DNA of 64,000 nt from an uncultured Pseudomonadota bacterium (lineage in GTDB: Bacteria; Vulcanimicrobiota; Vulcanimicrobiia; Eremiobacterales; Eremiobacteraceae): positions 384,001 to 448,000 of the forward strand of contig CAVTNB010000001.1 in assembly GCA_963736005.1 (NCBI GenBank), in the 5' to 3' direction. The position numbers were made by a program, and so were the translations under genes. The notes below the pieces were generated by a model, which saw only the letters and a list, made by a program, of their open reading frames with translations, was not told where the DNA came from and searched no databases. Positions 1 to 64,000 of this stretch are shown here, in pieces; within the stretch, counting starts at the first letter, position 1, and each line of letters starts with the position of its first letter.

Positions 1-144
1 AAGAATGGACACGTTCTCGAGGGCCGCATTAAGAGTGTCAACAATCACTACGAAATTATGCCCGTTCCAAGTCAATCTGGCGTCATACAGAGCTTCGGGC
101 CGCTGACCGAGTTTTACGCTAGCGACGTTGAACGGATTGATTGA
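1..144 (+). CDS. 3' end of a hypothetical protein (partial)
   Basis: Open frame from base 1 (KNGHVLEGRIK...DVERID) ending TGA at 142-144, converging on the integrase stop. Confidence 0.35.
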   Translation, partial: KNGHVLEGRIKSVNNHYEIMPVPSQSGVIQSFGPLTEFYASDVERID

Positions 145-152
145 GTAGGTTA

Positions 153-1325
153 TTACCTCGGTACATCGGCCTTCTTATGGGTCTTCGCCGGTCGATTGAA
201 AATTGCGTCGATGCGGTTAGCTGCATCGCGCTGCATCGACGGTAACAAATGACTGTAGGTATCAAGTGTAAAGCCGACTCTCGCATGCCCGAGCCGCTCG
301 CTCACCACCTTTGGGTGAACGCCGGCACGTAGGAGTTGCGACGCGTGCGTGTGCCGCAGATCGTGGAAACGGATGCGCGAGAGTTCAGCCTTCTCAAGCA
401 CCTTTACGAACGAGCGATTAATCAGGTTGTTGTAATGCAGCGCGAAGCCATCCTTGGTGCAAAAGATCGGATCGCGCAGCTCGGCATGACCCTCGCTCGC
501 CATCGCCGTCTTGTGGTTAGCCAACACCACTACCACCGATGCTGGTAGATCTATCCGGCGCCGCCCGACGGACGTCTTCGGCTCCGCCAGCTCGGTTGAG
601 CGCGCATCTTCTTCTGCATTCGGTCGGCGAACGAGCTGACGGCGCACCTGAATCAACCCGAGCTCCGCGTCGAAGTCAACCCACTGCAAACCGAGCAACT
701 CCCCGATGCGCATACCAGTTGCCAGCGCAACGACGTAAAGGACGTAATAGCGATCTCCAGCAGCTGCATCTAGGAGCGCGGTTATCTGATCGTCAGTCAG
801 AGCGTGGATCTCTCTGCGGCGCGCTCGGGGGCGATTGACGAGCTCGCAAACGTTGCGAACCACGATCTCCCAACGCATTGCCTGTCTCAACGCCCTGTGC
901 AACACGAAGAGGGCGATCTGACGGACGCGCGGCGACGGTCCCGCCTTCTCCAAGTCAACGAGCATCTTACTCACGTGGTCCGGCGTTATCTTCCTCACCC
1001 TCATTGCGCCGAGCCTCGGCTTGATGTGCTTCTTGACGATCGAGGAATATAGCGCGTGTGTCGCTGGCCGGACGGACCCTTCGACAGCCTCGCTAAGCCA
1101 GCGATCGAGGAAAGCGTCGAGCGTCAGCCGCTCATGCTCTTGTGAGTCGCCGGCTTGCCGGATACGATCGAGTTTCTTGAGTACCTCGGTCTTGGTGGGT
1201 GCGTAAACGACGCGACGTCGATAGTCCGATTGATGCACGCCGCACCAGTAGCCGTCCGATCGCTGATAGACGGCACCCTCGCCGCGGCCGCGCCGCGCTC
1301 TCTTCGGCCGATCAGTCTCGCTCAT
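153..1325 (-). CDS. int: Phage/ICE-type tyrosine recombinase (integrase)
   Basis: 390 aa; N-terminal RRGRGEGAVYQR arm-binding motif, TGMRIGELLGL (R), RFHDLRHTHAS (HxxR), LGHARVGFTLDTY (H, Y nucleophile). Confidence 0.95.
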   Translation of the reverse strand: MSETDRPKRARRGRGEGAVYQRSDGYWCGVHQSDYRRRVVYAPTKTEVLKKLDRIRQAGDSQEHERLTLDAFLDRWLSEAVEGSVRPATHALYSSIVKKHIKPRLGAMRVRKITPDHVSKMLVDLEKAGPSPRVRQIALFVLHRALRQAMRWEIVVRNVCELVNRPRARRREIHALTDDQITALLDAAAGDRYYVLYVVALATGMRIGELLGLQWVDFDAELGLIQVRRQLVRRPNAEEDARSTELAEPKTSVGRRRIDLPASVVVVLANHKTAMASEGHAELRDPIFCTKDGFALHYNNLINRSFVKVLEKAELSRIRFHDLRHTHASQLLRAGVHPKVVSERLGHARVGFTLDTYSHLLPSMQRDAANRIDAIFNRPAKTHKKADVPR

Positions 1326-1509
1326 GGCAGCGATGATTGCATGGTCATGGTAACGTTGTTTGAGCGCAACGATTCAAGCCCTGCACTCGCCCACAACTCG
1401 TACACAACGGTTCCCTTCATCATAATTCAAAATCGATGCGCCCGAAGACACCTTGTTAACAGCCATCGCCAGATCTGATACTGTTCTGTTTGGCGGCCCG
1501 CAAGATTCC

Positions 1510-1554
1510 TGTGTGAAGATGTGAGTAAACTTGTGAATAACCCCTGGGGCATAA
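1510..1554. promoter_or_regulatory. Cluster of co-oriented DnaA-box-like 9-mers
   Basis: TGTGAATAA (1532-1540) fits TGTGNAWAA exactly; TGTGAGTAA (1520-1528), GGGGCATAA (1546-1554) and TGTGTGAAG (1510-1518) are degenerate copies. Confidence 0.4.
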
Positions 1555-1642
1555 CGCCAGTCGGTGATTGCGGACAGGCGGAAACTGGGCGCTGGTGACA
1601 ACCGTCACATCCTTCGCGGCAATTTGAAGGCGACTCTCGAGT

Positions 1643-3928
1643 TTGCCCGACACTTTAACTATGCAGTCCAGCAGCTCAGCGTCGCAAGACGAACGGGGAT
1701 CGATCGAATCAATTCCCGACTTCGCTACGTGGCAAACGTCCGCGGCGGATCGTCGGGTCGCCGTCGTCGTTGCCGGCCTCATGATCGCCCTGGGATGTGC
1801 GGCGTTTGTATTCGGTCGGAATCCGGGTCCGGTGGTTCCCGCAGTCCTGCCCATGCTCATGGGCTGCGTGATCATAACCGAACTCATGTCGGCCTACCTC
1901 TTGCTGAGTCAATTCCTGGAGCTGCGATATCCAGCTTTAGGGTTTGTTGGAGCGGCATATCTCCTTTCTGGATTGCTGGTCATTCCTTACCTCCTGACTT
2001 TCCCAAAGATTTTTTCTCCGACTGGTTTGTTCAACGCCAACGAGCAAACTGCGCTGATACTGTGGGCGCTTTGGCACACGGGTTTCCCACTACTCGCGTT
2101 AACCTACGTGATCGCACAAAGACGATTTGGAGCCATGCAGTGGCCGTTGTTGCGGGCACGCGGATTTACTTTCGCGATCCTTTTAACGTGCGTCACCATC
2201 GCCGTGACGGCGTTGGTCTTTACCACGCAGTTTCGAAATTCGCTCCCAATTTTCGTCCAGAATGGGCAATTCACTGCGCTTACGATAAGAACGTTGTTGC
2301 CGGTCATCTGTGCGTTCGACCTGGCAGCACTGTTCGCGCTTGTCAGCATCACGCGAGGACGGACAGTGATTCCAATGTGGCTGTCACTTGCGATCCTGGC
2401 ATCACTTTTTGACTCCATCATCGGACTGGTTTGCGCCCGCTTCTCATTCGGCTGGTATGCAGGCAAAATGTTCGCGGTCGCTTCATCAACCTTCATACTC
2501 GGCGCCTTCGTCAACGAGTTTCTCGGGCTCAATAGAAGGCTTGTGTATGCAAGCAAGGAGCTCCAACGTCTCAGCGCCGCGGAGCGCCAACAGGCGCAGG
2601 AGCGAGCGGAATTCCTAGCTTACCATGACGCCCTTACCGGGTTGGGCAACCGTGCGCGATTGCAGGAGAGACTCTTCGAAAACATCAGCGCGGCAGCTCG
2701 ACACGGCGACCGCGTTGCGCTGCTTTTTATTGATCTTGATCATTTCAAAGATGTGAATGATGCGTGTGGCCACGTCGTCGGGGATGTTGTTTTGATTGAG
2801 GCAGCGAGGCGGCTGCGGAGCGTCGTCCGCATGGAAGAATCCATCGCGCGACTGGGTGCCGATGAGTTCGCAGTCGTCGCAAGTGATTTGAGGTCCGCCT
2901 CAGATGCGGAACTAATCGCAATCCGACTCAGAAGTGCACTCAGAGAGCCCTTCACAGTCGGCGATGGAACAATCCACCTGAGTGCGAGCATTGGCATGGC
3001 GATCTACCCTGACGATGGCACTTCGGCCGAAGCGTTGCTTGACTATGCGGATGCTGCTGCACACCGCGCGAAGCGAGATGGCGGTGACAATCAACAGTTT
3101 TACAACCGCGACATCGCGGAACGTATTCGTTTGCGCCACACGATTCACGAAGGCCTACGACGAGCCCTCACGCGTGGCGAATTTGTCCTTCATTTTCAGC
3201 CGCTGCTCAATCTTTATTCGGGAGAGATAGAATCCGCAGAAGCCCTCATCCGATGGCAGGACCCGACCAATGGGCTGATTCCACCCGGCGATTTCATTTC
3301 TATCGCCGAAGAGACCGGATTGATGGTCCCAATAGGAAGATGGGTACTCGAAACGGCGTTGCGGCAGGCAAGCTTGTGGCGGAGTAAGGCCATGCCAATT
3401 CGCATCGCGGTCAATGTCTCAACCAAACAGTTCCAGGATCCATCTTTCTTTCAGCATCTACTTGCGACGCTCAAGGACACCAAAACCAAGCCCGAGATGC
3501 TCGAATTAGAAGTCACTGAATCCGTCGCGATGGCCGACGTAACAGGTAATGCTGTCCTTCAGCAGTGCAAACAAATCGGAATACACCTCGCGCTCGATGA
3601 TTTTGGAACGCACTACTCGTCACTCGCATACCTCAAACGGTTGCCCGTCGACACGATCAAGATCGACCGCTCGTTCGTGCAGGGGTTGCCGTTCAATCGT
3701 GATGATGCGGCGATCGTAAGAGCCATCATTGCGCTAGGGCATACCCTAAGCCGCAGTATCGTTGCTGAAGGCGTCGAGGGCGTCGATCAATTGAATTGGC
3801 TCAAGCAAGCCGGCTGCGATGTAGCGCAAGGCTATGTGATAGCAAAGCCAATGGAGATAAGCGCGTGGGATACGTGGCTGAGCGCGTGGCGGTCAAAGAG
3901 AGGCGCCTTACTTAGCCAATCCAGTTGA
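1643..3928 (+). CDS. Membrane sensor (MASE4-like) GGDEF-EAL diguanylate cyclase/phosphodiesterase
   Basis: About 8 hydrophobic helices, then YHDALTGLGNR, FIDLDHFKDVND, RLGADEF, AEALIRW, DDFGTHYSS, KIDRSF, AEGVE. Confidence 0.92.
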   Translation: MPDTLTMQSSSSASQDERGSIESIPDFATWQTSAADRRVAVVVAGLMIALGCAAFVFGRNPGPVVPAVLPMLMGCVIITELMSAYLLLSQFLELRYPALGFVGAAYLLSGLLVIPYLLTFPKIFSPTGLFNANEQTALILWALWHTGFPLLALTYVIAQRRFGAMQWPLLRARGFTFAILLTCVTIAVTALVFTTQFRNSLPIFVQNGQFTALTIRTLLPVICAFDLAALFALVSITRGRTVIPMWLSLAILASLFDSIIGLVCARFSFGWYAGKMFAVASSTFILGAFVNEFLGLNRRLVYASKELQRLSAAERQQAQERAEFLAYHDALTGLGNRARLQERLFENISAAARHGDRVALLFIDLDHFKDVNDACGHVVGDVVLIEAARRLRSVVRMEESIARLGADEFAVVASDLRSASDAELIAIRLRSALREPFTVGDGTIHLSASIGMAIYPDDGTSAEALLDYADAAAHRAKRDGGDNQQFYNRDIAERIRLRHTIHEGLRRALTRGEFVLHFQPLLNLYSGEIESAEALIRWQDPTNGLIPPGDFISIAEETGLMVPIGRWVLETALRQASLWRSKAMPIRIAVNVSTKQFQDPSFFQHLLATLKDTKTKPEMLELEVTESVAMADVTGNAVLQQCKQIGIHLALDDFGTHYSSLAYLKRLPVDTIKIDRSFVQGLPFNRDDAAIVRAIIALGHTLSRSIVAEGVEGVDQLNWLKQAGCDVAQGYVIAKPMEISAWDTWLSAWRSKRGALLSQSS

Positions 3929-4023
3929 ACGATCTCCTTCCTTCAACTGATGTACGTACACAACCGCTCTCAACTTAACGGAGCCACCCTTGTGTATTAC
4001 GCCTGCCACGAAGTCTTCTAGGG

Positions 4024-4461
4024 TTACTTGCCCTTAGCTCGCGCGCGTGCAACTCTCTTCTTAGGTGCATCCGGTGCGGGGAGCGCCGGCTTTTCAGGCG
4101 GCAAATACTCGAACGTGATTTGTGGCACGCTACTTTTGCGGGCAAAACCGTATTTATCGCGGTTGGCGGCAATCCACGTCGCGTAGCGTTCCTTAAATTC
4201 TTCCCGCGATAGTAGCATCATATCAAGCAACGCGCGGAAATCGGTCGCCTCAACCTGCTCATAGGATCTAACATAATCGGCCATGCTCACCACCCCCTTC
4301 GCAACTAGAGCGTCAAGCAGCGCGCGATGTCGTGCTCTTCCCCTGGCAAGCTCGTTGAAGATCGTGGCAAACAGTATTTCAGCAGAGTAGCCAGAATAAC
4401 CGCTCGCAGATGGGGAGGAGCCGAGTGTATTCTTCTTGCGTTTGTTTTTTGGATCGCTCAA
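4024..4461 (-). CDS. Hypothetical protein, third gene of the TA operon
   Basis: 145 aa ORF starting 3 nt after the antitoxin stop; predicted helical core with basic termini. Confidence 0.6.
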   Translation of the reverse strand: MSDPKNKRKKNTLGSSPSASGYSGYSAEILFATIFNELARGRARHRALLDALVAKGVVSMADYVRSYEQVEATDFRALLDMMLLSREEFKERYATWIAANRDKYGFARKSSVPQITFEYLPPEKPALPAPDAPKKRVARARAKGK

Positions 4462-4464
4462 TTT

Positions 4465-4881
4465 CTAAGCTGCTATTCCCTCGAGAGCCATCGGTGTGGT
4501 TGCTTCCTTCACGACGTAAGTTGTCTCCGACGACTGCTGCACTGGTGTAACAACCCCGGCGAATAGCCGACCAGAATCGCAGTTATCGACACGCATGTTG
4601 AAGTAGATGCGCAGCCCCGCGCCCGCCCCCTTGGCGATCCGACAAAGTGTCTGCAACGTGATTCCTGATGTCGCTGCGTGCTCGTACTCACTTAGCTGAC
4701 TCGGCAACAGGCCTGCCAGCTTTGCGAATTCATCTTGCTTCATGTTTAGGGCGGCGCGGAGCTCTATTAAAGCACTTGCGATCTGTATTAGCGGCTCACG
4801 CTTTGCTAGCGCCTCCGCATCTTCTGGGTGTTCGGCCAAGTAACGGTCGAGATCACTCATCATTTGTGTTGCCTTACTCAT
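4465..4881 (-). CDS. XRE-family HTH antitoxin (HigA-like) with C-terminal extension
   Basis: LIELRAALNMKQDEFAKLAGLLPSQLSEYE...ITLQTLCRIA HTH; ATG abuts the toxin stop. Confidence 0.85.
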   Translation of the reverse strand: MSKATQMMSDLDRYLAEHPEDAEALAKREPLIQIASALIELRAALNMKQDEFAKLAGLLPSQLSEYEHAATSGITLQTLCRIAKGAGAGLRIYFNMRVDNCDSGRLFAGVVTPVQQSSETTYVVKEATTPMALEGIAA

Positions 4882-5277
4882 TTATGCCTCCCGGTAGGAT
4901 CCGTACAATCCCGAAGCTAGTTGCTGCTTAAAAATCCGCAGATTCATCTCGGCCTGCTCCACCTCGCCTCCATCAAGCTGATTCCGCTTCTTGAGCGTGC
5001 CGCCGAGAAGGACGAGGCCGCCCCCGTCAAGCGATGCCGCAAGGACTCTAACCCAGTGATCTTTTGTATTGATGCGGTACTCAAGTATCTCTCCCCTCAC
5101 TTGACTGAGAATGCCCGCCTTGCGCATCGCGAGCAGATCCGTGGTCTCAAGGAGCTTGAGGTGCGCAAGAACATCACCGCGGGCCTGGTGCATTTTCTTG
5201 AGCGTTTTTCCAAGAAAGTTGCTTATGACGCTCTTCTCGGGTTTGCCGCTTGGGCTGTACCATATTACCCTATTCAC
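4882..5277 (-). CDS. RelE/ParE-superfamily toxin (HigB/Gp49-like)
   Basis: GEILEYRINTKDHWVRVL...LVLLGGTLKK..L...EVEQA pattern of Gp49/HigB; upstream of an HTH gene. Confidence 0.82.
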   Translation of the reverse strand: MNRVIWYSPSGKPEKSVISNFLGKTLKKMHQARGDVLAHLKLLETTDLLAMRKAGILSQVRGEILEYRINTKDHWVRVLAASLDGGGLVLLGGTLKKRNQLDGGEVEQAEMNLRIFKQQLASGLYGSYREA

Positions 5278-5299
5278 TTCGGTAATTCCCGAAGTTCCC

Positions 5300-5314
5300 C
5301 TTAGCTAAACTAAG
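5300..5314. promoter_or_regulatory. Inverted repeat, candidate antitoxin operator
   Basis: CTTAG-N5-CTAAG about 23 nt upstream of the toxin start. Confidence 0.4.
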
Positions 5315-5421
5315 CCCTTCATAGCCCACATATGACGGTTTGGTACACACGCTTGTTCGAGCGCCCTTGGCCACTTACCGAGGAATGAGCGATGATTCAA
5401 GGGTCCCTCTCGCAATCGCCG

Positions 5422-6252
5422 TCATCGCACCAGGCTGATGACACCCTGCATAGGCTCCCTGATCGGGAACTCTTGGTACACCGCATATGACCACGCATCG
5501 CCGAGGTGCGTCGTCGTGCCGCCATCCTCAACGCTCACTACGAGCTGCTGATTCGTGCCGGGTCGGTAAAAAGTTTGATTGAGGTCTTTGGCCAGGTACT
5601 TGCATCGCTCATGAATGACGACACCAATCAGGCCCTTGTAGTTCTCCAGCTTGCCGTTGCCGGCCGCGAAGCGATCGCGTAGCGCAGGGTTCGCATTCGG
5701 CACCTTCGTCTCGCCAACAAAGCCTTTCTCAGCGAGTTGCTTGCGAAGCGCCGCGAAGTCAGAGCTTCCCGTCTGTCTGTTGGTCTGCGTCTGACCGGTC
5801 GCATCGCCATAGATTAGCAGCTGCCGGTTTTTGCGCGCGATCTTTGAGGCCTCGCGCTCGAAGAATTCTTTCACTCCAAAGTCGACTACGGAATGCCGCA
5901 CCCGAATCTCATCAAGCACGTACATGACGATGCGCTGGTAGCCCGGCACGTCGATCGTGCGCCACTGGAAGAGAACCGAGCATAGCGGATCGCAGTTCCA
6001 ATCCAAAGACCATCCGACTGCAAGGCGTGGATCCCATTCGAGGGGCGGTAAGCCGAGCTCGAGTGCCTTTGCCGGAGATAGCACGTGCTTTTGGCGTTGA
6101 AACATGCGCCACACCCGCCCCTTGCCGATATCACCAAACTGCCCTTGGAGTTCAATGTCGGCCAGTTCGCGATCGTACTGCTCCTTCAACCCCTCGACGT
6201 ACGACGTGGGAAGCAAGTAATTATCAAACGTGCAACTCCACCCAAGTGGCAA
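5422..6252 (-). pseudogene. terL: Phage terminase large subunit, C-terminal (nuclease) fragment
   Basis: TFDNYLLP..YVE.L...Y..ELA..EL.GQF linker; LDWNCDP, IYGDATG, HLGDAWSY RNase H-like acidic motifs; no ATPase (Walker A/B) half. Confidence 0.75.
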
Positions 6253-6387
6253 CGGCCATCGATTGACGCTCGAACATGGTATGTGCTATGGTGGTTCGCA
6301 GAGCTTGAGGCGACGCTACAATGCGCCGCCAATCCGCGTAGGTGCCGTAATCGCGAAACGAATGCATACAAAACGCTTGGAGGAACG

Positions 6388-6912
6388 ATGATGAAAAGGT
6401 TTTATTGGTTAGTTACACTCATGGTGCTGGCCGTCGCAACGAGCGCCGCACAAGCCCAATCGACAGCATGGTCCCCATCGATGAATGCCGTGGGCGCGCA
6501 TGGCTTCGACTGGCAAATCGGGAACTGGTCATGCACCAATAGTATGCCCCCCTCGCCAATGAACCCGACCAGTCAGACGGGCACAGTTACGCGGACCAAC
6601 GGCGGCGCCTTGTTCTATCACTTCAGCGGCGAGAATTACGATTACGTCTCCTATGACGTGTATGTGGCGAAGACGAAGACGTGGTTGAGTCCCGTCGCCT
6701 TGGCAGACGGCAGTTACGGCACCGAGTCGACGACCCAGACCGGGATGAAGATCGTCTGGACCGGTTCTTTCTATCCCCCTACGGGCAAGACGATGCAAGT
6801 CCGAGACACGGACGTGGTATCTAGCTCCGCGAAGTTCACCGACTTGGGCGAATATCAGTCAAACGACGGCACCTGGAAGAAACTATATAACCTAACCTGC
6901 ACGAAGACATAG
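6388..6912 (+). CDS. Secreted beta-rich hypothetical protein
   Basis: GGAGG SD; signal peptide MMKRFYWLVTLMVLAVATSAAQA; TTGACG-17-TATGGT promoter near 6263-6291. Confidence 0.8.
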   Translation: MMKRFYWLVTLMVLAVATSAAQAQSTAWSPSMNAVGAHGFDWQIGNWSCTNSMPPSPMNPTSQTGTVTRTNGGALFYHFSGENYDYVSYDVYVAKTKTWLSPVALADGSYGTESTTQTGMKIVWTGSFYPPTGKTMQVRDTDVVSSSAKFTDLGEYQSNDGTWKKLYNLTCTKT

Positions 6913-6970
6913 CGAGGGTCGCTGTAGTATGAGCGGACCAGGCTAATATTGGTCTAGTCAGCCACTCTTG

Positions 6971-7003
6971 AGCCCCTGATTCACTTCAGGGGCTTTTTCT
7001 TTT
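6971..7003 (+). terminator. Rho-independent terminator
   Basis: AGCCCCTGA-ttcact-TCAGGGGCT followed by a T tract. Confidence 0.8.
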
Positions 7004-7028
7004 GGTGAGGTTGTCACCGCAGTTTCAC

Positions 7029-7064
7029 AAAAACTGCCCGGATAGCAATAGATGCACCGGGCAG
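7029..7064 (-). terminator. Rho-independent terminator (minus strand)
   Basis: CTGCCCGG...CCGGGCAG stem followed by TTTTT on the minus strand. Confidence 0.65.
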
Positions 7065-7150
7065 CTTTGATTCGGATCGCGTCACATTGACTTAATTCAG
7101 ATTTTGATTCAATTTGGATTTGATTCGAACTATATGTCCATCATACTCCT

Positions 7151-7187
7151 TAAGTCTGCAATAAGCAACAGAACTAAGTTTCGCCCA
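7151..7187. repeat. 37-bp intergenic direct repeat, copy 1
   Basis: 32/37 identical to 10152-10188; perfect 16-bp core TCTGCAATAAGCAACA. Confidence 0.85.
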
Positions 7188-7355
7188 CATGTAGAGACTC
7201 TTATGTATTACTGCCAATGGACCTGAGGGATCGTGCCTATGGCTCTAAGTGTACCGGTCGGAGGATGTCACCAGGCGGATACAAGCAAGAGATGCGCCAC
7301 ATCATAAGCGCAGTTGGATCGTGACTGCTTCTGTGGCGGTTTCTACGGCCCCTGA

Positions 7356-7802
7356 TCACAAGCCGGGAGCGCTTCTCCGATGGATGAGATTGTCCAGACT
7401 CCAGCGAGATGAGCCGGCAGCTGCGAGCATCATGGCGCCGGCGGACGCCGTGAATACGGAATATTGAAATGCGCCTCCAATCCCCGTGGCGATGCTGATC
7501 GTCAAAGCGAACACGAGCAAGAGAAAAGCGCTGATCCAAGCGGAGAACTTGGTCCATAAACCAACGATGAGGGTCAAACCGAGCGCCAGTTCCAGTGCCG
7601 TATCCACCCTTGCAAGGGCCGGAATCGACCAACGTGGCGCGTACCAGTTTAGGTTTGCAACATACGCGGTGAAGCGCGAGAAGGTTCCCCACGATACACC
7701 GTTTGCGCCGGCTCCGCCAAGAAGGCCAAACCGATCAGCAACCGAGTAAAGAAATGAAAAGCCGAGCGCCCAGCGCAAACACAACGAGGCGTAATCGCGC
7801 AT
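7356..7802 (-). CDS. DoxX-family membrane protein
   Basis: LRWALGFSFLYSVADRFG...ELALGLTLIVGL...SRWSLD; 4 TM helices; AAGGAGG SD. Confidence 0.85.
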   Translation of the reverse strand: MRDYASLCLRWALGFSFLYSVADRFGLLGGAGANGVSWGTFSRFTAYVANLNWYAPRWSIPALARVDTALELALGLTLIVGLWTKFSAWISAFLLLVFALTISIATGIGGAFQYSVFTASAGAMMLAAAGSSRWSLDNLIHRRSAPGL

Positions 7803-7840
7803 GTTGATACCTCCTTATGTATTTGGTAGCATAACATTAT

Positions 7841-8446
7841 ATGAAACTGGTTAAGCTGCAAGAAACCAAGTCAACGATTCGCTTCAGTGCCAAGTTGTTT
7901 CGGCCCAAGGCAACCGAAAAGATTGGATCGTGGACCCTTCTAACTCTGCCCAAGAACGCGAGTGCGAAGCTTCCATCACGAGGTATGACGATGGTTGAGG
8001 GAACTATCAATGGCCTTCCCTTTTCGAGCCGCTCTCGAACCAAACGGCAAAGGAAGTCACTGGCTCAGGGTTAACAAAGCCATGCGCGATGCCGCAGGCG
8101 CAGAGCTGGAGACACGGTAACGGTGGAGATTACGCGGGCCGGAGAAGAACCGGAGATCAGGGTGCCAATGGATCTACGCAAAGCCCTTGCAGCTGCCCCG
8201 CTGGCGCAGGCAGGGTGGGAGGACATCACACCAATGGCGCGCCGGGACTGGGTTTTCTCGATAAGCTCGGCCAAGCAACTGGAAACGCGCAGGCGCCGGA
8301 TCGAGAAAGCGTGCGACATGCTTGCATCTGGAAAGCGACGATTATGTTGTTTCCCAGGTATAAAGTGGCTTATGAAAAAAAACGCAAAATCATGCGGATT
8401 GTGGCTTCCGTTGCCGAGCTCAAAAGATCGACGACCACTTATCTGA
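7841..8446 (+). pseudogene. DUF1905 + YdeI/OmpD-associated protein, disrupted by two compensating frameshifts
   Basis: VEGTINGLPF, then a shifted frame reading RAALEPNGKGSHWLRVNKAMRDAAGA, then AGDTVTVEI...VPMDLRKAL...AKQLETRRRRIEKA; shifts near 8022 and 8100; TAA at 8072. Confidence 0.75.
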
Positions 8447-8528
8447 CCACTTACGCACCGTTAATTAATGTAAATTGACGAAAGGCGCACAAACCGCTGT
8501 TACGATGAGGCGCAACCGGAGGGTCGTC

Positions 8529-8588
8529 ATGCGAGTTTGGATCTGCCTGTCGATCGCCGCGGTACTTGTGCTAACGACTGTAAAGTAG
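8529..8588 (+). CDS. 19-aa hydrophobic peptide MRVWICLSIAAVLVLTTVK
   Basis: GGAGG SD 7 nt upstream; extended -10 TGtTACGAT near 8498-8506. Confidence 0.4.
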   Translation: MRVWICLSIAAVLVLTTVK

Positions 8589-8721
8589 GGATGCAGCCAA
8601 ATAGCGCCGGTCAGCGCGTCAATTATCTGGAAATCTATGAAACGGACGTTTTGGCGAACGAAATGCAGCCTGTGTTGAAGTATGGAGCGTCTCTGTTCAA
8701 CCGAAAATGAAATAAAAGTCG

Positions 8722-9597
8722 CTAACCGGAACTACGAATGACCGCAGCCGGCGTCATGCCAATAACCCGGCGCATGCATCGAGCCATGTGGCTTTGATCA
8801 GCAAAACCAGCCTGGAGGGCCACTTCGCTCAACTTGGTGTTGCCGCGCGACAACAGCCCCATCGCATGCTTGACGCGTTGTTGAACAATATATTTGTGAA
8901 CTGGCAAACCAACACTCTGCTTAAAGAGAACTTTGAAATGCGACATACTGCCCCCAGCAATGGCTGCGACCTCGGCAAGCGAGAGATTCTTTTGAAGATT
9001 ACCGTTGATGTAGTCGATCACGTTGTGCAACTGCCGGCGCGTGAGGCCTCTTTTTGGTGTGCCGAAAATGCCGCGGCCATAGCGTCGTAGTAAATGCACG
9101 GCAAGGGCTATGCCGAGGCCCTCGGCATAAATGCGATCGTAGGGCTCATTTGATTCTAGTTCGGCCTTGAGCGCCCAGCCCACATGCTCGATTAAGGGAT
9201 CTCGCACCTGTAGCCGCGGCTCGACTGAGACCGCATCGGGATTGAGATCCGTACCGCGCGCCGCGACTCCTAAGAGTGCTGGTGTCAAAGACACGGCGAG
9301 CATCGTCGACGGTCCATCCTCTTCCCAGATAGCTGACGTACCCATTGGAATTATGTCTATATCGCCTGCTGTGGCTCTGCGCCGTGACACCAGCGTCCCC
9401 CAACGGCAGGAGGAGTTCATTGCGTCGCCTACCTGCATAATGATGCAGTGACCAGGCGCCGGAACTCCCTGCCTGTAGCCACCAGATGAGTCAAAAATTC
9501 TCGCGTGGAACCACGACCACAAACGCTGGTTACTCGACTCTCGCTCAATGAACTGCATCAGGCCGTCAATGGGCTCGAGCTGTCTTAGCTCTTCCAT
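8722..9597 (-). CDS. AraC-family transcriptional regulator
   Basis: LSLAEVAAIAGGSMSHFKVLFKQSVG...LSEVALQAGFADQSHMAR double HTH. Confidence 0.93.
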   Translation of the reverse strand: MEELRQLEPIDGLMQFIERESSNQRLWSWFHARIFDSSGGYRQGVPAPGHCIIMQVGDAMNSSCRWGTLVSRRRATAGDIDIIPMGTSAIWEEDGPSTMLAVSLTPALLGVAARGTDLNPDAVSVEPRLQVRDPLIEHVGWALKAELESNEPYDRIYAEGLGIALAVHLLRRYGRGIFGTPKRGLTRRQLHNVIDYINGNLQKNLSLAEVAAIAGGSMSHFKVLFKQSVGLPVHKYIVQQRVKHAMGLLSRGNTKLSEVALQAGFADQSHMARCMRRVIGMTPAAVIRSSG

Positions 9598-9715
9598 GGG
9601 AGCTTAATTATACCACGCCCGTGCCATTTTTCCTGAGGCGCGGCTGAGTAGCGGCAGAATCTCCGCCCGTTTGGACTCAATGTCAGCCAAACGTGCGAGA
9701 CAGGCGGATAATTTG

Positions 9716-10120
9716 CTAACGCGATCTCGAACTGAAACCTGCATAGGTTAGGTAGATGCCCAGGATAAGCGCAAACGCGGCATCCACGTAGAAGTACTGT
9801 TCGTAGGCAGAGCCCCAGATCAGGATTCCTACAGCTGTCGGCGGCGGCAGGAACAAGAAGAGCAAGCCTTTAGCCAGCGTTAACCAACCGATGAGGGTAA
9901 TGATGACCGGAAGTGCGCCACCCGACCAGATGTTGTGGCTCAGGATCAACGCCAGGCCAGCGGCCACCACTATCAAACCGAAGACGTAGAGCACGGGCGC
10001 GTTGTGAACTAGGTCTATCACAGTCTGCAGGGTTGCCTGCTTGTGTACGATCATTGCGAGTGCGATCAGAATGCAATATATACCGATTAACTTACCGAGG
10101 AATGCTGTACGCGCGGACAT
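9716..10120 (-). CDS. Hypothetical 4-TM membrane protein
   Basis: GAGGAGG SD; hydrophobic helices; HNIW motif. Confidence 0.8.
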   Translation of the reverse strand: MSARTAFLGKLIGIYCILIALAMIVHKQATLQTVIDLVHNAPVLYVFGLIVVAAGLALILSHNIWSGGALPVIITLIGWLTLAKGLLFLFLPPPTAVGILIWGSAYEQYFYVDAAFALILGIYLTYAGFSSRSR

Positions 10121-10151
10121 TGTGTCCTCCTCTTTAGCTCCGCTATCTTTC

Positions 10152-10188
10152 TAAATCTGCAATAAGCAACATAGCTAATCTTCGCCCA
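10152..10188. repeat. 37-bp intergenic direct repeat, copy 2
   Basis: Matches 7151-7187. Confidence 0.85.
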
Positions 10189-10286
10189 ATTCTTAGACGC
10201 CCGAAGAGGCCCCTATGTAACTCGGAGCATGAATAACTTCAGGTTCAGCGGAACCCCGCGACCAACTTTGTCGTTCGGAGGTCGCT

Positions 10287-10886
10287 ATGTCACTCGAGCT
10301 CACTAACAATTTGGGCACCGTCACAACGGTTGTCATCGTCGCCGCAGCCGCCCTCGCTGGGCTTGTGCAATTACGGCATTTGCGCGCTGGAAATCAAATC
10401 AACGCCATGCTTACTATTGGTGAAGAACTTAGCTGAAAGGCCTTCAACGATGCGGATACCCTGACTTCTCAGAAGCTCCAAGCGGCGCTCAACGACCCGG
10501 TATATCGCGACTACGAAATCGCCAGGGGTCGCGGTCTCGTGTCACCCGAGGTGAGTCAGGAGTATGTGGAATTGCGCCGCGCAGCGCTCCTCGTCGGAAA
10601 TGCTTACGAAGAGCTTGGAGTTCTGGTTAAGAACGGCATTATCGACAAGAGTCTTTTTCTCGATCGCTACGCCTGGAGAATCTTGAGTGACTGGAGACTG
10701 CTTGAAAAATTGACCGCTCTTTCCCGAGAAGCAACGCAACAAGAGGGCGTCTGGGAGAATTTCGAATATGTAGCGGTGCTCTCTGAGGATTGGTTAGAGC
10801 GCAAGCACAGTACATACCCAAAGGGAATGCGGCGGATGCAACTTACAAACCCATGGCCCGTGGCGCCTCTACCCGCGACTGCCTGA
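10287..10886 (+). pseudogene. DUF4760-like membrane-anchored protein with in-frame TGA at codon 50
   Basis: GGAGG SD + ATG 10287 (MSLELTNNLGTV..VQLRHLRAGNQI); TGA 10434-10436; same frame continues to GNAYEELGVLVKNGIID...WENFEY. Confidence 0.7.
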
Positions 10887-10933
10887 GGGAGGGATCATCA
10901 GAACGGCACAGGTGCGAAGTTCTACCTTATGGG

Positions 10934-11161
10934 TCAGACAGGCTGGCGGCGGCGGGGAAGCTTCCTTCTTACGGGCGATCCTTGCTTGTGCTGAATAGCA
11001 TCAGACCAAATTAGAGCAGCGCGATCTTCCGTCTCGAACCCACACGAGTCGCACCGATAATACTGGACAGTGTGCTTGGGGCTCGGCGGCCAGAGTCGCA
11101 TGGTCGAGGACCTATGGCACTTTGGACAAGCTGCGTTGACGTAGCGAGGGCTATTTTCCAT
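10934..11161 (-). CDS. Small zinc-ribbon protein
   Basis: CPKC...CDSC pairs; AGGT SD-like sequence upstream. Confidence 0.5.
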   Translation of the reverse strand: MENSPRYVNAACPKCHRSSTMRLWPPSPKHTVQYYRCDSCGFETEDRAALIWSDAIQHKQGSPVRRKLPRRRQPV

Positions 11162-11268
11162 AACACCTATTTACTTCGACGAGGTCGTCGCCATGGCCTA
11201 CGACACAATACGACTTAGCGCCAATTATTGAAGCATTTGACCGGCGAGATAACCCGCGTCAGATGACC

Positions 11269-11829
11269 TTAAGTGCGGTCAGTCTTGCGGCGCCCAATAA
11301 ACGTGAAGGCCATTGCATCGGAACCGAGGCCATCGGCGAAGTATGCATGATCTCGATAGGCTACTTCCTCAAAATGGCTGCGCAGTGTCTCAAGCATGAC
11401 GTCCGAACGGTGGAGATGCTTGCGCTCAGCTCTCCAAACGCGCATCTCTGCCTCCCATGTATCGGACCATTGCGCGCGGGCTTGGTTTGCTTCAAGACGC
11501 TCCCAACCATAGTCATCGATCACGACAACTCCCTGAGGTTCGAGCAGACGATGCATTTTTCTGAGGATTGCCTGGAGATTGGGTAAGTGATGAAGCACGA
11601 GACTGGCAACGATACATGCAAATCGCATGTCTTTTGCCTCCCATGCTTGGAAATCGGTAACGATGGTATGCAAGGTGGAGCGCTGCTCTATATCGACTGC
11701 AGTTACATGGTAGCCCATGGTCCCGAGAAGCCGTGAAAGGTGGCCTTCGCCTGGACCGATTTCAAGAAGCTTGGAGCCGGCCGGTACACGCGTTGTAATC
11801 TCTTGAGCGACCGCAGCACTGCGCAGCAT
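11269..11829 (-). CDS. Class I SAM-dependent methyltransferase
   Basis: LLEIGPGEG motif I, VTAVD, SLVLHHL, LLEPQGVVVI. Confidence 0.88.
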   Translation of the reverse strand: MLRSAAVAQEITTRVPAGSKLLEIGPGEGHLSRLLGTMGYHVTAVDIEQRSTLHTIVTDFQAWEAKDMRFACIVASLVLHHLPNLQAILRKMHRLLEPQGVVVIDDYGWERLEANQARAQWSDTWEAEMRVWRAERKHLHRSDVMLETLRSHFEEVAYRDHAYFADGLGSDAMAFTFIGRRKTDRT

Positions 11830-11974
11830 GACTGATTTAATACGAGCGTCATTAGCGCATGCCCCGTTTTTCTACTTCAAACCCGCGGAAGTATCGTTTG
11901 GCATGGATCTCAAACTAGTCAACCACAGAGAAAGAGCTCGATGCCCAGAGCACGGAAATCGACGTGATGTCTAA

Positions 11975-12763
11975 ATGGTTGGAACAGCCGATGCGATGAA
12001 GCACGCGCTTACGCGCCGGCCCGGCAATAATTTTGCCGATGGTTTGACAACGGCTGGGCTCGGTAAACCCGATTTCGACAAGGCTTTGCAGCAGCACAAG
12101 CGTTACTGCGAGGCATTGAAGACGTGCGGCGTTCAAGTTCTTGTGCTCGACGCCGACCTGCGATATCCGGATTCCACATTTGTCGAAGACGCTGCTGTTC
12201 TCGCTGGCTCGCGCGCGATTATCACCAGGCCCGGCGCCGTTAGCCGCCAAGGTGAGACGGCGGAGATTCGCTCCGTGCTAGCGCGCTTCTTCAGCACAAT
12301 GAACGACATCGTCCACCCGGGCACGGTTGACGGGGGCGATGTCTGCGAAGCCGGCGGGCACGTGTTCATTGGCATTTCGCATCGGACCAACGAGGAAGGC
12401 GCGCGCCAACTTTCGCAGTTTCTCGCGGCAGACGGGCTGAGCTCGTCATTTGTCGACATCCGCAAACTGCAAGGCCTGTTGCACTTTACCAGCGGGATGT
12501 CGTACGTCGGCAATCGCCTCATCGTTGCCATTGGCGAGCTCGCGAAGGAAAAAGCGTTTCGCGATTACGATGTCATCCTGGTCGATCCGGACGAAGGCTA
12601 CGCCGCCAATTGCGTGGCAGTAAACGGCCATGTGCTGGTAGCGGCAGGATGTCCGCGACTCGCTGGATCGTTAGAGCGTCGCGGTCTGGTGATCGAGCCG
12701 CTCGACATGTCTGAGTTCCGTAAAATGGACGGCGCGTTAAGCTGCCTGTCGCTCCGATTCTAA
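11975..12763 (+). CDS. Dimethylarginine dimethylaminohydrolase (DDAH) family
   Basis: YPDSTFVEDAAV, ITRPGAVSRQGE, DGGDV, LLHFTSG, SEFRKMDGALSCLS (catalytic Cys). Confidence 0.92.
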   Translation: MVGTADAMKHALTRRPGNNFADGLTTAGLGKPDFDKALQQHKRYCEALKTCGVQVLVLDADLRYPDSTFVEDAAVLAGSRAIITRPGAVSRQGETAEIRSVLARFFSTMNDIVHPGTVDGGDVCEAGGHVFIGISHRTNEEGARQLSQFLAADGLSSSFVDIRKLQGLLHFTSGMSYVGNRLIVAIGELAKEKAFRDYDVILVDPDEGYAANCVAVNGHVLVAAGCPRLAGSLERRGLVIEPLDMSEFRKMDGALSCLSLRF

Positions 12764-12767
12764 CTCG

Positions 12768-13595
12768 CTAGAATAAGTATTGCTTCATGCAATAGACGCT
12801 TCCGCCGGACTTGCGGAATTCACCCGTGTCCACCGCACATACATCGAAGCTAAGTGATCTCAACAGCGTAATCGTGTTGTGTGCCGCACGGTCAATGATG
12901 ATTGAACCATTGCCGCCCGCAGCGGCGTTTGCAGCCATGGACAGCGCCTCTGACGAGTCGATTCGCAGCAGCCGCTTGAAGCGTCGTTGTAGTTCGTCGA
13001 GCCCAGCCTGCTCGAACGCTTCAGCAACGACGAGCGCGGTGTTGGCATCAAGAGCGCAAAGCGCCGTATCGAGGTGGTAGAAGCGCTCGTCGATCAGCCG
13101 CAGAGGCACAATTTCCGCCTCGAAGACCCGTTCGAGAACTGGATGCGAGGAGGCGTCGGAGCGCCATCCATAGCCAGCATACAGGACGTGATGCCCGGGG
13201 TGCCAGACCGCGTCTCCGCCGCCCTCGAACCAAACTGTGGGCGGCATCGTCGTGTCTACGGCATAGCCGAGTTGCGTGAGGCGCTCGACGATCGCCGGAA
13301 CTTCGATACTGCGCGATGGGTATTTCATGCGGCTCGCGACGGCCACCCTGTCGCCGCGGCGGTTGAGACCGGCCAGCGCTGGGTTCGCAGAAAACACCAT
13401 ATCCTCGGCGTCGTGCAGCGGAACATATTCGTGCACTTGCAATCCGGTCGCCTCGAACGCGCGCCGAACCGTCAGCCATTGGTCGTGCGCTTTTGTGCGA
13501 TCGACCGGCGTTTCCATCGTCATGAACGGATTCTTGCGGTCGATGACGTCGAAATACGTGGGCGGACAGAGCAAGACACCGCTCGGATAACCCAT
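12768..13595 (-). CDS. Amidinotransferase/arginine-deiminase-like (pentein) hydrolase
   Basis: CPPTYFDV...NPFM, DMVFSAN, FEGGGD, FYHLDT, EFRKSGGSVYCM. Confidence 0.9.
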   Translation of the reverse strand: MGYPSGVLLCPPTYFDVIDRKNPFMTMETPVDRTKAHDQWLTVRRAFEATGLQVHEYVPLHDAEDMVFSANPALAGLNRRGDRVAVASRMKYPSRSIEVPAIVERLTQLGYAVDTTMPPTVWFEGGGDAVWHPGHHVLYAGYGWRSDASSHPVLERVFEAEIVPLRLIDERFYHLDTALCALDANTALVVAEAFEQAGLDELQRRFKRLLRIDSSEALSMAANAAAGGNGSIIIDRAAHNTITLLRSLSFDVCAVDTGEFRKSGGSVYCMKQYLF

Positions 13596-13651
13596 GGGCG
13601 TGACCACGGCGTTTGATTTACCGATAGGGCCAGTGTTCTCCCGTAGTTGCC

Positions 13652-14773
13652 CTACGACGATGTGGGAATCATACGACCAGTTGGCGATCCGATCTTTGCG
13701 TCTGACTGGTACGGACAATGCCGACATCCTTTGCCGCAGCAAACGCCCCGGCGAATCAAAAAATCTGCAGTGAAGACCTCATAACCAGTGGCGGGATCGG
13801 TGTAGCTATCGAGATGCTGGGCACGCGCGTCCGCGTGCACGCGCTGAATGATCGCTGCTGCCCTTAGCTCAGAGTAACTTTGCCACGCTTCCCCACGGCG
13901 CTTGATATCCTGCCCGTGTAGGATCTCCGCCAATATCTCCACGGTGTCTGCGATCATGGGCCCGGAACGGTTGAAGTATTTGTTCCCATCGGCAAGTGCA
14001 ACTTTGCCTTCACTGACCGCGCGAAGTTCGTCCCATCCGGGAAGCGCTTCAAGGAACGACACTTCGCGTGTCGTTCTTTCCAACCCAAAGCCGCATGGGG
14101 CAATGATGAGAAACTCCGGATCTGCGTCTCGCACGTCTTGCCAGGAAACTGGTTTCGAGAACCCACTCTTGTCGCCCAAGACAAGTTCTCCGTTTGCTGC
14201 CTCGACCAGTTCCGGACCCCAGTTTCCCACCGCGAACGGTGGGTCAGTCCACTCGAGAACGACCACTTTCGGTGTCGGCTTGTGCCTCACGAGATGCCAG
14301 ACCGCATCGATGCGTGCTTTCATTGTGGCCACCAAAGCCTCGGAGGCCTGGTCCAAATACAGGGCACGACCAACCGCCAAGACGTCATCGTAAATACCGC
14401 TAACCGTCCCAGCCTGCAGAGCAATCATCTGGTCAGTGACAACGCAACCGTCGCGTTTTAGATCATTTGGTGTCACGGCACAGACGTCGCAATGTGCCTG
14501 AGTAATAAGAAGGTCCGGTTTGAGCATGTTGATGAGATCGGTGTTAATGTAATACAAAGGCTCGGCTGCTTCGAGCCGGCGCCGCACTTCTGCGTCAATG
14601 TCGCCGCTCGACACGCTGACGTCAAAGGCCGGATGTGTGCAGGCAGGCAGATTTGTGACCCACGCAGGGTTGTCGCACTCGTGCGAACGTCCTACGAGCA
14701 ACTCACCAGCGCCCAAACCGCACACAATCTCCGTGCCACTGGCTAGGAGTGAAACCACTCGCGTGTTCCGCAA
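13652..14773 (-). CDS. Cobalamin-binding-like (BtuF-type) protein fused to a C-terminal DUF5522-like Cys motif
   Basis: RVVSLLASGTEIV..LVGRSHECD, ITQAHCDVCAV, DGNKYFNRSGP; tail YTDPATGY.VFT..FL..RGVCCGKGCRHCPY. Confidence 0.85.
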   Translation of the reverse strand: MRNTRVVSLLASGTEIVCGLGAGELLVGRSHECDNPAWVTNLPACTHPAFDVSVSSGDIDAEVRRRLEAAEPLYYINTDLINMLKPDLLITQAHCDVCAVTPNDLKRDGCVVTDQMIALQAGTVSGIYDDVLAVGRALYLDQASEALVATMKARIDAVWHLVRHKPTPKVVVLEWTDPPFAVGNWGPELVEAANGELVLGDKSGFSKPVSWQDVRDADPEFLIIAPCGFGLERTTREVSFLEALPGWDELRAVSEGKVALADGNKYFNRSGPMIADTVEILAEILHGQDIKRRGEAWQSYSELRAAAIIQRVHADARAQHLDSYTDPATGYEVFTADFLIRRGVCCGKGCRHCPYQSDAKIGSPTGRMIPTSS

Positions 14774-14996
14774 ATTACTTACCTATCTCAGGTGTTGGTC
14801 TGTGATATGATATAAAAACATGAGCAAGCGCTCCACTGGCCTCACCACTGTCGCGCCTCCTCACCCGACATGGATTACGCTGCGATCAAACGGCCTGCCT
14901 GCACCCAGGGCTGTTTCAAGAAATCGTCAATAGTATAAAGATGGACAACATCTCGCCGGTCAATCTCCAAGCCAAATTCGTCTCATATGAACACGC

Positions 14997-15533
14997 TTGA
15001 AGTACGACCCTTTTCTTCGAAGCGTCGATTACGAGCGCGTGGTGGACTACTTTCTCAATGCCAATCCCTCGTACTTGCGGGGCATGGGCGTCGACCCAAG
15101 CCTGCTCCCTGACAGAGACTCTTGGCTTCACACGCTCGTTGTCGACTTGGAACGAGACGACCGAGCGAAAAAAACCTGCTTTGTGGCATGGGTCTACAAT
15201 GCCGAATCGGTGGGCCACTCGTATATCAACAAGATAAAGTTCGGTAAGGAAGCATACATCCATTTGCACATCTGGAGGCCGGACCTGAGAAAGATCGGTA
15301 TCGGCACGGAGTTTTTCAAAAAATCTGCTCAACTGTTTGTTGACCGGTTCAAATTGAGGCGACTCGTGTGTGAACCCTTTGCGGAGAATCCTGCACCCAA
15401 TCGAGTCTTGCTCAAAGCAGGATTCAAGTTTATCCGCCGATATCGAACAGTACCGGTCCCCATTAGCGCAGAGATCGAAGTGAATAGATATATCCTGAGA
15501 GCGCAACCCTCCCCCGCAGGGGCTATCCCCTGA
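14997..15533 (+). CDS. GNAT (RimJ-like) acetyltransferase
   Basis: HLHIWRPDLRKIGIG, CEPFAENPAPNRVLLKAGF. Confidence 0.85.
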   Translation: MKYDPFLRSVDYERVVDYFLNANPSYLRGMGVDPSLLPDRDSWLHTLVVDLERDDRAKKTCFVAWVYNAESVGHSYINKIKFGKEAYIHLHIWRPDLRKIGIGTEFFKKSAQLFVDRFKLRRLVCEPFAENPAPNRVLLKAGFKFIRRYRTVPVPISAEIEVNRYILRAQPSPAGAIP

Positions 15534-15660
15534 TAGTCTTGACGTACTCGAACAAAGGCATGCCAAAAAAGTCACGCACCCGCCCGAGCGCCGAAATCCG
15601 CTTTTCTCGTAAAACCGCATCGCCCGTTTCAGTGGCGCTGTCGTGTAAAATTCTCTCAAG
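15523..15660 (-). pseudogene. C-terminal remnant of a GNAT acetyltransferase
   Basis: TTAPLKRAMRFYEKSGFRRSG then frameshift to RVRDFFGMPLFEYVK; no N-terminus. Confidence 0.55.
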
Positions 15661-15664
15661 CTGA

Positions 15665-16708
15665 TCAGATGTTGCCGCTCGCGGCGCAACTCGAGCGAGC
15701 CGTGTCGAAGATAGTCGCGATGCCGCAGGCGGACGTGAACATCTTTCTATTGTCGTGTCCGACGCCACGCACAAAGGCAAAGTCTTGGGTGCTCCCTTGG
15801 GGATGACGCGACTCGATATATCGAATGTATGCTTTCCCCCGCGCCAAGCGGTATGGCCCCTGGGCTTCCCCGCCACAGGTCGTATCCAGATCCCACTCTC
15901 GGGGATTGGTGTCCGCAGTACCCAGTAAGTACGTGACGTGTCTTGCCACATACCGGTGTTCAAGTTGCGCCGGCGTTCCCCGGACGTACGATGGCGATCC
16001 GATGAATCCGTACCTCCATCGATCGAAGCTCGCGCAGTTTGGATGTCGCTCTGGGCGAAAGTCGTCGAAATAAAGATACGACGAAGGATTGGCGACCACG
16101 AGATGCACGGCCACGCGTGAAGGGGATGCGAGGCTTGGACCCCATCCAACGACCGCATAGCGTTGAACGATCTGACCACCTGCCGAGTGTCCAATGATGA
16201 CGATGCTACGCAGATGCGGAAAGCGCGTGCGATCTGCAAGTTGCAGCAGCATTGCATCAAAGACGGAGTAGGTACTTATCGGCGCAGGAGCAATTGCAGC
16301 AGATCCGCCGGGCCACTCATCATCCCAGCGCAACGTGTTTTGCGGAACTGTGTGGCCTTTGAGATCGCCAGCTTCAACAAACTGCGGCGCGATGAGGAGG
16401 GTCTTCTCAGCGTGCGCGCGTGCCAGTACGAGCTGCCCGGTTTCATAATAGTAGTCGGCATTGCGGAGGACACCATGGACGATGATGATCGCACGTGTGA
16501 TCTCTCGATCGCCGTCAAGCGAACCATTTCCGAAGTAGAGCGCGATGCCGTCGCCCTGCGACGTTCGCACGAGAAACTGCCGATTCGCAAGCTGCCCCGA
16601 GCCCAAGTTTGGAGGCGTGGTCGAGCCTGGCGCCGGGGTGGTTGCCGCGACGTGCTGAGGCACAAGGGCGGCCATGGCTATCACGACCGCTACCATCTTT
16701 TGTATCAT
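15665..16708 (-). CDS. Secreted alpha/beta hydrolase
   Basis: Signal peptide; IIVHGVLRNA, GHSAGG nucleophile elbow, GVGHD. Confidence 0.88.
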   Translation of the reverse strand: MIQKMVAVVIAMAALVPQHVAATTPAPGSTTPPNLGSGQLANRQFLVRTSQGDGIALYFGNGSLDGDREITRAIIIVHGVLRNADYYYETGQLVLARAHAEKTLLIAPQFVEAGDLKGHTVPQNTLRWDDEWPGGSAAIAPAPISTYSVFDAMLLQLADRTRFPHLRSIVIIGHSAGGQIVQRYAVVGWGPSLASPSRVAVHLVVANPSSYLYFDDFRPERHPNCASFDRWRYGFIGSPSYVRGTPAQLEHRYVARHVTYLLGTADTNPREWDLDTTCGGEAQGPYRLARGKAYIRYIESRHPQGSTQDFAFVRGVGHDNRKMFTSACGIATIFDTARSSCAASGNI

Positions 16709-16817
16709 GCGAATCCGAATCTCCGTAACAGAAGTAAACCCGAAAATGAACTTTTGCCATGCTCGGCGCGCAGCCTCCAAGTCGAAAACTTGGCCCGATG
16801 GGCTGTTATCATCTCAA

Positions 16818-17207
16818 ATGAACTGCCGCAAGAGGCGGAGTTCCATCGGCTCTTGGCGAAGAGAGTCCATTCTGGAAGCGGGGGTGTCTGTGCAACGCGA
16901 AGAGTATATCGACAGTTTTTTCAAAAGCATCAAATCGCAACTGAATGACGCGATGGTTGAAAAGGGCGGCCTGAGCATTCATTATAAAGATCATGTTGTC
17001 GCCGCCACATGGTCGAACGAGCTTTGGGACATTCAACTCAACGAAGGTAACGGAGAGCCAATCCAACGGCGCTACGATCCTACGAACGCTCGCTCATCGC
17101 AAGATGCAGCGAACTATTTTGTTGACGCCCTGCGCCGAACGACTGGGGAGGAACCATTTTTTCGGCCGCCCGTGGCACGCAATGGTCGTCGCTCGCCCAG
17201 CAAGTAG
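16818..17207 (+). CDS. Hypothetical protein
   Basis: ORF filling the gap between a divergent and a convergent gene; start uncertain. Confidence 0.5.
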   Translation: MNCRKRRSSIGSWRRESILEAGVSVQREEYIDSFFKSIKSQLNDAMVEKGGLSIHYKDHVVAATWSNELWDIQLNEGNGEPIQRRYDPTNARSSQDAANYFVDALRRTTGEEPFFRPPVARNGRRSPSK

Positions 17208-17221
17208 CGTTGCACTCAAGC

Positions 17222-17725
17222 CTAAGCAACCGGTGACGCGCGCCCCTTCCTGAACCAAAGTCCCACGAGGATGGCGGGCAGCGCCCCGATGAGCCAACCG
17301 CCCCCGATGTCCGAAGGCCAGTGAAGCAGACAGTAGACGCGCGCAATTCCAATAGCGATTGCCGCCATCGTCGAGATCAGCGCCATAGGGAAGTCTACAA
17401 ACCACAACGTCGCCGCTAGGTACGCTGCAACCGCGCTATGATCGGATGGAAAGCTGTTGTCTGGCGGATGTGGCAGGAGCGGCTGCATCCCGAGCACGAC
17501 GAACGGTCGCGAGTGAACGATGAGGTGACCTCCCACGAGGTCAAGTGCTATCGCGATCGCGCCACCGACCGCCGCCCACGGCAAGAACGTGTACGCGTGA
17601 CGGCGAGTTACACTGGCTACAAACGCAGCGCCGCTCAGGAATAAGCCATATCCCGCGACCCACACCATCACACCGTTTAACCACCCATTGCTCCACAATG
17701 AGTGGAAGAACAACACAAGGTTCAT
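17222..17725 (-). CDS. PAP2-family phosphatase (undecaprenyl-diphosphatase BcrC-like)
   Basis: HSRPF, SFPSDH, ARVYCLLHWPSD motifs; GAGG SD before ATG 17725. Confidence 0.9.
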   Translation of the reverse strand: MNLVLFFHSLWSNGWLNGVMVWVAGYGLFLSGAAFVASVTRRHAYTFLPWAAVGGAIAIALDLVGGHLIVHSRPFVVLGMQPLLPHPPDNSFPSDHSAVAAYLAATLWFVDFPMALISTMAAIAIGIARVYCLLHWPSDIGGGWLIGALPAILVGLWFRKGRASPVA

Positions 17726-17743
17726 CGAGTCCCTCGGAAATAG

Positions 17744-17778
17744 ATGCGACACTCACCACGCGAGCGTGAGTGTCGCAT
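17744..17778. repeat. Perfect 13-bp inverted repeat
   Basis: ATGCGACACTCAC-N9-GTGAGTGTCGCAT. Confidence 0.8.
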
Positions 17779-17902
17779 GGAAGCGCTGCACATCCCGCTC
17801 CGGCAAGTCCTTTGAGTTGTTGTTGCTTCCAGGCGCAGTGTGACGGCGCTCAAGACCGTGCACTCCAAAGGTCTGGAGGATCGAAGATCCCCTTAGCCAG
17901 GT

Positions 17903-18751
17903 CTATGCGTCGGAATGTGGCGTTGCGACGCGGCGCTCAAGCATACCAGATGACGGCAACTTCACGTTTCGCACCAAGTGCAGCGCCCGAAGAATTCTGA
18001 TGTGCAACCAAGTTGGATCGAATTCAAACCAACGGAGTCCGTGGCGCGCAGAAAACGGAAATGCGTGGTGGTTATTGTGCCAACCCTCGCCCCAGGTGAG
18101 CAGCGCCACCCACCAACAGTTGGTGGACAGATCCTCGGTCTTGTAGGTCTTATAGCCAAACTTGTGAGAGGCGCTATTCACGAGCCAGGTGACATGATAG
18201 ACAAAGACAAGCCTGACAAAAACTCCCCAGACAAGCCACGACACCCCGCCGACGGCCAGTAGAATAAGTCCAAGCAAGACCTGCAACAAGGGGGCGCGGC
18301 TGTGCAGAAAGCGGTAAAAGGGCTGAGCCCACAGATCCGGCGCGTTGCGCTCCTGTTCCGGCTCACTGGGGCGCGCAGCGTTGGGCATATAGAGCCAATC
18401 GATGTGGGTCCACCACAAGCCGCGGTGTGCATCGTGTGGATCGCCCTCGTGGTCTGCGTGCGCATGATGCAAGCGGTGAGTTGCGACCCACGTGATGGGA
18501 TCGCCCTGCAAGGCGAGCGTGCCGCAAAGGGCTGTAAAATATTCAAGCGGCTTGCTCATGACGATGCTGCGGTGCGTCAAGGTGCGATGAAAACATAAGG
18601 CGATACCAAGAGCACCGGTCAGCCACCACAGGGCTATTGCAACAGCAACGCCACTCCAAGAAAAGAAAGCAGGAAAGAAAGCGCCGATTGCGCCGAGGTG
18701 AAAAAGCACCAAGGCGAAGTTGATTGAAAACCTGTACCCCTTCTTCTCCAT
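17903..18751 (-). CDS. desC: Delta-9 acyl-lipid/acyl-CoA fatty acid desaturase
   Basis: His boxes HRTLTH, HRLHH, HNNHH; WGEGWHNNHHAFP.SARHGL.WFEFD. Confidence 0.92.
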   Translation of the reverse strand: MEKKGYRFSINFALVLFHLGAIGAFFPAFFSWSGVAVAIALWWLTGALGIALCFHRTLTHRSIVMSKPLEYFTALCGTLALQGDPITWVATHRLHHAHADHEGDPHDAHRGLWWTHIDWLYMPNAARPSEPEQERNAPDLWAQPFYRFLHSRAPLLQVLLGLILLAVGGVSWLVWGVFVRLVFVYHVTWLVNSASHKFGYKTYKTEDLSTNCWWVALLTWGEGWHNNHHAFPFSARHGLRWFEFDPTWLHIRILRALHLVRNVKLPSSGMLERRVATPHSDA

Positions 18752-18804
18752 CTCTTTATATATTCGGCATTCTTCTGGGTCCTTCCCACCCAAGCGGACG
18801 GGCA

Positions 18805-19512
18805 TCACGAGCAATTCGACGCATGTCCTTTCGGTGCGATGATGACTTGAAACCCGAGAGCAAAAAAGTATCCGGGATTTGGTTGCAGTTGTCGCCCGGC
18901 CCAGAATAAGAGCGCCCGCGAAGGTGCCAGTTGATCGATATATCCGAGCGCCACCCGCGGCGCGCTTGGGAGGATGGGGTTGCGTTGACTTTCATGATAA
19001 AACTCCAAGCCAAGACTCGATCCAGAGCGAAAGTTCCGCATTGCGGTTATGCCTGTGAATTCTGCACCATGAGAGACACCACCGCCGCCAAAGATTGTCC
19101 AATTCTTGATCGTCTTTTGTGCCCAAAAGGGTAGGAAGGTTTCCGTCTCCCCATTGCTCTTCACAGTCAGAGACGGGAGAAATCCCACCTCCGGAGTGTA
19201 TCGCGTTTCAGGGAGGAAGCGTATGGCGGTCGCCAAGCCTGTCTCCCCCGGCTGGCCGCCAACTGACACTTCCACATTCTTGGTTGGACCATAGTCGATT
19301 TCCCAAATTGGGCCAGTTGTTGCCGGTTCGCCCTGCCGAGCTTGCGCGAGATCGACTTCAACATGATGACACTCCACGGGCTCTGGGTCGTCCGTTTCAA
19401 AAGGAGGACCAGCCAAGGCTGGCTGTGCGAATGCGAGGACAAAAAGCCCACTGGCTGCGACGAGCGCAGCCAGCGGGGTGCGGTATTTGGGTGCGCATTG
19501 GTCTTCCGGCAC
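18805..19512 (-). CDS. Exported putative outer-membrane/transporter-type protein
   Basis: Signal peptide then AGPPFETDDPEP; beta-strand-like alternation. Confidence 0.65.
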   Translation of the reverse strand: MPEDQCAPKYRTPLAALVAASGLFVLAFAQPALAGPPFETDDPEPVECHHVEVDLAQARQGEPATTGPIWEIDYGPTKNVEVSVGGQPGETGLATAIRFLPETRYTPEVGFLPSLTVKSNGETETFLPFWAQKTIKNWTIFGGGGVSHGAEFTGITAMRNFRSGSSLGLEFYHESQRNPILPSAPRVALGYIDQLAPSRALLFWAGRQLQPNPGYFFALGFQVIIAPKGHASNCS

Positions 19513-19519
19513 GAATGAG

Positions 19520-20428
19520 TTACTGCGTGAGTTTCAATTCTTGGACAAAATCTCCATCGGGGGAAGCCCACACGATCCAAATGTGTCCGGTGTTGCGATC
19601 GATTGCGAGCGTGTGAACGCCCTCAGCAACGTCTCGATCGGCTACTTGGGTGAGTGTGCCTTGGTCGGACAACGAGAAGACGGCCACCTTTTTGCCGCCC
19701 GCGCAGGCGATGAGATGCGTTTCTGGATTGAGATCGCATTGATCCACGCCAGCCGGCATCGGTGTTGTTCCTAGCAGCTTACCATCACGCGTATACGCCG
19801 CCAACGTCGCGTTCTTTCCGCCGATCACAAGAATCTTGTACGTTGGATCGTATTGAAGCGGATGATTCTTTTGCAGAACTGGCGTTGGGAACGTACGAAT
19901 CACTTTCAGTTGCTGGGGGTCGATGACCGCAACCTCAGCGAGGTTGTCGATGTTTTGGTAGACGTAGTGCGTCTGCGGGTCGATAGCTAAATATTCCGGC
20001 TTGTGCCCCGGGAGATTGATGGCCGCAACCTGTTTCATCGTCTTTGTGTCGACGACGAACATGTGCGTGCCATCGTCCTCGTCGGCATAGACATAATGTA
20101 GCACTGGGTCGTAGGCGGTGGCGTCCACCTTACCATCCACGTCAGCCGAGTTAACAACTTGTCCGCTCACCGGATCGACATCCGACACGGTGCGGTTCTC
20201 TCCGTCGCCCGTGTAAACGTGGCCAGTCGCGGGATCCACTGCAACGCCGTGGAGCGGTCCGACGTCGACTTGATTGAGGATAGCGCCCGAATCGGAGTTC
20301 ACGACAAGGAGCGTTCCGCTGCCGGTATGTGCGGCATACACTCGATGTCGAGCGGCGTCAGTCGTGACATAATCGAACCCGCTGTGTATTTGAACGTGCG
20401 CCGGCGGCGCGACGGGAACAAGGTACAT
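19520..20428 (-). CDS. YncE-family beta-propeller protein
   Basis: GFDYV..D...HRVYAAH, HGVAVDP, repeated strand-D-P blades; AGGAG SD. Confidence 0.85.
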   Translation of the reverse strand: MYLVPVAPPAHVQIHSGFDYVTTDAARHRVYAAHTGSGTLLVVNSDSGAILNQVDVGPLHGVAVDPATGHVYTGDGENRTVSDVDPVSGQVVNSADVDGKVDATAYDPVLHYVYADEDDGTHMFVVDTKTMKQVAAINLPGHKPEYLAIDPQTHYVYQNIDNLAEVAVIDPQQLKVIRTFPTPVLQKNHPLQYDPTYKILVIGGKNATLAAYTRDGKLLGTTPMPAGVDQCDLNPETHLIACAGGKKVAVFSLSDQGTLTQVADRDVAEGVHTLAIDRNTGHIWIVWASPDGDFVQELKLTQ

Positions 20429-20491
20429 GTGAAGTTTCTCCTTTTCGGTCTGGGCGGATCTAAAGGTCCGCCGCTACATTTGGCCTGCAGG

Positions 20492-22903
20492 CTACCTATC
20501 ATCCGAATCGGCAGTGAGGATCTGACCGTCGCCAAGCATGCGAAGATACGTCAAATGTGCTGCGAGGGATGTTTGACCGTTGATCGCGGCCCACTCTTCA
20601 TTGGGAAAAGCAACCGAGTCCGGCCCGTCGAGCATAATAAAGGCGGCTTTCGGCTTTCCTGGGTTTCTCGTCATCGGAATATTCGACGGGATGACATTGT
20701 ACGCTGAGGCGCTGGGCTGCGTCGCGAGCGCGTCCAGGAGCGGTGTTGACATCGCATCTTCGATATTGAGCGGACTGAGTCCAAAGAGGACTTCAACAGT
20801 ACGAAGCACCGAAGGGATGCTATAGAGCGTATGGTCAACGTAGCCACGCCGCACGTAGGGCCCGACTAAGATCGCGGGCATCCGGCGCGCATTGAGGTGG
20901 TCGCCCGTACCTTGCGGGTCGTCGGTCGTCACGAACACCACGGTGCTCGACCAATCCGGCCTCTTCGAGAGTCCGGCTATGATTTGGCCAAGGGCGACGT
21001 CGTTGCTGGATACGTATGACCCCATCGTATAGAAACCGGGATCCGTTCCCGAGGTATGGTCCGTTGGGAGCGTAAGATATGAGTACTGCGCGAGCCCATG
21101 GGCCTTGACATCTTCGAGGAAGAGCCGCGCTCGCACGGTGTCAAGGATGTTGAAATCGATGTGGGCGCCCGGATAGGCGCGATCGGCATGAGCGGCCAGG
21201 CCGGGTGCTATTCTCCCGTCCGGCAACATTCTCATCTGCTCACCATAAACGCGGAATGAAACCCCTTTGAGACGCAGCGCGTCGATCAACTGGCCTCGAG
21301 GGCCGAAAACACCGCTGACGTTGACTCTTGGTTGTCTTGGTAAGAGCGACAAATTCTGGAACCAGTCGAAGTTCATGACGCTGACCGGTATGGTATCCTC
21401 GCCATACATGAACACTGGCCAGATAGAGCCGGCAACGCGGGGATCTGCTTTCGTTGCTAGATCGTCCGGCGTATGAACGTTGCGCTCAAGGTAGTCATTC
21501 GCTATGCCTTGGGTCGTCCATGAATGGCCGAAATCGCTCCTATCCCCGTTGCCCATAAAGTTGTCAAAAAGCGTGTAGGTCTCCGCGAGGGAATGAATGT
21601 TTGGCGTATACTTGCGGCCGAAAAGCAACAATGTTGCGTCCGCGTCTGCGCCGATAGCAGACTCGTCTCCGAAGATTTCGTCAAATTGCTTATTCTCTTG
21701 GACGATAAAGACGAAGTGTTTAATCGGAGGCAAACTGGAAGCCGGCGGTGGCGCGGCAACGTCGAAGTGATCGTTCCGCGCGACCGTGGCAGACCACTCG
21801 GCGAAGCGCTGCGGCTCGACGACCAGGTGCTGGATCAACCCAGTGTCGACGCCATTGTGCTCGGAGCCCGGATCGGGCTGCGGACCCAGGCCTTCGCTGC
21901 TCAAAATGAAGAGTTGCGGCTTTATCCGAGGATCATCATCGATGGTTGAACTCGCTGCGAAAATAACTCCCATCGGATACCACGCGGTGGGAATACGCCC
22001 GAGCACCTGACCGCTGTTTAGGTCAACGACGGCGACGTCGTTAAAGCCAGACTCCGCGACAAAGAGACGCTTGCCGTCGTTTGAGATTGCCATGCCAGAC
22101 GGCGTTTGACCCGGGGGCGGATTAAACGTCACCCCCAAATCATAATGTTTGGTCACAGCCCAAGAGTGCAAGTCAATCGAGCACACATCATGACCATCAG
22201 CGTTTGCGACGAATGCACGAGCGCCGGATATCAACAGCTCGGTGGGATGTGGTCCTGTTGGGATGTGTCGTGCGATTTTTGTTCCGTTCGGCCACGCGTC
22301 GACGTGATCCGAATTATACAAAGTGGCTAAGACGCTACTTCCCGCAAAACCTACTCGAAACGGTTGGCCGCTTGCGGCAAGACGCGTTCGGATAGCTCCA
22401 GTCCGATCATCGATGACGTCGACTTCATTACTGGCAGTCCTTGCAACGATAAGGCGATGCGACGCAGGGTCATGCGCGATGCCGTTGATGAGTCCCCCAA
22501 CATGCAGATCCGAGAGAGCAGTGAACTCGGGGTTGCCGGCAGCATCCGTTTTATAGGTGAATCTGGAGATGGACCCGCTGTAGCCGCGCGCGACGTACAA
22601 AGCGTCCTGCGTCCACGTCATAGTCGTTGCGAACGGCGCGACGAGACGGGCCACCTCCTGCGTGTGTTCGCCGATGACAATGACGTCGATGGCGCCCCCA
22701 TCCTGTGAAAGGACGGCAAGAAGCGTACCATCTGGTGACAATGCTTCAGAGGTTGCAAAACCTTCAACGGGGGTCGTGAAACCAACGGGGGTGACAGATC
22801 GGCCGTCGGGGAGCGTCGCTGCTCTTGCGCCGGAAACAGCGAGCACTAATGCTGCCCCGCAGAGTACGCTCGCTCTTGCAAGCGCGACAAGCTTCACCTT
22901 CAT
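20492..22903 (-). CDS. Bifunctional YncE beta-propeller / phosphoesterase (alkaline-phosphatase superfamily)
   Basis: Signal peptide; YVTN-like repeats; IKHFVFIVQENKQFD, LPTDHTSG, TTDDPQGTGDH; ATG 22903 preferred because the -10 lies at 22957-22962. Confidence 0.88.
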   Translation of the reverse strand: MKVKLVALARASVLCGAALVLAVSGARAATLPDGRSVTPVGFTTPVEGFATSEALSPDGTLLAVLSQDGGAIDVIVIGEHTQEVARLVAPFATTMTWTQDALYVARGYSGSISRFTYKTDAAGNPEFTALSDLHVGGLINGIAHDPASHRLIVARTASNEVDVIDDRTGAIRTRLAASGQPFRVGFAGSSVLATLYNSDHVDAWPNGTKIARHIPTGPHPTELLISGARAFVANADGHDVCSIDLHSWAVTKHYDLGVTFNPPPGQTPSGMAISNDGKRLFVAESGFNDVAVVDLNSGQVLGRIPTAWYPMGVIFAASSTIDDDPRIKPQLFILSSEGLGPQPDPGSEHNGVDTGLIQHLVVEPQRFAEWSATVARNDHFDVAAPPPASSLPPIKHFVFIVQENKQFDEIFGDESAIGADADATLLLFGRKYTPNIHSLAETYTLFDNFMGNGDRSDFGHSWTTQGIANDYLERNVHTPDDLATKADPRVAGSIWPVFMYGEDTIPVSVMNFDWFQNLSLLPRQPRVNVSGVFGPRGQLIDALRLKGVSFRVYGEQMRMLPDGRIAPGLAAHADRAYPGAHIDFNILDTVRARLFLEDVKAHGLAQYSYLTLPTDHTSGTDPGFYTMGSYVSSNDVALGQIIAGLSKRPDWSSTVVFVTTDDPQGTGDHLNARRMPAILVGPYVRRGYVDHTLYSIPSVLRTVEVLFGLSPLNIEDAMSTPLLDALATQPSASAYNVIPSNIPMTRNPGKPKAAFIMLDGPDSVAFPNEEWAAINGQTSLAAHLTYLRMLGDGQILTADSDDR

Positions 22904-22956
22904 ATCTTGGCCTTTCGCTTCAACTTGAAGCCCGGAAAACACCCTACTAACTTTCA

Positions 22957-22989
22957 AGTCTAGGTCCTAATCATTACAGCAAGATGAAC
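22957..22989 (-). promoter_or_regulatory. Pho-box-like direct repeat + -10 (site 1)
   Basis: GTTCATcttgCTGTAAT-N10-TAGACT on the minus strand. Confidence 0.75.
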
Positions 22990-23016
22990 GTCCTATTTGC
23001 CGTGCGCGCAATAACC

Positions 23017-24249
23017 TTAACGCGCCGGCAAGGAAATCAATACCTGCGCGCCTCCCTCAGAGGTGTTCGTGATTGTCAGTTTGCCGCCATTTGCGCGTGC
23101 AATAGAATCGGCAATCGCTAGCCCGAGTCCGGTGGCCTCACCAGTCCGAACGGGATCATCGCACCAAAACCATTCCAAGCCGTGAACGATGGCCTCAGGC
23201 GAAAAGCCTGGGCCGCCGTCGCGAACGCACACTTCCGCATTCCTGCCTTGGTGGGCGGTCCATATGCTGATGTGTCCTCCAACCGGGGTGTACTTGATTG
23301 CGTTGTGGACAACCGCGGTGACGGCACGCTCTAGCGCATCGGGGTCGCCGAGCACGTTACACGACTCGCCCTCAAGGACGATCACGGAGATGTCCTTTGC
23401 GGCCGCAGCGGGTTTGAACCGTTCGCACACGCGCTGCGCGAGAGCGAAAAGATCGATAAAGGCCGGGGAGCCGGCGCCATCTTGGGTGCGCGCAGCCGAG
23501 AGCAGCGTACCGACCAAGGTTTCCATCCGGTCGGCCTCGCTTGCGATCGTGGTTATCGCAGCTTGGTAGGCGGCCGGGTCGCGCGGCCTGCGAAGCGCAA
23601 GATCGGCTTCCGCCCGAATGACGGAGAGCGGCGCCCGAAGTTCGTGCGAAGCGTCTGCCGTAAAACGCCGTTGTCGCCTGAGGGCATCTTCAAGCGCTCG
23701 CCGAGTCACAGCGGTCCCCGCAACGTACGCTACCCCCGCGAGCAGCAACGCCGACAGAGCGAAGGCGGCCGCTACCCGGCGGTCGGTCTCTTGGATCCAG
23801 TTCGCGGCGGTCCAAGCGACAACCGCACCGACGCGCGTTTTTTGCGCCTCAATGGGCAAGACGAGCGCCCGGATGTTCTCGTTTCGCTGAGATATGTCCG
23901 AGAAACCAGCTGCCTGCGCGAGACCTATGAGGCTCTTGGATGGCCTTGCCGCGCTTGAGAACACCACCTGATTGTCATCGTGGATAATGACAATCTCGGT
24001 CTGTGATCCGAGCAGTGCAAATATCTGCCCGCGATCGTGTTCGTCAATGGAAACGCCGCCGTCGCTCACGTCGACAAAGTTCAGCGTGGCCTGAGCCGTC
24101 GTGCGTAAGCGAGCATCAAGCGACGCGTGAAGGTCGCGGTCGATGACGAAGACCGCCGCCGCTCCGAACGCGGCCAGAGCCAGCACGAGCACGACGACGT
24201 ACCAGGTGACGAGCCGGCCTCGCAGCGATGACAGCCAGGAGATGCTCAT
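23017..24249 (-). CDS. Sensor histidine kinase (OmpR-partner type, no obvious HAMP)
   Basis: 2 TM helices; FTADASHELRAPL H-box, NAIKYT, DGGPG, GLGLAIA. Confidence 0.93.
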   Translation of the reverse strand: MSISWLSSLRGRLVTWYVVVLVLALAAFGAAAVFVIDRDLHASLDARLRTTAQATLNFVDVSDGGVSIDEHDRGQIFALLGSQTEIVIIHDDNQVVFSSAARPSKSLIGLAQAAGFSDISQRNENIRALVLPIEAQKTRVGAVVAWTAANWIQETDRRVAAAFALSALLLAGVAYVAGTAVTRRALEDALRRQRRFTADASHELRAPLSVIRAEADLALRRPRDPAAYQAAITTIASEADRMETLVGTLLSAARTQDGAGSPAFIDLFALAQRVCERFKPAAAAKDISVIVLEGESCNVLGDPDALERAVTAVVHNAIKYTPVGGHISIWTAHQGRNAEVCVRDGGPGFSPEAIVHGLEWFWCDDPVRTGEATGLGLAIADSIARANGGKLTITNTSEGGAQVLISLPAR

Positions 24250-24929
24250 TCGGCGGCCAGGCGGTAGCCCGTGCCGCGCACGGTGTGGAGCAATTGCTTC
24301 TCGCCATTTGCGGCGATCTTGGAGCGCAAGCGGCTCACATAGACATCCACGACATTTGAAACAACGTCGCTTTCGCGGTCGAACATAGCGTCTTCGAGCA
24401 TGCGCCGCGTCACGACACGATTGGCGTTGCGCATGAAATATTCGAGGAACGCCATTTCACGCCGGGTGAGCGCAATGTCGCGCTCGCGGCGGCGAGCTCG
24501 CCTGTTCGCGCGATCGAAGATAAGATCGGCGACTCGCAGCTCGTTGGTTCCCAAGTCCGCACCTTTGCGCCGCGTGATCGCGCGCAGGCGCGCTTCGAGT
24601 TCCGCGAAGACAAAGGGCTTTTTGAGATAGTCATCCGCGCCCGCGTCAAGACCTTCGATGACATCGGCAACAGTGTCTCTCGACGTCAGGATCAAGGCTG
24701 GCGTCTGCCGGCCAGCTTTCCGCAGCGAGCGGATGACGCTGAGACCATCGCGCACCGGCAAATTGATGTCCATGACCAGGGCGTCGTACGAGCCGCCAGC
24801 GGCACAGCGCTCTCCTTCTTCACCACTATGAGCGAGATCGACCACATGTCCTTGCTCGGCCAACCCGCGCCGCAAGACATCGCACAGCCGCAAATCATCT
24901 TCAACGATCAACAAGCGCACGTTTGCCAA
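24246..24929 (-). CDS. OmpR/PhoB-family response regulator
   Basis: LLIVEDD, MDINLP, GADDYLKKPF, LHTVRGTGY; stop overlaps the kinase ATG. Confidence 0.95.
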   Translation of the reverse strand: MANVRLLIVEDDLRLCDVLRRGLAEQGHVVDLAHSGEEGERCAAGGSYDALVMDINLPVRDGLSVIRSLRKAGRQTPALILTSRDTVADVIEGLDAGADDYLKKPFVFAELEARLRAITRRKGADLGTNELRVADLIFDRANRRARRRERDIALTRREMAFLEYFMRNANRVVTRRMLEDAMFDRESDVVSNVVDVYVSRLRSKIAANGEKQLLHTVRGTGYRLAAE

Positions 24930-24936
24930 CAGCTAA

Positions 24937-24969
24937 AGTCTAACACCGCATAATTACAGCAATATGAAC
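24937..24969 (-). promoter_or_regulatory. Pho-box-like direct repeat + -10 (site 2, regulator's own promoter)
   Basis: GTTCATattgCTGTAAT-N10-TAGACT. Confidence 0.75.
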
Positions 24970-24977
24970 TGCCGCGG

Positions 24978-25180
24978 TTATGGAATGAATTGACGCGGTA
25001 GCGGCAGGTATCCAGCGGGCGGCGAACCCAACGCGCCGGGCACGGCAACGGGGTGAATGCCGAGCGTCGCGCAGCTCAACGGAGCCGGAATTTTGCCCAC
25101 CACGTCATCCGGAATTTCCGCCGCGGCGGCGGGAATGAGAGGCACCTCTCCACGCAAGCGGCGCGGATCGAACGCTCCGC
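24978..25180 (-). repeat. Diverged duplicate of the 3' end of the phosphoesterase gene (26344-26546)
   Basis: About 200-bp colinear match including CGGAGCCGGAATTTTGCCCACCACGTCATCCGGAATTTCCGCCGCGG. Confidence 0.9.
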
Positions 25181-25244
25181 GCTAACCCACGCCGCAAGAC
25201 GTCGCACAGGCGGACAGATCATCTTCAACGATCAGCAACCGCAC
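25181..25244 (-). pseudogene. 5' remnant of a second response regulator
   Basis: Encodes VRLLIVEDD/RLCDVLRRGLA, matching 24861-24920. Confidence 0.8.
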
Positions 25245-25321
25245 GAGCCATGGCTTGTTCGCGATAATGGAGGCACCCTTTTGGGTGGAGTCTTGACGGC
25301 GCATTCGGTGTCATCTACGGC

Positions 25322-26223
25322 TCAACGTTGACGCGCTGAACGTAGTCTCCGTGTGGCGCAACCAAGACGGTCCACAAGGCGTGGCTGCGGTATCGATCGT
25401 GATCGGTATGTGAATTGTGACCGATGACCAGCGTTGCAAGTAGCTTGGGGGTGGCGGCATCGCGCACCGAGAGCATGGGAAATCGGACGATCAGCCGCGC
25501 ACGCTAGATAGCCCGTCCCCTGGTCTAAATCACATTGGTCTGTATCCGGTGGCATTCTGGTCATACCTAGACGCTTGCCTTGCCGATCGGACACGGATAA
25601 CACGCCGTTCTTGTCTCCGATGATGATTGTGGAATTCACAGCGTCGGACTGCAGCGGGTGATTGTCCTTTAGTTCAGGCGTCTTCACCGTCTCGACAACG
25701 CGCAGCGATGCGGGGTCGATGACGACAAATTCATCGAGGTCTGGAATGTTCTGGTAGATATCGCTGTTCTTTGGGTCGATGGCGAGATATTCATGATCAT
25801 TCCCGGCGTGACCACCGTGCCAACGAGCTGCATCTTGGCTGCGTCGATCACGAAGACGTGATTGCCGCTATCCTCGTCTGCGTAGATCTTGTCGTACTTG
25901 GGATCAAACGCAATGGCATCGATTGGTTTGGAAAGCGTCACCGAGGCCTTGACCTGCATCGACTTTGGATCGACCTGCGAAACCGTATCCGCATCCCCAT
26001 CGCCAGTGTACACCATGCCTGTCCGCACGTCGACCGCGACTCCTTGCAGGTGACCTCCAACGTCGACTTGGCCCACAACGGCACCGGAATCGGCGTTGAC
26101 GATGAGCAACGCCTGGCTGCCCGTGTGTGCCGCGTACACGCGTCGGCGCTCTGCGTCCACGGCGACATAGTCGAAATGACTGAAGATCGGAACCGGTTGG
26201 GGCGGTGCGGCGGACAGATGCAT
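25322..26223 (-). pseudogene. YncE-family beta-propeller paralog, frameshifted
   Basis: FSHFDYV..D.ERRRVYAAHTGS, NHPLQ, DQCDL motifs shared with 19520-20428 but split across frames. Confidence 0.8.
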
Positions 26224-26246
26224 GCTATTGTCTCCTTATCAATCTC

Positions 26247-26279
26247 AGACTAGCACACGATTATTACATCAATATGAAC
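26247..26279 (-). promoter_or_regulatory. Pho-box-like direct repeat + -10 (site 3)
   Basis: GTTCATattgATGTAAT-N10-TAGTCT. Confidence 0.75.
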
Positions 26280-26343
26280 GACCGCAAGCCTGGGTAGGCG
26301 ACCATGCTACAGCCTTCGTGAGCGAGGCAAGGACCGACCCTAT

Positions 26344-28069
26344 TTACGGAATGAACTGACGCGGTAGCGGTAGGTATCCGGCAGGAGGCGAGGTCACGGC
26401 GCCGGGCACCGCAACGGGGCGAATGCCGAGCGTCGCGCAGCTCAGCGGAGCCGGAATTTTGCCCACCACGTCATCCGGAATTTCCGCCGCGGTGGCCGGA
26501 ATAGGAGGCACCTCTCCACGCAAGCGGCGCGGATCGAACGCTCCGCTGAGATCGGTAAGAAGTGGGTTTGCGTCTCGCGGTCCCTCGGGCATGTATGGCT
26601 TCTCGTCGGGGAGTGATGCCAGCGCTGGCAGTCCAAAGAGAGTATTGACGAATTTGACCACTGAACCCGTGTCGCCGATATCGTGAACGATCGCACCTGA
26701 CTTGGCATATGGCGAAATCAGGATAAACGGCACGCGGGGACCGTCGCCGCACGGATGGCCGTCGGGGCAACGTTCGAATTGCGGCGGCACCACATGATCG
26801 TAAAATCCGCCGCTATCGTCCCAGGTAATAATGATGGCTGAATCTTTCCAATACCGGCTGCGTGCTATTGCGTTGACGAAGGTCGCCACGAACGCCTCGG
26901 CAACCTGTCGATCGGAGTCATCCGTACCCGGATGATCGTCGTCGCCCATAAAATATTTTTGAATAAAAGGACTCTGATTGGCGGGGCGCCAGCCAAAATG
27001 GTTGTGCGATCCGCCCTTGATGTAGACGACCGAACGATCTGGCAGCGTGCCGTCGTGCAGCGCCGGCAAAATCTCTTTTACGCTGTGCACGTTGTGCCAG
27101 AAAACGTCGTTGTGCCGCATATAGGCGAAGAACTGCACGACGTTGCGGTGCGATGAGTATCCTTCCACAGCGACCTTATCGGCGTAGTTGTAGCCTTCTT
27201 GATACCAACCCCAGGTGAGCGGCTCCCCGCCACTTTGAGCCATAAGAGAGAGGTCGTCGCTTACTCCACGCGTATCGTTCGTCGCGCGCGCGTCGTTTCG
27301 GCCGTTGAGCGTCAGAAGCACGGTGGCAAAGCGCAGGGGGATTTCAACCGGTGTTGTGGTTTCCCAGGATATGGCCCGAAGGCTGGATCGATGCTGCTGA
27401 GCACTGGAACCCCAGGTCCTTTTCCGTTTGGCTTGACTGCTTCTTCCGGATCGCGTGCCCATTGCGTTTGACCCGTCTGCGCGGCAATGATCTCGATGTT
27501 GCCCGGGGTCGACGGCCCGATCATGCCTTGGAAGAATCGATCGTAAAGGGTAAACGAGCGTGCATATTTCCACAAATATGGGATGGTATCGCAGTCGTAG
27601 TGCGACATCGTTAGCAGGCCCATTGCCTGTGAGTCCGACGCGTTGTAGTCCTTCGCGCTGTCCCTTTCCTCCTGGCAATATATTGGTCGTTCTTGCCACC
27701 GTCTATTTTCGCAAGCAATGCTGCGCGCGAATGGCCGGGACTCTCGATGTCTGGATCGGTGATGAGAAACGGCGTAACCCATCGCTTACCGATCGGGTCG
27801 TATTGGCGAAAACCGTGCAATCTCGCTTGTGCGGTCGCAAGATTGTCCGCCCCGGGATACGTGCCGAAGTATTCGTCGAATGAGTGATTCTCTTGGTAGA
27901 TAACAAACACGTGCTTGACGTGCTGGCGCAACTCCGAAATAAGTTGCTGGTTCGACCTCGGCATTTGAGCTTGCGCATTGACACGGTGGCCGGACGTCCA
28001 GACCGACCAGGCCAGGGTGGCGACGCACAAGAGCGTTAGGATATCTTGCGTATGGAAAGGTCTACCCAC
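26344..28069 (-). pseudogene. Phospholipase C / phosphoesterase family protein, frameshifted
   Basis: VKHVFVIYQENHSFDEYFGTYPGA, YDCDTIPYLW..A..FTLYD.FF...GPSTP, ITWDDSGGFYDHV, GPRVPFILISPYAK lying in different frames. Confidence 0.85.
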
Positions 28070-28119
28070 GCGTCCTCCATGGCGTCAAAGTACAACTCTA
28101 CTTCGTTTTGTGACTCTCT

Positions 28120-28152
28120 AGCCTAGCACCAAATGATTACAGAAACGTTAAC
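28120..28152 (-). promoter_or_regulatory. Pho-box-like direct repeat + -10 (site 4)
   Basis: GTTAACgtttCTGTAAT-N10-TAGGCT. Confidence 0.7.
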
Positions 28153-28227
28153 GACCAGACGTTTGGCGATAATCTTGCGACCGGAGGAGCGTATGCGCTC
28201 CCCGATTGCCGCCTGCGCAAGGTGACG

Positions 28228-30914
28228 TTAGTACGTTGGATGACACTGAAGATCACCGAAGCCGGTGCTTGACCGAAACGTTCCGATCCTTGTGATACCG
28301 CCGGTATCGGTGCCGAATTGGTTCTCGGGCACAAACACGCCGAGACCGATGCGACCATACGTGTCGACCGCTTGATTGAACAGGTTCGAGACGCCCAGGT
28401 TCACTGCCGTGTGCGGCGCCACTTGTTGAGTTATGGCAAGATCCGCGGTCCCAAAAGATGGGCGATCTAGTTCGTTATTGCTGTCGACTTGAGAATAGTC
28501 GAGATATATCTCGCCTCCTTTGATGGATGTAGCGTCCATGTAGACTCCCCACTGTATGGAGAGGGATGCTGGGCAGTTGCGAGCCTGGGATCAGCGTCGG
28601 GTTGCTCATCAACAGTGAAGCCGGAGCATCGAAGAACGTCGTGGATTGCGTGTCCCAGTAGGCATCAAACAAGGTGTGTTCGTTAGCGCGGAAACGCTGG
28701 CTGAGCTCAACCCCCGGGCTCTCGCTGTTGCTAAGTTGAGATTGGAATTAACGAAGAGGTTGTTGATCGTGGGCGGGTTAGAGGACAGATCGACCCACTC
28801 CGTGAGGTGCGCCAGGACCTCATTGATGTAATTGGGGCCACCGAATTCGTTAACAAGGTCAACGTAAGGCCCAGATGCGGGAGCTTGGGCCTCAAAGATC
28901 GTGTTTTTTTCATTGGTGTCGTACCCGTGAACTGGGTTATGGTGTCCCCGACCTCGCGGTGCGCGATGAGATCTCGTTGTCGGTTGATTTCTCGGGGAGC
29001 ACACCCGACGTCGGGAAGCGGTTCCCAAGGAGAACTGCTGGCAGTTGCCTGGCTTGATGCCTCCGCGCTTCCGGTGAACGGGCTGCGATAGGCGGCGGGG
29101 TCTGCTGATGCCGCGCCCGCCGTCAAACGGATGACGTCCGCTGACTCAGGGCGATAGAGAAGTGAGAGGCGAGGATCGAACGACCAGCCGCCAACCAGCG
29201 AATGTTTTTCCCAGGCGTTCAGGAAGAACTAAAGCTGGTTGGATGGCGGTGCATGCGTCGCGAATAAAGTAGCTGTCGAGCTTTTGAAAGAGGGATGCAT
29301 TCGGAAGACCGGGGGAGTGGCGGCGCCACTGATAGTGTTGCGTTAAAGTACTGGCGGTGGGTATAAACGCCGAAGCCGAAGTCGTTGTTGACGCTCGCGA
29401 TATCGTCACTGATGAGGGCGCCAAACGTGTGGTAGATATTCGTCAAGACATTTGTAGGCCCGTTGACGTACGAAAATGGGCGCTCACGATTTTGACTAAA
29501 ATTGTCGATAAAGCCATCGACGACAATCTGGTTCTTACCCACCGTCGTGAGGAGCCGCGCATGATAGTCTTGGTTGCCCAACGCCTGGAAGGCGCCAGGG
29601 CCGCCGCCGGCCGGACCACTCGCTCCTTGCGCGTATTGCTGAGGCGTCAAACAGACGGTGACCTGAGTCCTCCTTCACATCGATGCCTGGCTTGCCTCCG
29701 GTCGTCGTGCAGTTCGAGCTGGTTTCTGCGTTGTAGAGTGCCTTTTGATAACTCACATTGTCGTTGTCACCATTACCAGTCTTGTCGTCCCAATCCGTTG
29801 CCGTATAGCCGGTCAACGTTAGAGACGTGCTCGGTGAGAAGGCGTAGCGCAATTTAGCGAGACCATTGCGAAGCAGGTAATCACCACTAACAAAGTAGGT
29901 GTTGCCTGCGAGGTTGGAGGAAGTGAAGTTGGTACCAGTGAGGCCAGTCTGCGCGATAATTTGGCCAGGGAAATCGCCGTAGGTTCCTGATACGCCATAG
30001 ACGAGCGCGTAACCAATCTTTTCATCGGTGCCAGTGGCCTGCGCGACCAAAGATCTGCTTGCCGTGTTCACCAAAACCATACTCCAGCTGGCCGTGAGAC
30101 TGCTGCGTTGGATTGAGGCGTCTGGAAGTCGACGGACCCTCCCACAGCGTCGACGCCATAGAGACCGGTTGCACCCGAGCCATAGGTGACAAGCGTATTC
30201 TCGATGGCGTAGAGCGGAGAGTCCGCAAAGTTGAATCCGCCCACGCCGCCGCCGATGTCCCCCGGATAGACGCCGAGCGGCCCAATCGGATGGCCGTCGA
30301 GCATGACCTGCGTTTCGCTCGGCTTGAGTCCTCGAATATCGATGCTGATGTCGTCACCCACCGCCGAATCCAAACCGATCAGGTTGACTTCGGGTAGCTT
30401 CCCAAGCGTTTCAGCCATGCGAATTTGATTGGTGCGTTGTGCCAACTGTGGGTCGGCGGCAGCCTGAATGGTGGTCGTCGTCTGCAGTCCACCTCCGCTG
30501 AGAGCTGATGAGGACGCGCCCGATTTGCTTAACGGCGCCCGCGCTTTGCGGACCGTTGCAACACGAGCGTAATGTTTAGCGGACCGCTCGCTCACGGGCA
30601 GCGCATCCGATCGAACCGTGCCGTAGCCCGATGCACGCACGAGCACGACGTACGTGCCCGGACTCACTGCAGGAAACTTGAAATTGCCGAAGTTGTCTGA
30701 GGTCGTCGTCGCGACAACTTCTCCCCTTGTTCGAGATCGATGGTGGCCCCGGCAATCGGCAACGAACCGTCGCGATCGACGACCGTTCCACTCACGGTCG
30801 CGGTGAGCGTTGATGGTTGCGCCGGAGAGTCGGCAAGCACCGGCAAACTCGCCACCGAATCAAAAGAAGAGCCAAGAATGTCCGTGTAATGGACGACCAG
30901 ATAACCGATTGCAT
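28228..30914 (-). pseudogene. TonB-dependent receptor paralog with many frameshifts
   Basis: Fragments IDIRG..ET..MLDGHPIG, YGSG..LYGVDAVGG, WDDKTGNGDND, TPQQYA shared with 32776-35550; AAGGAGG SD at ATG 30914. Confidence 0.8.
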
Positions 30915-30930
30915 TGTAGAGCAGCCTCCT

Positions 30931-31735
30931 TCAGATCCTGAGGATGAATAAGTGTACGTCGGATGCAGTCGCGCCCGTCATCAGGCTGACGGCTGCATCC
31001 ATGGTAGTAGCTCGCGGGTTCGAGCGTCCCCACGCGCCGCCCGTGTCGCAAGACAACGATGCGATTCGCCACCTCGAACACGTGTGGCAAATTGTGACTG
31101 ATAAAAACAACGGCGGTGCCTCGCGCACTGATTTTTGCATGAGCTGGAGCACGAGCGCCGTTTGGGAGACCCCAACGCAGCGGTGGGTTCGTCCATGATG
31201 ATGACGCGCGAGCCCCACAAACACAGTGCGTGCAACGGCGATGGACTGTCGCTGTCCGCCCGAAAGCGTATCGACCCGTTGGTCGATGGAACCAACCTGG
31301 ATGCCGAAGTGGCTGCAAATGTTCCTCGGAGCTCTTGCGCATGGCCACCCGATCGAGGACATCAAACATACCCGCCAGACCCGGTCGCACGATTTCGCGC
31401 GCAAGGAAAAGGTTAGCAGCGATGTCGAGATCCGGGCGCAAGCGCAAGGTCCTGATAGTCGTCTCGATTCCCGCTGCCCGTGCGTCCCTGGGCGTCGCGA
31501 AAGCGACCGGATTTCCGCGCATCAGCAGCGTACCGGATCCGGCGACAGCACGCCGGAGATATCTTCGCGAGGGTCGATTTTCCCGCACCGTTGTCGCCGA
31601 TGAGTGCGACGATCTCGCCCACTAGGCACTTCAAAGTCGACCTCGTTCAAGCGCGCGCACATTACCAAAGCGCTTCGAGATGCCTCGTCGCTTCGAAGAC
31701 TGGATATCGCGCCGTCCTGCCGCTAACACGATCAC
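30931..31735 (-). pseudogene. Sugar ABC transporter ATP-binding protein, frameshifted
   Basis: ISKRFGNVRAL, GDNGAGKST, LSGGQRQ, IIMDEPTAALG, ISHNL distributed over several frames. Confidence 0.82.
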
Positions 31736-32755
31736 GCCATCGCCAATCTTCGGCTTGCGCCAGCGATCGAGATAAACAAAGAGAATCAAGAGCGCGCCCT
31801 CGGCGATGCGTGCTACTTGTGGATCAAAATTCAGTAGGTTGAGCCCGTTGGTCAAGATCTGCACGAGCAGCACGCCGAGAAATGTGCCGAGAATTGAGCC
31901 CCGCGCGCCGAACAGACTCGCGCCACCCAACACCGCCGCCGCAATGGCGTCGAGCTCATAACCCGTGCCCGCGTTGGGGTCGCCTTGCGCTTGCCGGGCG
32001 GTCAACAAAATGCCGGCGATGGCGGCAAGAAATCCTGATATCCCATACACGGTCAGGATCGTCGCACCTACATTGATCCCGGCACGCCGCGCGCTCTCCA
32101 GGTTGCTCCCAACCGCGTACATATAGCGCCCGCGCCGCGTTTGGTGGAGCACGAACGCCGACACAAGGCAGATGCCCAGAAATACCCAAAAAATATTGGG
32201 TACTCCGAAGGTCGAGTTGACCGCAAAGTTGGTGAACGCCGGAGCATTGTACGCCACTTGTTGTCCGTTGCCGGAGATCTGGGTCAGGCCCCGCAGGATC
32301 CCGAGCATGCCCAAGGTGACGATAAATGGTGGCAGCGCCGCAGCGTTGATCAACCCACCGTTGACCAGGCCGACGATCGTTCCCACAGCGAGGACGATCG
32401 CGATGGCGCCCGCGATAGGCAAGCCGTGCGCTAAACTGAGCGCAATGAGGATGCCTCCGAATCCAAGCAGCGACCCAACGGAAAGGTCGATTCCGGCGGT
32501 GATGATGACGAACGTCTCTGCCACCGCCAGAATGCCGACCACCGCCATCTGGCGTGCGTTGTTGTCCAAATTTTGCAGCGTCAAGAATCCGGAAGCGGTG
32601 AACGAAAACACAATGACGAGCAGCGCGATGATGCCCAACAGACCCAGGCGCATGACGAGATCCCAACGCGTACTCGCAGCCTGTCCGCGTGCGGGCATGG
32701 CTGGCGGCGCGTGCTGCGGCCCGGTCATTCTTGCGCTCTCCAAAGTCTGCGACAC
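31631..32755 (-). CDS. Sugar ABC transporter permease (RbsC-type); C-terminus probably extended by a frameshift
   Basis: TFVIITAGIDLSVGS, PPFIVTLGM, GYELDAIAAAVLGGASL.G. Confidence 0.9.
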   Translation of the reverse strand: MSQTLESARMTGPQHAPPAMPARGQAASTRWDLVMRLGLLGIIALLVIVFSFTASGFLTLQNLDNNARQMAVVGILAVAETFVIITAGIDLSVGSLLGFGGILIALSLAHGLPIAGAIAIVLAVGTIVGLVNGGLINAAALPPFIVTLGMLGILRGLTQISGNGQQVAYNAPAFTNFAVNSTFGVPNIFWVFLGICLVSAFVLHQTRRGRYMYAVGSNLESARRAGINVGATILTVYGISGFLAAIAGILLTARQAQGDPNAGTGYELDAIAAAVLGGASLFGARGSILGTFLGVLLVQILTNGLNLLNFDPQVARIAEGALLILFVYLDRWRKPKIGDGVIVLAAGRRDIQSSKRRGISKRFGNVRALERGRL

Positions 32756-32775
32756 GGCCTAACGATACGTTACCT

Positions 32776-35550
32776 TTACTTGATCTTCACGGAATAGTTG
32801 AAATCGATCGTTCGAAGGGGCAAGCCGAAACGCTCCGTCGCCTGCGCCCCGAAGAACGGCTGGTAATCGGTGGGCTGCGCGAAACTGTTGAGGGGCTGCG
32901 GATAACCTTCGCCGATGAGACCACGATAGTCCGCATAATTCTGCCACAGATTGTCAACGTTGGTGGTGAAGGTGCCCTGGCCCACGGGCACGCTGATACT
33001 TAGATCCGAATACGTGTAGGCCGGCAAATCACTGGGATTGTTCTCGGATACATGATAGGTTGTGAGTTGGGCCTCAATGTCGCGCCAAAACGTATAGTCG
33101 AGGGTGTAGGACCATTTGTGCAGCGGAACCGCAGGAATCTGCGAGTTGGGGATGAGGATGAGGCTGCCTCCGAAATTGGGGTTGATGAGTGCTGGGTCGC
33201 TGGATTTGAGTTCGGTGGATTCAGTCGCGTACGTGTAGTCGATAAAGAACGGACGGGTTATTCTGACCCTGCCGGTAAGGTCGATGCCGCGCGCAAGTGT
33301 ATGGCCGATGTTGACCGCACCGTTGACCCCGATGAGCGTCAACGCTTGCGCCGCTGAGATACCGCACACGTTTTTGACCGCGTTGACGTAAGGTGTCGGG
33401 TCAAAGGGAACGGTCAGCACCGAAAGCGGCAGGTTGAGATTTTCATAAATTTGTTCGAAGATGTTTTGATTATAGATCGTCAACTGGGCCGTAGTATCGC
33501 CGGCGAAACGGTGCCCGATGCTAAACTCTTGGTCAACACCTTGTTCGGGTTTTAACAATGATGACGGGACGCTGCCCACCGCGTTCGAGAGGTTACCAGA
33601 ACACGAGACATGCCCAAGGAACGTTCCGACCGCCGACGGGATAAACGACGATTCGACATCGGCGGGGAACGGCTCGGTCGACGTCTCTCCGCCGGCCAGA
33701 CGGAACACGTTGTTTCCTTGTGCGTACACAAAGGCTAGACGAGGGTCGACGAACGACGAGTGCGTGATGGTGGCATTCTTGAACCAGATATTGCCGTAGG
33801 TCGTGAGATGAGAGTTGATCGGGTGCCAGGCGTCGCGCAGGAAATAAGAGGTCTCGTGAACGACAGGAGCCGGTTGTTGGGCCCCATTTTGTTGAAAATA
33901 GTAGGCCGAGTTCTCCCAGAAGTAGCCGAACCCGAACTCGTTGTTTTTTCCAAGAAGATCATCGGACAGCGTTACGCCCGTGTTGCTTGCCTGCTCGAAC
34001 GTCCAAGCAGCATTGTCCGTGGGGACGGCTGTGAACGGAAGCTGAGCCGTGCGGTCGGTAGAGTCTCTGTACGTGTTCGTGAAACTGTTGATCGTGAACG
34101 TGCTCGCGCCGACAGTCTGCTCGTAGCGTAGACCATAGTCATTGGCACGAAGCGCTTGCCACGAGGTGCCCGCGCCCTGCCAGCCGTCGTTGAGATTTGC
34201 ATATTGTTGCGGCGTGACGCACACGGGTGGAGTGCCCGGCGGTGGCGTTGGCACATCGGGCTGGCCGTTGGGGCCGGTACCCGGCGTGCTTCCATTGGCA
34301 TTCGTGCCAGGCTGAAACTTCTTTTTGTTGATAGTATTGCAGGGGTCTGTGCCGGATGCCGCGGCGGCCGCCAGTTGATTCTGTCCGCTCGCAAGGGCAA
34401 CTTCGTACGGCAAGTAATCGTTGTCGCCGTTCCCGGTCTTGTCATCCCACCACGCGCTGCTGAGCCACGTGAACGTCAGATGCGACGCGTCGCTGAAGTT
34501 CATTTGCCCCTTCAAGAGCGTACTCTTCAACGTCAGCGAACTGTCATCCGGATAGTATCCGAGCGCCCGAACCGCGGGATCAGTCGCATACGGATCGAAC
34601 GCGGCCGACGCTTGGTACATGTAATCGTGCTTGAAGAAGCCTTCCTGGCCTTGCGTTCCAAGAGCCAAAGCGTAGCCGAACTTGCCCCCTTGCGTCGAGC
34701 CCGTGGCCGTGATGGCACTGCTCAGGTTGTCCCACGTGCCATAGCCTTGCGTGAATGTCGCGGTCGGATGCAGCGTGGGGTTGAGCGTCTGCATGTCGAC
34801 GACGCCACCGATGGCGTCGACGCCGTAAAGGTCCGAACCCGAGCCGTACAGCACCTTGACATCCTCGAGCCCGAACACCGGCGATAGTTGAAACTGGTAG
34901 GCGCCGCTGAAACCTGGTCCTATGGGGTTGCCATCGATCAGGGTCGTCGTCTCCAATTCCCCAATGCCTCTGATGTCAATGGTTTGCGAGTCCCCTGCCG
35001 TCGCGCCGTCGGATCCCCCGTTCACGATCCCCGGCAGTTTTCGTAGCGCGTCTCCGGCTTTGTAGATGCCTTGGCTCGATAGAGATTGAGCCGAAAGCGA
35101 TGTTGAGATGACAGCCGCGGTCTGCAGCGAAGCGGAACCGTGTATCGTCGTCCGCCCTAGCAGTTTGACTCCCGACGTCACGCCCTGCGAACGAGCGAGC
35201 ACGAGCGTCACGTTTTGGATCTGTCCGCTCGCAAGCGGAAATCGATCCGAAGCCGTGGTCACGTATCCGGTCAAACTGATGATGAGCTCGTACGATCCCG
35301 GCAACAAGTTCTCAAGAGTGAAATTCCCATGCGTGTCGGTAAGCGTCTTCGCCATCGTCGGCCCATCGGCCACGACCCTCACCCCGAGAAGTGGCAAGCC
35401 GCTGCCACCTTCGATAACTTGGCCGCTGATCGAAGCCGTGTCGGTCGTTGCCGCGCCGGCGGCCGCGGAAAATGTCAGAATGCAAAGCACCAAGCTGGAG
35501 ATGAAGAAGACGTTTATCAGAAAAGTGGAATGGCATCGTCGCATCTTCAC
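32776..35550 (-). CDS. TonB-dependent receptor with N-terminal carboxypeptidase-regulatory-like domain
   Basis: Signal peptide; plug motif DALRKLPGI...IDIRG...IDGNP, YGVDAIGGVV, LKPEQG; barrel-like C-terminus. Confidence 0.88.
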   Translation of the reverse strand: MKMRRCHSTFLINVFFISSLVLCILTFSAAAGAATTDTASISGQVIEGGSGLPLLGVRVVADGPTMAKTLTDTHGNFTLENLLPGSYELIISLTGYVTTASDRFPLASGQIQNVTLVLARSQGVTSGVKLLGRTTIHGSASLQTAAVISTSLSAQSLSSQGIYKAGDALRKLPGIVNGGSDGATAGDSQTIDIRGIGELETTTLIDGNPIGPGFSGAYQFQLSPVFGLEDVKVLYGSGSDLYGVDAIGGVVDMQTLNPTLHPTATFTQGYGTWDNLSSAITATGSTQGGKFGYALALGTQGQEGFFKHDYMYQASAAFDPYATDPAVRALGYYPDDSSLTLKSTLLKGQMNFSDASHLTFTWLSSAWWDDKTGNGDNDYLPYEVALASGQNQLAAAAASGTDPCNTINKKKFQPGTNANGSTPGTGPNGQPDVPTPPPGTPPVCVTPQQYANLNDGWQGAGTSWQALRANDYGLRYEQTVGASTFTINSFTNTYRDSTDRTAQLPFTAVPTDNAAWTFEQASNTGVTLSDDLLGKNNEFGFGYFWENSAYYFQQNGAQQPAPVVHETSYFLRDAWHPINSHLTTYGNIWFKNATITHSSFVDPRLAFVYAQGNNVFRLAGGETSTEPFPADVESSFIPSAVGTFLGHVSCSGNLSNAVGSVPSSLLKPEQGVDQEFSIGHRFAGDTTAQLTIYNQNIFEQIYENLNLPLSVLTVPFDPTPYVNAVKNVCGISAAQALTLIGVNGAVNIGHTLARGIDLTGRVRITRPFFIDYTYATESTELKSSDPALINPNFGGSLILIPNSQIPAVPLHKWSYTLDYTFWRDIEAQLTTYHVSENNPSDLPAYTYSDLSISVPVGQGTFTTNVDNLWQNYADYRGLIGEGYPQPLNSFAQPTDYQPFFGAQATERFGLPLRTIDFNYSVKIK

Positions 35551-35590
35551 ACTTGCCTCCTCGCCCAGCGAGAAATCCCGTGCGACTGAC

Positions 35591-36658
35591 TCATTGCGTT
35601 GCGTGGAGCCCCACGCGATGCTTGTTGATGGGGTCTAAGAGCCCCTGAATATCCGGCGAATTCACGTTAGCCGGCGTGGCTGCCGTGACGCCGGTGTTGA
35701 TAAATCTTGGCGTGCTTATGCCGGCTGCGGCGAGGACACCATAGGCCACGCCGCCATAGCCCATTTGAAATGGATCCTGCAAGATGATGCCATCGACGAC
35801 ACCTGCTCGCAGCTCGCCGACAAGTTGCGGTGATGGGTCGAAGCCAACCAGTGAGACCTTGGTCGACTCTACGTGGTTCTCACGAAACGCCGTGACTGCG
35901 CCTTGAAGGGTCACGAGAGAATCGGCAAAGTAGCCGGCCAACTTGGGAAAGCGTGTCAAGGTGTCGGCGACGATGCCGATCGGCTTGACTGATTGATCGC
36001 CTGCTGCGTCTTTGTGCGCGACGAGTTGAAGTCCGGGATATTTCTTGAGGCCTTCCAAGAAACCCGAATCGCGGAGCGTCAGCGATCCAACGCCGCTCAA
36101 GAAGGTCGAATACGCGACCTGGCCCGCGGCGGTGCCAGTTTTCCGCTTGATCGCGGCGGCGAGAGTGTCTGCTGCCAAGAGTCCACCGGCGTGATTGTCA
36201 GTAGCCAGAAAGGTTGTGTAGGCATTCGTATTGGCCGCCGAGTCAATGAGGATCACCTTGATGCCGGCCGCCGTAACCTTTTCGATTGTGGCATCCAACG
36301 CGGTGACACTTGTCGGGGCGAGGACGAGAAAGTCCGGCTTCTTTGCCAAGGCGTCTTCGACGAGGGCAATCTGCCCTTGAATATTGGCCTCCGAATTTGC
36401 GCCTGTAAACTGCAATCCGCGCAGGCCAAGCTGTCCGTTTGCGAGGTGTCCCCCCGCGAGGACAGTCTGCCAATAATCCGAGTTTGGCGTCTTTACAATG
36501 AAGAGAAAGCGCAATGCGCCGAGGGAAGACGTCTTCGTTGGGGTCGAACATCCGGGCAAACTCAAACTGCCCGCGGCACTTACCGCAAGGCCAGCAAGGG
36601 CTCCGGTTGCTAAGAGCTTTCGGCGACTTATCCTAGATCGGTTTTGGAAACCCGCCAC
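35591..36658 (-). CDS. Sugar ABC substrate-binding protein, Tat lipoprotein
   Basis: SRRKLL Tat motif, LPGC lipobox, ATDNHAGG, VGFD, QDPFQMGY. Confidence 0.9.
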   Translation of the reverse strand: MAGFQNRSRISRRKLLATGALAGLAVSAAGSLSLPGCSTPTKTSSLGALRFLFIVKTPNSDYWQTVLAGGHLANGQLGLRGLQFTGANSEANIQGQIALVEDALAKKPDFLVLAPTSVTALDATIEKVTAAGIKVILIDSAANTNAYTTFLATDNHAGGLLAADTLAAAIKRKTGTAAGQVAYSTFLSGVGSLTLRDSGFLEGLKKYPGLQLVAHKDAAGDQSVKPIGIVADTLTRFPKLAGYFADSLVTLQGAVTAFRENHVESTKVSLVGFDPSPQLVGELRAGVVDGIILQDPFQMGYGGVAYGVLAAAGISTPRFINTGVTAATPANVNSPDIQGLLDPINKHRVGLHATQ

Positions 36659-36791
36659 GCGATGTCACCGCCGGTTTCGTTTCACAAAGAGAGGATGCAC
36701 GAACCCTGAGAGAGCATCATTGCAAGGTTGCCAATACTATTGCAGAATGCGCACTACCTGCATCTGCAATCTCAGCAACTTAGGTGATATC

Positions 36792-36806
36792 TTGCGCATA
36801 GCGCAA
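36792..36806. promoter_or_regulatory. 15-bp palindrome, candidate IclR operator
   Basis: TTGCGC-ATA-GCGCAA in the divergent promoter; degenerate second copy TTGCAGAATGCGCAC near 36740. Confidence 0.55.
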
Positions 36807-36815
36807 AACAACTAA

Positions 36816-37628
36816 ATGGCTGTTCGAACGAGAAGCAATGGGAGACTCATAAACTCCCTTTCGCGCGGCGTCGACATCTTGCGCATGCTCGCGCAAGCGC
36901 AAGCCCCACTGGGCGTCACTGACCTGGGCGAACGCCTGCACGTGGATCCAAGCACCGCATACCGACTCCTCGCAACGTTGGAGGCCCAGGGACTCGTCAA
37001 GCAAGAGCTCGATTCGAGGAAATACTCAGTCGGGTACGGAGTACTCGAATTTGCAAACGCTTTGCTGCGCCGGATGAGTGTCGTCGCGCTTGCCGATCCA
37101 TTTCTTGTTTCGATCACGGCTGATACCGGAGAGAGCACTCACGTAGCGGTGCTCGAGGGCGCGAGAGCGGTTTTTGTGGCGCGTCAGTCAGGCGCCGGAA
37201 TTTTGAGAGTCGAAACGACGGTTGGCAGTTCGGAGCCGGCTTACTGCACAGCGGTCGGCAAAGCGCTGCTCATCGATCACCCCGACGCCGACCTCCAGAC
37301 GCTTTTTCCAAAGGAATCCCTAACGCGTCATACCCCGCAGACAATCACGACCATTGAAGATCTCACTGCGGAACTCGAGCGGATTCGGCGCAACGGCTAC
37401 GCGTACGACGACGAAGAATTGCATCCGGGGGTGCGTTGTCTCGCTTTTCCCATTCGAGATCATCGCGGGCGCGTTACCGCGTCCTTTGGCCTCTCCGCCC
37501 CCGCAGCGCGTCTCACGCGCGAGCACCTACCAACGCTCGTGAAGGTGGTCAGCGCTGCCGCGGACAGCATTTCATTTCAACTCGGCTACCGCACAGAACA
37601 GGTTCCAAAGACGTCTAGAGGCAGGTAA
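36816..37628 (+). CDS. IclR-family transcriptional regulator
   Basis: SLSRGVDIL, STAYRLLATL, YCTAVGKALL, GYAYDDEE. Confidence 0.95.
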   Translation: MAVRTRSNGRLINSLSRGVDILRMLAQAQAPLGVTDLGERLHVDPSTAYRLLATLEAQGLVKQELDSRKYSVGYGVLEFANALLRRMSVVALADPFLVSITADTGESTHVAVLEGARAVFVARQSGAGILRVETTVGSSEPAYCTAVGKALLIDHPDADLQTLFPKESLTRHTPQTITTIEDLTAELERIRRNGYAYDDEELHPGVRCLAFPIRDHRGRVTASFGLSAPAARLTREHLPTLVKVVSAAADSISFQLGYRTEQVPKTSRGR

Positions 37629-37631
37629 GTC

Positions 37632-39440
37632 ATGCGCATGACCGGTGGACAAATTGTCGCAGAGTACCTGATCCGCGAGGGAATGCCGTATCTTTTCGGC
37701 GTCCCTGGGCACGGCAACACCGCACTGCTTGACGCCTTCGTGGACCATCGCGACAAAATCACGGTGATGCAGGCAATCCACGAACAAGGCGCCGCTCACA
37801 TGGCTGACGCCTACTATCGAGTCGCCCGCCGGGCATGCGGCGTGTTTACCTCGATTGGACCTGGCGCTGCGAACACAGCCATGGGCGTGGCGAACGCGTA
37901 CATTGACTCCATCCCTCTTCTTCTCTTGACGGGTTCGGTGCATACCTACATGCGCGGCCGCGGTGTCTTGCAGGAACTCGAGCGCACGCACTGGGCTAAC
38001 TTTGCTCGTATGATGGAGCCCGTCGTCAAACGTTGGTGGCAACCGAGCCGCGTTGACCAATTACCCAACGTGCTCCATTTGGCGTTCAACGTGATGCTCG
38101 AAGGTCGGCGAGGCCCCGCGTACATCGACCTGCCGATGGACGTCCAAGCCGAGGCTGCCGAAATCGAATCGCTTCCAGAGCCGCGCGCGCGCCGGCCGAG
38201 TGGGCGCGTTCACGGCGACCCTGAACTCATCGATCGCGCCGCAAAGCTCTTGCTCGAAGCCAAACGTCCGCTGCTGATCGTTGGCGGCGGCGCTATTGCC
38301 TCTCAAGCAGAATCTGAGGTAGCCGCCGTTGCGGAATTCCTCGGTGCGCCTGTGACCGTCACGTGGATGGGCAAAGGCGTCATCCCAGAGGATCATCCGT
38401 TGTATGCATGGCCATGCGGCGATCTCGGCTCGATTTCGGGGAACACCTTGGCGCGCGAAGCCGACGTTATCTTGAGCGTTGGGTGCCGCTTCACCGATCG
38501 CAGCGCTTCCTCGTTCCGCCGAGACGTCACGTTTAACATTCCCCCCACAAAACTCGTCCACATCGACCTCGATCCCTACGAGATTGGCAAGAATTATCCG
38601 GTTGAGATCGGCATCGTCGGCGACGCCAAGGCAACGCTTGCCGGACTTTTAAGTTCGCTGCATGACTACGCCAAGCCAAATGATTATCGAAATTCAAAAT
38701 ACTTTGCGCACCTGACCGAACTGAAGCGCGCGTGGGATGAGGCGTTGCGGCCCATGCGGGAGAGCAATAACTCGCCAATGACGATTTCGCGAGCGCTCGC
38801 CGAGACTCGTCGCGTCCTTGACCGCGACGCCATCGTTGTCACCGGTGCGGGCAATCCTCAAAGCCAGGTATTCACAGAGTTTCCGGTCTACGGTTCCGCG
38901 CAGCATATCACCGCCGGCGGCTTCTCGGCAATGGGATTTGAAGTGCCAGGGGCCATCGGTGCGAAACTGGCCGCACCAAATCGTCAGGTCGTGGCGATCG
39001 TCGGCGACGGCAGCTTCTTGCAGACGATTCAAGAGCTCTCGATGGCCGCTCAATACGATATTCCGGCCGTCTTCCTCGTCATGAATAACTTCGGGTGGGA
39101 GTGCATCAAGAATCTGCAAATGACGCAGTTCGGACCAGATCGCGTCCTCGCAACAAATTTCAAAAAACGCGATGGCACGCCGTTCTCCGCAAACCTCGCC
39201 AAAGTTGCCGAGGGCTTTGGCTGCTTCGGCGAACGCGTGGAGCAACCGGAGCAGCTTGCCCCAGCGTTGAAACGCGCGCTCGCGTCAGGTCGCCCCGCGG
39301 TGGTCGAGGCGTTGTGTAGCCGGGAACTCCCGTATAGCGGGCTGACGACCACCGGTTGGTGGGACGTCACCGTGCCTGCATATCACAAGGACAAACGCGC
39401 CGCCTACGAAGCTGCCCGATCGGAAGAGGCACTCACCTAA
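37632..39440 (+). CDS. ThDP-dependent enzyme, IolD-like / acetolactate-synthase superfamily
   Basis: FGVPGHGN, HEQGAAHMA, TSIGPGAAN, GDGSF...NN ThDP motif; iol context. Confidence 0.8.
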   Translation: MRMTGGQIVAEYLIREGMPYLFGVPGHGNTALLDAFVDHRDKITVMQAIHEQGAAHMADAYYRVARRACGVFTSIGPGAANTAMGVANAYIDSIPLLLLTGSVHTYMRGRGVLQELERTHWANFARMMEPVVKRWWQPSRVDQLPNVLHLAFNVMLEGRRGPAYIDLPMDVQAEAAEIESLPEPRARRPSGRVHGDPELIDRAAKLLLEAKRPLLIVGGGAIASQAESEVAAVAEFLGAPVTVTWMGKGVIPEDHPLYAWPCGDLGSISGNTLAREADVILSVGCRFTDRSASSFRRDVTFNIPPTKLVHIDLDPYEIGKNYPVEIGIVGDAKATLAGLLSSLHDYAKPNDYRNSKYFAHLTELKRAWDEALRPMRESNNSPMTISRALAETRRVLDRDAIVVTGAGNPQSQVFTEFPVYGSAQHITAGGFSAMGFEVPGAIGAKLAAPNRQVVAIVGDGSFLQTIQELSMAAQYDIPAVFLVMNNFGWECIKNLQMTQFGPDRVLATNFKKRDGTPFSANLAKVAEGFGCFGERVEQPEQLAPALKRALASGRPAVVEALCSRELPYSGLTTTGWWDVTVPAYHKDKRAAYEAARSEEALT

Positions 39441-40457
39441 ATGCCAGCGCAGCCTATCGGTCTGGCGGTGTTCGGCGCCGGGCGGATTGGCACGGTCCAC
39501 GCCCACAACGCGGCCAACCTGCCGGACGTCAAGCTCGTCGGCGTGGCTGATATCGATCGCACCGCGGCCCAGCGGTTGATCGATACAACCAACGCAGGGC
39601 GGGTCGATAGCACCGCCGCCTTTTTGACCGATCCGAGCGTTTCGGGCGTCGTCATCGCCACCCCAACCGCCTCGCATGCCGCGCTCATCGAGCAGGCCGC
39701 CGTTTCGGGCAAACACGTTTTGTGCGAGAAACCAATCTCACTTGACCTCGCCACCACCCAAGGCGCGATCGCCCGGGCCCAGCAGGCGTCAATTATCCTC
39801 CAGGTGGGGTTTCAGAGACGCTTCGATGCGCAATTTCAGCTTGCTCGGCGCAGTGTCGAGTCTGGGGAACTCGGCACCCCACGCTTTCTGCGCTTGGTAG
39901 GCCGCGATCATCGGATGCCTTCTCTCGACTATCTCCGCACGAGCGGCGGACAGTTCAAAGATCAAATGATTCACGAGTTCGATCTCGCTCGATGGCTCAT
40001 GGCTCCTGCATCCGTCATCCAGGTTTTCGCGGAGGGCTCAGCGGTTATCGAACCCGCGCTTGCCCAGTTCGGCGACGCCGATACCACCGTGGTCGTCTTG
40101 CGCTTTGACAGCGGTGCGTTAGGGATCATTGACGGCTCGCGAGAGGCGGTGTACGGGTACGATGTGCGTGGCGAAATTGTCGGATCGAAGGGCATGGTGC
40201 TCTTTGGGGACGAGCGTCTCACGAGCGGCAAGGTGCTCGATACGAGTGCAGCGACGGCAGAGGTGGAATCATTTGTCGAACGCTTCGAGGTTGCGTACCG
40301 AGCAGAACTCGCCGATTTCGTCGACGCTATTGCCGGCGCACGCGCCCCTCGGGTTGGCGGCAACGACGCATTGGAAGCGCTGCGACTCGCCGAAGCGGCG
40401 ACGCGCTCGTTTCAGGAGCATCGCCCTATCACGCTGTCAGAGACAACTGATGGCTAG
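39441..40457 (+). CDS. iolG: Inositol 2-dehydrogenase (Gfo/Idh/MocA)
   Basis: GAGRIG, CEKP, GFQRRFD, SGGQFKDQMIHEFD, YGYDVRGE. Confidence 0.85.
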   Translation: MPAQPIGLAVFGAGRIGTVHAHNAANLPDVKLVGVADIDRTAAQRLIDTTNAGRVDSTAAFLTDPSVSGVVIATPTASHAALIEQAAVSGKHVLCEKPISLDLATTQGAIARAQQASIILQVGFQRRFDAQFQLARRSVESGELGTPRFLRLVGRDHRMPSLDYLRTSGGQFKDQMIHEFDLARWLMAPASVIQVFAEGSAVIEPALAQFGDADTTVVVLRFDSGALGIIDGSREAVYGYDVRGEIVGSKGMVLFGDERLTSGKVLDTSAATAEVESFVERFEVAYRAELADFVDAIAGARAPRVGGNDALEALRLAEAATRSFQEHRPITLSETTDG

Positions 40458-40467
40458 TGGAGGGCGA

Positions 40468-41274
40468 ATGTCGCCGCTGTTGGTTCGCGGCGCCGATATA
40501 CCCGAGGGCGAGCTCGTTTCGATCGCTCCAAGCGGCCAAGCGTGGCGCTACATCCGGTTTCGCGCGACCAGACTGCGCACCGACGGCATTATCCGCGGCG
40601 AAACCGCGGGCAACGAAATGGCCCTCGTGGTTATTTCGGGCAGCGTGCATGTGGCTTCTCCCGAGGGATCGTGGAAAAATGTCGGTCAACGCGCCGATCC
40701 TTTCTCAGGCCCACCATCGGCCGTGTACCTGCCGTCGTCGACAAGCTATGAAATCGTCGCAGCCAGTCACGCGGAGATCGCCATCTGCGAGGCGCCGGGC
40801 CCGAAGCCTTATCCCGCTCGGAGGATCGAGCTGGCCAGCGATGCGGGCTACCTTCGTGGAGAAGGGCACGCGCAGCGGCGCATTTACAACATTCTCATGG
40901 ATGAGGATGGTGCCAATAGCCTCTTCTTGACCGAAGTGATAACGTTTCCAGGCAACTGGTCGAGCTATCCGCCGCACAAGCACGATACCGACAATCCTCC
41001 GGTCGAGTCTCAACTCGAAGAACTCTACTACTATCGCGCGCAACCACAGCAAGGCTTTGCTTTTCAACGCATTTACACTGAATCCGGCGATCTTGACGAA
41101 ACGATCACGGCACACAACACCGACGTTGTCCTCGTGCCTCGCGGTTACCATGTGTGTGCCGCCGCCGCCCAGTATTCGATCTATTATCTCAACGTGCTCG
41201 CCGGTCCAAGACACGTCTACCACATGACCTTCGATCCGGCGCATGCCTGGATTAAAGAAGGCTGGACGTGGTAG
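40468..41274 (+). CDS. iolB: 5-deoxy-glucuronate isomerase
   Basis: GNWSSYPPHKHD, LEELYYY, VPRGYH, YYLNVLAGP. Confidence 0.93.
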   Translation: MSPLLVRGADIPEGELVSIAPSGQAWRYIRFRATRLRTDGIIRGETAGNEMALVVISGSVHVASPEGSWKNVGQRADPFSGPPSAVYLPSSTSYEIVAASHAEIAICEAPGPKPYPARRIELASDAGYLRGEGHAQRRIYNILMDEDGANSLFLTEVITFPGNWSSYPPHKHDTDNPPVESQLEELYYYRAQPQQGFAFQRIYTESGDLDETITAHNTDVVLVPRGYHVCAAAAQYSIYYLNVLAGPRHVYHMTFDPAHAWIKEGWTW

Positions 41275-42155
41275 ACGAGATTGAAGTGGGCACGGCGGCG
41301 GTCAACTGGGGTTTCGATCCGCTCTACACATGGGTGACGACCCCAAGGTTTGACGACCTGCTCGATCAGATGGCAGCAGCAGGTTACGCGGGCACGGAAA
41401 TCGGCGACAATTTCCCACGCGACCTCGATACAGTGCGCGGTCAGCTAGATGCACACCGCCTGCGGGCCGCCGCTTCATTTCAAGCGGTGGACTTGCGGGA
41501 TCGCCAGACGCACGAACTGGTTGTGCGCGATGTCCTCAAGGTCGCCGACCGTTTGGCGGCACTCGGCTCAAACGTTCTCATTCTTTCGGATAAGCCGTCG
41601 GCCGCGCGTCTTGAAATTGCCGGCCGAGTCGCCGCAGATGGGAGCGACGGCTTGAGCGGAACGCAATGGCGCGTGCTGTGCGATGGACTCAATCGCGCCG
41701 GCGAGCGCCTCGCGAACCAGGCGATCCGCGCGGTCTTTCATCCTCATGTCGGCACGTTCGTGGAGACACGCTCGGAAATCGACCAGCTCTGCGAGCTCAC
41801 CGATCCGGCGTTCCTCGGCCTGTGTCCGGATACCGGGCACTTAGCGTATGCTGGCGTCGATCCCGAAGCCATCTTTCACGACTACGCTGCTCGCATTGGA
41901 TACGTTCATCTCAAGGACGTGGATCGCGTCAAGCTCGAGGCCGTACGGTCCCAAGGCATCGACTTCGTGGCGGCGGTGCGCATGGGACTTTTTGTGGAAC
42001 TCGGCACGGGGATCGTGCCGATCGAACGCATCGTGCGCCACCTGCGCGAAGCGCGCTACGCAGGCTGGATCATCGTGGAACAAGATGCGCCAAGCGACCC
42101 CAACACCGCGGCGCGACGCAATCGAGAATACCTGCGCCGAGAGTTTGGCTTATGA
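41268..42155 (+). CDS. iolE: Inosose dehydratase-like TIM barrel (IolE family)
   Basis: GYAGTEIG, FHPHVGT.VE, LCPDTGH, VHLKD, ELGTG, WIIVEQD. Confidence 0.75.
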   Translation: MVDEIEVGTAAVNWGFDPLYTWVTTPRFDDLLDQMAAAGYAGTEIGDNFPRDLDTVRGQLDAHRLRAAASFQAVDLRDRQTHELVVRDVLKVADRLAALGSNVLILSDKPSAARLEIAGRVAADGSDGLSGTQWRVLCDGLNRAGERLANQAIRAVFHPHVGTFVETRSEIDQLCELTDPAFLGLCPDTGHLAYAGVDPEAIFHDYAARIGYVHLKDVDRVKLEAVRSQGIDFVAAVRMGLFVELGTGIVPIERIVRHLREARYAGWIIVEQDAPSDPNTAARRNREYLRREFGL

Positions 42156-43009
42156 ACGTACGCGAGCTGCGGCGCACCGGCAACGAAATCCGCCGTCTGA
42201 CTCTGCAGGCTGTGCATCACGCGGGCGCAGGACACATCGGTGGGGTGTTTTCGGCAGCGGATATGCTTTCGGCGCTGTACTTTTCCGAACTTCGTATCGA
42301 TCCAACGAAACCACTCTGGCCGGATCGGGACCGATTCGTTCTCTCGAAGGGGCACGCCGCAATCGGGCTCTATGCCACCCTGGCGCTGCGCGGTTATTTC
42401 CCCATCAAGGAGCTCGCGACGTTTGACGCGATCAATTCGCGCCTGCAAGGCCATCCAGATATGACAAAATTGCCCGGACTCGACATGTCGACCGGCTCGC
42501 TTGGCCAGGGTCTCTCCCCCGGCGTCGGGATGGCGCTCGGCGCGCGTCTGCTCGGCAAGGATTTTCAAACGTGGGTGATGCTTGGGGATGGCGAAATTCA
42601 AGAGGGCCAAATTTGGGAAGCTGCATTTACGGCAGCTCGGTATCAACTGGAGAACCTTATCGCAATCTTAGACTGGAATCATTTGCAGCAGTTCGGATGG
42701 GCGACTGCAGAGGGGTACGGGAGCACGGCGCGGCTCGATCCGGTCGCTGCGCCGCAGGAAAAATGGCGCGCGTTCGGCTGGCGCGTCCTCGAGTGCGATG
42801 GCCATAACATTGAGGATTTTCTCCGCGCATGTCGCGGCGCGAGGGAGCCCGCAGGTCGTCCGTCGATCATCATCGCGCGCACAATAAAAGGAAAGGGCGT
42901 CTCGTTCATGGAGAATGAGTTCGCCTGGCACTCAAAGCCCTTCGGTGATGAGGAGTTCGCGCGAGCACTGGCTGAACTGCACGCTGCCGACGCAGCGGCA
43001 GCGGTTTAA
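42152..43009 (+). CDS. Transketolase, N-terminal (ThDP-binding) subunit
   Basis: GHIGG, DRFVLSKGHA, LQGHP, STGSLGQG, GDGEIQEGQIWEA; ATGA overlap with iolE. Confidence 0.92.
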   Translation: MNVRELRRTGNEIRRLTLQAVHHAGAGHIGGVFSAADMLSALYFSELRIDPTKPLWPDRDRFVLSKGHAAIGLYATLALRGYFPIKELATFDAINSRLQGHPDMTKLPGLDMSTGSLGQGLSPGVGMALGARLLGKDFQTWVMLGDGEIQEGQIWEAAFTAARYQLENLIAILDWNHLQQFGWATAEGYGSTARLDPVAAPQEKWRAFGWRVLECDGHNIEDFLRACRGAREPAGRPSIIIARTIKGKGVSFMENEFAWHSKPFGDEEFARALAELHAADAAAAV

Positions 43010-43012
43010 CCT

Positions 43013-43957
43013 ATGGCTATTTCAAAGGCGCTGGCGCAGCGCGACGTCTTCGGCGACACGATGATCGAGTTGTGTGCCAAAGACGAGCGGGTCGTCCTCC
43101 TTGACGGCGACCTCGCAAATTCGACGAAGTCGGATAAACTGGCCGCGGCGAATCCGAGTCGCTTCTTCATGATGGGCATCGCAGAGCAAAATCTCGCTGG
43201 GGTTGCCGCCGGGCTCGCGAGCGTTGGGCTCAAGCCCTGGATCGCATCCTTTGCCGCCTTCTTAGCAACGCGCGATCTCGACCAAATCCGAGTGGTCATC
43301 GCTCAACCGAAACTCAACGTTCGGCTTGCCGCGCATTATAGTGGCATCCTGACCGGATTCACAGGCAAGACGCATCAAGTCGTCAATGACATCGCGATCA
43401 TGCGCTCGCTGCCCAACATGGCGGTGGTCGCGCCGTGCGACGGTATCGAAGCGCGCGCGGCGATGCTGGTGCTCAACGAATACGTTGGCCCGGTCTACTT
43501 GCGGCTGACGCGCGATGCCATCGCAACCATCTTGCCGCAAGATTACACATTCGCACTTGGCCGAACATTGTTACTGCGGGAGGGCTCGGACATCGCTCTC
43601 ATTTCGACCGGTTCGCAAACGGTTCGCACGCTGGAAGCGGCGGGCGATCTTGCCTCGTTGGGGATTTCGGCGAGCGTGCTCCACGTTCCGACCATCAAGC
43701 CAATCGACGCCGACGCCATCGTTGCGGCGGCCTCGCACGTACCATGCGTGTTGACCTGCGAAGAGCACTCCATTCTCGGCGGCCTTGGTGGCGCCGTCGC
43801 CGAGATTCTCAGCGAGCGCCACCCCATGCCCGTGATCAGACTCGGATTGCGCGACGTCGATGGCGAAAGTGCCCCCAACGATCAGCTCATCAAAAAGTAT
43901 GGGTTGAGCTCAGCGCATGTCGTGCAAGCCGCGCTGGACCTCGTGCGCAAACCGTGA
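43013..43957 (+). CDS. Transketolase, C-terminal subunit
   Basis: GIAEQN, GKTHQ, GPVYLRL, TIKPID, EEHSILGGLG. Confidence 0.92.
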   Translation: MAISKALAQRDVFGDTMIELCAKDERVVLLDGDLANSTKSDKLAAANPSRFFMMGIAEQNLAGVAAGLASVGLKPWIASFAAFLATRDLDQIRVVIAQPKLNVRLAAHYSGILTGFTGKTHQVVNDIAIMRSLPNMAVVAPCDGIEARAAMLVLNEYVGPVYLRLTRDAIATILPQDYTFALGRTLLLREGSDIALISTGSQTVRTLEAAGDLASLGISASVLHVPTIKPIDADAIVAAASHVPCVLTCEEHSILGGLGGAVAEILSERHPMPVIRLGLRDVDGESAPNDQLIKKYGLSSAHVVQAALDLVRKP

Positions 43958-45024
43958 CGACCATTGCCGTCTTGCCCGGAGACGGTATCGGCCCCGAGGT
44001 GACGCGGGCTGCGGTGCAGGTCTTACGCTTCGTGCGCCCCGATCTCGAGTGCATCGAGGCTGACGTGGGCGCAGCCGCTCTGCGCGCTGGAAAAGCTCCG
44101 CTCCCGCAACAAACGCGCGATCTGTGCGCGCGAAGCGCCGCCATCTTATTCGGTGCAGTCGGGCTCCCCGAGTACGAGAATCTGCCACTGAGCAAGCGGC
44201 CGGAAAGCGCGCTCTTTACGCTGCGTCACGACTTCGAGCTTTTCGCAAACCTGCGCCCAGTTCGAGTCTTTCCTGGCCTGGAGACTGCGTCAAGCCTGCG
44301 CCCCGACCTCGTGACCGGTTTGGATCTAATCGTCGTTCGCGAGCTGACCAGCGGTATCTACTTCGGGCAACCCAAAGAGCGGCGCGTCGTCTCAGGAATC
44401 GAAGAAGCCGTCGATACGATGTATTACAGCGCTCCGCAGATCGAGCGCATCGCGCGCGTCGCATTCGCCCTGGCGCGAGGACGGCGTCAACACGTGACGT
44501 CGGTGGACAAACACAATATCTTGGAGACGTCCGGCCTGTGGCGAGAGGTCGTGACAAAAGTTGCGCGCGACTATGCGGACGTTTGCGTCGAGCATCTCCT
44601 GGTTGACAACGCGTCGATGCAGCTGATCCGCCGTCCGAAAGACTTCGACGTCATCCTCACCGAGAACATGTTCGGCGACATTCTGTCGGACGAAGCGGCG
44701 ATGCTAACGGGTTCTGTCGGAAATCTGCCGAGTGCCAGTCTTGGCACGAGAGCTTACGCCGATCGTCAATTCGGCATGTACGAGCCGATCAGCGGCACCG
44801 CGCCCGATATTGCCGGCAAGGGAATTGCTAACCCGACAGCGGCCATTCTTTCTGCGGCGATGCTCTTGCGGCACAGCCTCGCCGATCAGCTCGCAGCACT
44901 GCGAATCGAGACAGCCGTCGCGAAAGTTTTTCAACAAGGAGCGCGCACCGCCGAACTGGCGTCTCGCGGGGCAGCCTTCTACAACACGCAGGAATTTACG
45001 GAGCTGATCGTGTCGAAGCTCTGA
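43954..45024 (+). CDS. leuB: 3-isopropylmalate dehydrogenase family (beta-decarboxylating dehydrogenase)
   Basis: LPGDGIGPEV, RPESALF.LR...LFANLRP, RELTSGIYFG, ENMFGDILSDEA, EPISGTAPDIAG; GTG overlaps the transketolase TGA. Confidence 0.9.
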   Translation: MTTIAVLPGDGIGPEVTRAAVQVLRFVRPDLECIEADVGAAALRAGKAPLPQQTRDLCARSAAILFGAVGLPEYENLPLSKRPESALFTLRHDFELFANLRPVRVFPGLETASSLRPDLVTGLDLIVVRELTSGIYFGQPKERRVVSGIEEAVDTMYYSAPQIERIARVAFALARGRRQHVTSVDKHNILETSGLWREVVTKVARDYADVCVEHLLVDNASMQLIRRPKDFDVILTENMFGDILSDEAAMLTGSVGNLPSASLGTRAYADRQFGMYEPISGTAPDIAGKGIANPTAAILSAAMLLRHSLADQLAALRIETAVAKVFQQGARTAELASRGAAFYNTQEFTELIVSKL

Positions 45025-45049
45025 CGATCTCTGTCGACGAGTCTGGCGC

Positions 45050-45496
45050 CTAAAACACTTCCACCGGAAAGGCGCCGGCTCCAGAGAAAAGGCTCTTCAC
45101 CTGATCGACTTTGCCGCTTGCGTTATAGCCCGCGATACTTCGCCCCTCCGAGAGCGCCCGCGTGAAATCCTCAACGCGAGTATCTGGGATGTCGAGTTCG
45201 CTGAGCAACTCAGCCGTCGACGGCTCGTGGAAAGCCCCGACGCGAGGAATGTTTTGGGTCAGACCGGGAACCCCGGTTCCGCCGAACCCCGTGATGATGC
45301 CGCCCTGCGTCCCTATGGTGGCCGCTTCAGCATCTCCGGAGACGAATTGCGCACCACTGTTAATCAAGTCATCTGCAGGCGTTTCTGGCGTAATGACGCG
45401 CAGTCGCTCGATGTCGAGTCCACTGGATTTCAGGGCGCCTGTGAGTTTCGAAAGGCCATCATGGTCAGCGAAAATACCAACCACCACACTACCCAT
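45050..45496 (-). CDS. Hypothetical protein (general-stress-protein-like)
   Basis: AAGGA SD; VVVGIF...L...G N-terminus. Confidence 0.7.
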   Translation of the reverse strand: MGSVVVGIFADHDGLSKLTGALKSSGLDIERLRVITPETPADDLINSGAQFVSGDAEAATIGTQGGIITGFGGTGVPGLTQNIPRVGAFHEPSTAELLSELDIPDTRVEDFTRALSEGRSIAGYNASGKVDQVKSLFSGAGAFPVEVF

Positions 45497-45588
45497 GCTC
45501 GTGTCCTTTCTTTACGAAAGAGCCCGAAGCGATTCGCCGCAACCCCAGGCGCGGCCTAGCAGGGCGATTGTCCCGAAAAATACGAGCC

Positions 45589-46464
45589 TTACGTGTGCCA
45601 ATAGACGAGCACCGAACGCAAAATGCTCTCGAGACCGGTTTCCTTACGATCCGGTATCAAATTTGCATATCGCTCGGCACCGCTGCGCTGCGACACCCGA
45701 TACAAACCGGCGGCGAGCATCGGTGTCACCAGGCTCAGCACCCACACCGCAAACGCCCCTTTCGGCGCTTCGCAATCTTTGAGCGGGTGGAGTTCCGGGT
45801 ATCGCGTTGTGGCTGAGGAGATCACCAGCGCCGCGTCTTGGACCGCCTGCACCACGTCGTGGGGGTTTGTGGCACATGCAGCTCGCAGCTGTGTAAAGAT
45901 ACGTTCCCTATCGACTGCGGGAGCAAGCGATGAAGAGAATGCCTTGTCTGGCGGCGTTGGCGCTTCACCGAGGCTTTTGACCGGGAGCCGAGTCCAATCC
46001 AAGAACTCTGGCGTGATGATCCCTAGCCACCGCCGGCGCGGACCGGGTTTCTTATTCTCCCATGTCGTGCGAAAGTACATGATAAACGCGGTGGCAAGCA
46101 GTTGTCGGCATGCAACGTATGAGGTCGCAATCAGAAGCGGATAATCTCGCAGCACTGCTTTAGCCATGGCGTCGGCGAGTTTGCGCTCGCCGAAGGCTCC
46201 AATGCACGCTGGTTTGCGTTCCAGCCTGCGCAGCATGCCCTCGCCGACGACGAAGAATTTTGTGAAGCTCGCCTCGATATAGCTGCCGATCAAGACGGCC
46301 GGCACTTCTTGGACACCGGCAATTGCCAGATAGAAAGCAAGTTTATCCACCGGCACACCCGGCGGAAGACGCTTCTCCACCTCTAAGATGGCGCGAATTC
46401 GGTCTTCCATCGCATGCGGAATCTGGCAGTCGTAGGAGGGCGCGGGCGGGAGCCCAACGAGCAA
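45589..46464 (-). CDS. Hypothetical protein
   Basis: 291 aa ORF; no recognised motif. Confidence 0.6.
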   Translation of the reverse strand: MLVGLPPAPSYDCQIPHAMEDRIRAILEVEKRLPPGVPVDKLAFYLAIAGVQEVPAVLIGSYIEASFTKFFVVGEGMLRRLERKPACIGAFGERKLADAMAKAVLRDYPLLIATSYVACRQLLATAFIMYFRTTWENKKPGPRRRWLGIITPEFLDWTRLPVKSLGEAPTPPDKAFSSSLAPAVDRERIFTQLRAACATNPHDVVQAVQDAALVISSATTRYPELHPLKDCEAPKGAFAVWVLSLVTPMLAAGLYRVSQRSGAERYANLIPDRKETGLESILRSVLVYWHT

Positions 46465-46579
46465 TCCGGCGTTAACCAGCGACTCCCACTTGGCAAGGTC
46501 GAATGTGTAACCTCGCAGCGTAAGACGCTCGAAGAGCTGGAGGAGCGGAATAAATCCGCTCGAGCGTTCCGCCGCGTCG

Positions 46580-47878
46580 TTAGTCTTGATTGTAAGCAGT
46601 GTAGGTCATCGTCCCCGTGGTCATCGTTGTGTTCGCTTGACCGGCGTCGTAGAGTATTCCCGATCCAGACCCACCGTCGATGTCGACGTTAATGCCGCCG
46701 TCGAAGGCTCCCTGCACCGTGCCCGTTCCCCCGACCGAGATGGAACCGTTCGGCGCGAAGGCAGTTGCGACAGGCTCGATGCCGGCGCTTGGAGCCAGTG
46801 ACAGCGCGTCGGCCGCGCTGACTCCACAAGGATTGATCGCACCCGGATCGTTGCCCAAGGCAATGAGCAGCGTATTCGCGGGAAGAGTGACTGCATAGCC
46901 GCCCGTGCCGCTCGAGGAAACCACTCCGGTCACCACCATGACCCCTTGGTTCGCGTCTGTGTTCAAAACCGATCCAGTGCCGCTAATGCAGAGGTTGCCA
47001 TTAATGTAGACGTCGCTGCCCGAGGTAAAGGTGACTGTTCCCGATGTGATGTCAACGTCTCCGTTGACGTACATATTGCCGCTGTAGGTCGCCGTGCCGG
47101 CGCCCGAGATGGTCGCGCCGGTCACGGTCGTTCCAGCCTGTGCGATCAATCGTGCATTCTGCGCCGCTTGGGTCACCTGCGTCGGAGAAGGGAAATACAC
47201 AGGCGACGCACCTGAGGTATTGGTGGTTCCCGTGTTCAGGGCATCCGTCCCCACCGCTTGCGTGCTGCCCTGCACCGTGCTCGGGGCACTGCTCATCGTA
47301 ATATTGTTATTTGCCGCAATGTTCGCGTCATTTGTGTGAAGCGGATCCTGCTTGACCGGCTCGGGCGCTCGGTCGTTGATGTTTTGCGCAGCGTTCACCA
47401 CGCCGGATGGCATGGTGAGAGGCGGGGCAGGCTCGGCGATCGCTTCCACGTAGACTTTTCGGCTGCCGTTGTTTGTCGACTCACCGTAGATATAGGCGGT
47501 TCCCTGGGGCACCCACAACTGTTGCCCGTTCGCGTAGTCGGTGGCTAGCGCGGGAGCCGTCCCGTTCAGATTATTGTCGCCCATACACGAGCGGTAGTTC
47601 ATACCGTTGAGGCTGCCGGTGACGCACCCTACGGGTTCGTTCGGATTTTCCGCCAAACGGTTCAGCGCGAGATTTGCGGCTGCCTCGGCAGAGTTCATCA
47701 CTCCATACTTGACGCCGACTGCTTGCGCCTGATCCACCGCGTTGAAAGCGCCGGTGACGACTAAGATTGCGATGAGCAGCAGCAGCGCAATGAGGACGAA
47801 GACGAAGGCCATCGCAAATCCACGCTCTGCGCCCTTGGCTTGCAATGTTGCAATGACCCGAGGCTTAGTTGCGCGCAT
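46580..47878 (-). CDS. PilX-like minor pilin / pilus assembly protein
   Basis: ERG|FAMAFVFVLI class III signal without E5; AEAAA motif; Gly/Thr-rich beta-helix-like C-terminus. Confidence 0.75.
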   Translation of the reverse strand: MRATKPRVIATLQAKGAERGFAMAFVFVLIALLLLIAILVVTGAFNAVDQAQAVGVKYGVMNSAEAAANLALNRLAENPNEPVGCVTGSLNGMNYRSCMGDNNLNGTAPALATDYANGQQLWVPQGTAYIYGESTNNGSRKVYVEAIAEPAPPLTMPSGVVNAAQNINDRAPEPVKQDPLHTNDANIAANNNITMSSAPSTVQGSTQAVGTDALNTGTTNTSGASPVYFPSPTQVTQAAQNARLIAQAGTTVTGATISGAGTATYSGNMYVNGDVDITSGTVTFTSGSDVYINGNLCISGTGSVLNTDANQGVMVVTGVVSSSGTGGYAVTLPANTLLIALGNDPGAINPCGVSAADALSLAPSAGIEPVATAFAPNGSISVGGTGTVQGAFDGGINVDIDGGSGSGILYDAGQANTTMTTGTMTYTAYNQD

Positions 47879-48545
47879 AGGTGTCGCTCTCGAAATCCGT
47901 GAGCGTCCGATCGACGCCGCCGGTCGAGCCGGCGAGTAAATCGAACGTGATCGTGCTTTGGCTTGGATTATCACCCAAGCTCATGGACGCGATATAATTG
48001 GTGAGAACGGGCGGCGGCGAAATCAAGAGCGCCTTGATCACATCCGGCACGACGAGTGCGGCTGTCACGTTCTTCGGGACTCCGTTAATCGCGGTTATTG
48101 CCGCCGGTTCAAAAGCTCGCATCAGCTGAAACGACGTCCCGTTCGAGTTGGGCTCAAGCCAGTAGACGTCAAATCCTTGCCAAGCCGGGTAGCCTTTATT
48201 TGGATCTGTCGGGTTTGTGACGACGTGGAATTGGCCGGTTCCGTCATCCGCGGTCGCGACCACCAGCGCTTGGACACTGGTCGGCGAGCTCCCAGGAGCA
48301 CTGCAGATGACCACGGGCGTGATCGAGCAGCCCATCACGCCGCTCGTATCTCCTTGGCTGAAGTCCTTGCGAATCTCGTACAGCGCGACGGCGGCCATAT
48401 TGACCTCATCGACTTGCGACTGCACTTGCATCGGAGCCTTGAGCATCAACGGCAGGATCATGACCATGGAGGTCATGATGACCCCAAGGATCACGGCGAC
48501 GGTGAGCACCTCTGCAATTGAGAAACCGCGTTGCGTGCGCGTCAT
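47865..48545 (-). CDS. Prepilin-type N-methylation protein (PilW-like)
   Basis: QRG|FSIAEVL. Confidence 0.85.
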   Translation of the reverse strand: MTRTQRGFSIAEVLTVAVILGVIMTSMVMILPLMLKAPMQVQSQVDEVNMAAVALYEIRKDFSQGDTSGVMGCSITPVVICSAPGSSPTSVQALVVATADDGTGQFHVVTNPTDPNKGYPAWQGFDVYWLEPNSNGTSFQLMRAFEPAAITAINGVPKNVTAALVVPDVIKALLISPPPVLTNYIASMSLGDNPSQSTITFDLLAGSTGGVDRTLTDFESDTYARN

Positions 48546-48973
48546 GACACTTGTTGCGTCGCGAAGCTTTGGACGCTGTACGTGCGCAGAAACCCGTCCT
48601 CCACCCACTGCACGGTAACCGTACATTGCTGAAGCCTGGTATATGGAGCGACGTTGACGCAGGTCCCGTTGAGGCTGAAGTTACCCGGAGAGGCATTGGT
48701 CGCGCCGGAGCCCGTTACTGAAAGACCGCCGTCGATCGGGATGGTCGGCGCCGCCGGCAGCGAGCGTCCTTGCTCGATGGACGATCGGAGCGCGTCCATA
48801 TATTGCTGACCCGCACTGACGGCTTGCAGGTAGACGTTTGCGTGCCGTATTTCGTGGATTGAATATGGGAAAAGCCCGAAGAAGGTAGACAGCCCGATGC
48901 CAAAGATAGCTATCGAGATCAGCGCCTCGAGTAACGTGAATCCCCGACCATTCCCGCGGTTAGGTCTACCCAT
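48542..48973 (-). CDS. Prepilin-type N-methylation protein (PilV-like)
   Basis: RG|FTLLEALISIAI; C-terminal TVTVQW. Confidence 0.85.
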   Translation of the reverse strand: MGRPNRGNGRGFTLLEALISIAIFGIGLSTFFGLFPYSIHEIRHANVYLQAVSAGQQYMDALRSSIEQGRSLPAAPTIPIDGGLSVTGSGATNASPGNFSLNGTCVNVAPYTRLQQCTVTVQWVEDGFLRTYSVQSFATQQVS

Positions 48974-49035
48974 CCAGCTAGTGACCCCGACCTTGGTCCC
49001 CCAAATAGTCAATGCCCAAATCCCCGTGACTCTCG

Positions 49036-50520
49036 TCACCCAACCGCCGCGGGCGTCTTGCGCCGTTCAATATGATTTGCTATGTCTCGATACGTCGGCT
49101 CGATGCCAATCAGTTTCTCGCGCCAAGCGGTCGCAGCTCGGAGGTCGCCCTTGTTCTCAGCCAGACGCCCTAGGTTGTAGAGCGTTTCATTGTAGTGCAG
49201 CTTGCTCAGACCTGGCATCGTCAGTGCCTGAGCGAGTTTGCTCTCCGCTTCGTCGTAGTGCCGGCTGCCGGCAAGGTGCAGCGCCTCGATGTTCTGAGCG
49301 AGAGCTTTGCCATGTTTGGTCCGGCTGAGCCCCGCGGCAATGCGCAGCACGTCAACGTACCGTTTCATCTCGAGCAGCGCCAAGGCGACGAGGTAGGCAA
49401 TGAAGGGATCGGTTTGTTTCCCCTCCATTGCCCGGTTGAGAAATGTCAGCGCTCCCTTGGTATCACCTGATTCGCCTAGGCTCTGACCGATCACCAGCCG
49501 ATAGTAGCCCGGTGTTGGGCTCGCCATCGCTCGCGACCACCACGACCGAACGAGCTTGTCGACTCCACCTGTGTGCAGCAGCTGGGCCGCTTCGACAGCT
49601 TCGGTGGACGACAAGAGGCCCTGCGCGGCCAAAAGCTCGAGCATCGCGAGCGTTCCCTCATAACGCGCCGGCGCATCGGAAGGGGTCACAGGGGCATCGG
49701 GTTGCTTCTGGTGCGCGCTCGCGACACCTGCGCCCGATGCGACGGCGTTCGCTACCTCCGCCGAACCCGTGCACAGTTGGTCGATCCTCGCAAGCTGCTT
49801 CGCAATCGTCTCAGCGCTGCGCTCGCGATCCTTGGCCAATTGTTCCAGGGCATTTGCCGCAGACTCCACCTGCGCTTTGCGAGTCTGAAGACCCGCCACG
49901 AGCTCGCGCAGCTCGTCCGCGCCCATAATGTGCTGCTTGTCTTTTTCCGCGCGGTCGACCGCCTCGGCGATGCGACACACCCGCGCGGCCATGCCATCGG
50001 CTGCTGTGTCAAGGTCCTTGGCCTTCGATCCGATGTCGGCAAGCTGCGCGTCCGCTCCAGCCGCGGATTGACGGATCGAGTCGAGCACCGTGCGCAAACT
50101 TGTCGCTTCGCGCGCGATGGAAGCGAAAAGTCCCTTCACCGTGCGCACTTCTTCTTCAATCGCGCTCAACGCCAAACGAGAAGAATCAATTTCGGTCCCT
50201 AAACTGCTCGCCGCGCGTTCTCTTTCCCCCGCGAACGCATCGACGTGCGCGAGCAGGTCTTCCATCTGAGCAAACGCTTCCGCACGTTTGGTTGCCAGTT
50301 CCTCAAGCGCGTCATCCTCGCGAAGCTTTGCCTGGAGAGTCTCCTCGAGTTGTCTGCGCAGATCGAGAACGCTCGATTCAAGCGAAACACTTTGCTCCTG
50401 CAGCGAAGCAATTGCCTCGGTAGCTACTGCAAGTTCGTCTTGCAGTAGCTGTCGCCGCCGCTGCGTCTCAATAACTGAAGCCGCCACCCGCTCAAGAGCG
50501 GGCGTTAGTTCGGTGTCCAT
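49036..50520 (-). CDS. Coiled-coil + TPR protein
   Basis: About 250 aa heptad-rich region, then TPR-like helices (LYNLGRLAE..GD...A). Confidence 0.75.
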   Translation of the reverse strand: MDTELTPALERVAASVIETQRRRQLLQDELAVATEAIASLQEQSVSLESSVLDLRRQLEETLQAKLREDDALEELATKRAEAFAQMEDLLAHVDAFAGERERAASSLGTEIDSSRLALSAIEEEVRTVKGLFASIAREATSLRTVLDSIRQSAAGADAQLADIGSKAKDLDTAADGMAARVCRIAEAVDRAEKDKQHIMGADELRELVAGLQTRKAQVESAANALEQLAKDRERSAETIAKQLARIDQLCTGSAEVANAVASGAGVASAHQKQPDAPVTPSDAPARYEGTLAMLELLAAQGLLSSTEAVEAAQLLHTGGVDKLVRSWWSRAMASPTPGYYRLVIGQSLGESGDTKGALTFLNRAMEGKQTDPFIAYLVALALLEMKRYVDVLRIAAGLSRTKHGKALAQNIEALHLAGSRHYDEAESKLAQALTMPGLSKLHYNETLYNLGRLAENKGDLRAATAWREKLIGIEPTYRDIANHIERRKTPAAVG

Positions 50521-50579
50521 TGTGTATATCTAACCATAGCGTGACGGACCGGAACAGCCCGAGCCGTCTGATTTGAGTC

Positions 50580-51791
50580 TTAAGACCTAACGGCCTGCGG
50601 CTGGGGCTGCACCTGCACGCCGAGTCGCACAATCGCCGGAGCTAGCGCCAGACCCTGCACGATAATCGTGAAAAGCACGACCGAAAAGACCATCGAGACG
50701 AGTAAATCGCGTTGCGGGAACCCGCTCGGCAGGCTCAGGGCGAGAGCCATGGAGAGCGCGCCGCGGAGGCCGCCTAAGGCGAAGATGTGCTGCCAGGACG
50801 CAGCCAGCCGGTGCCCGAGGAGCGCGGAAAGACCGCTGAGCCCATAGACCGAGATAACGCGTGAGAGCGCCACGGCGGCGATGGCCCAACCAGTCGCTAC
50901 CCGCGTCGAGTACATCTCAGCCAGATTGAGCGAGAGTCCGACGAGCAAGAAGAGCATGGAGTTTGCCGCGAAAGCGATGAATTCCCAAAGCTGATTGACT
51001 GACCGCCTCGTGGTGGTAAAGGAGCCCATCTGGGTACCCACCCGAGAGACGAGCATTCCGGCCACGATGACCGCGATGAGCCCCGAGACTCCCAACCTAT
51101 CCGCCACATAATAGGACCCGTAGGCAACGATCAGCGTTCCCATGGCCTCGACCATGTAATCGTCGGTGAGTCGGAGCACGAGCAGGCCGCCCAGCCCCAC
51201 GACCACGCCGACCAAAGCACCTCCGACAAGCAATTCGAGGAATTCGATGAACGGTTGCGCTGCGGATGCGTGCGTCGTCGCGATGGACACCAAGAGAGTT
51301 ACTTTGAAAGCCACGACTGCTGTCGCGTCGTTAAAGAGGCTCTCTCCTTCGACGATGGCTGCGAGTTGACGATTTGCATTGAGAGAGCGAAAGACGGCGA
51401 GAACCGCCACGGGATCGGTCGCGGAAACCATGGCGCCAAACAGAAGCGCAGTCTGCCATGGAAGTCCCGCAAACCGCACGAGCACAATCCACGACACGGC
51501 CATGCAAATCAACACGCCGAGCGTGGCGAGGAGCGCGATCGGAAGCCAGTGCCTTCGCATCTCGCTCAGTGGGGCGGTCCAAGCTCCCGCAAACAAAAGC
51601 GCAGGTAAGAAAACGAGCATCACGAGGTCGGGCGTCAGGGCGATCCTCGGGTGACCGGGCACCAGACCAATGATAAGGCCCGCAATCACCAAACCAACAG
51701 TATACGGCACGCGCGAGTGCCGCGCGCCGATCGCCACCGCGAGGACGACAATGAAGAGAACGAGCAGGTCCGCAAAGGTTGAGCCGTGCGT
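50580..51791 (-). CDS. CPA1 Na+/H+ antiporter (probable ACG start)
   Basis: FLPALLF, SATDPVAV, EGESLFND, GGLRGALS; TM1 lies upstream of the first canonical start. Confidence 0.9.
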   Translation of the reverse strand, partial: THGSTFADLLVLFIVVLAVAIGARHSRVPYTVGLVIAGLIIGLVPGHPRIALTPDLVMLVFLPALLFAGAWTAPLSEMRRHWLPIALLATLGVLICMAVSWIVLVRFAGLPWQTALLFGAMVSATDPVAVLAVFRSLNANRQLAAIVEGESLFNDATAVVAFKVTLLVSIATTHASAAQPFIEFLELLVGGALVGVVVGLGGLLVLRLTDDYMVEAMGTLIVAYGSYYVADRLGVSGLIAVIVAGMLVSRVGTQMGSFTTTRRSVNQLWEFIAFAANSMLFLLVGLSLNLAEMYSTRVATGWAIAAVALSRVISVYGLSGLSALLGHRLAASWQHIFALGGLRGALSMALALSLPSGFPQRDLLVSMVFSVVLFTIIVQGLALAPAIVRLGVQVQPQPQAVRS

Positions 51792-51795
51792 TTGA

Positions 51796-51987
51796 CTATC
51801 CTCGAAGCGTCTTTACAAAAACGTAAACGACGAGTCCCACAGCCGCGATCGAATAGATTCGCAAGATCCAGAGCGCGACCATCGCCAAGAGCCCAAGACG
51901 CGCCCGAGGCAGGGGTTGGCGCAGTGCGGCGCTGCGCTGTTCTGGCTCGAGGACGGAGGTATCGATATTCCCTCGGTCTTTTGTCAT
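51796..51987 (-). CDS. Small membrane protein associated with the NRAMP-like transporter
   Basis: 63 aa; LW.LRIY motif; starts 2 nt after the transporter stop. Confidence 0.7.
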   Translation of the reverse strand: MTKDRGNIDTSVLEPEQRSAALRQPLPRARLGLLAMVALWILRIYSIAAVGLVVYVFVKTLRG

Positions 51988-51989
51988 GA

Positions 51990-53342
51990 TCAGGTTCCTA
52001 ACAGATGAGGAAAGACGGTGAGCAGACCATACAACGCTCCCACGAGGGTAATGCCAACGACAATTGCCCCTGCAACGAGATTTTGGCCGACCGTGTTTGC
52101 CAAGCTCCCGACAATAGCGCGATCGTTGCTGAGGAGGAGCAAGAGCAACAATGCCGGCGCCATGAGCATCGTCGCGATGACGTTCACGGTAATCGTAATG
52201 GCAATCAAGGGCGCGTGGGGCAAGAGGACGACCGCCGCCGCAAGTATGGTAGACGCGATGGCGGTGGCATAGAATAAGGATCCTTGCGGGAAGTCGAGAT
52301 TAAGGCTGTGGCCGCGGTGGAACACCTCGCCGAATGCGTACGCTGAACTGGTGGAGATCGTCATCGCAGCTACGAGACCAGCTTCCATCAGAGCGAGCGC
52401 AAAGAGCGAGGCGCCCACCGAACCGATGAACGGGCGTAGAGCCGAGGCAAAATCTGCGCCTCCGTTGATCTGAGATGCCTGGACGCCGTGCTGGTGGAGG
52501 ACGGCGCACGTCACGAGACAGGCGACTGCTGCTATTGCCGCAAGAACCGCGCCAAGGGCCGTGTCCACGCGACCTTGCGGTATGTCGACGCGCGTCATTC
52601 CCTTGTCGGCGGTGGCGCTTTGCTGGAAGAACAGCATCCACGGGGTTACCGTTGCGCCGATGTTTGCCATGATCAGCGTAAAAAACGCTAGGCTGGCACC
52701 CCCGGGGATTGGCTGCCAAGTAATGAGCGCTCTTTGCAGAGCGTGGTAATCTGGGTGGGCAAGCAAGGCGGTCGGGACGAAGAGCAAATTGGCAAGAGCC
52801 AAAAGCAAGACGCTACGTTCCCACGTGCGGTAGCGCCTGGTCGACATCGCGACCGCAACAATCGCCACGCCAACCGCAACGGCAATCCATCCCGGTATAC
52901 CAAAATATGCGGCACCAGCCCGGATTGCGATGAACTCCGTGATCAGCGTCAGGATGTTCCCCACCACGAGATCGGACATCGCGAAGTATCCCCAAAATGG
53001 GCCAAAGCGGTCGAAGATAAGCTCAGCGTGCCCGCGGTGAGTCGCGGCCCCCAGGCGCACGGTCATTTCCTGGACCACAAAGGCCATAACAAACGTGAGC
53101 AGGATGAACGGAACGAAAAAACCGATGCCGTACGACACGCCCGTCACGGCGTACGAGAGCATGCTTGGGCCATCGTTCTCGCCCAGCATGACTAAAATGC
53201 CCGGCCCAATCAGCAGAATAAGCAGCCGCACCACGTGTCCGCCCGAGCGGGCGTCTCGCACACCGACCCGATCCCTCGCGCGCAGGAGATCTTCGCGGCT
53301 TGGGACCCACGCTTGATCCGAGCGGCCGGCGACGTCTGCCAC
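51990..53342 (-). CDS. NRAMP-related divalent metal transporter
   Basis: GPGILVMLGENDGPSM, QEMTVRLG, GATVTPWMLFFQQS; about 11 TM helices. Confidence 0.88.
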   Translation of the reverse strand: MADVAGRSDQAWVPSREDLLRARDRVGVRDARSGGHVVRLLILLIGPGILVMLGENDGPSMLSYAVTGVSYGIGFFVPFILLTFVMAFVVQEMTVRLGAATHRGHAELIFDRFGPFWGYFAMSDLVVGNILTLITEFIAIRAGAAYFGIPGWIAVAVGVAIVAVAMSTRRYRTWERSVLLLALANLLFVPTALLAHPDYHALQRALITWQPIPGGASLAFFTLIMANIGATVTPWMLFFQQSATADKGMTRVDIPQGRVDTALGAVLAAIAAVACLVTCAVLHQHGVQASQINGGADFASALRPFIGSVGASLFALALMEAGLVAAMTISTSSAYAFGEVFHRGHSLNLDFPQGSLFYATAIASTILAAAVVLLPHAPLIAITITVNVIATMLMAPALLLLLLLSNDRAIVGSLANTVGQNLVAGAIVVGITLVGALYGLLTVFPHLLGT

Positions 53343-53345
53343 GCG

Positions 53346-54038
53346 CTACCTTGTGGGTCTTTCGCGCTTGCCGCGCGCGCAACGAATGCCATCCACTGCG
53401 CGGCGCGACAATCCAATCTCGTCCCGACCGACGCGAACGCGTAAGCCATCTTGGCGGCGACCGATCACGGTCACGCACTGGCCCGGCAACACCCCATGCG
53501 CCGATAACTCGCGCACGACACGCGCATCGCGGTCATCAATGCTCGTGACCGTCACGCGTTCGCCAATCTTTGCTCGTGCGAGGACATCGTCCGCTACCGG
53601 TGTCTTTCGGATTCCGGCCGGGATTCGATGACCGTGGGGATCGGCCACCGGATACGCAAGAAACGTCGCCAAACGCGCAGATACATCATCGGAAATCGCA
53701 TGCTCGATGCGCTCCGCTTCGGAATGAACGCGATCCAACGGCATTTGTAAAGTCCTATAGAGAAAGGTCTCTACCAACCGATGACGTCGCACCATGCGCA
53801 CCGCCAGTGCTTTGCCTTTCTTGGTCAAGCGCAAGGCATCGTTGCGCGCGACCGAGTGCTCGAGCAACTTTTCCTGTTCGAGCATGCGCTTGAACTTGCT
53901 GACGGAAGCGCGGCTAACGCCGAGAGAGCGGGCCAGATCTGCCGCGCGGACGGCCTTGCGCTCGCCAAGTTGGTAAATGCCTTTGATATAATCCTGGCGC
54001 GCTCGTTCCGGCGAACGATCTCCGCCAATGTTAACCAT
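53346..54038 (-). CDS. mntR: DtxR/MntR metal-dependent repressor with FeoA domain
   Basis: DYIKGIY, RRHRLVE.FL, EAERIEH, DPHGH.IP. Confidence 0.9.
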   Translation of the reverse strand: MVNIGGDRSPERARQDYIKGIYQLGERKAVRAADLARSLGVSRASVSKFKRMLEQEKLLEHSVARNDALRLTKKGKALAVRMVRRHRLVETFLYRTLQMPLDRVHSEAERIEHAISDDVSARLATFLAYPVADPHGHRIPAGIRKTPVADDVLARAKIGERVTVTSIDDRDARVVRELSAHGVLPGQCVTVIGRRQDGLRVRVGRDEIGLSRRAVDGIRCARGKRERPTR

Positions 54039-54046
54039 GGTTGACA
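54029..54046. promoter_or_regulatory. 18-bp palindrome, candidate DtxR/MntR operator
   Basis: TGTTAACCATGGTTGACA (one mismatch) covering the regulator start codon. Confidence 0.6.
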
Positions 54047-54151
54047 ATTTAAGCGCTTCCCCACCCGCATCCTGCGAATCGAAAAGCCACTGGAAGGGAG
54101 AGCTTGCGGTTGCCAAGGGGACCTGGCCCGCGCGTCGTACTCTGTTGTGAC

Positions 54152-55222
54152 GTGGATCAGCAGCTCGTGCACTCGGTACGGCGATTTTTGTTGGCTGTCG
54201 TGCCGGACGCAGCTGCCAACCTCAAACGTCTTGCCCGTCGCGCTCGGCGCATCGAAGATGCGCAAGCGCGACATGAAGCGCTCTCCAGCATCGCCCTCAA
54301 GGATTTCCACGTCCACGGTGGCTGCATACTCGCGACGTTTCTGCCCAAGGCCGAGGCGCACCATTATGTCGAGCTTGTGGCCACCTTCGAAACAGCGGTC
54401 GACTATTTAGATAATTTGTGCGATCGCACGGGCAGCATCGATGAAATGGATTTCCGAGCGCTGCATGAGTCCTTGCTTGACGCCGTACGACCCAACGCAC
54501 CATTGCGCAATTACTTCCGCTATCGCGCTGCCGACGACAGCGGTTATTTGCACGAGCTCGTTGCACGATCGCAGCGCCTCTTTGCGCAGCTTCCTTCGTA
54601 TCACGTGATCGCCGCCTTTGTCGAGGAGGTGACGGCCCGCTATTGCGAGCTGCAGTCGATCAAACATCTGCCGGCCGGTGAACGAGAGGAGCGCTGCCGC
54701 GCGGCCTTTGGAGCCATTGCCTCAGACATGAGCTGGTGGGAAGGAGCGGCCGCGTGTGGTTCGACGATGCCAACCTTCGCGTTGGCTTTTGGCGCGATCC
54801 GATCGTGCGATGCGGCGCGCGCGAGAGAGCTCTATGAAGCCTACTTTCCTTGGATCTCGGGCTTCCATATCTTGCTAGATTATTTCATCGACCAAGAGGA
54901 AGACCGCGAGCACGGCGAGCTGAACTTTGTTGCCTGCTATGGCGACCGGCAATCAGCTCGAGAAGGAATGCAGCGTGTGGGCGCGCAGTCGCTTGCGCGC
55001 GCGCGAGCGACGTCCGATCCCGAGCATCATACATTTGCAGTCCGCGCGATGTGTGGCTTCTACTGCACGCGCAAGAGAGTTGCCGATCAGGGCCTTGGCG
55101 ATGATGCCGCGGCCATCGCGTCTGCGGTGAATATCGATCTTGGCGAGATGCCTTGGCGACCCGGCGGCAACTCGGTCCTTGGCCCCTTGCTTTCCCTGTA
55201 TCAAAGGATGATTCGCGTCTGA
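54152..55222 (+). CDS. ytpB: Tetraprenyl-beta-curcumene synthase family (YtpB/DUF2600) terpene cyclase
   Basis: K.FHVHGG, DYLDNLCDR, YCELQSIKH, WWE.AAACGST, YFPWISGFHILLDYFIDQEED...GELNF. Confidence 0.85.
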   Translation: MDQQLVHSVRRFLLAVVPDAAANLKRLARRARRIEDAQARHEALSSIALKDFHVHGGCILATFLPKAEAHHYVELVATFETAVDYLDNLCDRTGSIDEMDFRALHESLLDAVRPNAPLRNYFRYRAADDSGYLHELVARSQRLFAQLPSYHVIAAFVEEVTARYCELQSIKHLPAGEREERCRAAFGAIASDMSWWEGAAACGSTMPTFALAFGAIRSCDAARARELYEAYFPWISGFHILLDYFIDQEEDREHGELNFVACYGDRQSAREGMQRVGAQSLARARATSDPEHHTFAVRAMCGFYCTRKRVADQGLGDDAAAIASAVNIDLGEMPWRPGGNSVLGPLLSLYQRMIRV

Positions 55223-55240
55223 CGCGTGCTTTTCGCCTTC

Positions 55241-55249
55241 ATGGTATAA
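55241..55249 (+). promoter_or_regulatory. Extended -10 promoter of rnpB
   Basis: TGGTATAAT just upstream of the P1 helix. Confidence 0.75.
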
Positions 55250-55253
55250 TGAG

Positions 55254-55633
55254 GTGCCGAGCGCGCTGGGCGACCGCGGGTGGCGAGCAATCGCAGCCTG
55301 AGGAAAGTCCGGGCTCCGCAGGGCAAGGGTGCCAGCTAACGGCTGGTCGGGGCGACTCGAAGGAAAGTGCCACAGAAACAAACCGCCGCAGAGCGTTTGC
55401 TGTGCGGTAAGGGTGAAATGGTGCGGTAAGAGCGCACCGGCGGGATCGAGAGATGCCGGCCGGGCAAACCCCACCCGGAGCAAGACCGTCGGGAATTGCT
55501 GGCAACAGCACGGGCGGCCCGCCTGAACCGACAACACGTCGCACGAGGTACTTGGCAACGGGTACCCAGAGAGAGATGGTCGCCATCGCTCTTGTAGCGT
55601 TACAGAATCCGGCTTACAGGCGCGCCTCGGCAT
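55254..55633 (+). ncRNA. rnpB: RNase P RNA, bacterial class A
   Basis: GAGGAAAGTCCGGGCTC, GGAAAGTGCCACAGAAA, GGGTGAAATGGTGCGGTAAGAGCGCACC, ACAGAATCCGGCTTA; terminal GTGCCGAG/CTCGGCAT pairing. Confidence 0.97.
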
Positions 55634-55642
55634 GTTCGCGCA

Positions 55643-55693
55643 CGCGCGAATAAATTCGCGCGACCATGGGGCGATTTTCCAATCGCCCTCTAC
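55643..55693 (-). repeat. GTAG-type REP element plus adjacent palindrome
   Basis: GTAGAGGGCGATTGGAAAATCGCCCC (55693-55668) next to CGCGCGAATTTATTCGCGCG (55662-55643). Confidence 0.7.
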
Positions 55694-56091
55694 GCACCGG
55701 GATGTGTTAGCTCATCGATGGGTTTGCGCCAGGCAAAGCCCTCGTCCATGCGGTGCCAGTATTCGATCGACGGCTCTCCAAACTTCCAACACAGGTTGAT
55801 CAACGCTCCATTGGCGATCGATGGAAAGTCGACCAGTCCTAAGTCCACGTCTTTGACGACGCATCCTAATGTGTGGAGCTTTTCAATCAGCGCAATCACT
55901 CGCTCTTGTAAGACGCCTGCGTTTTGCGCCAGCGTTGTTTGCAAACGCCCTGAGGTTGACCGCTCGCGTTGCAGCGCTTCCAGCTCGAGGTGCGCCACGG
56001 CCGTCTCACGACGCACCTGAAGCAGTTCGCCCATAAGCGAACTTACCTTGGGAAGGAGCGCGTTTGCTTGGGCGAGCCCAAAGGTCCTCAT
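55690..56091 (-). CDS. DUF2203 family protein
   Basis: F...ANALLP, VKDVDLGLVDFP, LCWKFGE..I.YWH..DEGF..R.PI. Confidence 0.9.
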   Translation of the reverse strand: MRTFGLAQANALLPKVSSLMGELLQVRRETAVAHLELEALQRERSTSGRLQTTLAQNAGVLQERVIALIEKLHTLGCVVKDVDLGLVDFPSIANGALINLCWKFGEPSIEYWHRMDEGFAWRKPIDELTHPGA

Positions 56092-56199
56092 ACGACGCTG
56101 TCTTTGGCCCGCGCCCCGTTGGAGGCCTGCGGATGCGGTCAAACCGTGCTGCGCACGTAGCCAGCGGGGTCGGCGAGTAACAAGCGCCAATACTAGATC

Positions 56200-57111
56200 G
56201 TGGACCCTTCGACCACTGCGCGCGCACCTCACCACCTCCCGAAACCAGCACCCGCCGGAGTTCACTTTGTCATTGTCACCGGACTCTCGGGCGCCGGCAA
56301 GAGCCAAGCCGCAAAATGCCTCGAGGACCTCGGGTACTTTTGTGTCGACAACCTCCCGCCCAGCCTGATCCCAAAGTTCGCCGAGCTTTGTCGCGTCAGC
56401 CCAAATCTGCGCAACGTCGCCGTCGTTTTGGACATTCGTGGCGAAGAGATGTTTGGCGATTTGCTCGGGAACTTGAGGATGCTCGAACGCGATCACATTC
56501 CGCACCGGGTTGTCTTTCTCGATGCGAGCGACGCCGTCTTGGTCAGACGTTTTTCGGAGACGCGCCGAAAGCATCCGCTCTCCGATCGCGGCCGCGTGAG
56601 CGATAGCATCGCCGCCGAGCGGGAAGAACTCAAACCCATCCGCGACGCAGCCGACGTGATTATCGATACCTCTGCTCTGACGCTCTCGGCGCTCAAAGAA
56701 AAGCTCGCTCACGCAGTCAGCGGCATCGCGGACGAACGCATGATGAGCGCGTCGGTTGTCGCCTTCGGCTACAAATATGGCGTGCCGCTCGATGCGGACC
56801 TTGTGTTTGACGTGCGCTTTTTGCCGAACCCGAATTACGTGCCCGAGCTGCAGCCACTCACCGGCGACCATCAGGCCGTGATCGACTATCTCGACAAGTC
56901 ACCCGAGGTGACGGCGTTCAAAGAGAAGCTCAATCAGTTCTTGGACTTCTTATTGCCGCAGTTCTTGCACGAAGGCAAGTCCCATCTGACGATTGGCATT
57001 GGGTGCACTGGCGGACGCCACCGCTCCGTGTACATCGCCAACGAACTCGCGCGTCATTTGCACGCGCAAAGGATTAAAGCGTTTGTCGAACGCCGCGACG
57101 CGCAGCGCTGA
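56200..57111 (+). CDS. rapZ: RNase adapter RapZ (YvcJ)
   Basis: TGLSGAGKS, CVDNLP, RRFSETRRKHP, FDVRFLPNP, GCTGGRHRSV. Confidence 0.96.
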   Translation: MDPSTTARAPHHLPKPAPAGVHFVIVTGLSGAGKSQAAKCLEDLGYFCVDNLPPSLIPKFAELCRVSPNLRNVAVVLDIRGEEMFGDLLGNLRMLERDHIPHRVVFLDASDAVLVRRFSETRRKHPLSDRGRVSDSIAAEREELKPIRDAADVIIDTSALTLSALKEKLAHAVSGIADERMMSASVVAFGYKYGVPLDADLVFDVRFLPNPNYVPELQPLTGDHQAVIDYLDKSPEVTAFKEKLNQFLDFLLPQFLHEGKSHLTIGIGCTGGRHRSVYIANELARHLHAQRIKAFVERRDAQR

Positions 57112-57124
57112 ACAACTGCCGCAG

Positions 57125-58459
57125 GTGCGGCGGTTCTTGACCTGGATGCGCCCGGGCATGAAGCTCAAGCGCTGGATCTTGGTCGCGCTGTTCGGGGCGA
57201 TTCTCATTCTCGATGGGTTCGGGCGAGTGCTCAGGCATTATAATTTTAACTTCCACCTCAACGAGAAGATCGACACCCTCGTTGCCGGCCACGTCCCCGC
57301 CTTTGCGGTGGAAGTCATCTTCATTCTCGGTGGGAGCGCACTCGTTTACTATGGGATCCGCCAATGGATGCGGTCGATCGTCGCGGTCATCAGTCCCAAA
57401 GACGGTAACCGGCTGATCGAAGTCATCTACGAGCGACGGCACCTGGATCGGGGATACCGGCTTGTCGCCATCGGGGGCGGCACAGGGCTGAGCACGATCC
57501 TGCGCGGCCTCAAGCAATACTCGACCAACCTCACGGCGATCGTCACGGTGACCGACGACGGCGGCAGCAGCGGTCGCTTGCGCTCGGAACTTGGAGTTCT
57601 CCCGCCTGGCGACATCCGCAACTGTTTAGTCGCGCTGGCCGACAGTGAATCGATGATGGCGGAGCTCTTCCAGTACCGCTTCAATGAAGGCGACGGTTTG
57701 GTGGGTCATTCCTTTGGCAACCTTTTCATCGCCGCGATGTGCGGCATCGCTGGTGATTTCGATCGCGCCATCAAGGAGAGTAGCCGCGTCCTGGCGATCA
57801 AAGGAAGAGTTCTGCCATCAACGCTCGCTAATGTGTCGCTGGAAGCGACGCTCGAAGATGGAACAACGGTAACGGGCGAGACATCGATTTCTAAATCGTC
57901 GCGTCCGATTCGGCGCGTGCGACTGGTGCCGAGTGCCTGTCAGGCACTCCCCGAAGCACTCGAAGCCATTCTCGCGGCCGATCTCATTATTTTAGGCCCG
58001 GGCAGTCTCTTCACGAGCATCATGCCAAATTTGCTCGTTCCAGGCATTGCCGAAGCCATCGAGCGTTCCAATGCCGCGAAGGTTTTTGTCTGCAACATCA
58101 TGACGCAACCTGGAGAAACCTCGGGGATGACGGCGAGCGATCACGCGCGGGCCATCTTCGAGACGACCGGCCGCGAACTGTTTGACCGAATGCTCATCAA
58201 CACCGGTCAAGCAAATCGCTTGCTGCCGCTGTACGAACGCGATGGGGCATTTCAAGTTTCAGCCGATCTCGAAGCCGTACGGACTCTTGGCTACGTCCCG
58301 CTCACCGGGGATTTCGTAGCCGAAGGACATCAGGTGCGGCACGATACGAACAAGCTCGCGGCTGCGTTGTTCAAAATTCTGGATGAACGCAACGAGCGCT
58401 ATGGGCTCAATGCGCTTCTTGGTACCGCTCCCCGACGCACGTCTCCGATCGGGAGATAG
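57125..58459 (+). CDS. yvcK: Gluconeogenesis factor YvcK (GlmR) with N-terminal TM helices
   Basis: IGGGTGLS, DDGGSSG, PPGDIRNC, GHSFGNL, GPGSLFTS, NIMTQPGET, RHD. Confidence 0.94.
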   Translation: MRRFLTWMRPGMKLKRWILVALFGAILILDGFGRVLRHYNFNFHLNEKIDTLVAGHVPAFAVEVIFILGGSALVYYGIRQWMRSIVAVISPKDGNRLIEVIYERRHLDRGYRLVAIGGGTGLSTILRGLKQYSTNLTAIVTVTDDGGSSGRLRSELGVLPPGDIRNCLVALADSESMMAELFQYRFNEGDGLVGHSFGNLFIAAMCGIAGDFDRAIKESSRVLAIKGRVLPSTLANVSLEATLEDGTTVTGETSISKSSRPIRRVRLVPSACQALPEALEAILAADLIILGPGSLFTSIMPNLLVPGIAEAIERSNAAKVFVCNIMTQPGETSGMTASDHARAIFETTGRELFDRMLINTGQANRLLPLYERDGAFQVSADLEAVRTLGYVPLTGDFVAEGHQVRHDTNKLAAALFKILDERNERYGLNALLGTAPRRTSPIGR

Positions 58460-58463
58460 AAGA

Positions 58464-58489
58464 GGGGCGATTTTCCAATCGCCCCCTAC
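58464..58489 (-). repeat. GTAG-type REP element
   Basis: GTAGGGGGCGATTGGAAAATCGCCCC, near-identical to the copy at 55668-55693. Confidence 0.7.
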
Positions 58490-59616
58490 AGTTTTAGGGT
58501 AAGGGCGCGAGCGAGCGTTTCCGCTGCCCGCAGCAGCAACTCAGGCGCTCGGCGCAGTGCCTCCTCGAGCGGCATCGGCCCCAACACAATCGGCAAGGCG
58601 AAAGCGATCCCGGCTTCTTCGAGCTCCTGCGCAGAGCAGTCGATACTGCCCGCGAGCGCCACCGTGGGGATGGTGCGCTTCTTGGCGGCTTGAGCCACAG
58701 CGAAGGGAGCCTTACCAGAGAACGTTTGTCGATCGAGGCGCCCTTCGCCCGTGACAACGAGCGACACGCCTTCAAGTCGCCGGGAAAAACCTAAGACGTC
58801 GAGCACGAGGTCGGCTCCCGGTCGCAGCGTGGCATGAGCCAGTCCCAGAAACCCTGCCCCCGCGCCGCCCGCCGCACCCGCACCCGGCACGTCGCTCACA
58901 TCCACGCCAACCGTTTGCTTCGCGACGTCGGCAAAATGGCGCAGTGCAGCGTCGAGCTTCGCAACGTCCGATGGAGAGGCGCCCTTTTGCGGTCCGTAGA
59001 CCGCGGACGCGCCTGAAGGGCCACACAACGGATTGCGCACGTCGCTTGCGATCTCAAGACTCACGCCCCTCAGGCGACGCTCCAAGGCCGTTGTGTCGAT
59101 GCGCCCGAGACGGGAGAGTGCGGCACCCCCCGGCGGCAACGGGTTGTCCGCTGCGTCGAGAAACACGGCGCCGAGCGCGCTGAGCGCACCAGTGCCCGCG
59201 TCGTTGGTGGCGCTGCCCCCGATCGCGAGGATAATTCGCTGCGCGCCTTCCTCGATCGCTGTTGCGATCAACTCGCCAGTGCCTCGCGTCGTTGCCGTCA
59301 GCGGATCGTTCTTTCCGTCAGGAACTAGCGCCAGGCCGCTTGCTTGCGCGAGCTCGATGACCGCGACGTTCCCTGGGAGCTGCCCATACAGCGCGGATAC
59401 GGCTTTGCCATCGGGGCCAGTCACCGTTTTCTTCACCATCCGACCGCCCAGCGAGTCGACGATCGTCTGCGCCGTTCCCTCACCCCCATCCGCAACAGGA
59501 ACGATCTCGAGGCGCGCATCCGGAAGCCAACGGGCCATGCCCTGGGCTATCGCGCGAGCGGCCTCACGAGCGCTGAGGCTTCCCTTGAATTTGTCAGGTG
59601 CGATACAAATGCGCAA
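58486..59616 (-). CDS. glxK: Glycerate kinase
   Basis: APDKFKGSL, ADGGEGT, GGSATND, YGPQKGA, TGEGRLD.QT..GK. Confidence 0.95.
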   Translation of the reverse strand: MRICIAPDKFKGSLSAREAARAIAQGMARWLPDARLEIVPVADGGEGTAQTIVDSLGGRMVKKTVTGPDGKAVSALYGQLPGNVAVIELAQASGLALVPDGKNDPLTATTRGTGELIATAIEEGAQRIILAIGGSATNDAGTGALSALGAVFLDAADNPLPPGGAALSRLGRIDTTALERRLRGVSLEIASDVRNPLCGPSGASAVYGPQKGASPSDVAKLDAALRHFADVAKQTVGVDVSDVPGAGAAGGAGAGFLGLAHATLRPGADLVLDVLGFSRRLEGVSLVVTGEGRLDRQTFSGKAPFAVAQAAKKRTIPTVALAGSIDCSAQELEEAGIAFALPIVLGPMPLEEALRRAPELLLRAAETLARALTLKL

Positions 59617-59627
59617 GCGGCAAAGCT

Positions 59628-60617
59628 CTACCGCCGCGCGGAGGCGAGCACCTCTGGATTGAGAGCAGTCGGCGGGGTGTCGCCGGCAAAGAAGGAGATG
59701 ACGTTGCGGGCAGCAATTTCCGCCATTTTCGAACGGGTAGCTATGCTCGCGCTTCCGATGTGTGGCAGCACGACGACGTTGGCCAAGTTGGCTAGTCCCG
59801 GCGCAAGTTTGGGCTCGTGCTCGTAAACGTCGAGTCCGGCGCCGGCTATCGTTCCCGCCTTGAGCGCGTCGACGAGCGCCACCTCGTCGATGACGGGCCC
59901 GCGCGACGTATTGATGAGAATCGCGGAGCTCTTCATGGCCCGCAATGCCTTCGCATTGATCAGATGGTGGGTTTCCGGCATGAGGGGAACGTGCAAACTG
60001 ATAAAATCGCTCTCAGCCAGCAACCGATCAAATGGCACGAAGCTTGCGCCGAGCTCGCGCTCCACTTCGGGCGACGCACGCACCGCGTCATGGTAAGAGA
60101 CGTGCATAGAAAAACCGCTCGCCCGCTTCGCGACGCCGCGACCAATCCGCCCAAACCCAACGATTCCAAGCTGTGCGTGGTGAACGTCATGACCGAGGAG
60201 CTGCATGATTCCCCATCCGGTCCACGTGCCGCTGCGCACGAGCTTGTCCCCCTCCGCCAGGCGCCGCGCCGTGGCCATGAGCAAGGCAAACGCAAGGTCG
60301 GCGGTTGTATCGTCGAGCACGCCCGGCGTGTTCGTCATAACCACGCCGGCTTGGGTGGCTGCGGCGACGTCAAAATTGTCAAAACCCACGGCAACATTCG
60401 CGACGATGCGCAGCGTCGGGGCCGCGCTGAGCACAGATGCGTCAATCTTTTCGGTCAGAAGGCAGACAAGCGCATCTCTGCCACGGCAATTCTCAATAAG
60501 TTCTTCGGGCGTCGGCGCTCGGTCGTGCGGCCACACGGTAACATCGCAATGGTCGCGCAACAACACAAGCCCCGCTTCGGGTATCGCGCGACTGACAAAG
60601 ACGCTAGGCTTGCTCAA
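59628..60617 (-). CDS. D-glycerate dehydrogenase / glyoxylate reductase
   Basis: VAVGFDN, NTPGVL, GFGRIG, INTSRG, GLDVYEHEP, PHIGSA. Confidence 0.92.
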   Translation of the reverse strand: MSKPSVFVSRAIPEAGLVLLRDHCDVTVWPHDRAPTPEELIENCRGRDALVCLLTEKIDASVLSAAPTLRIVANVAVGFDNFDVAAATQAGVVMTNTPGVLDDTTADLAFALLMATARRLAEGDKLVRSGTWTGWGIMQLLGHDVHHAQLGIVGFGRIGRGVAKRASGFSMHVSYHDAVRASPEVERELGASFVPFDRLLAESDFISLHVPLMPETHHLINAKALRAMKSSAILINTSRGPVIDEVALVDALKAGTIAGAGLDVYEHEPKLAPGLANLANVVVLPHIGSASIATRSKMAEIAARNVISFFAGDTPPTALNPEVLASARR

Positions 60618-60618
60618 C

Positions 60619-61506
60619 TTAGCCGAGGGGCGCCGTCTTGGGCCGTCCGCTGTATCCCATCTTTGCGGAAATCTCCGTGGCTGCCGCAACAACGGCTTTG
60701 CTCAAACGGTCCTTGGCGATTGTCTGTTGACCGATTTTTGGCACGGAAACCGACAATGCCGCCACCGGTTTGCCCGAGTAATTGAACAGGGCCGCGCCGA
60801 CGCAGTAGAGGCCGTCTTCAGTTTCCTCGTTGTCCTCGGCGTAGCCCTGACGACGAATGCGCTCGAGCTCGGCGCGGAGCGCCTCGGGATCGGTAAAGGT
60901 GTTCTTGGTGAATCGGGCGAGCTGCTTGGCCGCGATGATGCGGTCGGAATCCGCACGGTCGAGATTGGCTAAGAGGGCCTTCCCGATCGCGGTGCTGTGC
61001 AATGGGTGGCGGCTGCCGATGTCGGCTTGCATGTGGACAGATCGCCGGACGTCAATCTTGTCGATGAAGACGACCTCAGTATCGTCAAGAACGCCCAGAA
61101 AGACAGTTTCCCCAAGGCTATTGGCGAGCTGCTCGAGGTAGGGTTTAGCGACGGAGTGGGCCTCCATCGAACGAAGGATGCCACAGCCAACTTCAAACGC
61201 GCGCATGCCAAGCGAGTAGCGCGCGTTGTCTGGATTCCAGCGAACGAAGCCGCGCGCTCGCAGCGTCTGCAAGATGCGGTGCACGCTGCTTTTTGAAAGG
61301 CCGATCGCCTGCCCAAGCTCTCGAACGCCGACTTCTTTTGTCTGCGTTCCAAGATACTCCAAGATCACAAGCGCGCGGTCGACGGAATTGACTTTCGACT
61401 CGCCCCGCGGCTTCGCCGGGGCGGTGACTTCACCTGAACTTATCGCCACGGATTCCTCCACTCGGCCTTTCACCAACCCTTTGGGTGAGCGAGTCTGCAC
61501 CGGCAC
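60619..61506 (-). CDS. IclR-family transcriptional regulator
   Basis: SVDRAL.ILE, KSSVHRIL, HSTAIGKALLA, GYAEDNEE. Confidence 0.94.
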   Translation of the reverse strand: MPVQTRSPKGLVKGRVEESVAISSGEVTAPAKPRGESKVNSVDRALVILEYLGTQTKEVGVRELGQAIGLSKSSVHRILQTLRARGFVRWNPDNARYSLGMRAFEVGCGILRSMEAHSVAKPYLEQLANSLGETVFLGVLDDTEVVFIDKIDVRRSVHMQADIGSRHPLHSTAIGKALLANLDRADSDRIIAAKQLARFTKNTFTDPEALRAELERIRRQGYAEDNEETEDGLYCVGAALFNYSGKPVAALSVSVPKIGQQTIAKDRLSKAVVAAATEISAKMGYSGRPKTAPLG

Positions 61507-61617
61507 AAGAAAGAGCAGTGACCGTTAGACTTCGGTACACCTCGGCGAACACGGGACGAACCCGGCTCCGGGACAAGTTTTCCCGGAGCCAAAGAGCGGT
61601 TCCTGGTGGCGAAACGG

Positions 61618-61980
61618 CTAGCCCGGCGTTAGAACAAAGTTCACGTTCGAGGTTGTCTGACCAGCCTTCACCTGAACGTTGGTCTGTGGGGCGGGCGCAG
61701 CATAGCCCCTCGGTACGGAGCTTCCCTCGATCGCGACCGTATCGGGTGACAGGGCATCCGTGACAGGGACGTATTGAATCGAATAGGTCCCATCTGGGCC
61801 GCTTGTGCCGGATGGCCCAGAATCCACTTGGACCACAACGCCGGCGATGGGCTGCCCAGAGGATGACGTAATTTTGCCCGAGATGGAACCGTAATTTCCC
61901 GGTGGCGCCGCCGGGTTGGTGCACGCCACCAGCGCGCAAGCCACTGAAATCGCTGCAAGCCACACGGCAATGCGCTTCAT
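61618..61980 (-). CDS. Lipoprotein with carboxypeptidase-regulatory-like domain
   Basis: GGAGG SD; LVAC lipobox; GSISGKIT...G.PIAG. Confidence 0.8.
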   Translation of the reverse strand: MKRIAVWLAAISVACALVACTNPAAPPGNYGSISGKITSSSGQPIAGVVVQVDSGPSGTSGPDGTYSIQYVPVTDALSPDTVAIEGSSVPRGYAAPAPQTNVQVKAGQTTSNVNFVLTPG

Positions 61981-62042
61981 GTGCGTTCCCGCCTCCAGCA
62001 GGGATGGTGGAGTACTGTGCGCGCTTCTTCGCTTCCTTGCGG

Positions 62043-62801
62043 TCAGATCCGGCGTTGCATCCAGGCGAGAATGAAAATCCCGCTGCCAACGAGCAGCACA
62101 GACGCGAGCACGTCCAGGATGCCCGATGCGGTCTTGTACGATCCTCCACAGAATTGCGCTACGGCGCTCGTGAGCGCAAAATCTGCTCTTCCAAGAAGAC
62201 TGCCGGATTTTCCGGCAACGTGCCTTACTTCGGCGACAACTGTTGCCGGGTCCCACGCAACCAGCTCGTCGACGTCCGCGAGCCTTCCCTGCGGGTCGAC
62301 GATGAGCAACCTCGCATTGTGAATGAGCTCGTCCGTGCCATTATCGATCACCGAAACGCCTGAAGAACGCACGAAGTTCTCGACCCGCTGCGGACTGCCA
62401 GTGAGAATGCGCCAGCGCGATGACGTCGCGCCAAATTTCCGCGCATATGCCCGGACGACGGGCGGCGTGTCATGAGACGGATCGATGGAAATCTCAACCA
62501 ATTGATATGGTCCGGGCCCAAGCAGGCGATCGAGCACGCCGAATTTTTGCGTGATGATCGGGCAATCATCGGCGCAGCGGGTGTAGATGAAACCAACAAC
62601 CGTCGTTTGGCCGCGGGCGTCTTGGAAGGTGAAGTGCGCACCGCGCTGGTCCACAAAAGTGGTGGGCGGCATGGTCGCGCCGACCTCAATTGGCGCGAGC
62701 TGCAGATCGAAAGGATTCGCCTGCGCCGCAGCCGGTCTGATCAAAAGACATGCAAACGCGAGGGCGCTGGCAAGGACTCGGGGAGCCGCAACGGTTTTCA
62801 T
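62043..62801 (-). CDS. SCO-family copper chaperone
   Basis: FIYTRCADDCP (CxxxC), ISIDP.HDTP, IHN. Confidence 0.9.
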   Translation of the reverse strand: MKTVAAPRVLASALAFACLLIRPAAAQANPFDLQLAPIEVGATMPPTTFVDQRGAHFTFQDARGQTTVVGFIYTRCADDCPIITQKFGVLDRLLGPGPYQLVEISIDPSHDTPPVVRAYARKFGATSSRWRILTGSPQRVENFVRSSGVSVIDNGTDELIHNARLLIVDPQGRLADVDELVAWDPATVVAEVRHVAGKSGSLLGRADFALTSAVAQFCGGSYKTASGILDVLASVLLVGSGIFILAWMQRRI

Positions 62802-62877
62802 CGAATGCAATCTTGTGCTCGAACCTTCTCCTTCGGCAGGGCCGTTAACTCCAGATACGCGCCGGCGTTTGCTTGCC

Positions 62878-63417
62878 ATGCGACGGTGGGCGCCTGACGA
62901 GCGCCAAGTCGTCGTCCGTGGCCTATTTGGGAGGCTCGCAATCGCGATCGAGCCGGCGGCAATAGCACTGTTGTTTGGCATCTTCACGGTGAGCTTACTC
63001 CGGCTGGCCGCTGACGGCACCGAGGAGCACGCCGGTCTTCAACTGCTGGCGCCCATCTTCGGGCTCGGTGCGGCTGCGTTTGCCATCTATGCGCTTTTCC
63101 TTCTTCGCGCTCCCTTGCGAGCGCTTCGCGAAACGTACCAACCGATTTTCGTCGTCGACGGCTTTCTGCGCACTCGCGCTCGCGACGATCTGTCACCCCG
63201 CGGCTTCAACGGTTACGTCGCCGTCCTCACGGTTGATCGGCGCGTGGCATGCGAGTGGCCCACGATTGGGGATGGCGATCTGGCCGCCGTGGAAACTCCG
63301 GCGCTTCTGGAATTTAGCGAATACGGCGGGATTCACAGGATCGATGGTCAGCCCACCGGGGTACTGCCCTTGGGTTTTCAAAACATCGGCGTCGGCAGTA
63401 ACAAACCCGGCCGCTAA
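62878..63417 (+). CDS. Hypothetical membrane protein
   Basis: 2 TM helices then a soluble domain. Confidence 0.65.
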   Translation: MRRWAPDERQVVVRGLFGRLAIAIEPAAIALLFGIFTVSLLRLAADGTEEHAGLQLLAPIFGLGAAAFAIYALFLLRAPLRALRETYQPIFVVDGFLRTRARDDLSPRGFNGYVAVLTVDRRVACEWPTIGDGDLAAVETPALLEFSEYGGIHRIDGQPTGVLPLGFQNIGVGSNKPGR

Positions 63418-63430
63418 CGCGCGACAAAAA

Positions 63431-63625
63431 CTAGAATTTTCCTAAAAGCTCCGCCTTGGCACTTTTGATCGCAGGCCAAACGTGAAATTCGCCTGCGTAG
63501 TAGACCGAAACGAAGCCCATAAAGAAGATCACGACCAAGCAGACCAAGAAAAGATAGCGCACAACTGGCGGTATACCGCGGCTTTTTGGTATTTCGTACT
63601 GAGATTCGCCATACCCGATTGCCAT
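63431..63625 (-). CDS. Small single-TM protein in the cytochrome oxidase cluster
   Basis: GGAGG SD; hydrophobic helix. Confidence 0.7.
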   Translation of the reverse strand: MAIGYGESQYEIPKSRGIPPVVRYLFLVCLVVIFFMGFVSVYYAGEFHVWPAIKSAKAELLGKF

Positions 63626-63638
63626 GTTGGTCCTCCCT

Positions 63639-63836
63639 TTAAACCCGGCCCCAGACGCCCAACGCCACCAAAATCACCTCCGCGCAGCCCAGCGCGAGGA
63701 GCACCATCATGATCTTCGTGACGTGATCTTCGAGGGCGGTCTTCTTCCATTCAGCGCGCAAGGCCACGAGCGCGACGATGCCCACGACGATCGCTCCGAC
63801 CAGTGCAATACCCCTGAGAATGTGGTCGAGATCCAT
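63639..63836 (-). CDS. Small 2-TM protein in the cytochrome oxidase cluster
   Basis: Follows cox3; two hydrophobic helices. Confidence 0.7.
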   Translation of the reverse strand: MDLDHILRGIALVGAIVVGIVALVALRAEWKKTALEDHVTKIMMVLLALGCAEVILVALGVWGRV

Positions 63837-63848
63837 GTGCCTTCGCCT

Positions 63849-64000
63849 CTAGTAGATGTAAAACATGAAGAACAGCGCTACCCAAATGACGTCGACAAAG
63901 TGCCAGTACAGCGTGGCCGCCGTGAGCCCGAAATGTCGTTCCTGCGTGTACGTTCCGCGCAAGGTCTGAATCAGCACGGTGATCAGAAAGATCACCCCGA
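63849..64000 (-). CDS. ctaE: Cytochrome c oxidase subunit III, 3' end (partial)
   Basis: HFGLTAATLYWHFVDVIW motif. Confidence 0.92.
   Translation of the reverse strand, partial: GVIFLITVLIQTLRGTYTQERHFGLTAATLYWHFVDVIWVALFFMFYIY

Follow-up and report, generated by a model that had tools for sequence, protein, structure and literature searches.

A conserved inositol-type operon with a split transketolase and a LeuB paralog points to an ATP-free lower pathway in Eremiobacterota

In a 64,000-nucleotide stretch of DNA from an uncultured soil bacterium of the Eremiobacterota (the window; the genome, G000, is 84% complete as assembled), eight coupled genes form an IclR-controlled operon that probably serves the catabolism of myo-inositol or a closely related cyclitol. 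Its lower pathway would use neither ATP nor an aldolase and would run through a split transketolase and a duplicate of LeuB. The operon points to an ATP-free ending of inositol breakdown, not described before, in which the kinase and aldolase are replaced. A sequence-only reading of this DNA had proposed such a route, and our analysis supports that reading in part.

Computation shows the gene content, the conservation of the operon, the lack of IolC and IolJ, the complementary occurrence of IolC and the transketolase, the changed substrate channel of the latter and the standing of LeuB as a paralog; the substrates and products of the pathway are all ones that we infer. IolG, an IolE-like dehydratase, an ALS-like ThDP enzyme (in place of IolD) and IolB would yield 5-dehydro-2-deoxy-D-gluconate (DKG), which can be viewed as a carboxylate analogue of xylulose 5-phosphate that carries the D-threo diol needed in transketolase donors. 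The split transketolase would then transfer a glycolaldehyde unit (C6-C5) from unphosphorylated DKG to an aldose; the simplest acceptor is glyceraldehyde 3-phosphate, which would become xylulose 5-phosphate. The remainder of DKG would be (R)-3-hydroxy-4-oxobutanoate. Its oxidation to D-malate would fall to an SSADH-like aldehyde dehydrogenase encoded outside the operon, and the LeuB duplicate of the operon would convert D-malate to pyruvate by oxidative decarboxylation. If this is true, the transketolase ending saves the ATP and sends two carbons directly to the pentose-phosphate pool, with the other four emerging as pyruvate and CO2.

A conserved eight-gene operon and its upper-pathway genes

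Eight ORFs lie on the forward strand between 36816 and 45024, and the tight coupling described in the sequence-only reading is confirmed: the junction gaps are, in order, 3, 0, -8, -7, -4, 3 and -4 nt, with the overlapping ATGA at 42152 and GTGA at 43954 both verified. The first gene encodes an IclR-family regulator (36816..37628; Pfam HTH_IclR and IclR_C), found in the same place in related operons. The whole operon is present in eight Eremiobacterota genomes from two families, that of the window and seven further ones, in which the gene order is identical and the proteins are 52-97% identical; because eight genes keep their order in seven further genomes, the operon is more than a chance arrangement. 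We assigned families from NCBIfam scores against each model's cut-off and from Pfam domains, and locus context from tblastn with the window's proteins and from conservation between loci. These assignments agree with the earlier observation that the operon encodes no kinase or aldolase, and no aldehyde dehydrogenase was found within it. A scan of 36400-45700 returned no promoter-like sites and 8 terminator-like sites (8.7 expected), and an operator search of 36600-36900 found a single weak 12-nt palindrome.

The upper-pathway genes differ in how closely they match the canonical families. IolB, 5-deoxy-glucuronate isomerase (40450..41274, forward strand), which begins at the ATG at 40450 and shares 8 nt with the end of iolG, passes TIGR04378 with 281.8 bits (cut-off 205), while the IolG-like inositol 2-dehydrogenase (39441..40457, forward; GFO/IDH/MocA domains) is 9 bits short on TIGR04380 (346.3 versus 355) and the IolE-like TIM-barrel enzyme (41268..42155, forward) is under the cut-off of TIGR04379 (201.7 versus 290). 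The IolE-like proteins of loci in other phyla that combine iol genes with the transketolase score similarly on this model (194-230 bits, 10 scanned), and 9 of these 10 are encoded directly upstream of tktN, the L042 copy not being adjacent; no better IolE than the operon copy was found in five Eremiobacterota genomes. We read the IolE-like enzyme as a member of an inosose dehydratase subfamily that accompanies the transketolase.

The assignment of the second gene (37632..39440, forward) as iolD did not hold. Its product scores 339.8 bits on the IolD model TIGR04377 (cut-off 715) and has acetolactate synthase (ALS) as its best NCBIfam match (387.7 versus 538), and by these scores it cannot be counted as a true IolD. 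No IolD above 715 bits was found in any of five Eremiobacterota genomes, and the ThDP enzyme is the sole ALS/IolD-family match in G000, G001, G003 and G004. It is 78-97% identical among related operons and 52% identical to its counterpart in the Chloroflexia locus L042. Among solved structures BbmA, glyoxylate carboligase, ALS and cyclohexane-1,2-dione hydrolase all match at 210-240 bits, so that no single assignment follows, and the putative ring-opening role comes from context only.

We also considered whether these ThDP and LeuB genes are the ones that the cell uses for branched-chain amino acids. This was rejected, as the ThDP enzyme occurs only in the six operon genomes of the class; an ALS-family gene is absent altogether from many relatives.

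Divergent from the operon lie the genes of an ABC importer, all on the reverse strand: a periplasmic sugar-binding protein (35591..36658; Pfam Peripla_BP_4), a permease (31631..32755; Pfam BPD_transp_2) that is conserved beside related operons, and an ATPase (30860..31690), detected by tblastn, whose longest ORF has no Pfam match. The ATPase gene is apparently frameshifted in the assembly; the ATPase of the Verrucomicrobia cluster L051 matches the window in two frames (26-27% identity) and L017 and L028 in one (38%). Homologs of the binding protein adjoin the operon in L017, L019 and L028, and also the cluster in L051. The best solved relative of the binding protein is 4rxt (209.5 bits), which is uninformative on the ligand; the match to 4irx, which we take to be a myo-inositol binding protein, is weak (34.6 bits).

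Since the ThDP, IolE-like and IolG proteins are all under their NCBIfam cut-offs, the substrate may not be myo-inositol. The same enzyme logic could serve another cyclitol or sugar acid, such as a deoxy- or methyl-inositol or a 5-keto-aldonate reached otherwise, with a ThDP enzyme that does not perform the IolD reaction and a transketolase that still cleaves an unphosphorylated 5-keto acid. We regard this as unlikely, although the equal distance of the ThDP enzyme from ALS, glyoxylate carboligase, cyclohexane-1,2-dione hydrolase and IolD, the preference of the binding protein for 4rxt over 4irx, and the presence of the transketolase clade in non-inositol clusters are all consistent with it. 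Set against these, IolB passes its equivalog cut-off and IolG nearly does, and G000 holds no other IolD, IolE or ALS-family gene that could fill the steps. Moreover, tktC genes of the same clade share a locus with a bona fide IolD (896-936 bits versus 715) in Verrucomicrobia L051 and L061, Chloroflexia L024, and L027. In L051 and L024, the two loci that this count covers, IolG and IolB also pass their cut-offs; the sequence of L061 and L027 ends ∼1-2 kb downstream of tktC. We retain myo-inositol or a close cyclitol as the probable substrate.

A split transketolase in place of IolC and IolJ

A genome search for iolC and iolJ, suggested by the sequence-only reading, found neither a bona fide IolC nor a candidate aldolase. 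No protein of G000 exceeds 300 bits on the IolC model TIGR04382 (best match 169.8 bits), and IolC over cut-off is absent from all eight operon genomes and from all five genomes of other phyla that have clusters of iol genes with the transketolase; a control search recovered IolC in 3 of 14 known genomes. The class II aldolase domain (PF01116) has no match in the 84% complete G000, nor has DUF2090 (PF09863) in any of five Eremiobacterota genomes.

The predicted co-occurrence of iolB and split transketolase without iolC is borne out in a sample of the phylum. IolB is over cut-off in 19 of 151 genomes sampled. In 13 of these 19 IolC passes its cut-off as well, and in at least 12 of the 13 the two lie on one contig, at most 1.3 kb apart. 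The remaining six, which lack IolC, are exactly those with an orthologous tktC (65-100% identity), such that none of the 19 IolB-bearing genomes has both genes and none has neither, the six and the thirteen each being kin and not independent events.

The transketolase is encoded on the forward strand by tktN (42152..43009; N-terminal PP-domain subunit, Pfam Transketolase_N) and tktC (43013..43957; C-terminal subunit with Pyr and C domains, Pfam Transket_pyr and Transketolase_C). We aligned both subunits with an E. coli tkt paralog and the full-length transketolase of the same genome, and the residue-level alignment with E. coli tkt covered five clade members. Residue numbers are those that we take to apply to E. 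coli TktA, and they agree with the available text of PMC12016104. All three domains are present, and the catalytic and cofactor residues are conserved: H26, H66, H100, D155, N185 and H261 in TktN, where I189 is replaced by Gln, and E411 and H473 in TktC, which also keeps R358, S385 and R520. Of the substrate-channel residues of canonical sugar-phosphate transketolases, H461 is replaced by Tyr and D469 by Thr, and the motif AHYSGILTGFTGKTHQ stands in place of the canonical THxGxxVGEDGxSHQ. This alignment indicates a transketolase with an altered substrate channel and intact catalytic residues. The E. coli TktA variant R358I/H461S/R520Q has higher activity on 5-keto-D-gluconate, the 2-hydroxy analogue of DKG, according to the available part of PMC12016104.

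In a tree of 78 tktC sequences, 37 form a monophyletic, non-canonical clade, which includes the window's gene and shows the same exchanges of H461 and D469 with the catalytic residues, R358, S385 and R520 kept, and the other 41 are canonical split transketolases that all retain the xHxG..GEDG motif in a motif survey. An iol gene is found in the same locus for 18 of the 37 non-canonical members versus none of the 41 canonical ones.

These observations bear on whether the canonical route still runs in this organism, with an unrecognised kinase and an unrecognised aldolase processing DKG and the split transketolase only rebalancing pentose phosphates. A candidate kinase exists, a PfkB-family protein (G000:C1:1844596-1845516) that gives the 169.8-bit match to the IolC model, and the incompleteness of the assembly leaves room for further genes. 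However, as a fructokinase this protein reaches 209.7 bits, more than on the IolC model, and its gene lies 1.4 Mb from the operon, neither class II aldolase nor DUF2090 was detected, and a full-length housekeeping transketolase is already present in G000, while the operon enzyme has an altered channel and this transketolase is mutually exclusive with IolC in 19 of 19 IolB genomes. We consider a hidden canonical route very improbable, and favor cleavage of unphosphorylated DKG by the split transketolase.

The LeuB paralog and the fate of the four-carbon product

The last gene (43954..45024, forward), whose start overlaps the tktC stop, encodes a LeuB-like protein that passes TIGR00169 (438.6 bits versus a cut-off of 353.2) and fails TIGR02089, the tartrate/D-malate dehydrogenase model (215.6 versus 470.4). 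The sequence-only reading had cautioned that this might simply be housekeeping leuB, and had proposed a search for a second copy near the leu genes. Indeed, G000 has another LeuB, of the actino type (NF002898, 437.5 versus 393), beside leuC/leuD at G000:C1:178-181 kb, and the operon gene is therefore not the housekeeping gene. A further LeuB is present in all four operon genomes examined for one (G000, G040, G123 and G145), and is of the TIGR00169 type in G040, G123 and G145; G107 has a second LeuB-family match (34% identity) and G152 a second, frameshifted copy. The operon LeuB copies follow tktC directly in 8 of 8 operons (63-85% identity), form one clade and are under purifying selection (dN/dS about 0.11). 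Among nine other genomes of the window's family, a TIGR00169-type LeuB and an orthologous tktC are both found only in G107, the sole carrier of the operon. By these comparisons the gene is an operon-bound duplicate of housekeeping LeuB.

We propose that the paralog acts as a D-malate (R-2-hydroxy-dicarboxylate) oxidative decarboxylase. Alternatively, the transketolase branch may be real and LeuB a hitch-hiking biosynthetic duplicate at the end of the operon, outside the pathway, although we give this a low probability. At the pocket residues E84, L87, F88 and I189 the paralog does not differ from the housekeeping LeuBs of the class; the sequence-only reading had remarked that typical LeuB residues are retained. 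These four align with E88, L91, L92 and V193 of 1a05, the isopropyl-pocket residues. This identity and the passing LeuB equivalog score would fit a hitch-hiker, as would the absence of a LeuB-like gene from the clusters of iol genes with transketolase in Chloroflexota, Verrucomicrobiota and the L027 type, within the available DNA, and of an operon-encoded aldehyde dehydrogenase that would form D-malate. The lack of such an enzyme close by had already been pointed out, and we found none in or near the operon, the best match in the genome being >1 Mb away. However, the overlap with tktC, the retention under selection in every operon, the separate LeuB kept in genomes examined for one, and the restriction of the gene in the window's family to the operon carrier all argue for a role in the pathway, as does an independent link of the transketolase clade to a LeuB-family enzyme in Bacillaceae.

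In three Bacillaceae loci (L043, L054 and L067), the clade transketolase is accompanied by a TRAP transporter, two Zn-dehydrogenases, an SSADH-like aldehyde dehydrogenase and TtuC, the latter scoring 495.8 and 556.5 bits on TIGR02089 (cut-off 470.4) in L043 and L054 and being an 82% identical tblastn match in L067. The TtuC genes of three genomes of other phyla with iol and transketolase clusters have no aldehyde dehydrogenase or iol homolog nearby. According to the available text of PMC13527115, transketolase and SSADH convert 5-keto-D-gluconate to L-tartrate, and the Bacillaceae gene set parallels this published route. The proposed tail of the pathway, from aldehyde to (R)-2-hydroxy-dicarboxylate to LeuB-family dehydrogenase, is mirrored in an independent cluster, but the operon itself lacks the aldehyde dehydrogenase gene.

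A broader reading, which we advance tentatively and hold somewhat less probable than an even chance, is that the Tyr/Thr split transketolases are a natural '5-keto-aldonate transketolase' family that cleaves unphosphorylated 5-keto(-2-deoxy)-gluconate-type acids. They would support ATP-independent cyclitol and sugar-acid pathways in Eremiobacterota, Chloroflexota, Verrucomicrobiota, Methylomirabilota-like lineages and Bacillaceae, in which oxidation of the C4 aldehyde-acid would give D-malate or L-tartrate for consumption by a LeuB-superfamily enzyme, a duplicate of housekeeping LeuB having been captured for this in Eremiobacterota.

Comparison with known systems

Few carbon and phosphorus-linked compounds of plant and soil origin are as abundant as inositol, whose degradation by bacteria has been taught as a single route that includes a kinase and an aldolase, IolG-IolE-IolD-IolB-IolC-IolJ-IolA in Bacillus subtilis. 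The window shares with this canonical pathway an IolG-like and an IolE-like protein, IolB, a candidate ThDP enzyme for ring opening, an ABC importer for sugars and a locally encoded repressor. It differs in that its ThDP enzyme is not an IolD ortholog and that IolC, IolJ and an operon-linked IolA are missing, with the split transketolase and the LeuB paralog present instead. If our reading is true, it explains how widespread uncultured soil phyla without iolC and iolJ use inositol, and genome-based predictors that require IolC and IolJ mis-score such organisms as non-users.

In the sulfo-TK pathway (SqwGH) and in apiose catabolism (AptAB), split or dedicated transketolases cleave an unusual ketose and pass the C2 unit to glyceraldehyde 3-phosphate. 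The window's transketolase would be similarly recruited into a catabolic operon, but the tail of its proposed substrate is a carboxylate in place of a sulfonate or phosphate. The LeuB paralog would resemble DmlA/TtuC (TIGR02089), LeuB-superfamily oxidative decarboxylases of (R)-2-hydroxy-dicarboxylates that lie beside the transketolase clade in the three Bacillaceae loci; unlike TtuC, it is LeuB-type by score and a recent duplicate of housekeeping LeuB.

The closest chemistry is the conversion of 5-keto-D-gluconate to L-tartrate described in the available portions of PMC13527115 and PMC12016104. DKG, the proposed substrate, is the 2-deoxy form of 5-keto-D-gluconate; the C4-C5 cleavage would be the same, and in both cases the C4 aldehyde-acid would then be oxidised to an (R)-2-hydroxy-dicarboxylate. 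Those portions describe it as a side activity of full-length transketolases, ordinary or engineered, that are employed in production, whereas the window's enzyme belongs to a natural, dedicated split clade with a Tyr/Thr channel, encoded inside catabolic operons. If the proposed activity is real, this clade is a natural catalyst for the 5-keto-gluconate-to-tartrate chemistry that is now sought by mutating ordinary transketolases.

Gene content of the operon and of its genome

The operon (36816-45024, + strand) consists of eight ORFs with successive gaps of 3, 0, -8, -7, -4, 3 and -4 nt, and the two stop-start overlaps that a sequence-only reading had described, ATGA at 42152 and GTGA at 43954, are both found in the window sequence. 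Genes were assigned with NCBIfam models and their cut-offs, together with Pfam. The regulator carries HTH_IclR and IclR_C domains; IolB (281.8 versus a cut-off of 205) and the LeuB-like protein (438.6 versus 353.2) score above their cut-offs, and the IolG-like (346.3 versus 355) and IolE-like (201.7 versus 290) proteins score below. The ThDP enzyme had been read as IolD, but its score with that model is 339.8 against a cut-off of 715, and it is likewise under the cut-off for acetolactate synthase (387.7 versus 538). The split transketolase has Transketolase_N in one half (tktN, 42152-43009) and Transket_pyr and Transketolase_C in the other (tktC, 43013-43957). The operon lacks genes for a kinase, an aldolase and an aldehyde dehydrogenase.

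The absence of the canonical lower pathway extends to the genome, which comprises 2.84 Mb in 6 contigs, is 84% complete and contains the window at G000:C1:384001-448000. The best match to the IolC model, at 169.8 bits, is below the cut-off and belongs to a protein that scores higher as fructokinase, and at this completeness neither a class II aldolase nor DUF2090 was found as an IolJ-type enzyme. A hidden kinase or aldolase thus seems very improbable. The genome contains no further IolD-family or ALS-family gene and no better IolE-family gene than those of the operon. It also encodes a full-length transketolase and eight aldehyde dehydrogenase loci, MMSDH among them, none of which is linked to the operon.

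Upstream of the operon, on the opposite strand, are a sugar-binding protein (Peripla_BP_4), a permease (BPD_transp_2) and an ABC importer ATPase (30860-31690, - strand) that is apparently frameshifted in the assembly, its homologs aligning (26-27% identity) to two separate reading frames; intact copies occur in two of the other operon loci (L017 and L028). Either the gene has decayed or the assembly has indel errors; such errors could be part of the reason why completeness is estimated at 84%. A TonB-dependent-receptor-like gene of 924 aa with CarboxypepD_reg and Plug domains (32776-35550, - strand) separates the sugar-binding protein from the permease; the 94%-related L017 has no such gene at this place, and its three transporter genes directly follow one another. 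Downstream, a small type IV pilin-like protein with a prokaryotic N-terminal methylation motif (48542-49039, - strand) is flanked by several ORFs that have no Pfam match.

Distribution of the operon and of IolC

When species genomes were searched with the N half of the transketolase, 80 loci were retrieved, the closest of which are in Eremiobacterota MAGs. Gene order is conserved: all eight genes occur in the same order in L017, L028, L018 and L019, and in G152, G145 and G123, which came from a phylum sample rather than from the scan. Since G040 and G107 of that sample are the same records as L019 and L028, there are 8 distinct operon genomes in total.

In the phylum sample (151 genomes, including the unpublished G132, used in tallies only), IolB is above cut-off in 19 genomes and IolC in 13. 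All 13 IolC genomes are also IolB-positive, and in at least 12 the two genes share a contig and are separated by at most 1.3 kb. The six IolB genomes without IolC (the window's own G000, G107, G040, G123, G145 and G152) are exactly those with a tktC 65-100% identical to that of the window. The co-occurrence suggested by the sequence-only reading is therefore borne out, with IolC or the transketolase in 19 of 19 IolB genomes and both or neither in none, although this exclusion is a pattern and not a statistic, the genomes being related to one another (6 genera against 5).

Outside the phylum, the transketolase pair shares a locus with iol genes in Chloroflexia (L023, L024, L042), Verrucomicrobiota (L051, L061), L027 and NC10-like genomes (L032, L037, L049), and IolC was above cut-off in none of five genomes of other phyla with such loci. 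In L051, L061, L024 and L027 the ThDP gene encodes a genuine IolD (896-936 bits), and in the same four loci an IolE-like gene lies directly upstream of tktN with scores of 213-230; a low score, as seen for IolE of the window, is therefore a subfamily trait. IolG and IolB are above their cut-offs in L051 and L024 and were confirmed for these two only, as the sequence of L061 and L027 stops ∼1-2 kb downstream of tktC. The ALS-like ThDP enzyme of the window is shared with L042 at 52% identity.

A non-canonical transketolase clade

The tktC comparison covered 78 sequences with a minimum length of 250 residues, drawn from the window, from the 80 loci and from the three operons of the phylum sample, with five clade members aligned residue by residue to E. 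coli tkt; the alignment references were an E. coli tkt paralog (numbering one behind TktA) and the full-length transketolase of the window's genome. There are 41 canonical sequences and a non-canonical clade of 37, in which the motif THxGxxVGEDGxSHQ reads like AHYSGILTGFTGKTHQ. Relative to TktA, the alignment places Tyr at His461, Thr at Asp469, a variable residue at Glu468 and Gln at Ile189, while H26, H66, H100, D155, N185, H261, R358, S385, E411, H473 and R520 are kept. Of the 37 non-canonical sequences, 18 have an iol gene at their locus, compared to none of the 41 canonical ones, excluding weak GFO-family matches (21-28% identity; L034, L089, L092) and a TIM-barrel match (32%; L022). Several loci are on short contigs, where absence of iol genes means little.

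Other neighbours of clade members are diverse. An aldehyde:ferredoxin oxidoreductase immediately follows the transketolase in L044 (4699-6588). L031 (8120-18492) has a transaldolase-like gene, four CoA-transferase subunits, an acyl-CoA dehydrogenase and IolB; L036 (12140-13351) has a UPF0261/Tm-1-like protein; and L034 (6236-15044) has a TIM-barrel protein, a creatininase-like protein, a Zn-dehydrogenase and Dak1.

The most economical account of these observations is a lower inositol pathway that uses neither a kinase nor an aldolase. The dedicated transketolase would transfer a unit from 5-dehydro-2-deoxy-D-gluconate (DKG), the product of the upper pathway, to an aldose acceptor, giving a ketose and 3-hydroxy-4-oxobutanoate; cleavage as for 5-keto-D-gluconate would yield the (R) form. 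An SSADH-type aldehyde dehydrogenase unlinked to the operon would oxidize this product to D-malate, which the operon LeuB would convert to pyruvate and CO2. We consider the transketolase step on DKG probable, and it is unlikely that the operon instead serves a related but different substrate. In the full-text literature, with most subscription journals outside its coverage, we found no description of a transketolase in inositol catabolism or acting on DKG.

The operon LeuB and parallels in 5-keto-D-gluconate metabolism

The operon LeuB is not the leucine-pathway copy, since a second LeuB, of actinobacterial type (437.5 versus a cut-off of 393), directly follows leuC/leuD in the window's genome. 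The earlier suspicion of a housekeeping leuB thus fails, but its premise of typical LeuB residues stands: the residues E, L, F and I that align with the isopropyl pocket of 1a05 are identical in operon and housekeeping LeuBs, and the sole changes are at 85 and 89, where aromatic or aliphatic residues give way to small or polar ones. LeuB has a known side activity on D-malate, and these features are consistent with use of that activity by the operon enzyme, though they are no proof of a new specificity.

The LeuB-like gene abuts the orthologous tktC in all five sampled relatives that carry it. A second TIGR00169-type LeuB lies elsewhere in G145, G040 and G123, and in G152 the second copy is frameshifted and split over two frames (L111, G152:C1:579700-581500). 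The second LeuB-family match of G107, as in the rest of the window's own family, has just 34-38% identity; G107, which carries the operon, was the one relative in this family where a TIGR00169-type LeuB turned up. In the tree, the operon copies make up a single clade inside the housekeeping LeuBs of the class. Their pairwise dN/dS values are 0.11-0.12, compared to 0.10-0.14 for housekeeping pairs, and are rough because dS is saturated. That LeuB merely hitch-hikes in the operon is doubtful; its conversion of D-malate to pyruvate and CO2 is a tentative but credible assignment. D-malate and L-tartrate have a common (R)-2-hydroxy centre, and D-malate is also a substrate of tartrate dehydrogenase. 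An unlinked TtuC (tartrate/D-malate dehydrogenase) is above cut-off in three of the five other-phyla genomes that combine iol genes with the transketolase, compared to 1 of 14 control genomes, and no aldehyde dehydrogenase lies beside these TtuC genes.

The LeuB of L017 (11806-12872) lacks a clean N-terminus, its tblastn match beginning ∼27 residues in and 80 nt after tktC; this and the split second LeuB of G152 are possibly frameshifts or assembly errors. Across the phylum, acetolactate synthase is above cut-off in only 25 of 151 genomes, many having no ALS-family match. A LeuB-family match at E ≤ 1e-40 occurs in 108 of the 151, and most family f2 genomes carry a close TIGR00169-type LeuB (57-75% identity). 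The pathway to branched-chain amino acids may be incomplete in this lineage, or of an unconventional kind.

Clusters with the same transketolase clade occur in cultured Bacillaceae (L043, 2334-16598; L054, 1432-11785; L067, 3735-15028). Each encodes a LacI-family regulator, a TRAP transporter and two Zn-dehydrogenases with L-idonate 5-dehydrogenase and IolM among their best sub-threshold matches. Each also has an aldehyde dehydrogenase, of the SSADH subfamily in L054 (662 bits) and L067 (640 bits, versus 646) and lactaldehyde-dehydrogenase-like in L043, and a TtuC (L043, 495.8, and L054, 556.5, versus 470.4; a tblastn match, 82% identical, in L067); L054 and L067 add a PPi-PFK-like kinase. This looks like an undescribed route for an idonate/5-keto-gluconate-type acid through tartrate. 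One article describes formation of L-tartrate from 5-keto-D-gluconate by transketolase and SSADH (PMC13527115), and another an E. coli TktA R358I/H461S/R520Q variant with higher activity on 5-keto-D-gluconate (PMC12016104); the published chemistry is consistent with the Bacillaceae gene set. The substrate that we propose for the operon differs from that of the published transketolase and SSADH reaction in that DKG is the 2-deoxy form of 5-keto-D-gluconate.
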